Part shown: positions 1 to 57,506 of the stretch, piece after piece
Layout of the letters: each line of letters starts with the position of its first letter
Position numbering within the stretch: the first letter of the stretch is position 1
From: Chromera velia
Lineage: Eukaryota
Length of the DNA: 57,506 bases
Assembly: GCA_018398765.1 (NCBI GenBank)
Contig: JAHBMJ010000070.1
Coordinates: 1 to 57,506 of the forward strand
Direction: 5' to 3'
Program-made: the position numbers and the translations under genes
Notes under the pieces: generated by a model
Seen by the model: only the letters and a program-made list of their open reading frames with translations
Databases searched by the model: none
Told to the model about the DNA's origin: nothing

Positions 1-301
1 TCAAAACGTTTTTTTTTTGAAAGCAAACCATCAAGATTTAGGTTTTTTCATTTGAATCAGCATGCGTGACGGATCGGTACTTGCAAAAGTTTTTTCGGGA
101 CCTTCATATTTGAGGTTGAAAGTCATATTGATCAAATATTTGATCGTATTTGATAGGTCTTTAAACACTAGGTCCTCCCTGACTGGATATTTGATTTGAG
201 CTTAAGCCCTACCTCAAATCAAATTAAATCAAATCAAATCAAATCAAACATGGTCACTAGTCAGAGCATGAAGAGCGGCAGGCCGCCGCTATCACCTCCC
301 G

Positions 302-1079
302 GACCTCCCTGAAGCTAAGTACCACTTGAAAGTTTAAGCCGCATTTTTGGATAAGCTTGAAAGTCCGCGCTGCAGGTACAGATCATTCACAGTGTCTTGT
401 ACACTGTGCTGTTAGGAGTAACTACCGGCCTTTTTGAGAAAGCTTTTGGTTACCATCAAATTGGTAACTGAAATTTGGTAACTGGGGGGGTCTGACGGGA
501 CTACTAGCGGGACTACTGCTACCACGGTAATCTGCCTGAATCTGACTACAAATATGTTGAATCGGGATTTAATATAGGAGAAATTAACGTATCTTTAAAA
601 ACTGTGTAAAATATAAAAAGGATCATTTTTAAACTTATCTTGTCTAAGTTGTTTTTATAATATCAAAAACTTGACTTTGACTTACACATATTTAATTTGT
701 GGATATAAGAGAACTTTGCAATAAATCTATCTTTGGTACTCAATTTATCTACTAGTTTGTCTAGCTTAAAAGAACGTTTACCACTGTTTTGGTTACTAAA
801 ACAACAGTAATCAATGTGACTCAGACTGCATGATTACCGTAACCATGAAAATCATGGTTACCAAGCGGCCTAACGGCTGTCTAGGTAACCAAACTAAGTT
901 GGTTACTCCTAACAGCACAGTGTAGTGTCTTGAAAGCCAAAGCCGCATATCCGGACGATGTCTTGAACGTCTACGCCGCAGTTGTGGACGGTCTCTTGAA
1001 AAACGATATATGCCGCAGATAGAGTCTAGAGATCATCTTAATTATATTTTTTCAAGTGACACTTACGTTCAGGGAGGTT
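302..1079. mobile_element. Non-autonomous DNA transposon (MITE family A, copy 1), interrupted by a nested element
   Basis: Imperfect ~29-bp TIRs (ACCTCCCTGAAgcTAAGTacCACTTGAAA at 303-331 vs reverse complement at 1050-1078). Degenerate 8-bp TSD acctcccg/gccttccg. An uninterrupted homolog lies inverted at 29703-29946. Confidence 0.75.
400..924. mobile_element. Nested non-autonomous DNA transposon with 23-bp perfect TIRs and 8-bp TSD
   Basis: TACACTGTGCTGTTAGGAGTAAC (400-422) and GTTACTCCTAACAGCACAGTGTA (902-924), flanked by direct repeat GTGTCTTG (392-399, 925-932). The second host copy near 29850 shows the empty site. Confidence 0.85.
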
Positions 1080-1104
1080 GCCTTCCGGGTGCCCATCCTC
1101 TTTC

Positions 1105-1899
1105 TAGGGTTGGGAAAAGGTTTATTGAGAAAAGGTTCAAATCTGAAAAAGTAAACCTGTTGAACCTGTTTTGAACCTGTTGAACCTGTTGAACCTGTTT
1201 TAAACCTGTTTTGGAGGCCAGACGCGCGGCCACTGGCACAAGGCCGGCCAGGCCCGCGCCGCCCGTGGCCCATATAGGTGAAATAAGGAGCCGGAGCCGC
1301 GCGCACAACAACTGTCCCCAGCCGGTTCAATCTATTGTGTCGGACAGATGCATGTTAGCATATGTCAGCATCATATGTCAGCATGAAAACTCATGCTGAT
1401 GGTTGCAGAAGTGAAGAAGTACACGTGACTTATCAAGTTTTCCACTTGCAAGGCCCCGCATCAAAACAGACAGTCTCCACTGAAGGAATGAGGAAGTATA
1501 GAGTTTGTTTGACAGCAGTCTGCACGACAGTGTAATTGACAATGTCTTTTTGGAGGGGCTGCTTCAGACTCGTGCCGGCAGCAGTCCCTCTGCTTGCTTC
1601 CGCTACTACCGTCTCCGGATCTTTGATTACTAATTTTTGACTATAAACAGTGAATAACTTGAGACTAGCACCTAATGTGAGCGTAAATATTGATTTAAAC
1701 TATTTAAAAACACTACTAAGGCATAGATTCTATAATAAAACGTTCTAAAAATGCATTAAAACCTAATTTAAAGGCATAAAATAACACGAAAAAATGAGGT
1801 TTCTATTAATTAAAAGTGAACCTGTTTTTGAACCTGATTCAGGTTCATTACTTCAAAGTGAACCTTGAACCTTGAACCTTGAACCTTTTCCTAGCACTA
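1105..1899. mobile_element. Non-autonomous hAT-type element
   Basis: TIRs begin TAG (TAGGGTTGGGAAAAGGTT vs rc TAGTGCTAGGAAAAGGTT). Perfect 8-bp TSD CCTCTTTC (1097-1104, 1900-1907). Subterminal GAACCT(G/T) repeats at both ends. Confidence 0.85.
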
Positions 1900-3373
1900 C
1901 CTCTTTCTAAATCCCACTTAATTGTCTTTCATCTATTTTTGTTGACAGATTCCACTCACAGCTATCATCTATCATGCATTAAATTAATCAATCACTTATT
2001 AAATCAATCAATCAATCAATCAATCAATTTATGAGTCGGCTTACTCCGTCAAAATACAAAATTTACAGTATTATTTACTTATTGCTACGTTTGATAGAAA
2101 AATAGTTAATAATAGTTAGCTATTTTCACTATTTTAATAGACAGCTGCATGTTTCCACTGGCAGTATCAAACGTAAGTCTCAGGCTGAAACCAAGGATTC
2201 AAACCACGGGCATGCAGTAAGACCTGCATGCGTGTGCTGGACAGACCAATCGCAGTGTCGGCCAGGACTTGCGGCTACGGCGCACTGCAAGAACATTACT
2301 AGTTTTACGGGATCGAAGCAGCACACACGAAATCCGATAGTAGTAGTATGCAGCACACAAGACACCCATCCCCATGCTGGCTGCGTTACTGAGCAACTCC
2401 CTCTCTCTTCTTCGGCAAAGGAGAGAAAGATAGGAGTTCTCTCTTCCTTGACCGCGAAAGACGTGCAGCCCAAGCTCCCTTTAAAAAAACCAACTGAAAA
2501 GAGCGAGAGAGTGCCAAGACACCGACGTGGCCTTGCTACGGGGGGCTGCAGACTTTCTGCAGCGGAGATTCGTTCGTTCACACAGTCATTAGTTCGAAGT
2601 CGCCTCTCACCCGTTCGGTGTCTCAACTCAACGCAACTCTCCGTCTGACACACACGCCGTGGATATTCAGTCTCTTTCTTTGATGAAAAGTTTTGCACCA
2701 AAGACTGTTTTCTTAAAACATGTCATGCACATACCTGCATGCTGGCATGCATGCAGAAACATTCCCGTGTCGCGACAGTGCTTTTTATGCAGAGAAGGAT
2801 ATTGGGGGGCGGAAAGGAAGTGAAGATCATTGCAGGAAGGAGAAGATGGACGCACGCACGCACGCACGCAGGCACGCACGCACCAACAGAGAGCAACATC
2901 CATCCATCGATCGATCCATCCATGAGAAGTCATTTTTCGATCATTCATGCACTGGCCTGGCCAACCAAGCCATGCACGCATGAAAGTATCATCTTGCCCC
3001 CTTCCCCCGGCACAAGAAAGAAGGGCGATAGATAGTCCATCCTTTTTCCCGATGTGCGCAGATCGATGGGTGGCGGTCCTTTTTTCTAAGAACATGCAAC
3101 GAACACCTCGAGGAACAGAGAAACGGCCGTTGCTTAAACCAAGAGACAGACAGACAGAGAGACAGAGAGAGAGAGAGGGAGAGAGAGAGAGAGAGTTGAT
3201 CCATCTATGCATCTCTCCTGATTGAAAAGACAGATCAACGCAGAATAGCCAGGCAGAGGGGAAATGCTCTGATGGAGTCATCAGTCAAAAAGAGCCAGAG
3301 ACCACAGTCATCCGGCCAACTGAAACACGTCCGTTTTTTGAGAGCACCCCCGTACCTCTTTCTCTTCCTTCGT

Positions 3374-3597
3374 GTCCTGTCCTTTTTGCTTGCTGTGTGG
3401 CTGGAGACGGATCGTTTGGACTCCCTTTTCAAATCCAATTCTTCTTCATGTTATGCGTCCTGTCCTTTTTGCTTGCTGTGTGGCTGGAGACGGATCGTTC
3501 GGATTCCCTTTTCAAATCCAATTCTTCTTCATGTTATGTGTCCTGTCCTTTTTGCTTGCTGTGTGGCTGGAGACGGATCGTTCGGATTCCCTTTTCA
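3374..3597. repeat. 83-bp tandem repeat, ~2.7 copies
   Basis: gtcctgtcctttttgcttgctgtgtggctggagacggatcg recurs at 3374, 3457 and 3540. Confidence 0.9.
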
Positions 3598-4471
3598 TAT
3601 CCGTTTCTTCTTCCATCTTATGGATACACACGGTCTGTCTCGTCGTCTGGATAGCTCTCTCTCGTAGACTGAAGGAAGGAGAGAAGGACGAAGAGAAGAA
3701 AGAATGAGACGGAGAAAGAGCGGAAAACGGCATCTCTGGCTGCCTCCGTGTTGATGTGGTTGTGGTTGTTTTGCACATGGGGACCCCTGTCCATGCAGCT
3801 TATTTTGATATGTGCTGACGATCGCACATTAAGATTTCGACTAGTGGCTCAGTCGTGAACTGCCAGAAACAAATGTAGGAAGAAGGGCATGCGACAAAGA
3901 AGGAAGCACAAGAAGCACGAATTAACACCCAAAAGCGAAGTGCAACAGACGCGAGAAGGACAGAAGGAAGGAAGGAAGGAAGGAAGGAAAGAAATAGGAA
4001 TGAGAGAAATAAGGAATGAAAAGAAAGGAATGCACGAAGGAAATAAGGAAGGAAAGAAAGCAACGAGAGGTGGGGGAGAAAGAATCTTAAATCAAACAAC
4101 AGAGCAGAACGAGAAGTCCAGAGACAGACAGAAAGAAGACTGGACAAGGAAACGGACATTGTTTTGTTTTCTTTCGTTGCTGATCGCTGTGAACCTGTCT
4201 CCGCCTGTCTGTCTGTCTCTCTTTGCATCATCTCTTCATCTCATCAAGTCGTCCAGTCTCGTCATTCATTCATTCATTCAATCAATCAATCCTGTTCATT
4301 CAGCCTCTCCGACAAAGACGAGACGCCTCTTCTTTGGATTGGATATGAAGACGCCTCTTTGTTTTGTTTGTCGTTCGCTATGTCCCTCTTTCCCTCTTTT
4401 CGACACCCTAGTATGGACACCCTCATTTCGACACCCTCTTTTCCCCTTTCCCTCTTTTCGACACCCTCGTA

Positions 4472-7400
4472 TCACTCATTTTCATCATACGGAGGAGCCT
4501 TAATGCGTTCCTCCTTTACCTTCGGCTCTACCCTCTGCACTGTCCCTCTCTCAGTCCCCGAGGGGCCGGAGAAAGAGGAAGAAGATGATCTTGTGCCTTC
4601 CTCCTCGTCTTCTCCGGAATCCCTCGAGGACGAAGCAGATCCACCGCTCGAAACCGCGAACTCTCCGTCTCGGGCGGACTCTCCCCCAGACCCCACTGAG
4701 CTTCTCTCGGCGCCACGTGAGGGATTGGAGGCGGACGCAGAGCCCTGCTCAGAGGAGAGACCAAACCTGGCAGTCCTCGAACTGCCTCCCGACCATCCAT
4801 CTGCCCCCTCCCCACGGGTTTTTTTCCTCAGAACCGGTGTGGCATCTGTCAGAGGGAGGCTTTCTATCAGAGACCCCTGTCCAGATGAACCGCTAGAGGG
4901 GGTGGGGGATCTGTTTTGAGTCAACGGACAAACCCTAGAGCCGTTGAGCTCCCCGCTCTTCAAGTGCAGCCTTCCCCTCGACACCCGCCTTCTGTCTGCT
5001 CCCACCCCCTCTGGGCGGAAGGAGGGGTCAGGGACCACCGGCAGGATGTCCACACTCACATCCAATTCATCAGCGGGTCGAATGTGGGAGTTCCGCTTGG
5101 AGGAAGAAGAGAGGCGTTCAAAACCCGGAGGGGGAGGGGGACGGGGGCCGAGAGGAGGACGGTGTTGTTGGATTCCGACCGCAACCTCCGTGTTCACACC
5201 AGCCTCGTCGATTGGGGGCCTCTCAGAGTCGAAATTGTCGGCAGGCGGTGAGGGGCGTGTACCGGCAGGGGGGAGGGGGACCGGACGGGAGGGATGTGGG
5301 GCTTGAGGGTGAAAGCGTCCCCCCCTCGTCTTTGTCTGCGGTCCTGTGGCGGCAGTGGGAAGAGGAAGGAGACCGAAGTCTTCCTTTCTAGAGTGATGGT
5401 GCATGGGGGGGGGGTGACCCTGGTGGTGTGAGGCCGGTGCAGTTTGCGAGAGGTTGGTGGAAGAGGCGGACAGTCCGACTGAGAGAGAGGAGGCAGAGAG
5501 GGGCAGAGGGACCTGAGTGCCCCCTCTTTCATCGTTCAGGAGATGATTGTTGAACTCCTGGTCCAGTGGAGGAACTCTGTCAGATGGAGGGGTGGGGGTG
5601 GGAGCTGGGGTAGTGGATGCTTTGGAAAAGTGCTGATTTCCACTATGGCTACTGCTGCTCGTGCTCTTATTTCCCTTTCCATTGCCTCCTTCGGAGCTTT
5701 TACCATCAACGCTCTCTGAAAGGCTATGCGGTTTGGAGGTGCGCGCATTTTGAGCGACGAACATATCCTCTTCCTCCAGCTCCCTTGCCCTCTCTTCTTG
5801 TTCCTTGGCAAGAGTATGTTGCCTCCCTTCGTGTTCGCCCTTGATGAGAAGGAGGAACTCTCTGTCGAGAGATGAGAGGTAAGAGAGAAGACAGTCGTGG
5901 TGCAACAACCACACCTGCAGGGCAGGGCAGGCAGAGAGGCAAACAAACATCCATTCAGCAACCCGACACGACAACGGTACACCGTGATGATTTTCTTCTG
6001 TACGTCAATGGATGATCAACAGTAGGCCGTCGCCTCTTCACTCCCTCTTTTCTTTCCCTCTCTCCCTACACAGTGACGGTGAAGGAGAAAGCTCTCCTTT
6101 TTCTTGGCAGTACAGGGGCTTATTTGATACAACACTGCTGGTCACCTTCACAGCCCACTGGTACCCGTAGAAGGGAAAAGGAAAAGGTAATGGAGGCAGA
6201 AAAGAAAGCAGATCGATCACACACAGAAAAGGAAGCAGATCGAGCACACACCGTAGACACGCACCCCATCTCATCGATTGACCGACCTACCCACCTGGAA
6301 CGCGTCCGGGTCGGCGACTGCGTGTTTGGACTTCTTCCCTTTCCCTCCTCTTGGAGGCTCTTTTTTGACCTCCACTCCCTCTCCTTCCCTCTCCTCTGCT
6401 CGTGCTGCTGCGTTGCCTCCCTTTGTTGGAGGGGGGTCAGGAGGATCGCCCTGCTCCCTTCCTTCACCACCGAAAGCGCCTCCAACCCCCTCTGGAGGCA
6501 CAGATGATCCCACAAACGACTTGGGATACCTCCGCAGCTGCGAAGCGAGGGCATCAAAGACGAGCGGTGCAAGACGGATGTTGTCAGGAGGGAGACCTGC
6601 AGCGAGACGGGAAAGGCGCTCTGCACGCACGCACCGAGGCAGGGAATGCAAACATACAGCCCAAAATGGATTAGGACTAATGACAAAAACATGGAAACAG
6701 ACAGACACAAAAAAGTAGATGTAATGAATTTCACACAGTCGTTTCACCACACATTGCAACGTCTTCATCGTTATTCTTTTGGGTGTTCAAGGGAGAAGGA
6801 CACGATTTGGCAGTGAAGACACCATTCTCTTCTTCGTTTTCTTCTCCGCTTTCTTTTCATATGCTCGGAAGACCGACGGAAGAGAGACGATAATCTTTTT
6901 TCCCCTGTCTTTCAGATTTTGCCTTTTTTTGAGAAAGATGACATGCAGACAAGTGAAACAAGCAGAAGTCCCTCCCACGCACTTGTCTCCCACCCGCTTG
7001 CAGAACAGAAGGAATGCCTGCACTCTCGGAGTGTGTCCAAAAGAGTCACACTAGATCATGCCCCTCGAACACCGTTCATTGCTCACAAAGGGGGAAGAGG
7101 CAGACGGGCATACACGCACGGACAAGCAGGCAGCATCTGCAGCCATCCACACAGGCATGCGCAAGAACGAAAAAAAAGGGGGGGGGACACGGTAAGGCAA
7201 ACGAACCCTCGATGGCCTCTTCGAGATCCACGCCTTCCCTCCGTGCAAACCGCTCGATCTCTCTGAAGCGGTATCTGCAGTCACACACACACACACGGAG
7301 GGAGGGAGAGAGATGGAGCACACGCATTAGGATCTCCGTCCCCTTGTTTCATTGGAAGCATGCGCTTGCTCATGAGGAAAGGAAGAATGAACGAGGGTGC

Positions 7401-8705
7401 ATGAGAGGAACGGAAAAGGGAAGAGGGGGGGTAACAGAAAAGGGAAGAAGTAACGGAGAAGGGAGGAATGAATGAAGCTGCATGAGAGGAGCGGAAAAGG
7501 GAAGAAATAATGAGGGTGCATCAGAGGAACGGAAAAGGGAAGAATGAATGAAGGTGCATCAGAGGAACGGAAAAGGGAAGAAATAATGAGGGTGCATCAG
7601 AGGAACGGAAAAGGGAAGAATGAATGAAGGTGCATCAGAGGAACGGATGGGGTCCACAAGAGCAACCAGACTCAGCAAGAAAAAAACAAAACCACTGGGG
7701 CGGAGCCTTCGTATACCCAGACAATGAAGACAAGACAAGACAAGACAAGACCAGAGCTGGTGCATGGAATGAAACTCCCGTCAGACAGCCCAGATCGAGG
7801 ACGGCTGAGTGACTGACTGACTTTCGGGGCCGAAGTTCTTCTGCACCGTGGGCGTGGACGCATTTGTGCCCCCGAGGACAGCTGCCCTCCATCACCCACT
7901 GCCGACAGAGTGCGACTTTCTCGACCGTGTGCGCGTGCGTCAGCTTCAGGTCCTCTCTCCCGCTGGTGACAGGGTTGAGTCCCCCTGCTGACTTTTTGGA
8001 ATGCACACACGGCCGCGACTTCCCCCCCAAGTGGGCAGTCTGCAGCTCCTGCAGGGATCGAAGGCCATATTGGAGGGTAAGTCAAAGCGTGAATAGGACT
8101 ACGGAGCCGGGAAGAGGCCAAGCACTGTCCTGGAGCAAATGCGGAGAGAGGGGGGCGGATGGGAGGGCTGCGTGGGAACATGTTGGAAGGCAAACGCTGA
8201 GGCGGTTCGAAAGAAAGGAGGCGAAACTCGGCCTGCAGTTTGGAACGGGCATGCATGGCACAACCTCTCGACAGGGAGACTTTTTATTGAAGACAAGTCT
8301 CCGGCTTTGGGTGTCTCACAAAGCGTGACGTCTAAGACAAATGGATTGTGAATCTGCAGACCCGCGGTGTTCTCCCGGAAGACTCGGCGCGGCTGGGCTG
8401 CTTTTTGTGTTTTCCGAGAAACCACACAGCGGAATTAAGGCGAAAAGTACACAGTCTCACGTACCGTTTCGGCATGAGCAAAGCTGCAGTTCTCCCCGTT
8501 CGGGCAGAATCCTTTCGCAAACAGTCGGCACAGTGAAAATCTGCTCACAAACATGCGCATGCAAAGGGCACGCAGCGGATGAGGAAGGCTGATGCGCAAA
8601 GGGCCTAGATGACTCACATAAGCAGCAATTCAGGAGAGGCAAAAGAACCAACCTGTAGAGATGCGGTTTGGATAGTACGGCTGCTTTACCTTGGCTGCTT
8701 TGCAT
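4472..8705 (-). CDS. Multi-exon tandem CCCH zinc-finger (TIS11/ZFP36-like) RNA-binding protein with a long Pro/Ser/Gly low-complexity C-terminus, ~730 aa
   Basis: Phase-consistent GT-AG model: 8705-8653, 8540-8465, 8048-7822, 7274-7207, 6620-6295, 5914-4472; a further last exon near 3668-3512 is possible. Spliced fingers are LYRFSLCRLFAKGFCPNGENCSFAHAETELQ (C-x7-C-x5-C-x3-H) and KVALCRQWVMEGSCPRGHKCVHAHGAEELR (C-x8-C-x5-C-x3-H). Confidence 0.75.
7392..7647. repeat. Intronic minisatellite (core gggtgcatcagaggaacggaaaagggaag)
   Basis: About 6 imperfect copies of a ~38-40-bp unit inside intron 3 of the CCCH gene. Confidence 0.75.
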
Positions 8706-9410
8706 TTCTCTGGATTGCTACATCAAAATCATTGTCACACTTCTGAGGATGACCAAAAGGGCTCCATCCCGTGGTGCACCTCAAAGCCTTCATGGAGTTA
8801 CGAAGCAGAAGACGCCGTTAAGTTAGGTATAAAAGCCTGCTTCGGCTGCCTTTCGACACGGATGCCTTGCGAGTATGTATGACTGCTCTTTCAGTATTGC
8901 GAAACCTGAGGACGGAACTGAATGTATCAAAGAAACTGTCATCTTCCGAAGAAGAGGAATCATTCCTTTGTCCATGGAAAGCGAATTAATCGAAATTAAT
9001 CCGAACACTTTGCATGGCTTCTCGCGGTCCGCGCATGTCCGCACACGCGCGACATATAGGCGCAATAATTAAACCTTTTGTCGCGTCGAAGGTTGTGCGC
9101 GCAAAGCGAGCGCGCGAGCGACTTTTAATTGGATTTTTGAGGCGCATATACATATATCGATATATATGCATGGATCGACTTTCGATCATGCATGCATGCA
9201 TGAATGGCATTGCATGCATGACATTCATCTTTAATTGCCGGTGCTGCGTTAATATTGCATTTCGATTCAGAGTCTAGGGGGCGAAAGCCAACCACCAGCA
9301 GAAGAAGGAAGGTTAAATTTGTTGCTTGGGTGCTCACACAAAGCTGCTACTTGAGAGTGAAAGAAGCCGGGATCAATCACGAGTATACGAGCAGAGACGC
9401 CAATTAACTC

Positions 9411-9446
<36 letters not shown>

Positions 9447-9523
9447 ACATACCAACAAGGTTGAATTTAGTCGTTTGGAACTCCCGAGAGCCGTCGTTCG
9501 CAGCCTGAAATCAAACAGGGGCG

Positions 9524-11212
9524 ATGTTCTTTCCTCTTGTTCTTCTGGTTCTTTTGGGCTCGAGCTGTGGTTTGGGTCACGGCTTGTCCCTTTCCGCAGA
9601 GAGGGCACAGCGAAATGGTGCCTCGTCGAGCTCTCTTGTTCAACGAGACGAAGAGAAGTCCTCTAATCGTCCAGTGAGAGATTGGCTCAAGGAGAGGGGT
9701 GCGGCTTTCGACGACAGACCTGGTCTGCCTCTGTGTTACTGATGAGCGGACTGACTGTCTGCCTGCATGCTGAGAGTCTCCCCGTTTGTTTGTCTGCATT
9801 TTTGAAACGTACAGTGTACTTGTCTTTTATCTCGCTGTGTTTCTGTCTGCCTCTGTGTCTGATGGAAAGATACATGGACATCATGACCAGCGATAGAAGT
9901 CACGTACTGTCGTACATGCACCCATGTGTGCACTTGCGCGTCTTACCTGCCCGTAAGAAGATGTATAGATTGACTGCATTTGGGTGGAGTGAGCACCTGT
10001 TTGATCTTGTCAGAAGAGGGGAGAGGGAAAAGAGAAAAGCGTGCAGTCTGTCTGCCAGTCTGTGCGTGAGCGTATGTGCGCCATTCTGTCTCAAAAATTG
10101 CCGCCACCAGACCCAGAAAAGGAAGTTACTGGAAATTCAGGACGGGCAACGAAAAAAAAAACGGAAAAAAGCAGGTAGTCTGCCTGGTTGCCCGTGTGTT
10201 TCATCAACCCAATTTGTTCTGTCACTGGACTGTCTGCCATCTTTTCGGTGCTCTCTCTGGATCGACAAACGTATCAGTGCGTTTGGATGACTGCGTGTGT
10301 AGGTGTTTGCGTTTTTTCGTATGCATGCATGTATGCATAAATGCAGGTCTGGTCTACGACTGGACTTTCTGCTGCCTCTGCTCGGCAGACTTCAATGGGT
10401 CACACAACGAAAAAGTACACTATGTGGCCAATTACTTCAACGAAGAGTGCCCCTCAGATGCCAGGAGCAAAGCGTCAGCCAAACTGGTGCAACCAAGAAT
10501 ATGAATTGTGTAAATATTCTCCTTTCCAACAGAGATGGAAAGATTGGATTGGCAGTAGAGGTGCATGAAAAGGAAGAGGGACAGGGAAGAGGAAAGAAAA
10601 ACGGGGCGAATGTATCTGCTACAGAGACCGTGTGAGTGTGAGTGTGTGTGTGTGTGTGTGTGTGAGTGAGTGTGTGTGTGTGTGTGTGTGTGTGTCTGTG
10701 TGTGAGAGAGAGAGGGCAGGCAGGCCCGGAGGAATCGCGGGAGGAAGGAGAGAAATTTCAAACCGAGAGCAGCGATCGCCTCGGCTTAAAGTGTGCCTGC
10801 AATTGTATTTCTACGTCTGGGTACCTTTGTGATGGATCAGCCTGTCTGCCTGTCTTCTTTCCTGTCGATCTGCAGGCAATCTTATTTCGATCAAGACTAC
10901 GGGAAGAAGCCTCTGTTGAAAATCAAGAAAGTAAAAATTCTTCCGAATGTCCGGAGCTATGTCAGCAACGTCCAGTGCGAGAAGGTCAAATTTGGCCCCT
11001 CTGCGGCACAGCAACGGGAGTCCTGCGGGAAGTGCGTGAAGAAAACCATCTACGGGAAAGCAAACGAGCACTACGAGGAATGCGAGGCCTACCGCCGGCT
11101 GAACGGTCACGTCAGCTGGACTGCCTGGATGCACATGGTGCAGAAGAAGCTGGACGGTGGCATGACGCCCCAGGAGTACTACGAAGGGCCCCAGGACGAC
11201 TACGAATATTGA
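9524..11212 (+). CDS. Secreted Cys-containing protein of unknown function, ~213 aa, 4 exons
   Basis: Signal-peptide-like N-terminus MFFPLVLLVLLGSSCGLGHG. Phase-consistent exons 9524-9673, ~9961-9988, 10347-10473, 10876-11212 (...WTFCCLCSADF...RSKA|QSYFDQDYGKK...GPQDDYEY*). Confidence 0.65.
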
Positions 11213-12019
11213 ATCTCATTTCACATCCAGCTGGAAGCCAGACAATGTGCAGGAGAGCAAACGACGGCTTGACTGAGATGATCCACCGGGAGGTAATCGC
11301 ACCTCAATCGCAGATTCCATGGGCGCGCAAAGACAAAAGCAGAAGCTCGGCCTTGCGTGAAGCCACGCGCATTCACATAGCCAGTCCCAAAGTTTGATTA
11401 AAGTACGTGCAGTCAAGAGGGAAAGGGGCGCAACACAAACCTGACACAGTTGTCACGCGTGCGCAATCAAGTGCACAGTCAGAGCCTTGTCATGCATAGC
11501 ACAAATTGAGGCTCAATCAAGCTTGGTAGGGCGCAGCGTTGAAAATTCAAAGGATAATAAAGTTTGAAGTACGGTCATAAGCCAGGCAGACAGCCTTAAA
11601 GATGTCTCAAAGACATCGACCTTTGTGCATAGATGGGGCGCGAGATGTACAGATCAGACTGGAGGTCACACTTAAGCTGAGTTTTGAGGTTTTTAGCACT
11701 CTTTACAGAAATTAATTCATCTTAATTCCTGTATAACTTGAAAAACACAAATGTATAGTGAACTCAGTATTTAACATTGCAGTGAGGCCATGTACTAGGC
11801 ATAAGACATTAATTAAAAAGAAAAGGATTAAATGTTTAATTAAATATTTTGGTGTTTTCCTTTTTAATTTTCTAATAATTTTTCACTTTTCCCGATAGGT
11901 TTTTAAAATATGCAGTCTTACTGTACTTTTACTATTATGTTTAATTATGTTTCCGTGCGCCTATGATATAAGACAATCAAAAAGCTGACTGCGAGATGCT
12001 GCGAGACAAAGACTCGTCT

Positions 12020-12221
12020 CAGAGAAAGAAAGACTTTGAAAGACAGAGAAAGCGGGGGGGGGTGAAGAGAGAGATACAAAGAGACAGAGAGATAGAGAGA
12101 CAGAGAGATAGAAAGACAGAGAGACAGAGAGATAGAGAGACAGAAAGACAGAGAGACAGAGAGACAAAGAGACAGAGACAGAGAGAGAGCGACAGAGAGA
12201 CAGAGACAGAGACAGAAACAG

Positions 12222-12316
<95 letters not shown>

Positions 12317-12450
12317 GAGAGAGAGTGCGAGAGAGAGTGAGAGAGATAGACAGACAGACAGACAGACAAATAAACAAACAAACAGACAAACAGACAAACA
12401 GACAAACAAACAGACAAACAAATAGACAGACAGACAGACAAATAGATAGA
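12020..12450. repeat. Compound microsatellite (GA)n/(GACA)n/(AAAC)n
   Basis: Directly visible simple repeats. Confidence 0.95.
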
Positions 12451-13741
12451 GAAACAGGGCAAAACTAGCATCATGCATTACTAATATGCAGCTCAAAGGT
12501 CGACTAGAGTTAACTGTAGGCGCCGCACATCATCATTATCATACGCCATCGCCATCCGCTCATATGCTTAGTGTGTAGCGTTTGGCAGGTCACAACATGC
12601 AAGGCAGAGTGTTAAATGGCATAATAATTATAATAATTAACCGCCGGTTATGACCGGTTATCATAACTCGAGGGCCAATAACCTTTAACCTAACCTCATA
12701 ATCTACCTTTTTCCCTATCCTCTTAAATGCATATTTTCTTTTTCTTTTCGTATGCGTTCATGCAAGTAGAACAGTTTTTAGCACAAGAGAGGGGAAAAGA
12801 TCCTTCACAGCTGCTGCTTCAATGGTACGGTGGCACCTTAGATGTCTTTAGAAAGCTCAGTACTACAAAATATGCATCCAGAAGAGGAAAATCGAAACTG
12901 TGGAAGGATTTTAGCCCATAGATAACATCATTTGCTGGGGTTTTTCTTTGACAGAGAGGGGCAACAAGTTGCTTTTTGCGCTGCTTAACAAAATGAAAGA
13001 GTGATACCCTGACTTCCCATGGGAAGAATGTGCAAAAACTCACAAGGGAAAAACCTGGTTGGGGAGACATTCTAACTGAAATGATCTCAGACTCATTGCA
13101 AGGTCATCAATATAGAAAAATCGCATCCGGTATGTGTTTAAGCTTTCATGTAATAGAGTTGTATCTACTTTTCGATCATATTTATTGCATCATGCATAGA
13201 TATGCCAATTATACAGCTACTATTATGGTTACTAAAATATAGCTATGATCTAACATTGATACAGCTAGCTTCAATTCTTTGTTTTATCTTTTGTTTTAAA
13301 AGAATCACGTTTTAAAGAATGTTTATCAAATTTAAAAGCTTATAAACAACGATTAAATACAATAGAACACCCTATGTTATTCCTATATTTCAAAGTCCGA
13401 AATGATGTTAAAGTCTGGTAGGTCTCATTATGTCATCTTAGTGAAACGGCGACAGTGTAACAGTGCCCTAGGGCACCACTAAATCATTTATCACTTACAT
13501 TTTGGCTTAAACTAGCACTTAGGTCAAGACTCAAGAACGCGGCGAAGCCTAGAAAGCGAAAGAAAAGGCCGCGCTGCACGCACTTATAAACCATTGGTTT
13601 ACGTTTTGGTTATGAGCTGCCAAAAATTCATTTATAGGCAAAAAGTCTTCTTTTGAGGGGCAAAAACCCCCCTAAAAGTACGCTAAAACCCCCTTTAAAA
13701 ACCATAAAATTCACTTTTCAAAGAGGCTCTGCCAAAAATTC

Positions 13742-16419
13742 AGGAGTGTGTGCAGCGTGGAAAAGGCAGGCCTCAGCCAGACAACCATGGTGGGACGACG
13801 ACTATGCGGTGATGAAGTTAAGGGTAAGAGAGGCAGAAAGGCAGGCAAAAGACGTACCAAACCGCTCGTATCTGGCTTATAAAGAACTGCTCAAGGTAAG
13901 AAGACAGCAAAAGCGCCTCTTTGCATCAAAATAAAGGAAACATTAGCAAGCTCTGGCAGCATGGCTAGCAAAAGAGGCAGCATATGGACCAGCAAAGATC
14001 TGGCAATGGTGCAGGAAGTCCAAAAGCGAGGGAAATAGGGGGGTGAAACCATCTACTGATTCTTTCTCTCGTTTTTGGGCCCGTGTGTTTAAGAGAGACG
14101 GTCTCCCCCCTGCCTCTGCTGGCCCTGTGTTCCCCCCTCCTTCTTCCCCCACTTTTTTTCTGCACATGGTAGAAGAAACCCTGAAAAGAATAGACATGAA
14201 TAAGGCTGCCGGTCTTAATAGAATCGCCCCTGAACATCTCGTTCTTTGCTTCAAACACTCAACCTTTTCTTGCTTTTTCCTCTTTGTCTTCTTTAATTTG
14301 TTTCATTCTTTTTCCTTTTGGCTATATAGATAGAACGTCCTGAGGATTGTTCCAATACCGAAGGGTCCCCCTTCCTTTGATTGCAATGAATGGAGGCCCA
14401 TTCACATTGTTGGTCTTCTGGGTAAGGTTTTTGCTCTTCTTATGGACGTCTGCCTTCGTAAAGAGACGAGGATCGATGAGAGACACTTAAGCTTCAAGAG
14501 AGGCATGGGGATACGGGAAGCGTTCGCGTCCCTCTCTTCTCTCATTCTTTAGTCTAAACACAAAAAAGAATCCCTCATCACAGCATTTATAGACTTTTCC
14601 AAAGCCTTTGATACAGTGCCCAGAGAGAAAATGTTAGAGAGACTGAAGGATGAAGGGGTCAGTCAGGCAGTCTGAGACATCCATATGATTCATTCCATGT
14701 ACTGTAATGTTGCTGTAAGGGTTGATGGGGGGGACAAGTGCTTGTCAGAGGGAGCGGGTGTCAAGCAGGGTGATCCTCTTTCTCCTCTTCTTTTTCTCCT
14801 ATTTATAAATAATTTATACAAAGCCCTCAGCTCTGAAAACTAACAGCCGAGTGGTAATGAAGGAAAGAGCGCTTTGAAACCTGTCAAGCTTTCCACAACT
14901 CTAATAGAAAGTATTGGTTATGCTGATGACCTTGTGTTATTTGCCCACAGCGCCACAGACCTGCAAGAGAGACTCCGGCGCCTCGAGGTATACTGCAATG
15001 AACACGGACTCACGGTAAACTTAAAGAAAACAAAGATCTTTTGTCTATCCTCCCCTGATCCTCTCATTGATCCTGCTTCCCCTTTTGTTTTTAATGGAAG
15101 GCTGGTTGAGCATGTTGATAATTTAATATTTAAAATACAAATACCTCGGCAACTGGATCTTTGAGGGGGGGGATCTATCTAAAACTGTGAACACAAGAAT
15201 TGAATCAGCAGAAAGGGCACTAGAGGGTATGTTTGGAACTCTTTCTTCAATTGGTTTCGTTTCTTCTTTTTCTCAAATTCAACTGTTCAAAGCTCTTTGC
15301 GTGCCCGTTGTAATGTTTGGTCTTGAAGCCCTTCCTCTCATACAGGCAGTCAGATGTTCAATACCTTGATACATTGCAACTTTGTTTTGTTCGCTGGTCA
15401 TTTGGTTTATCTTATAACTCTTTTGTCTTGCCATCTCTTCATTCCTTTGGTTTCTTTAGCTGTCTGCTTGTGAAACAGGTAGCCAGCTTCTTTCAGTCTC
15501 TCAAATCTATAGAACACGCCTTGCCCACGGCTGTATGGCAGGCATGCATCGCTAGTTCTAATACCCCCTTTGTGTCCTCCATCAAACGTCTGGCTATACC
15601 CCTTGACAATTCTCTCCAGGAAGACACGAATGAGCCATACCAAGAAAAACTAAAAAAGAAGGGGAAATATAAACGGAAAGAGACGTGCCGCAAGATGTAG
15701 ACGAACCAATGGCTTAGGAAATGGGCTAGAAGGCAGGAAGGCAGCAGGAATAGAGATAGAATCTTCCATCTCCGTACTGCCCTCACTGATTTCCAAAGAG
15801 AGAACCTTTCTAGACAGAGGCTCTCCATGCTCCTCCTAGCAGAAAAGAAATGGTAGTCACGTTCGTCAGTCACAAGAAACGTTGATCTACACATACCCAC
15901 GCTGTCCTCTTGTCTTCTTAAATCCTCTACGAACATCCGCCCTCTCCTGAGAGCGGTAACGGGTGGTTATGTGCAGCGGGGGGAGCTAGAGAAGACTTGG
16001 CAGTGCTCAGCTTGCTCTGACAGAAAAGTTTATGATGAGATCCACTTGCTCACGGAATGTGCGGACACAGAGAGGAAAAGACAGAAGCTTAACAAAATCA
16101 TCAGCAGAATAAAGCAGCGCACACCCATTGAAAAACGGATGGAAATTATGCAATGGGTGGCTGCCTCAGCTGGTAGAGGAGTGGGGGAGAATGAAAAGAA
16201 AGTCCGAGAGATGATCGCTCTTATTTCTTTGTTCCAGCCTCTGGTGGGCATGAGGGCGGTTAAGGAGTGTATAGCCAAATTAGAGAGAGTTCTTGTTAAC
16301 ATGTGTTAGTCAATCAATATGTTAGGTCAACAAATTAACATTACATGTCATGCCGTGTGGTTGGCCAGAACCTAAGTGGTGGCTCACCAGCTTTAACCGC
16401 CTCAATTCAATTCAATTCA
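13742..16419 (+). mobile_element. 5'-truncated, decayed non-LTR retrotransposon (LINE ORF2 reverse transcriptase) with (CAATT)n tail
   Basis: RT motifs in order across broken frames: NKAAGLNRI, IVPIPKG, WRPIHIV, AFIDFSKAFDTVPR (~14585), GVKQGDPLSPLLF (~14758), YADDLVL (14919), LTVNLKKTKI, YKYLG. C-terminal CSAC...DEIHLLTEC zinc knuckle. Many stops and frameshifts. Tail ctcaattcaattcaattca at 16401-16419. Confidence 0.9.
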
Positions 16420-17022
16420 TCAAACAGTTCAACTACCTAAAAAACCCAGGGTCTATGAAGACTGATGCCCAACTAAAATATTTGTTAGAGCGTTTTCTAC
16501 TTAAGGGCGGCTAAGGGGCCACTAGGCCACTTCAAAGCATAAAAAAGAATTTGGGAGCTAGCTCGGAAGAGGAACTTACTAATATATGCTAGACTATATA
16601 CTAGTATATATATATATATATATATATATATGTCACGGTGAGTGTATATATGTGTATGTGTGTGTATGTATGTATATGTGTGTGTAACCAAATATATAAT
16701 TTTCTTTTTTAAGAAATCAATCACTACAGTCAATCACTAGGTCAATCAATTAACTAGTCAATCAATCAATCAAAAAATAAACCACTCTCAAGATGTCATG
16801 AGTCAAACAGTACAGAATGACAAAGTGATAAAGTCCTGCATGCGCTAAACAAGATCGACCTAGTAATTATTGAGGACATTAAATCCCCTCCTCCCTCCTC
16901 AGTGGGAACCCTGTTCTGAATCACTGAGGAAGAGAACATACAGACAGAGAGCCCTGCTATTCCCCCTCATTCTTCCTCTCACGGACAATAGTCAAAATGA
17001 TACACAGTCCCTGCCCTAGATC

Positions 17023-20000
17023 CTCTAATCATGCCACCTCCAATTTTCTGTTCCCCTCACCCAAGCCAGTGCACAAACATACACATAATGAAGCATCGAC
17101 AAAGAGGACAAAAAGAAAAACACCAACAAAAAAACAAAGAAAAAAAGAAAAAACAACAAAACAAAACAAAATAATAAGCAAAGAGTAATGCCAGTGACTT
17201 GCCCCATCCTCGCAAGTCCACTGTATGTTCAAGTGATCCTCAACACCATGATACGCACACTTCGGAACTCCTACTGATGGAACAACGCTCTTTGTTTGAC
17301 ATATTATGCCAGTGTATCATCAAATCAATTCACACTCTGGCCTGACCCCCGACTTGTCGCACTTCCCCATCGAAGCGGCGTCCTAATTAGAGTCCCCTAA
17401 CCAAAGCACCAGAATCGAACCACTCTCGCCTTCTCCCCATGTGCATACAGTCTCATCTGCATGCATATACAAAGCATGTCGGGGGTCAGGCCAGGCTATA
17501 CTCCATTCCTTCTCGACGACCGCATATCTTTCTTTTCAGAGTTCTGTATGCCAGCTTGCTAGATTGATTTCCCATGCGTGCTACGCAGTCTTTTTTCTTC
17601 TTTTTTCTCTTTTCTCTGATTGTCGTTCTTCTCTCTCGATCACACCCGCCTCTGTGCTGATTGAGCCCAACGTAAAAAGGCCGTACCTCTAATAAGTGTC
17701 TTGCCTCCTTTCTTATCTTCTATTCCCCTCACCCAAGCCCACGCATACGCATATACACAACGAAGTATAGACAAAGAGGACCAAAAGATAAACACCAACA
17801 AGAAAACAAAAGACACAAGAAAACACAGCAACAAAACAAAACAAAATAATAAGCAAAGAGCGATGCCGGCGACTTGCCCCATCCTTACAAGTCCACTGTA
17901 CTTTCAGGTGATCTTCAACACCGTGACAGGCATACGTCAGAACTCCTACTGATGGAACAACGCTCTTTGTTTGACACACCATGCCTAGCAGCATACCAGT
18001 GCATCATTAAAACAATCCACACTCTGGCCTGACCCCCGACCTGTCGCACTTCCCCATTAAAGCGGCATCCCAATCAGAGTTCCCCGGCTGAAGCCCCAAA
18101 ATTGAACCACTCTCGCCTTCTCCCCATGCATACATAGTCTCATCTGCATGCACACACAAAGCATGTCGGGGGTCAGGCCAGGCTATACTCCGTTCCTTCT
18201 CGACGACCGCATGTCTTTCTTTTCAGAGTTCTCTATGCCAGCTTGCTAGATTGATTTCCCATGCGCGCTACGTATGCAGTCTTTCTTCTTCCCTTTTCTC
18301 TTTTCTCTGATCGTCGCTCTTCTCTCTCGATCACACCTGCCTCTGTGCTGATTGAGCCCAACATAAAAAGGCACCTCTAATAAGTGTCTTGCCTCCTTTC
18401 TCATCTAAGACTTCCGTTCCCCTTACCCAAGCCAGTGCACACGCATAACAAAGAGGACCAAAAGACAAACACCGACAAGAAAACAAAAGACACAAGAAAA
18501 CACAGCAACAAAACAAAACAAAACAACAAGCAAAGAGCGATGTCAGCAACTTGCCCCATCCTCACAAGTCCACTGTATATTCAGATGATCCTCAACACCG
18601 TGATAAGCATACGTCAGAACTCCTATTGATGGAACAACGCTCTTTGTTTGACACACCATGCCAGTGCATCATCAAATCAATTCACACTCTGGCCTGACCC
18701 CCGACCTGTCGTACTTTCCCATCGAAGCGGCGTCCCAATCAGAGTCCCCCGGCCGAAGCAACAGAATCGAACCACTCTCGCCTTCCCCTCATGCGCACAC
18801 AGTCTCATCTGCATACACACACAAAGCATGTCGGGGGTCAGGCCAGGCTATACTCCATTCTTTCTCGACGATCGGAGGTCTTTCTTTTTAGAGTTCTCTA
18901 TGCAAGCTTGCTAGATTGATTTCCCATACGCGCTACGTATGCAGTCTTTCTTCTTCTCTTTTCTCTTTTCTCTGATCGTCGCTCTTCTCTCTTGATCACA
19001 CCCGCCTCTGTGCTGATTGAGCCCGACATAAAAAGGCACCTCTAATAAGTGTCTTGCCTCTTTTCTCATCTTCCATTCCCCTCACCCAAGCCAGTGCATA
19101 CACATACACATAACGGAGCATAAACAAAGAGGACAAAAAAAAAAATACCAACCAGAAACCAAAACACACAAGAAAACACAGTAATAAAACAAAACAAAAC
19201 AAGCAAAGAGCAATGCCAGCGACTTACCCCATCCTCGTAAGTCCACTATATGTTTAAGTGATCCTCAACACCGTGACACGCACACGTCGGAACTCTTACT
19301 GATGGAACAACGCTCTTTGCTTGACACACCATGCCAGTGCATCATCAAAACAATTCATACTCTGGCCTGACCCCCGACCTGTCGCACTTCCCTATCGAAG
19401 CGGCGTCCCAATCTGATTCAAAGTCCCCCAGCCGAAGCGTCAGAATTGAACCACTCTCGCCTTCCTCCGTGTGCACACAGTCTCACCTGCATGCACACAC
19501 AAAGCATGTCGGGGGTCAGGCCAAGCTACACTCCATTCTTTCTCGACGACCGCAGGTCTTTCTTTTCAGAGTTCTTTATGCCAGCTTGCTAGATTGATTT
19601 CCCATGTACGCTACGCAGTCTTTCTTTTTCTCTTTTCTCTTTTCTCTGATCGTCGCTCTTCTCTCTCGATCACACCCGCCTCTGTGCTGATTGAGCCCAA
19701 CATAAAAAAGCACCTCTAATAAGTGTCTTGCCTCTTTTCTCATCTTCCGTTCCCCTTATTCAAGCCAGTGCACACGCATACATACAACGAAGCATAGACA
19801 AAGAGGACCAAAAGAGAAACACCAACAAGAAAACAAAGAAAACAAGAAAAACCAACAAACCAAAACAAAACAAAATAACAAGCAAAAAGCGATGCCAGTG
19901 ACTTGCCCTATCCTCGCAAGTCCACTGTAGCTTCAGCTGATCCTCAACACCGTGATAAGCATACGTCAGAACTCCTACTGATGGAACAACGCTCTTTGCT

Positions 20001-23000
20001 TGACATACCATGCCAGTGCATCATCAAATCAATTCACACTCTGGCTTGACCCCTGACCTGTCGCACTTCCCCATCGAAGTGGCGTCCCAATTAGAGTCCC
20101 CCGGCCGAAGCGTCAGAATCGAACCACTCTCGCCTTCCCCCTAAGCGCACATAGTCTCACCTGCATGCACACACAAAGCATATCGGGGGTCAGGCCAGGC
20201 TATACTCCATTCCTTCTCGACGACCGCATGTCTTTCTTTTCAGAGTTCTCTATGCAAGCTTACTAGATTGATTTCCCATGCGTGTTACGCAGTCTTTCTT
20301 CTTCTTTTTTCTCTTTTCTCTGATCGTCGCTCTTCTCTCTCGATCACACCCGCCTCTATGCTGATTGAGCCCGAGGTAAAAAGGCACCTCTAATAAGTGT
20401 CTTGCCTCTTTTCTCATCTTCCGTTCCCCTTATTCAAGCCAGTGCACACGCATACATACAACGAAGCATAGACAAAGAGGACCAAAAGAGAAACACCAAC
20501 AAGAAAACAAAGAAAACAAAAAAAACTAACAAACCAAAACAAAACAAAACAACAAGCAAAAAGCGATGCCAGTGACTTGCCCCATCCTCGCAAGTCCACT
20601 GTACCTTCAGGTGATCCTCAACACCATGACATGCACACATCGGAACTCTTACTGATGGAACAACACTCTTTGCTTGACATACCATGCCAGTGCATCATCA
20701 AATCAATTCACACTCTGGCCTGACCCCCGACCTGTCGCACTTCCCTATCGAAGCTGCGTCCCAATCAGAGTCCCCTGGCCAAAGCACCAGAATTGAACCA
20801 CTCTCGCCTTCCCCCCATACGCACACAGTCTCACCTGCATGCACACACAAAGCATGTCGGGGGTCAGGCCAAGCTATACTCCATTCCTTCTCGACGACCG
20901 CATGTCTTTCTTTTTAGAGTTCTCTATGCAAGCTTGCTAGATTGATTTCCTATGCGTGCTACGTATGCAGTCTTTTTTCTTCTCTTTTCTCTTTTTTCTG
21001 ATCGTTGCTCTTCTTTCTCGATCACACCCGCCTCTATGTTGATTGAGCCCGACGTAAAAAGGCCGTACCTCCAATAAGTATCTTGCCTCTTTTCTTATCT
21101 TCCGTTCCCCTCACCCAAGCCTACGTATATGCATACATACAACGAAGCATAGACAAAGAGGACGAAAAGAGAAACACCAACACGAAACCAAAACATACAA
21201 GAAAACACAGCAACAAAACAAAACAAAATAATAAGCAAAGAGCGATGCCAGCGACTTGCCCCATCCTTACAAGTCCACTGTACCTTCAGGTGATCCTCAA
21301 CACTGTGACAGGCATACGTCAGAACTTCTACTGATGGAACAACGCTCTTTGTTTGACACACCATGCCTAGCACCATACCAGTGCATCATCAAAACAATTC
21401 ACACTCTGGCCTGACCCCTGACCTGTCGCACTTCCCCATTAAAGCGGCATCCCAATCAGAGTCCCCTGGCTGAAGCGTCAGAATCGAACCACTCTTGCCT
21501 TCCCCCCATGTGCACACAGTCTCACCTGCATGCACACACAAAGCATGTCGGGGGTCAGGCCAAGCTACACTCCATTCTTTCTCGACGACCGCATGTCTTT
21601 CTTTTCAGAGTTCTCTATGCAAGCTTACTAGATTGATTTCCCATGTGCGCTACGCAGTCTTTCTTTTTCTCTTTTCTCTTTTCTCTGATCGTCGCTCTTC
21701 TCTCTCGATCACACCCGCCTCTGTGCTGATTGAGCCCAACGTAAAAAAGCACCTCTAATAAGTGTCTTGCCTCTTTTCTCATCTTCCGTTCCCCTTATTC
21801 AAGCCAGTGCACACGCATACATACAACGAAGCATAGACAAAGAGGACCAAAAGAGAAACACCAACAAGAAAACAAAGAAAACAAGAAAAACCAACAAACC
21901 AAAACAAAACAAAACAACAAGCAAAACGCGATGCCAGTGACTTGCCCCATCCTCGCAAGTCTACTGTAGCTTCAGGTGATTCTTAACACCATGACATGCA
22001 CACATCGGAACTCTTACTGATGGAACAACACTCTTTGCTTGACATACCATGCCAGTGCATCATCAAATCAATTCACACTCTGGCCTGACCCCCGACCTGT
22101 CGCACTTCCCTATCGAAGCTGCGTCCCAATCAGAGTCCCCCGGCCGAAGCGCCAGAATCGAACCACTCTCGCCTTCCCCCCATGCGCACATAGTCTCACC
22201 TGCATGCACACACAAAGCATGTCGGGGGTCAGGCCAGGCTATACTCCATTCCTTCTCGACGACCGCATGTCTTTCTTTTCAGAGTTCTCTATACAAGCTT
22301 GCTAGATTGATTTCCCATGCGCGCTACGTATGCAGTCTTTTTTCTTCTCTTTTCTCTTTTTTCTGATCGTTGCTCTTCTCTCTCGATCACACCCGCCTCT
22401 GTGTTGATTGAGCCCGACGTAAAAAGGCCGTACCTCTAATAAGTGTCTTGCCTCTTTTCTCATCTTCCGTTCCCCTCACCCAAGCCTACACATATGCATA
22501 CACACAACAAAGCATAGACAAAGAGGACGAAAAGAGAAACACCAACATGAAACCAAAACATACAAGAAAACACAGCAACAAAACAAAACAAAATAATAAG
22601 CAAAGAGCGATGCCAGCGACTTGCCCCATCCTCGCAAGTCCACTGTACCTTCAGGTGATCCTCAACACTATGACATGCACAGTCACGTCAGAACTCCTAC
22701 TGATGGAACAATGCTCTTTGCTTGACACACCATACCAGTGCATCATCAAAACAATTCACACTCTGGCCTGACCCCTGACCTGTCGCACTTCCCCATCAAA
22801 GCGGCGTCCCAATCAGAGTCCCCCGGCTGAAGCGTCAGAATCGAACCACTCTTGCCTTCCCCCCATGTGCACACAGTCTCACCTGCATGCACACATAAAG
22901 CATGTCGGGGGTCAGGCCAAGCTACACTCCATTCTTTCTCGATGACCGCATGTCTTTCTTTTCAGAGTTCTCTATGCAAGCTTACTAGATTGATCTTCCA

Positions 23001-26000
23001 TGCGTGCTACGCAGTCTTTCTTCTTCCCTTTTCTCTTTTCTTTGATCGTCGCGCTTCTCTCTCGATCACACCCGCCTCTGTGCTGATTGAGCCCAACGTA
23101 AAAAAGCACCTCTAATAAGTGTCTTGCCTCTTTTCTCATCTTCCGTTCCCCTTATTCAAGCCAGTACACATGCATACATACAACGAAGCATAGACAAAGA
23201 GGACCAAAAGAGAAACACCAATAAGAAAATAAAGAAAACAAGAAAAACCAACAAACCAAAACAAAATAAAACAACAAGCAAAAAGCGATGCCAGTGACTT
23301 GCCCCATCCTCGCAAGTCCACTGTACCTTCAGGTGATCCTCAACACCGTGACACGCACACATCGGAACTCCTACTGATCGAACAACGCTCTTTGCTTGAC
23401 ATACCATGCCAGTGCATTATCAAATCAATTCACACTCTGGCCTGACCCCCGACCTGTCGCACTTCCCCATCAAAGCGGCGTCCCAATCAGAGTCCCCCGG
23501 CTGAAGCGTCAGAATCGAACCACTCTTGCCTTCCCCCCATGTGCACATAGTCTCACCTGCATGCACACACAAAGCATGTCGGGGGTCAGGCCAAGCTACA
23601 CTCCATTCTTTTTCGACGACCGCATGTCTTTCTTTTCAGAGTTCTTTATGCAAGCTTACTAGATTGATCTTCCATGCGTGCTACGCAGTCTTTCTTCTTC
23701 CCTTTTCTCTTTTCTCTGATCGTCGCTCTTCTCTCTCGATCACACCCGCCTCTGTGCTGATTGAGCCCAACGTAAAAAAGCACCTCTAATAAGTGTCTTG
23801 CCTCTTTTCTCATCTTCCGTTCCCCTTATTCAAGCCAGTACACATGCATACATACAACGAAGCATAGACAAAGAGGACCAAAAGAGAAACACCAATAAGA
23901 AAACAAAGAAAACAAGAAAAACCAACAAACCAAAACAAAATAAAACAACAAGCAAAAAGCGATGCCAGTGACTTGCCCCATCCTCGCAAGTCCACTGTAG
24001 CTTCAGGTGATCCTCAACACCGTGACACGCACACATCGGAACTCTTACTGATCGAACAACGCTCTTTGCTTGACATACCATGCCAGTGCATCATCAAATC
24101 AATTCACACTCTGGCCTGACCCCCGACCTGTCGCACTTCCTCATCGAAGCGGCGTTCCAATCAGAGTCCCCTGGCCAAAGCACCAGAATTGAACCACTCT
24201 CGCCTTCCCCCCATGCGCACATAGTCTCACCTGCATGCACACACAAAGCATGTCGGGGGTCAGGCCAGGCTATACTCCATTCCTTCTCGACGACCGCATA
24301 TCTTTCTTTTCAGAGTTCTCTATGCAAGCTTGCTAGATTGATTTCCTATACGCGCTACGTATGCAGTCTTTTTTCTTCTCTTTTCTCTTTTCTCTGATCG
24401 TCGCTCTTCTTTTTCGATCACACCCGCCTCTGTGCTGATTGAGCCCGACGTAAAAAGGCCGTACCTTTAATAAGTGTCTTGCCTCTTTTCTTATCTTCCG
24501 TTCCCCTCACCCAAGCCTACGCATATACATATACACAACGAAGCATAGACAAAGAGGACCAAAAGAGAAACACCAACAAGAAAATAAAATATACAAGAAA
24601 ACACAGCAACAAAACAAAACAAAATAATAAGTAAAGAGCGATGCCAGCGACTTGCCCCATCCTCGCAAGTCCACTGACAGTGTACATTTAGGTGATCCTC
24701 AACACTGTGACACACATATGTCGGAACTCCTACTGATGAAACAATGCTCTTTGCTTGACACACCATACCAGTACATTATCAAATCAATTCACACTCTGGC
24801 CTGACCCGCGATCTGTCATACTTCCCCATCGAAGCTGCGTCCCAATCAGAGTTCCCCGGCTGAAGCAACAGAATCGAACCACTCTCGCCTTCCTCCCATG
24901 CGCACACAGTCTCACCTGCATGCATATACAAAGCATGTCGGAGGTCAAGCCAGGCTACACTCCATTCCTTCTCGATAACCGCATGTCTTTCTTTTCAGAG
25001 TTCTCTATGCAAGCTTGCTAGATTGATCTTCTATGTGCGCTACGCAGTCTTTCTTCTTCTTTTTTCTCTTTTTTCTGATCATTGCTCTTCTCTCTTGATC
25101 ACACCCGCCTCTATGCTGATTGAGCCCAACGTAAAAAAGCACCTCTAATAAGTGTCTTGCCTCCTTTCTTATCTTCTATTCCCCTCACCCAAGCCTACGC
25201 ATATGCATACACACAACGAAGCATAAACAAAGAGGACGAAAAGAGAAACACCAACAAGAAACCAAAACATACAAGAAAACATAGCAATAAAACAAAACAA
25301 AACAAAAAGTAAAGAGCGATGCCAGCAACTTGCCTCATCCTCGCAAGTCCACTGTACCTTCAGGTGATCCTCAACACCGTGACACGCACACATCGGAACT
25401 TCTACTGATGGAACAACGCTCTTTGTTTGACACACTATGCCTAGCACCATACCAGTGCATCATCAAAACAATTCACACTCTGGCCTGACCCCTGACCTGT
25501 CGCACTTCCCCATCAAAGCGGCATCCCAATCAGAGTCCCCCGGCTGAAGCGTCAGAATCGAACCACTCTTGCCTTCCCCCCATGTGCACACAGTCTCACC
25601 TGCATGCACACACAAAGCATGTCGGGGGTCAGGCCAAGCTACACTCTATTCTTTCTCGACGACCGCATGTCTTTCTTTTCAGAGTTCTCTATGCAAGCTT
25701 ACTAGATTAATCTTCCATGCGTGCTACGCAGTCTTTCTTCTTCCCTTTTCTCTTTTCTCTGATCGTCGCTCTTCTCTCTCGATCACACCCGCCTCTGTGC
25801 TGATTAAGCCCAACGTAAAAAAGCACCTCTAATAAGTGTCTTGCCTCTTTTCTCATCTTCCGTTCCCCTTATTCAAGCCAGTACACATGCATACATACAA
25901 CGAAGCATAGACAAAGAGGACCAAAAGAGAAACACCAATAAGAAAATAAAGAAAACAAGAAAAACCAACAAACCAAAACAAAATAAAACAACAAGCAAAA

Positions 26001-28527
26001 AGCAATGCCAGTGACTTGCCCTATCCTCGCAAGTCCACTGTACATTCAGATGATCCTGAACTCCTACTGATGGAACAACGCTCTTTGCTTGACATACCAT
26101 GCCAGTGCATCATCAAATCAATTCACACTCTGGCTTGACCCCTGACCTGTCGTACTTCCCCATCGAAGTGGCGTCCCAATCAGAGTCCCCCGGCCGAAGC
26201 GCCAGAATCGAACCACTCTCGCCTTCCCCCCATGCGCACATAGTCTCACCTGCATGCACACACAAAGCATGTCGGGGGTCAGGCCAGGCTACACTCCGTT
26301 CCTTCTCGACGACCGCATGTCTTTCTTTTCAGAGTTCTCTATGCCAGCTTGCTAGATTGATTTCCCATGCGTGCTACGTATGCAGTCTTTCTTCTTCTTT
26401 TTTCTCTTTTCTCTGATCGTCGCTCTTCTCTTTCGATCACACCTGCCTCTGTGCTGATTGAGCCCAACATAAAAAGGCACCTCTAATAAGTGTCTTGCCT
26501 CCTTTCTCATCTAAGACTTCCGTTCCCCTCACCCAAGCCAGTGCACACGCATAACAAAGAGGACCAAAAGACAAACACCAACAAGAAAACAAAAGACACA
26601 AGAAAACACAGCAACAAAACAAAACAAAACAACAAGCAAAGAGCGATGCCAGCAACTTGCCCCATCCTCGCAAGTCCACTGTATATTCAGATGATCCTCA
26701 ACACCGTGATAAGCATACGTCAGAACTCCTATTGATGGAACAACGCTCTTTGCTTGACACACCATGCTAGTACATCATCAAAACAATTCAGTGATACACT
26801 CTGGCCTGACTTCCGACCTGTCGCACTTCCCCATTGAAGCGGCATCCCAATCAGAGTCCCCCGGCCGAAGCACCAGAATTGAACCACTCTCTAGACCACT
26901 CTCACCTTCCCCCCATGCACATACAGTCTTATCTGCATGCACACACAGAGCATGTCAAGGGTCAGGCCAGGCTACACTCCATTCCTTCTCGACGACCGCA
27001 GGTCTTTCTTTTCAGAGTTCTTTATGCCAGCTTGCTAGATTGATTTCCCATGTGCGCTACGCAGTCTTTCTTCTTCTTTTTTCTCTTTTCTCTGATTGTC
27101 GCTTTTCTCTCTCGATCACACCCGCCTCTGTGCTGATTGAGCCCGATGTAAAAAGGCACCTCTAATAAGTGTCTTACCTCCTTTCTCATCTTCCATTCCC
27201 CTCACCCAAGCCCATGCATACGCATATACACAACGAAGCATCGACAAAGAGGACCAAAAGAGAAACACGAACAAGAAAACAAAAGACATAAGAAAACACA
27301 GCAACAAAACAAAACAAAACAACAAGCAAAGAGCAATGCCAGCAACTTGCCCCATCCTCGCAAGTCCACTGTATCTTCAGGTGATCTTCAACACCGTGAC
27401 ATGCATAGTCACGTCGGAACTCCTACTGATAGAACAACGCTCTTTGCTTAACACACCATGCCCGTACATCATCAAAACAATTCACACTCTGGCCTGACTC
27501 CCGACCTGTCGCACTTCCCCATTGAAGCGGCATCCTAATCAGAGTCTCCCGGCCGAAGCACCAGAATTGAACCACTCTCTAGACCACTCTCACCTTCCCC
27601 CCATGCGCATACAGTCTCATCTGCATGCACACACAGAGCATGTCAAGGGTCAAGCCAGGCTACACTCCATTCCTTCTCGACGACCGCAGGTCTTTCTTTT
27701 CAGAGTTCTTTATGCCAGCTTGCTATATTGATTTCCCATGTGCGCTACGCAGTCTTTCTTTTTCTCTTTTCTCTTTTCTCTGATCATCGCTCTTCTCTCT
27801 CGATCACACCCGCCTCTGTGTTGATTGAGCCCGATGTAAAAAGGCACCTCTAATAAGTGTCTTACCTCCTTTCTCATCTTCCATTCCCCTCACCCAAGCC
27901 CATGCACACGCATACACACAACGAAGCATCGACAAAGAGGACCAAAAGAGAAACACGAACAAGAAAACAAAAGACATAAGAGAACACAGCAACAAAACAA
28001 AACAAAAAGTAAAGAGCGATGCTAGCAACTTGCCCCATCCTCGCAAGTCTACTGTATCTTCAGGTGATCCTCAACACCGTGATATGCATAGTCACGTCGG
28101 AACTCCTACTGATAGAACAATGCTCTTTGCTTGACACACCATGCCAGTGCATCATCAAATTAATTCATACTCTGGCCTAACACCTAACCTGTCGCACTTC
28201 CTCATCGAAGCGGCGTCCCAATCTGATTTAGAGTTCCCCGGCTGAAGCGCCAGAATCGAACCACTCTCGCCTTCCCCCCTATGCGCACACAGTCTCACCT
28301 GCATGCACACACAAAGCATGTCGGGGGTCAGGTTAGGCTATACTTCATTCCTTCTCAACGACTGCATATCTTTCTTTTCAGAGTTCTCTATACCGGCTTG
28401 CTAAGCCTTTATTGATTTCCCATGCGCACTGCATAGTCTTTCTTCTTCTCTTTTCTCTTTTCTCTGATCGTCGCTCTTCTCTCTCGATTACACCCGCCTC
28501 TGTACTAATATACTGATTGAGCCCGAC
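17023..28527. repeat. Tandem array of 17 diverged ~680-bp units (11.5 kb)
   Basis: Marker gtcgggggtcaggcca (or variants) at ~17478, 18164, 18830, 19508, 20183, 20856, 21546, 22221, 22903, 23578, 24252, 24936, 25621, 26271, 26953, 27642 and 28320; spacing 650-690 bp. Confidence 0.95.
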
Positions 28528-29702
28528 GGAAAGAGCGCGTTGACTTGGTGTCTTGTCTTCCTGGCCAACTCGTTGCTTACAGTGACACTGTCTGTTGGAA
28601 TTGGTTGGCATGAGAGCCTCCAGAAAGGCGAGAAAGAAGGCATTGAGAAAATAAGTTAGAAATTGAAAGAGTGAAAGTAAGGAGAAGAAAGGGTGACTTG
28701 TAGTTCTACAGGAAATCCGGTTATAAGGAGCAAAGGAACAGGTGAAGATGGTGGGCTGGAAACGAAGAAAAGGGGATGGAAAGGGATCAATCAACCTTAT
28801 TCTTTCGTTGTTCAGTGCCCAAACAATATTTGGAAGGTCGCTAAATCACGTTTCAAGGATGTCCAGGCCCTTCAGTGAGGCATTTCTCTGCAGAGGAAGA
28901 TAAAAAAGTAGGGGTGAATAAACTTCAGGGGAAGAATTCACTGGGAGAAACATCGCTGAAACAAATAGAATCCAGCGTATCTATAAAACAGAATGACTAT
29001 ATAGCAAAGAGAAGCAAAGACATCCGATAAGGAGGCGTGTGCAAGAGAATGCCTACACTTTTCTGCCTTGCTGCTGGCCAGGAGCAAAGGAGAAAAGTCA
29101 CACAAATACCCTTACCAAACACTGTCAGACTGAGCTTTAGGGCGAAAATGTGTTGTTAGCCCTCACATATCAATATCACGATCCGAGTCAGCAAAACCGC
29201 CTGATCCTCATATATCTCTGTAATCGATTTCTTGTCCATTATACGCAGAGGTTGTGTCACTTTCAATGATCGAGCTTAGTATACTTGTGATGATCATGTG
29301 AATTCATGTGATGATCTTATATTGATCTTATGATCGTGAAGTCATGCGCCCAACTGCTAAAAACGATACGCTTGCATGCAAATAACCCCGGAAAGAAAAA
29401 AACGGACGGTTGTATATGGTTGTATGACTGGCGTCAAGTCTTATATCGATAATTTGTGGGCCAAATCGATTCTATTTATATAAGTGCCCCCTTCCCATGG
29501 GCGGCGCGCATCGGGGGTGGATCCGGCTGCCGGCGGCCGCGCAGGCCGGGGTCGCTCTTTTCAAAAGAGTCTTTAACTCAAAAGTTTTGAGCTGAATCTT
29601 AAAACACGCGTATCACTTCTAAAGGCCTCTACTAGGCAAAACATCACTAGAAACATTAACATAACATAAAGAATAATATGTAACACTACATATGATTTTT
29701 AA

Positions 29703-29946
29703 TACCTCCCTAAACCTAAGTGCCACTTGAAAAAATATAATCAAGATGATCTCTATCTGCAGCATCGTTTCTCAAGACACCGTTCATACCTGCGGCGTAG
29801 ATGTTTAAGACACCGTCCAGATATGCAGCTTTGGTAGGCTTTGGCTTTCAAGATACCGTAAATGATCCGCGTCTGCAGCGCAGACTTTCAAGCTTATCCA
29901 AAAATGCGGCTTAAACTTTCAAGTGGTAGTTAAGTTCAGGGAGGTC
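29703..29946. mobile_element. MITE family A, copy 2 (inverted relative to 302-1079, uninterrupted)
   Basis: Reverse complement matches 302-399 plus 933-1079 (e.g. ccacttgaaagtttaagccgcatttttggataagcttgaaagtc). 8-bp TSD ATTTTTAA (29695-29702, 29947-29954). Confidence 0.8.
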
Positions 29947-29956
29947 ATTTTTAATA

Positions 29957-30381
29957 TACCAAGACCAACTTAATTTAGCAAACCCATACAGCTAATTACG
30001 ATTATGATTTATTATGATTGCAAATATGAAAAATATTTTTATTACGCAAACAGTCTTTTGAGACTTACAACATGTTTTTGATAATATTCGTGAAATCTGT
30101 GCAAATTTTCAAGTTCGTACGCACGACCGATTACGTTTGCAAAAAATATGAAAATTCAAAATCAGGACTCAATTTTTTGGGTTTCCGGGGCCGCCCGGCT
30201 TTAAATTTTCATACTGTTGGCAAACATAATCGGTCGCGCGTACGAACTTAAAAATTTGTACAGACTTTACGAATATTATCAAAAACATGTTGCAAGTCTC
30301 AAAAGACTGTTTGCGCGATAAAAATATTGTTCATATTTGCAATCGCAATCGTAATCGTGCCAAATTGAGTTGGTCTTGGTA
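29957..30381. mobile_element. Foldback MITE, almost fully palindromic (~200-bp arms), TA TSD (Tc1/mariner-like)
   Basis: TA|TACCAAGACCAACTTAATTTAGCA ... TGCCAAATTGAGTTGGTCTTGGTA|TA. Internal arms are complementary around a short centre at ~30160-30200. Confidence 0.8.
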
Positions 30382-30844
30382 TAGCATATAGCCCCAGTGG
30401 TATTTTACGTTAAAAAAACGAAAAAATATTTGTTCGGTTTTTTCTAGGGTTTTTTTTGTGAGGTTTACACAGTGTACTACCAGATATGCTTAAGCAACCG
30501 CCTTTTAAAACCATTTTTTCCAATTAATATTTAATAGTTATAAACATTTTGTGTAACAATTTTGTGTTTAACTTTTTTTTTTATTTCTTCATCTTGTTTT
30601 GATGTCCTACGCTTAAAAGTATACAAACTATGTAGAGCAAAAAAACTGTGTATATACATTTAAAGCAAGCTCACTCTGCATGCTTCAAACTTGAAACATA
30701 CACTACCTTTTCAAGCCTCAATCAATCACTTGTGCGTACTGCATGCTGGTCTAGGTACTGGTCTGCACTGACTGTGCAGTTACAAACATTTGGTGCGTCC
30801 TCAGCTAGTGCATTCATCGTAAAAAACCTAGGTAAAGACTGCTT

Positions 30845-33800
30845 TCAAGAATCGGGATTGGCTCTTTCGTGGCTCTCAGTCGAATTTTCCCACGATCTGA
30901 CGGAAGCTTTCAAGGATTCTTCCACCACGACATCTAGCTCCCTCTTGTCGGCCCGTGTGTCCAATAAGTACGAAGGCAGGTGCAGACTAACGACCCTCCA
31001 GCCGTCCCTCTGAAGGAACCAATGCTTGAATACAGAACGCCCGTGGAGACGGAGACGCTGCTTCAGAGGCCCACCCAGGGACGGAGTCGGAATGGCTTCA
31101 TCTACTCCGTGCGCAGGAATCCTTCGAGGAGTCTGGGGGGAATTGACTGTCTGTTTCTGCGCCCCTTCAACGACCTTTTGAGGCACACGACTTGGACGGG
31201 GGGACTGCCGAGGGGGGAGGGGGGGGGTTCCCACACGAGAGGACGCAGGAGGGGCTGGGGGAAGAGGAGAGACGGAAGAGGGCGTCGGAGGCAGATGTGC
31301 AAGTACAGGACGGCCTTGCATTTTTGCTCTTCCCTCTCTTCTGAAATAACTTGGGTTTTGGGGGTGTGCATCGTGAAGGGGCGTGCTGCACATGGAGGTG
31401 TGGGAATGTCTTTGTGCTTCGTTTGTATCCTGGTGCGGAATGGTAGGGGGGTTCTGTGGGAGATTGCCTCTCTCTGAAATTGGCCTCCTGGGGGATAGAG
31501 GAGGGGGCAGGGGGGCATTGAAAGGCTCGGCCGGCATCTCCAAGACTTCCGTGTCTCGGCCGGGGCCCTTTTCCAGAAGGGACCTGCCGGGGCCGTCTCT
31601 TACAGATGTAGTTAGGAGGCGGCAGGCGGTCTCGACATGAGGTGCGTTTTGGACAGCAACTTCCTTTCGAGAACGGGTAGGGACAGGGGAAGGCACTTGA
31701 AAGGGTTTCCGTGTGTGCACAGGGGGCCGTCCCTCTCCAGGTCGGCCGCTTCTACTTTTGTGCTGCAGGCTCATCATCTGATGGGTTTCTGTGTGGGCCA
31801 TCTCATCTGACACTCCGGCAAGGCTCTGTACTTCGCCACTTCCTATCGGACCCCCTACATTTCTTGATGTTAGAGAGGGGTCCCCAAAATACGCATCATG
31901 CGAGTATTTATTCTCTGCAGCTGCGTCTGCCCGGACAAGAAAATGCGAAGCACCGTCCACCTCCACAGCCAGCCGGAGAGAGGGGACAGCAATATCCACC
32001 AACATCCCCGCGCCCCCAACCGGTTCCTCCATCCTCCAATCCACACACTCAGATGGCAAAGGCGCAGAGGAGGTCTGTTCTTGGAGCTCAGGACAGACAG
32101 AGTAGAGGTCCGCGTAAGTTGGGAACCGCTCGCGAAGGTGTCCAGCAACCTGCAGAGTCAGAAGAGGAGGTGCGAGGAAGCAGAGATGCTTCAGAATTGA
32201 GCAACCGACCATGAAAAAAAGAAACCTGACGATCATCTCGAGGGGGTATTTGAGTTGAGAGGAGGAAGGGAAGACAAGTAAGCAACATGCTTCCTGGTAT
32301 AGTGGATATTGAAAGTTTTTCCTCCTCCTTCCGATCTGACGGTCAAGTGAACTTCTTGTCTTTGAAACTTCAATAAATTGTCAGGAAGTGAAAAGGAGTT
32401 GAGAGAATTGGTTCTCCTCTGTACCTCTTTTTCTCCGGTCGGACTGGCTGAGTGAGGGAAGAAAAAAGAAAACGAAATCTTGTGAATGCAGATCATTCTG
32501 AGCGCACTCTTCCAACAATCGATTGGCGGAAAGGGAAAGAGAATTTGTTGAAAGACTGTCCACTGTACGTGAGGGGGGAAGGAAGAGACGAGGGAGTGAG
32601 GCGGTCTCTTCTCAACGCGAAAGAGAAGAGAAGAGAGGAACACAAAGATAAGGAGGGCGCAGGATTGTCTTCCCTTCTCACACAGAGACTGCAGTTGCCT
32701 GCTTCATGCGCAAACAAGTACAACAAAGTGCTTAAGCAAAGCATGTATGGGTTACGATGAACAGGAGAGCAGGAACGAACATAGAAAGGAAGCCAGCAGC
32801 CACGGAAGCAAATGAAGGGAAGAAAGCGAAGAGAAGAGAGGGGACGGTGGAAAGGAACGAAGAACAGGGAACGGGTGGAAGAAAAGAAGGCAAGGAAGGA
32901 TGATGACAGAAAAAAAAGGGGGGAAATAAACAAGAGACAACCCACCCACCATCACATGCAACCTGGATGTTGAGGCTCGAAAGTCGTGTGCACTCATCGA
33001 CCTCTCATGTCTCGAGAGCACAGACAGACTCTCAAGCCAGCCTCCAGACGTAGAGCCAGACTCTTCACTTTCATTAGTCAAATCTCTTCTCTCAGAAAGA
33101 CTTTCCCCCTCTTCTTCCTCTTGTCTTTGTCCTTCTCCCTCAATTCTCTGAAAGGACTCCCTCTTCCCTTCAGCAACTCCCCCCACACGCTCCCGTCTGA
33201 CTGTCTTCAATCCATGGAGAGCCCACGTGATTTTCTGTGCCGCCTGCACATGTCCTGCAATTCTGTCAGGCGGCAGAGTCATCACCAGCGCCTCCGCGCG
33301 TTCACACACAGACAGGCCTTCAGGATTCCTCACCCCCCCCGACACCACTGCTGCCCAAAAGGGCCCACTCAGAAGGTGCAGGGAGCCCTCCGTCAGTGCC
33401 AGGGAGAGACGAGACACCCCTCCTGACCGAGCTATCGACTCGAAACACTCCACACTTGCACGGAGACAGAGAACAGCAAGTCTTCTTGCTTCTCTTACTA
33501 CCTCGATCTCGTCTGGTAACATCGTTGAAGCGTCCCGTCTTTTTGCTTCCTTCCCGATTTCCCCTCCTCTCTCTTCAAGCAGTTCTAAGTCAATGTGACC
33601 AAGAGAAGCAACTGCAGCAACACAGGGTGTGAATCTGGCGAGGTCTGTGTTGCTGATTCCCAGGCCTCTCCCTCTGTGCCCCCCCCCCTCTACCGGTTGA
33701 GAACAAAGACCCGAGAGATGAACTGAAAGAAGCCGCATCAACGGAAGCTGGGCGGAGGGAGACAGGACTCCCACATAATTCAAACCCATCAACGCAGCAG

Positions 33801-35364
33801 CCGCCCTCTGTGCGAGAGAGGCAGACACAGCGCTAGAGTGCGCTGTTCTTGCAAGGGATACTTCTGCAGCGACGGAAAGTGCACGGATGCAGCAGGACAA
33901 AAGACGAGGGGGGGGAAGTGAGTGTTGATGACATCCATACGCTTCCAGAATTCTCTGAGCTGCCCTCATCGTCTCCTCAATCTTCTCCTCATGCTCCTCC
34001 TCCCCCTTACCAACAGACGAGGACGCAGGAAGCGCAACGTCACAATCCCGCAACCGCTCTTTACTCCTCCGATCTCTCTCAGACAGAACATCAGCAGCTT
34101 CATCTAAGAGAATTGCGAGACGCGATGTTGTCTCTGTGTCCCTCCCCCCTCTTCCTGTCTGTGCAGAAGTCTGCACGCGTCCTACTGAAAGACAGAGAAA
34201 CAGTTTGGCCGCTTCGTCTAATCCCACCCGCCCCCTACCCCCCTCTATGCCAAACCTTCCATGCAACCCCAACTGAGCCCTCTCAGACGCAGCACGAAAC
34301 AGCGCGTTCCAACGACTGGGGGGGGGAGAGCTCGCTGGGGCCGTGCTGCTGCTGCGTGACAATGGAGAGAAAAGACCAGGCACAGAGGCCGACTCTGTTC
34401 TGTCTTTCTCTGTCTCCCTCTCCCTCTCATGTACCCACATATCGCTGTACCCCCACTCTCCCTGCTCCCTCTCTCTCTGAGACTCCGCAGCCGCCCGTGC
34501 ACTGATGTAGGACGCCCCCGTCACGTCCCCCGGGGCCACGGGGACCTGTCCGAACGCGTCGAGGGCGTTAGCCAGCTGTGACAAAGAGAGGCTCTCGAGA
34601 GCTTCCTGCCGAGCTAAGCTCTCTGCAATCACGTCAAACAGTTCCACGAAGTCCCCCCGTCTCCCCAAATTCGCAATGGACAAGGCAATCATGCCGAGTT
34701 GGTTCGCACTGAATGCAGAGGTTCGGCGCATGACTGTGCGGGAGACGGCAGAAAAGGCCCCGGCATGAAAGAAACCGAACTTGCCGAGGGCCCAGACGGT
34801 CAGGGCCACGTTGTTTGGTTCAAACTCGTCTGCAAAGTCTGCCAGCTGAGCGCAGGCAGCGTTCAGCAGCATTCTGTGGTAGAAGCGCATCCGGTGGAAG
34901 CACCACAAAACGCAGGCCATCTCCTTGGGTTTGACGGCGTCCCGTCTCTGCACGACGGCATCAGCGAGACGGGAGAAGGCGACTGGGTCGTTGACTCCAA
35001 AAACCGTCAGGGCCCAGAAGGCATTTGCAAGCGTTTTCGGCTGTGCGACTGTGTAGTTGAGACGCTTGACGTCATTGACGAGAGACCTGAAGACCCGCTC
35101 CCGCCCCCCCGAGAGACTCCTCCACCGCCTCAACGCAGACTCACTTCCCCTTTCATCTGGGTGCTCTTGGAGGAACAACTTCCCGAGACGGAAAAGAGCA
35201 GTCACCCGGTTCACCGTGTTCAGCCGCATCTCTCTCTCTGCGACCAGGTCCAGGAGCGTCTCTGCAGAAGAGCATCTTGACAGCTCGCTGTTCCATGCAC
35301 ACAGCTTCCGAAGAACCTCTTGTGGCCTGCGGACGTCTGAAGACACCAATTTTGTCACTACCAT
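30845..35364 (-). CDS. Helical-repeat (OPR/HPR/FAST-like) protein with C-terminal RAP domain, ~1240 aa, probably organellar RNA processing
   Basis: Exons 35364-32950 and 32149-30845, phase 0 (STSRLHVM|VAGHLRERF). Repeats KTLANAFWAL, KPKEMACVLWCF, FEPNNVALTVWALGKFG, FSANQLGMIAL, LSLSQLANAL. RAP motifs EEPVG..LVDIAVPSLRLAVEVDGASHF and GRSVFKHWFLQRDGWRVVSL. Confidence 0.85.
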
Positions 35365-35529
35365 TTCATTTCCACTTACATTTTCTTCAAAAAAGAAGCA
35401 AAAGCAACAGAGAAAGGCCGCTCCACGGCTACATACATCTTGTAACTACGCCCTCGTGGCTCGTGTTACTGTTAGCATGTTGCACTGCAGCTGCAGTGTT
35501 AGCGGCACGTTCACAGCTAGATGGTCTGA

Positions 35530-35700
35530 CGAGAGCCGACGAGACAGAGTCATACGAGACATTACGAGACGCAATACGTCGGATATACGTCGGAGACATT
35601 CGGAGACCGTCGAGACGTGGAGACGCCGCGAACGAGTCTTGCGCGTTCACGCGCGTAGACGGAGTCGGTCGCGAGATGTCGCAGGTCGCGTGGAGTAAGT
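35530..35700. promoter_or_regulatory. Putative bidirectional promoter with a GAGAC/CGCG motif cluster
   Basis: At least 7 (C/G)GAGAC copies in ~90 bp (35540-35625), between divergent genes starting at 35364 (-) and 35931 (+). Confidence 0.35.
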
Positions 35701-35930
35701 GCCCCCCGGGCGCGGAGAGCTCCGTGCGAACATGATTCAAGCCTCCGGGGCCATCGATCTCCGCGAAGTTAATTAATTCTCAAGAAAAATTCTCTCTCGA
35801 TCTCTTCGTCTCTGTCATTATTAGGGAAATAATATGTCAGATATTTCTGCAGGTCGCAAAGAGCAGTCTAGTGCAGCTTGGCCCGTCGAATTCGATGATA
35901 ATTTCGGATCGTGAATAACCTGCTCTTGAA

Positions 35931-36927
35931 ATGACAGACCAGCAAGAGCTACCGATGCCTTTTCCTTTTCCCGTTCCGTTGGAAGACGGTGTGGAAATTC
36001 GGGAGATCATCAGAGCTCTCGGATACGGCCCATCGACCTGCACCCAGACTCCTCCCCAGCAACATGTGGCCGCTCGGCTGAACTTTTTGATGACAACCGT
36101 TGACCTGCAGAGCACCGACGTAAAAGGGCTCTTCCGGGGGTGGGTGATCAATTTGATGCATCTTGCTGATCACTTCCCGAATGAGAAGATGCGCCATCTC
36201 TGCCAGTGCTATCTCCTTTATTTTATTGGTTCTGCGTCTGGCTGCCGCTGCTTGCACTCTTTTTCAGGAGGACTTCATCAATGGGGAGGAGAAGAACACG
36301 ATTCTTCTGCACTTCGTCGAAAGGTCTCTGACAGAGGGGCTATCAGCAGAAAAGACAGCACATGGGCTTTTTGTGGGAGGGGCGGGTATGTGCATCACCG
36401 ACCAGATGAAGCGAATTACCTTTTGCGCAGACTGCGTGCAGGACATGATCTTGTCGCACAGCGCTTTTCTTACTGAGGTCGCTGGCTCCATTCTCTCTGG
36501 TACACTGACGCCAGAGACAGCCCTGCAGAGACTAGAGCATTTGGGTTTAAACCCCCGAAAGTTTTATATCCTATCCAATGCGGCAGATGTAGACCAAACC
36601 TTCCATGCGGCCCAAGTCGCTGCGCAGAAAACAGACATCCCGATGCTCTCGTGGGTCCTCCAGACTTACGGAAAGTTCATTCGAACCCGTATCTCTGAAC
36701 GCAGTAATTCTGCCTCTGTTCCGTTGGGTGCCCGTGCTCTGATGGGAGCAGACACGGATGGTCTCTGTTGGGGTGGGACAGCGAACAGACGCGCCATGAG
36801 CAGAATCCGGGATGCAGTCCGGTTGTGGGATGGAAAGGTGGGGCTAATGTTTGGTACTTTTTTGTTTTCTCGTCCGCAGGGGAAGTCTGACAAGGGGAAT
36901 TTGACTGGCAGGGAGTTGGTTGCATGA
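35931..36927 (+). CDS. Hypothetical protein (~280-290 aa), probably two or three exons
   Basis: Two overlapping ORFs join in phase 0 via intron 36144-36267 (KGLFRGW|EDFINGEEK; acceptor tttttcag). Protein-like composition, no recognisable domain. Confidence 0.45.
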
Positions 36928-36988
36928 ACAGGCACTCTTCTGGAATGTCGCTTTTTTTTGGTTCTTCTGCCTGCTCAGCCGATGTGTA

Positions 36989-37196
36989 CGTTGATGCTTT
37001 GGTTTGTGCGTGCATGAGCGTTGATGCTTTGGTTTGTGCGTGCATGGGCGTTGATGCTTTGGTTTGTGTGTGCATGAGCGTTGATGCTTTGGTTTGTGCG
37101 TGCATGAGCGTTGATGCTTTGGTTTGTGCGTGCATGAGCGTTGATGCTTTGGTTTGTGCATGAGCGTTGATGCTTTGGTTTGTGCGTGAGCATTGA
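36989..37196. repeat. 30-bp minisatellite, ~7 copies
   Basis: Unit gttgatgctttggtttgtgcgtgcatgagc repeated in tandem. Confidence 0.95.
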
Positions 37197-37264
37197 CGCT
37201 GCGTGTATTCGCATGATGTTTCTCTCTGCATGAACAAGCTGTCCGTCTGCATGCTTGGGCAAGG

Positions 37265-38586
37265 ATGCAGGGTGCGTTTGCGGACTTTGTCGAATCGGAA
37301 TTCCTAAGTGGGGATTCGTCTGCGTCCTCTGTTATTCTGGATGAGGAGGAGAAACGGGCAATAGAGAGAGAGGTGAAGCGACAGAGGGGAACGGGTTGGG
37401 GGCTCAAACCCGCAAAGTCTCTTCCCCCCGTGTCTGCTGGTGGTGTGAACATGCAGCTTGAGGAGAAACAAAAGGAAGAAGAAGGGGAGGGGGAGATGGG
37501 GACGTTGTATGAGTCTCGTGTTCTTGCTTTTGAGAGACTGGTGGAGCACTTTGGCACAGGTGTATTCCCTGCCCTGGACTCCCTTGTTGACTTGGGGAGG
37601 GTGGATGCGGTGGATTTTCTTCTTCGAGCGTACACCATCGATTTGTCAACTCCTCTGACTGACAATCTGGAGGACATTTTAGAAGCGGAGAGAGCGGAAG
37701 GGAAAGAAGGACAGGAAGGGGGGGAAAAAGAAGTGTGCGGCATTTGCCATGCTGCTATCGTCCACCCCGTGACTTTAGAGTGCAACGGCCGACACACTTT
37801 CTGCAGTGTGTGTCTGCGGAGAGTCCGGTATCCCAGTGCAGATCGGCCATACGTCCCGTGTCCGATGTGTCGGGAAGAGGTCTGGTTCCCCTACGGATAT
37901 AAATCGATGTCGGACAGACAGGCCAAATCGCTCCGTGAATGGATCACTAGAGAGGGGGGGGCTAGTACGAATCCGGCAGATGAACAGTCAGACGAAGAAG
38001 AGTGTGACCCGTCAACCAGACACCAGAGCAAGGCAGAGAGACCCCCTCTGTGGTGGGCCCGCAAGTGGTGGGAGGAGAAGGGGAGGCTCTAGGACAAGGC
38101 GGACACTTTAGGGTCGTGTCTGTTTGCGGTTTCGGTTGCCGCCTGTTCCATTGGAGTGATGGAGATGCTCTGCAGGGACTTTGGGGTGGATCCCTCGACG
38201 GTCGGTCGGTCGAATTGGTGTATGTCAACATGATCTGGAGTTTGCTTAATTCTTTTTTGAATTTGTGTATGGAAGCTCAAACCAACAAGCTTGGCATCGG
38301 AGCGGCGGAGAAAGAGGGTCGCTCTGTAACCAGTAAGGCTTCTTGCCTCTGCTGCTTTACGGAAAAGTCTCTTCGTGTCTGCATGCGCAACATGCTTGGA
38401 TTGCAAACGTTTGACGACTGTAACCGAATGTTTGCCTCATGCAGGCTAGATTGAATACAACTATCGTATGTTTTCTTGACATGCAGCTAGTCTAAGATTG
38501 ATGGATCTTTGCTTCTCATGCAGATGTCACAGATCACCTCCCTTGTCCCCCCATGCATGGTCTGTCTCTTCTTTGCTCTGTTTCTC

Positions 38587-38624
<38 letters not shown>

Positions 38625-39086
38625 TTCTCTGTGCGTGGGTGCTTGCGGTGTGTTCATGTGTTCGTGCGATGATATGTATGCAGGCATCGTTCCTTGGCAG
38701 ATCGATGCTCCGGGTTGCCGTGACGTGCGACCAGATGGTCTCTGCGCAGTGGCTTCTCTCTCGTGCCCCCTCGTTGGTGAGTCAGGTCTGTCGGGAGGAC
38801 AGGAAGACCCCCGTGGACGCGGCGATTCTTTCGGGCCAATCCCAGATGGTCTTCTTGCTAGAGTTGCACATGCATCTCTCATGCGCAGCTAGCTGCCTTT
38901 GAAGACTGCTGAAGAGTCGTTTTGGAAAGACGTGGTTTTGGGGAGTGAGGATGAAGAGGTAGGGGGGAGAAGCGAANGGGGGGGAAGGACAAGGAGGAAG
39001 AGACAAAGAAAAAGAACTGCGAGCGATTGAGAGCGATCCGGATACGGGAAGCAAAGAACGTCAAAGTTCGTTCTCGATGGTCTTGA
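37265..39086 (+). pseudogene. RING (C3HC4) finger plus ankyrin-repeat protein with in-frame stops
   Basis: RING CGIC..VTLECNGRHTFCSVC..CPMC. The frame continues past TAG 38090-38092 (DKADTLGSCLFAVSV...FGVDPST) and splices 38201-38683 into ankyrin-like ASFLGRSMLRVAV..AQWLLSRAP..KTPVDAAILSGQSQMVFLL. Further stops are TGA 38900-38902 and TAG 38960-38962. Confidence 0.65.
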
Positions 39087-39479
39087 AGGAAGACTTCCCC
39101 CCCCTCTCTGCTTGCACCTAACTGTCCTGTAGGGGGGGAAATTGAGAAGAAGCAAGATTTTTTCTTCCGGATAAAGAGGGAGAGCGACTTCTTCCCTTTC
39201 TTCCTCCCTGCCTTCTGGGGGGAACGCTTTTGGTTTCGTTTCTTAGCATCGCGCTTTGTCTCTTGTCCTGCTTTCTGTGTTGTCTTCGCACCCCCCCTTG
39301 TGTTCTGTCGATCATTTCTACGGCTCGCTTCTTGTCTGGATTTGTTTGGCCAGAATGATAAACAAAAACTTACATTGATCACGTCGCGGGTCTCGCTTGA
39401 GTCTACTTGGTCCAACCCACGCAATGGTCCACTGCAGCACATATCGTTCATTCAACAGAAAACAGATTCAACAGCGCCG

Positions 39480-40160
39480 AGTTATCTCTTTCTCCCTTCC
39501 CTCCCCTGGGACCTTCTTCCTTTGCGTTTGCCTTTTTGGCTCTTCCTTCTGTCCTGCTGTCCAACCGTTGTTTTATTTTTCTGTACATCGATCTCCGTTC
39601 TTTCTTTATCAAAGACAGGATATTCCATCACGAGAAGCACTTCATCTTCGACTATCTGAATCCCTAACCATCCTTCACAGAACTGGCACGTCCTCTTTTC
39701 TAATTGTATCTTTTTCTCCCCTCTTGCCAGAATTTTCCCCCGTGTCGCAGCAACGCAGCCAAGCCTAGAGCCAAACAGCTGTCCCCCAGTCTGCACGCCG
39801 CTCTTCTTTTGTGTTCCGACCTGGGCGCTACTCTCGTGTAACAGAAAGGGCCTTCAAAGGGGCCTTTCCTATTCTTTGTCTATCTATTCGCATTTTTGTG
39901 CCCGCCTTCCTGCCAGTTCTGTCTTTGAAGAAAGATCGAGAGATGGAGACAATTTCCATTTGAGAACTGTCTGTGCACATCGTCCTGCCAGCCCCGTCTT
40001 TTCGTTTGAATCGTTTCTGCTCCTTTCTTCTAGTTTTTTATTTCTCTCTATTCTTTCTCCGAATGCATCTTTCTTCTTCTCGCGATCGTCTAACTCGTTT
40101 TTTGTTATCTTCCGCAGCCATCTTTCCATCCAGTCGACTCTTTCCGGAACTACTCTCGTA
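39480..40160 (-). mobile_element. Decayed 3' fragment of a LINE ORF2
   Basis: RLGC...EKRTCQFC...IVEDEVLLVMEYPVFDKER resembles the R-x-C-xx-C...EDE-x-H-xxx-C-P C-terminal knuckle of non-LTR RTs. Several stops. Confidence 0.55.
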
Positions 40161-41201
40161 AGCGGGGCCAGAGTCCTATATATGTGTGTAAGCGCCCCCT
40201 GCAGACAGGACTCCTCTAGGGACTCCTGCTGCCAGTGTGGGTTACTACAATTCCATGGTTGAGATTGGTACTATCATAACAAATATAAATATCACACATT
40301 AAAATTTAATTATGTTTTGGCTCGTATTAGCAGCATGATTAGCTACTATAACACCGATAACCGTTATTTGGGGGTCAAATACCGAATTTATAGGTATATT
40401 GATTAATTGATTGATTGATAAGTTCCATATATAAGCTGGGGTATAAGGTATTTATTTAGGTATTTGTAATTAACTCTCAAGGAGTTCAGGGAATCGTTCA
40501 GGGTCAACGATCTAAAATCGGGTATGTGTTACAGAATATGTTGTTCCAGATCGAGAGTTTAGGGAGAGTTCATGAAGCAATTTTATTCGTGTATATATAT
40601 TACGACCAAATCACCTAAATATAGGTAGTGTCCTAGATAGTGTCAGCGACAAACACCCTAGCAAACACCGCAAGTTATTAAACCACAATTAAAGTTTTTT
40701 TTACCCAGTTTTCCTAGGCATGTCACAGTAAAAAAAAGAAAAGAAAAAAAGTCTCTAGAAAAACGAGTTATCTACTTTTTTTTTTTTTTTTTTTTTTTTT
40801 TTGCCTGCAACACTTGTGCACACACCGATGCAATAGCTAAACAACAGTTGTTTTAGACAAAAAAAAAAGAAGAAAAAAAAAGTATCTGACAAAGAGAATT
40901 ATTTACTTTTTTTTTTCTTTGTGATAACCCTAGTAGTTTTCAAGTTATACTAATCATTTCATATTTTAATTTTCATACATAATTGCTTAAATATACTGAA
41001 AACGGTAAGTTTAAATATTATTGCAGAGTACCGCTAGGAGTACCGTTATTTACTAGGTTATATTTAAGTCATAACCGGTATGCGGTATTCAACAACTCTA
41101 TTACTATGAAAAAATAATATTTTGTAGCCCAATAATGTCATCATCTAAAAGGAGTGCAACTTTGTGCAAGTAAAATTGTTTTTCTAGTTGTCTTTCACAT
41201 T

Positions 41202-44200
41202 TTACCATGCAAACTTAATCACAAAAGCAGGAAGCGTACGGCGAGACTCCCTGACAACAAAAAATCCAGTGGTGTGGTCACTTTTCTTGCAGACACGGGC
41301 TCGGACGAGAAGCATTTTGCTGCCTCCTCTACAATAACTATGGGAAGTGTTCGGGTCGCATCCCAAATAAACGCCCCTCCCATGTGCATCTCCACTCGAA
41401 ATCCGCACACCGTCTTCCCCCCCCGCTTTGAGACCGTTCTCTGCGATGCTCATCATGTTCTGTTCCGGCGTGCCGTGCACACAGATGTGCTCTTCAAGGC
41501 GACAGCCGCACTTCTGTTCGTGCGCCTTGCTTGCCGCCTCGAACTCCTTCAAAAGCTGAGGGTTGTTCACCACCTCCACTCCCTGGACCTTCCATGTGGA
41601 GTGGGCCCTTAGGCGAAGAAAACCTGCCTCCGCAATGCACCACTGCTGGGCGTTCCGTTCCAGTCAGGCACGCTCAGCGCGGAGGGAGGAGGTCGGGTCA
41701 GGTCAACCAGCGGCCTCCTGGAGGAAAGAACGCGTGGAGGTGCAACGGCAGCCTGCGTAGAGGTGTCAAAGCGCACAACGAATTTGGGGAGGGCGAGGGC
41801 CTCATCGTAGATGATCAACTCGTCGTTCCGCACCCCCCCGTGCCGAGTCGTCTCTCTAGGGGCCATGACAGAATCAAATCCTGCCATTTGCATCTTCGAA
41901 AGATCCACATCGAACCATCTTCCCTGACTGTTCTTCTTGACGGCATCACTCAATGACTTCGGCATCTTCGTGTTGAAGCCCGCACTCAAATTCAGAACGC
42001 GACCCTTCACGACCTCACAGACGATCAGAAGACCGCTGCCCTTCGTGTACAGTCGCTGCGCGGACTTCGTGGAGTTTCTCGCGAAGTACACACCCTGCCC
42101 GAACATGTTTGTGTCCTTCCTCTCAGGCAGCCGGAAACCAGTCTTGCAAATGGCATCCGTCGCCTCGGCAGTGGTCCCATGAAAGAGCAACTCTGGGTCG
42201 AGCTGGTGGGGTCGTGTGTGTCTGCATTCACGCAGCCGTCTCTTCGCTTCGTGAAACCGTTTGGTTAGGGATGCGTTGACGACGACTTCGATGTCCACTA
42301 CGACGAGGGCACCGTGGTGCGCTTGCAGCGCGGAGTGCTCGGTGAGGTCCTTGATTCGGAGGTACTGGTCGCCCCAGTCGGGGTCCTCGTGGGTGATGCG
42401 GCGTCTGACTATGTTAGTGCGCTCGAGCTTCCGGAGTTCTTGCTGGCCCTCTTCGTGAATCATGCGGAGGACATCTCTGTTCATCTCCTCCAACTTCCTT
42501 TCCTCTACCTCTCGGAGCCTCTCACACTGACGGCACTTGTCGGGGTCCAGACAGGGGTCTGAACACTTCTGCGTGCACGGGTGACTGTATGCACACGCAA
42601 GGGGGCGGTTGCAGATGGAGTGACAAACGACACGGTCCACCTGCTGATTGCAGTGCTTCTTCAACTCCTTGTGGGAGGGGTCGCGGGGGCAGGGGATGAG
42701 CTGCTCTACAGAGCACTCAGATGCCTCCAAACACCTCTCGCCACAGCGATTCGGACAAACATGACCACAAGAAAGGGTGCGCAGACAGGGTCTCTGACAG
42801 TCGAGCGGTTCATTGCGCAGAGAGCACTGCGTCTTACCGGGACGATGACACTTCTGGCACGTAACGGAGACGGGAAACTTGCATGCACGGCTCCCGTCCT
42901 CTTCCCGCACTCTGCACTGCACAGTCCACTTGTGCTTGTCGGGCTCTATTTCACAAACCATCTGCACACTGTCCGTGCAGAGGTCCGCCTTGTGGAAACT
43001 CTCATTGTCCCCGTGACAGGTCAGACGGCACTCATGCAGACGGCATTCTTTCACACAACCGCACAGCTCTCCGCAGAGAGACAACTCAGCAGACGGGTCT
43101 AAACTGTCGGGGGTGCTGCTGGAGAGCTGTCTCGCTTTTCCCTTGTGCTTGTCACAGGAGAGCTGCAGAGTTGAGGTAGGACTGAGGGAGTTGACAAGAG
43201 CGCCCCATACAGGGGCGGGTCGGAAGGTGGCAGCGTTTCCGACAAACACCACCAGGCTGCGGGCACGGGACTGTGCGACGCACCTTCTGTTTCTTTTGGA
43301 AAGGAACCCGATCCCTTTCTTCTGGTTGTTTCGGGTCATCGACACAATCACAACGTCATCCTCGTCCCCCTGGAACTCGTCAACTGTCACCACATTCACA
43401 CGCCGGTCCTCCCGACGGAGGGGCCCCGGCATGCCTTGCCCCTCGCCCTTGCCCATTCCCCCCTCCTGGGGCCTCTTGTGGGCCCTGTGGGGGTCCACGT
43501 AGACTACTCAGGCAAGCCTGGAGTCACTCCGTGCGAAGTCCTCAACCCTGCGACGGATGAGAATCTTCTGCCCAACATAGGCAGCAAGGATGGTGACTGT
43601 CATACCGCAGTTGCCTGCGATCAGCAGGGCCAAACGCACGCACAGCTCTGCCTCGTTAGAGTTGCTCTTGGAGGTCGACGAAGGCCCCCCTCCTCCTTCA
43701 GACAGGTCCCCTAACTCGGGGTGTGCGTGGTCCCACCAGATGGCGTGTCTGGCACTGGGGGAGGATCTGAGGCAGAAGGGAAGGGGGATCTCGGATACTC
43801 GCGAGTGGTTGTCCCTCAGATGCGGATAAATATCCAAAAGAAGCCGGGAAATCTCCGGATGCATCCTGTTCTGCATGGACAGTTGGCAATTGCCCCTCAA
43901 GCCTGCCTGCAACAGTCTCTCGAACATGGAAACATCAAAGCGGTTGTGAAGGACAAGATCGTAGCTGTTCACAGGCGGTCTCAGCTGTTCGTGGTCGCCT
44001 ATGAGAATGAGGTGTTTGACGGAAGGGGGGAGCGCTGCTCTAAGGGCGGGCTCGCTGATTTCTGCTGCCTCTTCGACGATGCAGACGGTGGGCTGGAGCT
44101 CTCTGAGCAGATCCATCTGGATGCATGCGTTGGTGATCGTCATCGCAACAACGCGGGCATGGGTCTTCAATGCGTCTGCATCTGAACGGCACTGGGCACC

Positions 44201-47200
44201 TCTTAGCTGGCGCTGGACGCTCAGGAGCGTGCGTGAGTGCTCTCGGAGGTGTTTGATTTGGGGAGAAATCCTGCGGAGGATCAGACCGAGAGCCAGCGGC
44301 TATGCGTCAGTGAGGGGGTCGAGAGCCTCTAGCTCGGCATCGCTCTGAGAGGATGACGCAGAAAGGGGCAGGGAGGGAATGAAACGATTGTTTTGGGACT
44401 CCAACTGGAGGGCAAAATGGAGGAGACGGGTGGGAGAGAAGTCAATGGGGAAGAACTTGCTTCTCTCTTCATCGTCCTTCTTTCCATCCTTTCCCTTCTT
44501 CCCTCCCCTATCCCCCCCTGTCCAAAGAAGATTCTCTAGTTCTCTCCTCTCCCGCGTCTCCTCTATCACCGCCTCCTCATCCTCCTCTATCTCCCCCCCC
44601 TCCTCCCCCTCGTCTGATGACCCGTCCTCCTCCACATGTCCCTTCTCAGAACCTCTCCCTTGAGCCCCCCCTGTGTGTTGCTGCGTCTTCTGTGACGGAC
44701 CACTCGAGACTTTCTCGCCCGCTTTCTTCCACACCGCAACCCTGCCTCCAGTCCCCCCCAAAGCAACAGAGGTCGAATTGGAGGGAGAGGGCACAGGCAA
44801 AACAGCAGGCACCCACGTGGACCGCGTGGGACCAGAGGAGGACAAGGAGGAAGTGGAGGGTCCTTCCTGGACGACTCTCTCTGTGTGGCTGGCTGCTTTG
44901 GGGTTCTTCGAGGATTGTTGGGTTTGGGGAAGAGGCTTGTGAGGCGGAAACGGGTCGGTACGGAGCGAATCGGGTGCGCGCTCATTTTTGAGGTGGGAAG
45001 ACTTCCACCCCTCTACCGCGAGAGCGAGAAGACGCCACTCATCCCTGTCGGAGAAGACCGACGAGATGGCCTTCCCACTTGCCAATCTCCCAATTACAAC
45101 CTTCTTCAAACCCTCCCAGTACCTCCGGTTGTCCTCATCGACAGCCTTGTCCTTCCTTCTCCGCGCAAGCTCGCGCACGTCTGCGAGCGCAACGATTTTC
45201 TGTACGGCTTCTACCCCCATCCCATCACGAACATCCTCCGGACCGAGAAGGGAAACCACGAGGTCTGCGGGGGTCTGCCGATGCCCGCTGGTCTGGGAGG
45301 ACAGAGACGGGTCCTGAGAAACGTACAGAAATAGGGGGAGAAAGTAGAAAGTTATTCCTTCTGTTGTCACACTGGAAAAAAACATTGTCATGTCCTGCTC
45401 CTGCCACTTTTGTTGTTTTCAAAGCGCTGTATGCTTTGTGTGCAGACAAACTTCTAATGCAAAAAAGTACTGAGTCTGCAAACGCTTCGATTCGTATTTT
45501 TGTGAGACAAATTAGAGCGTCCCTCTAGGATTCAACGAGGGTCGGTCGGCAGAGAGCAGGCCGGGGAGAAATTGAGGAGTCTGATACTACTGGAACTTCT
45601 TAATCAAACAAGCTGGCTGACCTCTGTGTCGCCATCACCCTTCTTTCTGGCGTTGCCAAACATTCCCTCGAGTGCACTACACAGACGCCGAAGCTCAGTC
45701 TCCAAATCTTTCCTTTTCTCGAAAAGCGATTCTCCCTCTCCCTTTGCCGCCTTCCCCTTCCGCTTCCTCCCCCCCCCCAACAAATCCTCATCCTCCTCCA
45801 TCTGTTGCCGTCTCGAGTCATTCCTGACCCGGAAAGATGCCAACGAACACGCCTCGAGCTCCTCATCCTGACTCCGGCTGCCAAGCCGCGCCACCACAGA
45901 GAAGCCCATCGCCCGACCGCAATGTTTGGAGAACTCATCTAGTGCATGATTCTTGTAGGTCAGCACTAGCACGGGACTCGCACGCCCTCTAGAGAAGGAG
46001 GCTGAACCTCTGAGTCCAAATTGATCTGCTTCAAAGTGCTGGTGTAAAGTGTCCCACAGCATCTCTGCAACCATTGAGCCTACAAATGTCTTTCCCGTCC
46101 CCGGGGGACCCTGCACGAGGGCCAGGCGATGGGACAACGTCGCCATCACCGCTTTCTTCTGCTTCTCGTCAAGAGAGACCTCTTGCTTCATCTGTATGCT
46201 CTTGCGCCTCTCCACCTCCCTCACCCTCTCTTCCAGAGGCACACAGTCGTGCTGGAGATACTCAGGGGGTCCGTTCTCCCCCCGCACCTGCACAATCAAA
46301 TCAGACACCGAGGGACCTCTCAAGGGGCCTGGGGGAGGTTCCACGTCTTCCCCTCCCTTACATCGCTGAAGGGACCGAAGGACTGGCTCCACGCTGTTGT
46401 AGTACACAGGGGACCGGAGGGCACACAGCTCCCTTTTGTCCCCCAAAACTGCAAGCGCACGCAGGCCCGCGTCTGCCGTGCGGCTCTGTTCCCCCGCCCT
46501 CAAATTCCCGCTTTCCCCCCCCGCGTCGATCTGCTGAAGAGACCTAGGCTGTAAATCGAGCACCAGAGCTCCACTCGCCCCTCCCTCCATAACGTCCTCA
46601 ACAGTACAAAAGAGAAGCTCGGAAAATCCGTCTCCCAGACAGAGACAGAGAAGCTCACCAAATTTGACCTGCACCCGTCCCCCCCCCCTCCCCTTTCCCT
46701 TCACCGGGGCCCTCCACGGTCTCAAACTGACGCACAGATTGAAAGGCGATTCGAGGGGCCGAGCCGCGGCACTCACGCGGAGAGTCCGCACGCCCTCAAC
46801 CCGGCAGCGGCAGAGGAATCGCTCCTCAATCCTGCTGGGTGCAGACCCACCCCTCAGCTTCTGCACTAACTGCCTCAATTCACCATGCATGTCCTCTCTC
46901 AACAACTTCGCGTACGTAGAGAAGTACTCTGACGCAGACGCGTACGTGTTTTGGACCACTGGGAGTGCCGTTTTCCCCCCTCCCCCTTTCCCGACCGACG
47001 GGTCGCTTCCCCCTCGAACAAGAAAGTCCAATGCGCAGGGGAGTGCAGGAAGCGAATGCCACGGCATGTGCTGCACGCTCCCCGTGTGGAGCGCCAGCCC
47101 CTCCTCCATTGCATCTGACACAGTCTGTGCAAGTGCCGCAAGAACCCCACCCGCTGGACCCACGGAGAGCGCACGGAACAGCGCAAAGCAGTCGTTCAGC

Positions 47201-48569
47201 CCACGGGGAGTCAACGCAGACCAGCAGCCAAGAAGGGAAATTGCCTTGACAGCACACGAGCTGCTGAGCCCCCTCATTCCTCCCCTTGCAGCGGAGATCA
47301 ACTTCCCACTGCACTGCATCAGGAGTTTCTGCACTACTGCAGCCACAGCCCCGTTCGCATCAGTCAGACCGCACAAAGCCCTGAAGTCTCTCCTCCCCAA
47401 CCGCTGTGAGGCTTCACTGAACTTCCAGAGAAGCTCGAAAGACTCCTCAGTCAATCTCACACTGTCCCCCCTCCCTCCCGATTCCTCCTCTTCCGTTGAC
47501 AAGGCAGAGACGGAATAACGGAGACAGCAGAGAACGAAGGCACACCACGCCGCAGAGTTCCATGCCTTGTCGTCTCCGTGCGAGAGGATGCGCTCCGCCC
47601 CCTTCTTTTCCTCCCACGCCTTTGCCTGCTCGACCATCAGTCTGAACTCATTCACACGCGGCCCCCCACCCAAGTGCCCCCGTCTCCCCTGCCCCCCGGC
47701 TTCGCTCAACGTCATGTGCTGGACAATCACTGTCGGACCCTTTCCGAAGTCTTTCACCACCGCCTTCACAGACACAGAGTCACCCACTCGGAGCATGATG
47801 GGTCCGGTTCGCAGAAGATCTTCCCTTTCTCCATGCGCGGAGGTGCAAGAGAGAAAGGGAATTGAGTCACGAGAACCCTGACCGGTCATCCGCCACCTAC
47901 CCAGCCAGCGAGAAATTTATGTGCTATCGATCGAGATATTTGGATGTTGGAGCTAGCAGTGGGACGAAATGCAGAGAAACGAGGAACGTCAAACAGAGAT
48001 GGGACAGAGGCGGAGACGTGAATGAAGCAAGTCTTGCGTGGAGAACGGGTATACTCGAGCACCCGTCTGCCATGCAGCACCGCGATCAGAATTCGCCCCT
48101 TCTAACTCACTTTTTGGTATGGCCAGCTCCATCGGCAGGGTCGTCGCCTCTTCACAGGTGTTTCTTTGAAGTGTGTCTTCGGATAGACGAAGTCTGATCG
48201 AGTCCCCAACTTCACGCGTGACGGTAGCCAGGCCCTCCAGGCGCCCAAGGACGGGGACAGCCGGATTCGCAGGCCTCTTGTCCTTGCCTTTCATTCTCCC
48301 AGCTCTGAGTTGAGGAGGAAGGTAAAGATACCTCGCAGAACTTCTCTGCCCCTTTACGGAGACGGGAGACGATTTGCACCACAAAGCTTCTCAGATTTGG
48401 TGAGTGCTACAGGATGAAAGTAAACGCCTGCATGCGAGGACACTTCAAAGACGAAGGGAGCCAAGTTCAGCACACTGAGAGACTCGAAATGATCAGCGTA
48501 TTGAACCACGCCGGGCTGTGCAGACCGTCTGTCACCAGCCGAGTCATTTCGGCCTTTTGGGGCGTCCAT
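41202..48569 (-). pseudogene. ZNFX1-like SF1 (Upf1-like) RNA helicase + NF-X1 zinc fingers + two PARP/ADP-ribosyltransferase domains; reading frame disrupted
   Basis: ZNFX1-type motifs YFSTYAKLLREDM and SPVYYNSVEPVLRSLQ. Helicase motifs VQGPPGTGKT, LTYKNHALDEF, IVEEAAEISE, LIGDHEQLRP, SMFERL, QNRMHPEIS, TVDEFQGDE, RRCVAQSRAR. Cys/His fingers (CGHVCPNRCGERC). PARP1 LFHGT..FGQGVYFA..NDELIIY; PARP2 VHGT..AHGRGVYLG..SHSY..TLPAFVIKF. Intron 45621-45314. In-frame TAG 44302-44300 and TGA 43510-43508; frameshift ~41650. 5' exons (47889-48569) unresolved. Confidence 0.85.
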
Positions 48570-48659
48570 TTTGGTCGGTCCCCAAAAAACTGGACCATGC
48601 AGCCGCCAATCCCGGCTATGCCCCGGGGGCCTTTTGGGGCGTCCATTTTGGTCGGTCCC
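48551..48659. repeat. 32-bp perfect direct repeat in the intergenic region
   Basis: GGCCTTTTGGGGCGTCCATTTTGGTCGGTCCC at 48551-48582 and 48628-48659. Confidence 0.9.
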
Positions 48660-48943
48660 GACCAGATTCAGACAGCTATATATAGCATGCAGTCAGCTAG
48701 TACGTGAATTGAGGCAATGATGAGGGATGAAAGAGATGGAGCTGCATCGCAGACATCTGTGCTGCACTGAGAAGAATGTGCAGGCAAAATCGTGTCAACC
48801 ACTCTCGCTAGATCGCAATCCAATTGTGGACCTACTAATACGAGACGCTCCCCATACGCACAGCTACCTTTTTGTACCTGTAGAGAAAACTGACTGACCT
48901 TCGTTGTCTGTTTACAGACCCACATCATCGATCTGCTTCACAG

Positions 48944-51900
48944 ATGGAAATCCCTCCACGGCTGCAGCAGCTGTTCAAGGAGGTGCCTGCAGAATGGCAC
49001 GCAACTGCTCTGAGGGCCTTGAAGGTCGCAGAGGCGTACGCAGGGACGGGCAACAGTGAAGGACGCCAAGGGACACGTCTGGTTGTGTGCAAGGTTGATG
49101 ACTTCCTTCCCAAGGGTGACGACGCTCAGACTGGGGTGGACGCAGCATCTCAGATAACAACCTCATATGGAGGTGTGAGCAAGGACAACATTCGGAAATT
49201 CCCCAAAGACATCAAGACTGAAGAGGGGAGGAGTGACTTGTGCGAACGGATGAACGACGACGGGGCACTCATCATTGACGGTCCAACCGGTGAGTTTGGG
49301 GCCTAGCTCTTGCTTCCCTCTAAAGTATCGGGTCTTACTGTCGTCTCACTGGCATTCATTCTGCCCTCTTCTCTGTGTCTCCCTTGTTCTCTCAGGTGAG
49401 TTTCGGGCCTCCGGTTTCCGTCTGAAGTACGAAGGGACAGCACCCTCCACTGGGGGGGGGCTAGGTGCAGCAGCTTCCCAGGAGTGTGCAAAGAATGTGC
49501 CCGCCTTCGTGGTGATGGTTTCAAAGGACGGTGCTATAAAGGTCTATGCAGGAAAAGCAGATCCTGTAGTCTGGAAGGGGGACAGAAAAGTAACGCCTCC
49601 CCAAATTCGTAAAAGATATCCCCCCAGCCTGAAACCGCGTAGAGGACAGGGAGGGGACGACTTTTTCTTTGGCAGAAAAGGACCCTTGGAGCAGCTGCTA
49701 GGATGGGTGGGCAGTGACAGAGAAGAGGGGGGGGGGCAGGGTGTCAGCGAAAGTTTTGTGCAGGGAGAGCCGTTCATCCTCATCTCGGGAATTGGGGGGG
49801 TGGGCAAGAGTCAGTTGGCCTGCGAGGTGCTCCACCGTTGCGAGTTGCCTCTGACAAAGATTTGGATCAACGCAGCCTCGCCTGAGCGTTTGCAGAGAGA
49901 GTTAGAGCAGCTTTGCGAAGACTTCAAGGAGGTGGGGGTAGCAGTCTCCAGTAGTTCTCAGCTGCGTGGGTGGTTGGAGAGAAACCGTCACTGGATTCTG
50001 GTGGTGGACAATTTAGAAGACCCAGAGCTTCTATGGGATTTCATTCCGAAAAACCATAACGGCACAGTGGTGATCACCTCTCGTGATGATTCCAATCCCA
50101 TGACACCCCCTCCCAAAACGATGAGACTCGACACACTGCAACTCCCAGATGCCCAGATACTTCTTCAGACACTCGGAAAGAGGCCCGATGACGTCAGTGG
50201 TTCCGAAAAGCTTGCAAAGGTTCTCGGTTGTCTGCCTCTAGGCCTCGTGATGGCTTCCTCCCTTGTCGCACAGAAGAGAGGGATGCTGTCTTTCTCTGCT
50301 CTGGCAGAAAGAGTCGAATCAGAGAGGGAAGAGGTGGTGGCGTTCCTGGAGAGCATAGGGGAAGTGCAGGAATGGACTGGGTATCAGCACAGCATCATTA
50401 GTCTGTGGAGACAGCAGAGGGAATTCCTTTGTGAAAATGGGCTGAAGAGGGCAGCCGTGGTGATGGAGTGTCTCTCCTTCGCAGACAGAACCGAAATCTC
50501 TCACGAGATCTGTCAAATGGTCAGCCGGCGTATAGCGCGGCGTCGAATGAAGGAATTGACTCCATGAAGACGAAAGCGCTTGTCCAAACTGCAGCACTTT
50601 GTTTGAGCATTCATTTATTTATGCATCCATTCATTCATTCATTCATTCATTTACCCATTCTCTCAATCACTTAATCAATCATTCGATCAATCCAGTCGAC
50701 CATCAATCGCCCGTGAATTTATTTCTTCATTCATCCATGCGCTCATCATTCTTCTTCATGGTTCTTCGTGATGCACGTAGACTGGGAGTCCTCGAACGAC
50801 AACCCAGCGCTGATGGTTTCCCACTGAGCGAACGTTTGTATCTTGACATTTTACTTTCCCTGCCTGTCTCGCTCGCAGATATTTGAGACGTGCAAAGCCA
50901 AGGACGGCAACACGGGTTATGGCGTGCAGTCCGGAAATTTCTCTTCCTGTGTCAACGCTCTTCCTGCGCAGTCTCTCTGTACAAGACTGTCAGAGGAACA
51001 GAAAGCAGAAAACAAACGAGGAGGTTTGGGGGGGTCAATTGTGCCTACCGGGTTTCAGAGAGAGGAGTTTGCAGTGAAACAGTGGTACACCATTCATGAG
51101 CTCACGCAGCTTGCCGTCCGTATGGAAATGCGAAGAAAATTGGGNNGGGGGGGGCACAGCTTCAGAGGAGAAAGAGCGTTTCAATCTAATGGCATGGGCG
51201 ATGTTTGTGGGCAGACGCACGAGCAGGTGGGAGCCCGAAGATCTCGAATGCAGATTTCCCACACCGTCAGGCAGGCACACCCACCAGCTGCAACTGTTGA
51301 AAAGATGGGCCCACGCGGTTGAGAAGAAAGAGGCGTGGGCAGAGGTGGAGGTTGGGGAGGTGAGGGCGCTGATGCTGTTGTGTCTCTGGTTTGAGAGACT
51401 GTTCTTCCAAGTCCACTGGAGTCAGCGTATCCTGCGTCCGTGGCTATTGAACGAAATCGAGAAGCACTGGTCTAAAAGTCGATCTCAGTCTGGTTCTGTG
51501 CTTGTTGCAGAAATTGTCAGAGAGTGCCTCCTCGAAGTCGTGTACGATGAGAAAGTGCACCTCGGAAAGGCGGTTGCCGTTCTTGCGCACATTCTTCGGA
51601 GTTTCATATGGGGCGATGTCGAGTGGCAGGGGACTTTGTTTGCACACATCGCGAGGGACAGACAAGACTCTGTCTCTCTACCCTACCGATCTCTCATCAG
51701 AATGCTGTCTCTGAAGATCCCCCACCTTTCTATCAGACCCAGAATCCCCCTTCTGCTAATCAGCGCTCGTCATCACCTCCAAGAGGGGGATGGCGAGGGG
51801 GCTGCTCGGCTCCTTCTCCTGTTGACCGACGATGTGAGCAAAAGAGGAGTCTCAGAGTTAAAGGGATTCATTCAAGAGATTAAGCCGTCTCTTCAAGATG

Positions 51901-53555
51901 CCCTCTCCCTTCTCCAGAATACCCAAGACGCAGCATGGCACTCTGCCCCTCGAGTCTCTGCTTCCCGCTCCTATGTTGTCAAACAGATCACAAAGGAACC
52001 CCCCAATAGTGATCTCATCTCACGGCGTCACCTCTTCGCCTCTCTTGTATGCAAGGCCGGACTTGAGCGGCTCCTCGGGTACCGCGCTCGCTCTGCAGAG
52101 ACTCTGGGCATGGCCTCCGCGCTGTTGCCCGACCGTTTCTCTGACGGCTTCCGCGGTCAGTTAAGCGCTGTCCTTCCGACCCTTGCGAGTGGCAGCGGTA
52201 TCCGTATCGAGTCTGCCAGTGCAGCCGCGGACCGTTTCTCCCCCGACACTTCCCCAGTGGACTGTGAAGATCTCTCTGCATTCTTCAGAGCAAGAAACGC
52301 GATGTGGACAGAGGTCGGAAACAAGAAACCCACGCAGACCCCCACCGCAAGAGCGATGGGAAGGGGCTGCCTCGAAGTAGCAGCATCGATAGACCAGGCA
52401 GTACAGCAGAGTCGGAAAGTTGCCGAAAAGAGGTTTGAGGAGGACCGCCGTCTTGCGAGGCTATTTGATTTTTTGGACCTCATGGTCGTGGGTGAGTATG
52501 CAGAGGCACACGCACGTCTTGTGCCTGTCTTTCTCAGCACTCTGACCGCAGAGGGGGAGAACAGTCCCTGGGACTGGAAAGCACGGTTCCAACTCTTCGT
52601 GCTCCTCGCATACATCCAGCTTATCCCTCAGCTCTCACAGCAGCAGTTGGAGAGTGGGGGGATCTCCTTACCTAACCCAGAGCTAGCACTTCAGACGTTC
52701 AGCCACAAGGTCTCTCGAGGCTTCCCAGGAAGGTCAAACAAGTTAGCAAGTCTCCAGAGGATGTTCAGTGAGGCCCCCTCTCTGTATCGCTACGAGCTCT
52801 TTGAGTTTCTTGTGTGGCGCGCAGTCGACAAATTCGTTTCCGAGGTGTGTGGAGAGGGGGACGGGAGTCTTGAGGGAAGCTGCCTAGAGGCACTCGAGCT
52901 CGATTTGCAGGAGGCAGTGGGGGGGGAAGACACATTGGGGTGGACGGGGTGGGAGAGAGAGACAGCTCGAAGCGTTTCGTTCTATCCAGAATTCGAAAAG
53001 TGGAGACTTTTGCATCCAACGAATAGAGGAATTCTCTACTGGCTGCTCCCTGCTTCAGTCCGTCTCCTGCAGGAGAGGGGGCAAGTCGAGAGAGTCTCGG
53101 AGTTCGAGAGAATGGGAGAGATTTGCATGGTGATGGAATCTGATTCAGAGCCTTTGGAGGTTCACCGAGAGTCGGTAGAGAGAGAGGAAAGTCCGCCTGT
53201 TGCAGCACTTGAGAGAAGGAAGAGTGTTGTGTGGGCAGAGGTCAAGGCAGCGTTAAAGGAACGAAACAAAAAAAGAAAAGGGGGAGAACCGCCGCTTTTG
53301 CTGGAGCTTCCCAGAAAATTCAAAGAGCTCTCTTTTCTGGAGGATAAATTCCACATTGAAGGAGCTCGTTTCATCTCTTCCGTATCACAGGAGAGTCTCT
53401 CTAGGAAGTCTGTATTCTTCTCAACGATCATGACGATGAACTTCAGGCAGATGTCCCACGACGATTGTATGGAGTCGAAAAAGCTGAAAGACCTCTCACC
53501 GGACGAGCCCATTCACAACAGACTCTTTCTCCGGGTGGTGTGGAATGAAGATTGA
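48944..53555 (+). CDS. NLR-like STAND protein: N-terminal DisA_N/diadenylate-cyclase-like domain + NB-ARC + long helical C-terminus, ~1380 aa
   Basis: Exons 48944-49289, 49396-50519, 50879-53555; the frame switch at 51142-51154 lies in a poly-G containing NN. DAC-like: EGRQGTRLVV..MNDDGALIIDGPTG|EFRASGFRL..GGGLGAAAS..VVMVSKDGAIKVY. NB-ARC: FFGRKGPLEQL, Walker A GIGGVGKSQLA, WINAAS, Walker B WILVVDNLED, VITSRD, LGCLPLGL, MHD-like YTIHELTQ. Confidence 0.8.
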
Positions 53556-53779
53556 TTGACTGATTGCATGAAGGCTGTGAGGAAAAAGCCAGCTGTAGAA
53601 AATCACAAGCCTTTTCCTCGCCTCAACACCCTCGCTTGTGAAAAACTCCGATCGGGAAGCCAAAAATAGCCAAAATTCTTGTGTTTCCCGTTTTGTCTTT
53701 TTCTCTTTCTATCTTTCTGTCTTTCTTCGTTCGATCGTTTGTTCTTTGGTTCTTTCGTTCTTTTTTTTGTTTCATTCTT

Positions 53780-53850
53780 TTTTTATTTTCTTCTTCTTCT
53801 TCTTCTTCTTCTTCTTCTTCCTCCTCCTTCCTTCCTTCCTTCCTTCCTTC

Positions 53851-53885
<35 letters not shown>

Positions 53886-54000
53886 TAACTTCTTTCTTTC
53901 CTTTCCTTCCTTCCTTCCTTCCTTCCTTTTTTCTTTCTTTCTTTGTTTGTTTGTTTGTTTGTTTAATTTTTTGTTTGTTTGTTTGTTTGTTTGTCTGTTT
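53780..54000. repeat. Compound microsatellite (TTC)n/(CCTT)n/(CTTT)n/(GTTT)n
   Basis: Directly visible simple repeats. Confidence 0.95.
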
Positions 54001-55045
54001 TGCGTGTTCTTCATTTATTTGTTTGATGATGATGGCAACTTTTCTGATTCTTTTGAAAGCCGCTTTTTTTTAAAAAAAAGAATCATGATGCATGTAAATT
54101 ACTTAAGGGTTAAAAGAAGGGAGTTTATTTATATTACATACTATGGCACAGTTTTTCAGTTATCAATTGCCAGTAAACTTGTTGTTGTTTTCAAACAGAA
54201 CTTGAAAAATGTGTTGTTCAATTAATTGTTGTTGATATGTTAGATATATAATTAATTTATTGATGTCAATTAAATTCTAGAGTAAATTTTAATTTCCTAA
54301 ATGGAGCTTTAATGAATGAACAACTGCTAGAACAACTGTTGTTTTAACTTCTTTAAATGTTACTTTACTATTGTTCTATTCTCCGAGTCGATATCTTATA
54401 ATAATAAACAATTGTTCTTGGCTACGATATTGCATTGATAATTCGATTGAATTGTACACTTGTTGTTTCACTGCTGTACGGTGTTGAACTATGTTAACAC
54501 AGTACTAATAGCTGTTGATGGCACTGCACATGTTGTTACATCTCTATTTCGTTTAATTTCATTAATTTAAAAAAATGTATACCTAGATGTATACCCTTTT
54601 TTCCGTGTAATTCTAATTTAAAAATTGGTTCCAAACTATTAGCTCCTTATATATTTTTAGCGTGCTAGTTAGCGTCTTTACTTATAACTTGATTGATTAA
54701 TAAATCATGTAGCATTGAAATTAGAAGTCTTTTTTATTGACTTGAACTGACTGAGAATTTGAAAAATAAAGGGAAACGTTACCCTTTGGTGATCGAATCG
54801 GTCATGCTAGGCACACCCGTTACTAGAATGCAATCTTTTTTTCAGAGTTATCAATGATGATTTCAAATTAGTATCGATCATTTCTTAGTTGTCTGCTAGG
54901 TTGTCTACTTGCATTTACTGTCTCAACATTGAAACTCCAAGCTTAACAAGCTTAAACATGCCTAAACTTTAAAGCGCGCTTGGGCCCGGCATCGTCAAAC
55001 ATAATAATCTGCCCGCATTGGCATGAGGAGGCAAGGAGTAGGGCG

Positions 55046-55274
55046 CTAGTATTGGAGCCCTGTCTTCTTTCCCTCGTGGCATACGACTGAGTCTGCCCCG
55101 AAGTTTCCCTTGAGGATCTGCCTGAGGCGGGCCTCGTCGACGTCCCTCATGACGCGGTTGTCTTTTTTGAAGACATTCGAGTACTTTTCGTTGGCATTCG
55201 TGTCTGAATACTCAAAGTACCTGTGGAGGAGAGGGAATGAAACAAGATCAGGAGGAAGGAAAGAGGCAAACACG

Positions 55275-55326
<52 letters not shown>

Positions 55327-56955
55327 CCTACAATCACATACTTTGAAGATGTTAGATCATGGGAGGTGCTGAGAGGGGAGGCGGGAAACAGCGAAGAAGG
55401 AAGCGAGCACAATGCGGCAAATTCTTCTCTCAGCCAGGACAGATGGCCTGACTATCATGCGCCCAGAGGCGGGGCCCTCCACATCCCTCGCCTCTCTTTT
55501 GTGATTCCTTCTGCCAGTGTCAACTACTTCGATCGGTACCCTTCGGTTGAAAAGACGTCCATGTGTTTTCGCTTCAGATTTTTCATTAATCATTTCCTTC
55601 GCGAATTGTTTCTGTCTTGCATAATTTGAGCTTCTTTTCTCCCCGCCTCTGTCCTTTTCTCTCTTTCCTCTCTTCCTCTTCTTATCTCGCCCCTCTGTTC
55701 TTTCCTCTTCTCTTCTCTCTTCTTGTCTGGCCTTTCTTCTCTTCTTTCCAGGATCTGTCAAATGCGGAGAGTCGACGTACCCATACATGAACATAGTCTA
55801 AATCTTCTTTCCTTCTTTTACTCCCTTTTACTTTGAAATTCTTCCACAGATGTTTCAAATGCATCCCCACATTTTCCGAAAGAGGCAGTGCAAGGTTTGC
55901 CGGCAGAACCGAAAGAGGCCAAGGAGAGATCGCAGGGCGGGAAGGCGGTGTCGCAGGGGAATTTGCGAAATTAAAAAAAGAGTGTCGATGAAAAAAAGGT
56001 TCTAGCTGCTGACGTACCAGCTATCAGGTCCTGTTCTGAAGACTGCAGTGAGTCGGACCCAGTGGGCCATGAAGGACATGGCGTCAGGAGGGTCGGGGCC
56101 GTACATCCATGCGTTCAGGTAGAACGGCTCTGTGAGAAGGATGATGGGCGTTTTGTCAAGTGCCGCTCTCGAGGCCTTCTTTGCTGCGATTCTCTCTCTG
56201 GGAGTGCGTACGGTCGGGAGCTGCTTCAACTTTTCGATGATGTCGCCCTCGTCCATCTTCTCTGCTTCTGAGCACCCTTCTGGCAGGACTGTTGAGAGAA
56301 TGTCCATCAGGGCGCCGCTCGTGGACCCTCCCTTCATTGCGCTGGGGCCTGCAGACATCAGAAGGTTGGTCTCCTCGTTCAGGGCGTAGGCCAGAATCGC
56401 GTCTGGCGCCCTCATGTTACCCAGGTCGTCTTCCTTGACTCTCAGTTTTCCGGTCTTCATATTTATGATGGTTTCTGGAGCATCGTCAAATCCGTTGTCC
56501 TCTTGGTACCATTTGGAGGTATCCTGCATCCTTTTTGGCCATTTGCCGTGGCAGTAGATCTGTCGGAACAGACGCACGTAGATCTCGGGGTGCACTGCTG
56601 CGAGCATGCGAACGATGCTCATGAAACCGCACCAATTCGCACGTCCTTGCGTGATCTTTTCCCAGTAGTCCCCTTGCACGACGCGTTTGATGCTTCTCGT
56701 GACTGCGGCATGACTCCATCTCCCTGTGGTGCCCCACTTGTCTGCATTCGGACACTGCGCCTTCTGGTCCAGAAGGTCCAGTTCAGTCTGGAGCTCTGCG
56801 GAGGATCTGGACTTTTTCTCCAATTGGAAGAAGGAGGAGGAGGAGGAGGAAGCGGACAAGGACTGGGTGCTGTACAAACAGAGGCAGACAAAAAGAGCCA
56901 CAAGGACGGTCAATGACGACCACCTCGCTTCTCCGCGTCCCGCTCCGATTGGCAT
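55046..56955 (-). CDS. Secreted papain-fold (C39-like) cysteine-peptidase-like protein, ~370 aa
   Basis: Exons 56955-56018 and 55220-55046, phase 2 (GPDSW|YFEYSDT). Hydrophobic signal LTVLVALFVCLCLYS. Oxyanion Q and nucleophile C in ITQGRANWCGFMS; H and D in AHWVRLTAV...YFEYSDT. Confidence 0.6.
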
Positions 56956-57506
56956 GATTCTGATCAGTGCACCTTCACTCTCAGTGACGCAATCCGCGGT
57001 TCAAAGTCACTCGGAGTCTTCAATTCTGGGGGGATTGGCCAAGAGTCACCTCAACTGACAGATACAGAAAAAAAAGTCGAACAATCAATTCGAAAGATGA
57101 TGTCTCCTTTCAAGGATTGATCCCCTGTCAGACTGAAAAATGTATATAAGGATGAAGCCTTGCGTGCAGTGGGTTGTGTCTCGTGCATACATTCCAGGAT
57201 ATACAGGACGCTCTCACTTCGTTGTGAGGCATTTGAGTTGTTATGCGGAGAGCTCCAGTTCCAATTATATAAATTGCGAATTCTATAACGATCGCGAGGA
57301 ATCCGAAGTTTACACAATTATAATGATCGACACTGAAAATCCTCATATGTAATGCGTATACATGCAGTATCGGTACTGTATCGGTCTGCAGTCACCATGC
57401 GTGGAGCCGGTTGGGGACACGTATACGCATGCGGGCTTGCATGGCACGGGACCCGCGGCGGGCGGGGGTCCGAGGCAGTATAGGGCCGGCGCCCGGGGAG
57501 GCAAGG

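What the first reader, a model, noticed from the sequence alone, without database searches (positions are those of the whole stretch)
48944..50519. Eukaryotic NLR-like receptor with a diadenylate-cyclase (DisA_N/DAC)-like N-terminal effector domain
Seen: removing intron 49290-49395 gives an N-terminal ~180 aa reading ALKVAEAYAGTGNSEGRQGTRLVV...ERMNDDGALIIDGPTGEFRASGFRL...GGGLGAAASQECAKNVPAFVVMVSKDGAIKVY, followed directly by a complete NB-ARC module. Known: DAC domains follow the pattern (E/R)GxxxG(T/A)hhhh...DGAhhh..G.h.AAG.hL...GxRHxAA...hhhVSxxGxhxhh. They are prokaryotic c-di-AMP synthases and need head-to-head dimerisation. STAND NTPases activate N-terminal effectors by oligomerising, as in TIR-NLRs. 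Inference: this is a DAC-NLR that could couple pathogen sensing to cyclic-dinucleotide signalling, or use the DAC fold as a nucleotide sensor or decoy, in a protist. I know of no described DAC-NB-ARC immune receptor in this lineage. The ORF track splits the domain in two, so it is easy to miss.
Basis: partly seen in the sequence, partly recalled or inferred. Interest (0 to 1): 0.9.

Follow-up and report, generated by a model that had tools for sequence, protein, structure and literature searches.

The report
Disarmed c-di-AMP cyclase on algal NLR
An intron-split gene, likely from the alga Chromera or a close relative, joins an NLR-type ATPase switch to a domain predicted to fold like bacterial c-di-AMP synthases but lacking their catalytic arginine; the same domain sits on a Chromera caspase-like protease, so it likely works as a docking module in defence or cell-death signalling rather than as a messenger-making enzyme.

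Summary
Removing GT-AG intron 49290-49395 joins a ~176-aa N-terminal domain to a STAND (NB-ARC-like) ATPase. The gene runs on past a second intron and an NN gap to 53555 (~1,380 aa), with a helical, possibly TPR-like tail. A model of a close paralogue matches only diadenylate cyclases (Z 12.0; best non-DAC 4.7).

The domain is probably not a c-di-AMP synthase. DGA is kept, but the RHR motif is G-A-A, and losing that arginine abolishes activity in two published DACs. It belongs to a wider, apparently protist, DAC-like family (35 true profile hits); the arginine column reads Gly in 25 of 41 aligned rows and Arg/Lys in 14. Ten Chromera-type Arg-less copies form one clade. In Chromera the domain sits on five other STAND genes, one with a transcript-sourced record, and on a caspase-like protease, a GTPase-like protein and a coiled-coil protein.

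Best reading (inferred, ~45%): a pseudo-enzyme used as a CARD-like homotypic adaptor. Rivals are a nucleotide sensor or decoy, and a remodelled active enzyme. I found no description in the papers searched. This gene's own transcripts and any activity are untested.

The parts
48944..49289 (+). Exon 1: ATG, first 115 codons plus one base; N-terminal half of the DAC-fold domain
   Evidence: 55% identity to paralogue N-termini
49290..49395 (+). Intron 1 (GT-AG, 106 nt, phase 1); its two ends carry a 15/16-nt direct repeat (49289-49304 and 49395-49410)
   Evidence: family D13; best of 67 GT-AG pairs
49396..50519 (+). Exon 2: rest of the DAC-fold domain and most of the STAND ATPase
48944..49577 (+). 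DAC-fold domain, residues 1-176 (split by intron 1)
   Evidence: (paralogue model)
49259..49267 (+). DGA motif (D106-G107-A108), retained
   Evidence: D in 38 of 41 family rows
49452..49478 (+). GGGLGAAAS loop in place of the G-x-R-H-R motif; G139 (49464-49466) occupies the catalytic-Arg column
   Evidence: an alternative register (L138) from bacterial-only alignments also has no Arg
49659..51133 (+). STAND (AP-ATPase/NB-ARC-like) module: Walker A 49788-49811, Walker B 49998-50021, sensor-1 50070-50084, GLPL 50226-50246, MHD-like IHE 51092-51100
   Evidence: motif names from established STAND knowledge (recalled)
50520..50878 (+). Intron 2 (GT-AG, 359 nt, phase 0, ATTC microsatellite), inferred
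   Evidence: models of P0001 and P0005 stop matching at this point; GC 0.45 vs 0.54 in exons
50879..53555 (+). Exon 3 (inferred): end of the winged helix, NN assembly gap in a G-run at 51145-51146 where the frame changes, then about 800 codons to a stop
51150..53552 (+). C-terminal region, predicted all-helical, weakly TPR-like; putative sensor
   Evidence: TPR-clan look-alikes 0.88-0.91, weak; pLDDT 37, uninformative; no family hit

Best explanation
The gene encodes an NLR-like STAND ATPase whose N-terminal domain is predicted to have the diadenylate-cyclase fold but lacks the catalytic arginine, and this likely disarmed domain probably serves as a homotypic docking module that would recruit partners carrying the same domain, such as a caspase-like protease. 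Steps: (1) The helical C-terminus senses a trigger (inferred from STAND architecture). (2) The ATPase, whose motifs are intact in the sequence, swaps ADP for ATP and oligomerises (established for STANDs, untested here). (3) The clustered pseudo-DAC domains pair face to face through the old active-site surface, as DAC domains do (a homodimer is predicted for one paralogue). (4) They capture DAC-like domains on effector proteins, bringing the caspase-like protease P0003 into proximity and activating it (inferred by analogy with Apaf-1/CARD/caspase-9 and bacterial effector-associated domains).
For: Fold. Arg loss: column 139 is Gly in the window and in 25 of 41 family rows, while relatives have Arg (10) or Lys (4) there. 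No Arg or His lies in the loop in 6 of 6 close paralogues. The Arg is needed in CdaS and EcPanS, and the GGR motif in VcPanS. P0042, a Chromera DAC-like-STAND protein also recorded from an MMETSP transcript, has lost the Asp and part of the Gly loop too, so the fusion is kept without catalysis. The domain is conserved as well as the ATPase between paralogues (60-66% vs 64-67%). In C. velia it sits on five other STAND genes and on a caspase-like protease with an intact His/Cys dyad (PF00656 E 9.7e-19), a weak GTPase hit, a coiled-coil protein and a protein with kinase-like motifs read by eye. Ten of these domains, including the window's, form one clade (99/92). This matches the pattern Kaur et al. 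use to infer homotypic adaptors (PMC7159879). Homodimer model of paralogue P0005 with c-di-AMP riding along: score 0.44, best of 3 controls 0.04; the mark was reached by 21 of 30 microbial pairs and 0 of 23 single chains (eukaryotes 17 of 29 and 0 of 30); runs agree in at least 44% of contacts, pLDDT at least 79. The interface includes D-G, G-L and the lid loop, i.e. the active-site face.
Against: No receptor-caspase heterodimer was modelled or tested; my one complex job was the homodimer. That pass may be from memory of solved DAC dimers, one of its three runs scored 0.01, and the calibration held no ligand. D106, S158 and D160 are conserved (38, 38 and 35 of 41 rows), and two clade-typical basic residues (R45, R/H124) align near pocket positions, which fits continued nucleotide binding or a remodelled enzyme. 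The partners are varied and some carry the domain C-terminally (P0008, P0010). The sensor region and any immune role are unshown. Most paralogue gene models are truncated before a C-terminal region.
Confidence: 0.45

Rival explanations
1. The domain is a non-catalytic nucleotide binder (sensor, glue or decoy). A cyclic dinucleotide or ATP, for example from bacteria, binds across the dimer and gates receptor or protease assembly, or soaks up a pathogen effector aimed at nucleotide signalling.
For: The ribose-binding Asp, the Leu and the Ser of the pocket are kept. The most conserved residues cluster on pocket motifs (44 invariant positions). The predicted dimer uses the pocket face. Inactive enzyme domains serve as binders or decoys in conflict systems (PMC7159879).
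Against: The phosphate-binding Thr-Arg-His side chains are gone. P0042 has lost the Asp too, yet is a transcribed fusion. The ligand was not scored. An N-terminal position on a STAND is normally the output end (established knowledge).
Confidence: 0.22
2. The domain is a remodelled but active enzyme that is switched on when the STAND oligomer dimerises it. It makes a cyclic dinucleotide or another nucleotide product, with R45 or R124 replacing the lost Arg.
For: DGA is intact. Defence DACs tolerate motif drift (DGF/GGR) and make new products (10.64898/2026.08.10.743927). Position 124 (R/H in 6 of 6 close paralogues) lies in the predicted interface near the other protomer's loop. Family members that keep Arg exist, including one followed by a NACHT-like STAND start (P0023, weak PF24883 E 0.0055). 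RHR-less CdaS still makes AMP.
Against: Even the divergent PanS enzymes need the Arg. R45 and R124 are not shared by the second Arg-less clade. Several members have also lost D or G of DGA.
Confidence: 0.15
3. The fusion is real but has no defence role, or this copy is a decaying or truncated paralogue, with a true frameshift at 51145 or intron 2 unspliced.
For: The frame changes at the NN gap. No database protein matched the C-terminal 801 aa among those fetched, and no family matched it. There is no transcript evidence for this copy. The neighbouring helicase-PARP frame also contains stops.
Against: The frame change coincides exactly with the two unknown bases in a G-run, and about 800 open codons follow. 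All ATPase motifs are intact. At least six genes share the architecture.
Confidence: 0.13

Closest known systems
Diadenylate cyclases (PF02457; DisA, CdaA, CdaS; DacZ/CdaZ type NF041371)
   Same: Predicted fold (Z 12.0, rmsd 3.6 A, 132 aligned to 2fb5), DGA motif, conserved Ser, predicted face-to-face dimer. Arg-retaining relatives hit DacZ weakly (E 9e-5 and 2e-3) and two pass the Pfam cut-off.
   Different: RHR replaced by GAA; no Pfam DAC hit for the window pieces or P0001/P0002; eukaryotic, intron-split and fused to a STAND ATPase.
Defence DACs PanS (Panoptoo/PanDA) and DS-2C/CdaG (10.64898/2026.08.10.743927; PMC13640721)
   Same: A DAC fold in an immune context with divergent motifs.
   Different: Those are active, Arg-dependent bacterial enzymes, stand-alone or with DACNG/DACNH domains, next to 2TM-beta effectors; none is described as STAND-fused in the parts I read.
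Tripartite STAND/NLR-like receptors (bacterial AP-ATPase-TPR such as NF040586; fungal NLRs; plant TIR-NLRs as an analogy)
   Same: N-terminal output domain, STAND ATPase and a helical C-terminal region; STAND part E 2.2e-29 to NF040586.
   Different: The N-terminal domain is DAC-fold; no LRR was found; TPRs are only weakly suggested.
Apaf-1/caspase-9 CARD coupling and bacterial effector-associated domains (EADs; PMC7159879)
   Same: One small domain shared by a STAND protein and by a caspase-like protease and other effectors, expanded in one lineage.
   Different: The adaptor here is an alpha/beta enzyme fold, not a helical Death-like domain; the interaction is untested; gene linkage could not be checked.

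Membership tests
Diadenylate cyclase (PF02457) | DAC fold | tested here: met
   Paralogue P0001 model (62-72% identical to the window pieces): all 37 printed Foldseek rows are DACs, best E 4.1e-4; the six VIA hits with Z 9.6-12.0 are all DACs, next 4.7, of 48,161 chains; Atlas TM 0.68-0.70
Diadenylate cyclase (PF02457) | DGA motif with catalytic Asp | tested here: met
   D106-G107-A108
Diadenylate cyclase (PF02457) | GxRHR (or PanS GGR) motif with catalytic Arg | tested here: not met
   G139 in the family register; L138 in the bacterial-only register; no Arg or His in the loop
Diadenylate cyclase (PF02457) | Pfam gathering score | tested here: not met
   No hit for the window's two pieces or for P0001/P0002 at E<=10; P0004 17.4 bits vs 27; the spliced window protein itself was not scanned against Pfam
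Diadenylate cyclase (PF02457) | Head-to-head dimer | tested here: inconclusive
   Predicted for paralogue P0005 only: 0.44 vs best control 0.04, may be from memory
Diadenylate cyclase (PF02457) | Synthesis of c-di-AMP or a related product | not testable with these tools
   needs an in vitro assay
STAND/NLR-like receptor | STAND ATPase with Walker A/B, sensor-1, GLPL and winged-helix MHD-like motifs | tested here: met
STAND/NLR-like receptor | C-terminal superstructure-forming repeats | tested here: inconclusive
   TPR-clan look-alikes 0.88-0.91 with low recognition; model pLDDT 37; no Pfam hit
STAND/NLR-like receptor | Trigger-dependent oligomerisation and immune output | not testable with these tools
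   needs experiments
Plant/animal NLR in the strict sense | Leucine-rich repeats | tested here: not met
   0 Pfam families at E<=1 for 51150-53552
CARD/EAD-type homotypic adaptor | Same domain on a STAND core and on separate effector proteins, expanded within a lineage | tested here: met
CARD/EAD-type homotypic adaptor | Binding between receptor copy and effector copy | not tested
Panoptoo/PanDA PanS | Minimal stand-alone DAC with GGR motif beside a 2TM-beta effector | tested here: not met
   fused, Arg-less; the neighbour is a helicase-PARP gene

The most novel reading that the evidence does not exclude
Chromera has built an apoptosome-like defence pathway from a bacterial or archaeal signalling enzyme. 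A disarmed DacZ-type diadenylate cyclase domain acts as its CARD equivalent, pairing through the old active site (possibly glued by a cyclic dinucleotide) to hand activation from STAND receptors to a caspase-like protease. Arg-retaining relatives in other protists may be the first native eukaryotic DAC enzymes.
Probability: 0.3. Interest if true: 0.92.

Novelty: new variant of a known kind. Interest (0 to 1): 0.74.

Why it matters
DAC domains were tied to immunity only in 2026 preprints, and only in bacteria. A protist family of DAC-fold domains on NLR-like receptors and on a caspase-like protease would extend this to eukaryotes, add a new N-terminal domain class for STAND receptors, and give a testable model of innate immunity or cell death in the closest free-living relative of apicomplexans. 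Transfection of C. velia has been reported (PMC12407925, title and abstract start in the listing). The family also offers a natural series from Arg-retaining to Arg-less domains for studying how an enzyme becomes an adaptor.

Tried and rejected
No genome was held for the window, so copy number and gene linkage are unknown. No sequencing runs were obtained, so there is no RNA test of this copy.

Sequence searches that did not detect the DAC fold: Pfam and PDB sequences. hhalign against 15 bacterial DACs gave only 27% probability.

Searches that found no close relative: proteins of 927-2645 aa, metagenome contigs with P0002, genome and viral contigs, plasmids and phages (one hit at E 5, unannotated record). 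In 401 genomes of one bacterial phylum there was 1 match, a spurious aminotransferase. A DacZ_P search rang in 0 of 121 genomes and 0 of 14 controls, so it is uninformative. The top plasmid hit of the exon-2 piece was a DACNV-type DAC, but at E 5, so it is not counted as evidence.

The first motif register (RHR = L138-G139-A140) was replaced by the closer-family register (G139-A140-A141). The C-terminal model was unusable and was not fold-searched. Two of 37 profile hits (P0013, HYR repeats; P0027, zinc fingers) were dropped as spurious.

Tree limits: five short or duplicate rows were left out; the outgroup was 12 rows of DACNV-type Bacteroidota DACs only, three of them duplicates and eight mislabelled 'cdaA' in the output; the one-clade test did not finish. 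The tree therefore says nothing about the donor, and one or two Arg losses are both possible. The 43 of 43 RHR count is biased, because the seed alignment required the motif.

Two papers likely to bear on novelty (a DAC architecture survey, 10.1128/jb.00023-23, and 10.1093/nar/gkv1267) were not held. No supplements were read.

Full report
Observation. A GT-AG intron at 49290-49395 has a strong donor and a polypyrimidine acceptor, and removing it opens a frame from ATG 48944. It is the best of 67 candidate GT-AG pairs, 28 of them open, when scored against paralogues. A second intron (50520-50878) leads to the winged-helix end of the ATPase. Two unknown bases in a G-run (51145-51146) coincide with a frame change, and about 800 open codons follow to 53555, giving roughly 1,380 aa. 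Intron 2 and the read-through at the gap are inferred. No RNA data for this copy could be had.

Host. The nearest relatives are Chromera velia CCMP2878 proteins at 60-63% identity. The window's own protein was not returned, so 'Chromera or a close relative' is an inference.

The ATPase. It scores NB-ARC at E 3.2e-5, just over the cut-off, and the STAND part of the bacterial FxSxx-TPR family at E 2.2e-29. Walker A, Walker B, sensor-1, GLPL and an MHD-like IHE are all present (motif names recalled). The C-terminal 801 aa hit no family. They resemble TPR-clan solenoids weakly (0.88-0.91, low recognition), and the single-sequence model is all-helical but unreliable (pLDDT 37). This is an NLR-like STAND, not an NB-LRR.

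The N-terminal fold. Pfam misses it. An AlphaFold2 model of paralogue P0001 residues 1-193 (pLDDT 68, pTM 0.71) returned only DAC structures in the 37 printed Foldseek rows (best E 4.1e-4). Against 48,161 chains the six hits with Z of 8 or more were all DACs (top Z 12.0, rmsd 3.6 A, 132 aligned), and the next was 4.7. The ESM Atlas gave TM 0.68-0.70 to PF02457 clusters, many of DacZ type. For the window's own spliced sequence, an HMM of 43 bacterial DACs gave 11.5 bits against 1.1 and 5.3 for the unspliced pieces and 5.2 for the best of 500 shuffles.

The active site. A review lists the pocket as the GALI Leu, the DGA Asp, Thr-Arg-His of GxRHR, a Ser and a Glu (PMC7288161, passages and section 2.3). 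The window keeps D106, L125, S158 and an acidic D160, but the RHR loop reads GGGLGAAAS. A profile search of 1.84 billion representatives gave 37 hits, two of them spurious. In a 41-row alignment (39 hit domains, the window, and isoform P0042) the Arg column is window G139: Gly 25, Arg 10, Lys 4, Ala 1, gap 1. Bacterial-only alignments shift the register by one, to L138; neither register supplies an Arg. RHR-to-AAA abolishes c-di-AMP formation in CdaS while AMP production persists (PMC4568413, passages). R105A inhibits EcPanS (PMC13640721, abstract, passages, sections 5 and 7). The DGF and GGR motifs are needed in VcPanS (10.64898/2026.08.10.743927, parts 1-3 of 5). Against a simple 'dead' reading, the Asp and Ser stay highly conserved and the Chromera clade has its own basic residues, R45 and R/H124, near pocket positions.

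The family. Sources were looked up for 24 proteins, 23 of them among the 37 hits. Eleven C. velia genes carry the domain. Five put it before a STAND (P0001, P0002, P0005, P0007, P0011/P0042). One puts it before a caspase-like protease with a His/Cys dyad (P0003). The others are a coiled-coil protein that UniRef already names 'DAC domain-containing' (P0004), a weak GTPase hit (P0008), a protein with kinase-like motifs seen by eye and no family hit (P0009), a weak kinesin hit (P0010/P0041) and the divergent P0039. P0042 is also recorded from an MMETSP transcript, so the DAC-like-STAND join exists at RNA level in a paralogue, one that has lost the Asp as well. Beyond Chromera there is an Amorphochlora protein that keeps Arg (P0020), and unnamed proteins fused to COR-A, TPR, PUF, CorA or the start of a NACHT-like STAND. 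Two Arg-retaining members pass the Pfam DAC cut-off and two hit DacZ weakly. In a 48-row tree the window groups with nine Chromera Arg-less domains (99/92), a second Arg-less clade of 11 unnamed rows is separate (99/92), and Arg/Lys members lie outside both (limits under Tried and rejected). One member of the second clade lies on two short transcript-like contigs, one with a 5' end resembling a dinoflagellate spliced-leader relic (motif recalled). That the unnamed members are eukaryotic is likely but not shown.

Mechanism. Shown by sequence: the fusion, the intact ATPase motifs, the Arg loss and the shared domain on diverse partners. Predicted: the fold, and a face-to-face homodimer for paralogue P0005 (score 0.44, best control 0.04; mark reached by 21 of 30 microbial pairs and 0 of 23 single chains, by 17 of 29 and 0 of 30 in eukaryotes; contacts agree at least 44%, pLDDT at least 79; one run scored 0.01; the pass may be from memory of solved DAC dimers). 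Inferred: sensing, oligomerisation and recruitment of partners by like-with-like pairing. Kaur et al. infer adaptor function from this same pattern, a domain shared by core and effector proteins with lineage-specific paralogues, and cite CARD coupling as precedent (PMC7159879, passages). I put this at 0.45, a nucleotide sensor or decoy at 0.22, a remodelled active enzyme at 0.15 and a decayed or non-immune copy at 0.13.

Novelty. Searches for 'diadenylate cyclase' with 'eukaryot' and 'NB-ARC' and with 'STAND NTPase' returned 0 papers. Eight broader searches (listings only, apart from the five papers named) showed nothing on a eukaryotic DAC-STAND. The 2026 preprints treat immune DACs as bacterial in the parts read. 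The library lacks most subscription papers, and two likely surveys were not held, so prior mention cannot be excluded. STAND receptors with swapped N-terminal domains are a known kind; a DAC-fold one, shared with a caspase-like protease in an alveolate, appears to be a new variant. Interest 0.74.

Noticed in passing
window 41202-47916, - strand: Head-to-head neighbour about 1 kb upstream: an Upf1/ZNFX1-like superfamily-1 helicase (AAA_11/AAA_12), a Cys-rich region and two PARP-like domains (E 2.2e-21 and 2.6e-8). Several in-frame stops remain unexplained (short introns or a pseudogene). The ZNFX1 likeness is from recalled motifs. It may form a two-gene defence cluster with the receptor.
   Followed up: partly
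window 49289-49304 and 49395-49410: Intron 1 is flanked by a 15/16-nt direct repeat, so splicing regenerates a GTGAGT donor at the junction. Only 5 of 70,787 GT-AG pairs in the window do this, the other 4 inside a tandem array. It may be an intron gained by duplication or a recursive splice site.
   Followed up: partly
window 48551-48582 and 48628-48659: Perfect 32-nt direct repeat in the intergenic region shared by the receptor and the helicase-PARP gene; possibly a regulatory element.
   Followed up: no
window ~17040-28500: Tandem array of about 17 copies of a ~680-nt unit, 86-96% identical to the reference copy, with strong GC skew.
   Followed up: no
P0020, P0034, P0037, P0023 (not in window): Arg-retaining members of the same family, one from Amorphochlora amoebiformis, are candidate active eukaryotic diadenylate cyclases; P0023 joins one to the start of a NACHT-like STAND.
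   Followed up: partly
L061:1-35: 5' end resembles a relic of the dinoflagellate spliced leader (recalled motif) and the 3' end has a short A-run, hinting that the second Arg-less clade is dinoflagellate.
   Followed up: no
window 30845-32380, - strand: Weak RAP-domain hit (E 0.001, below cut-off).
   Followed up: no
L001:621-4147: Hymenobacter plasmid: a patatin-like phospholipase gene directly upstream of a DACNV-type DAC with intact RHR, possibly a defence pair.
   Followed up: no
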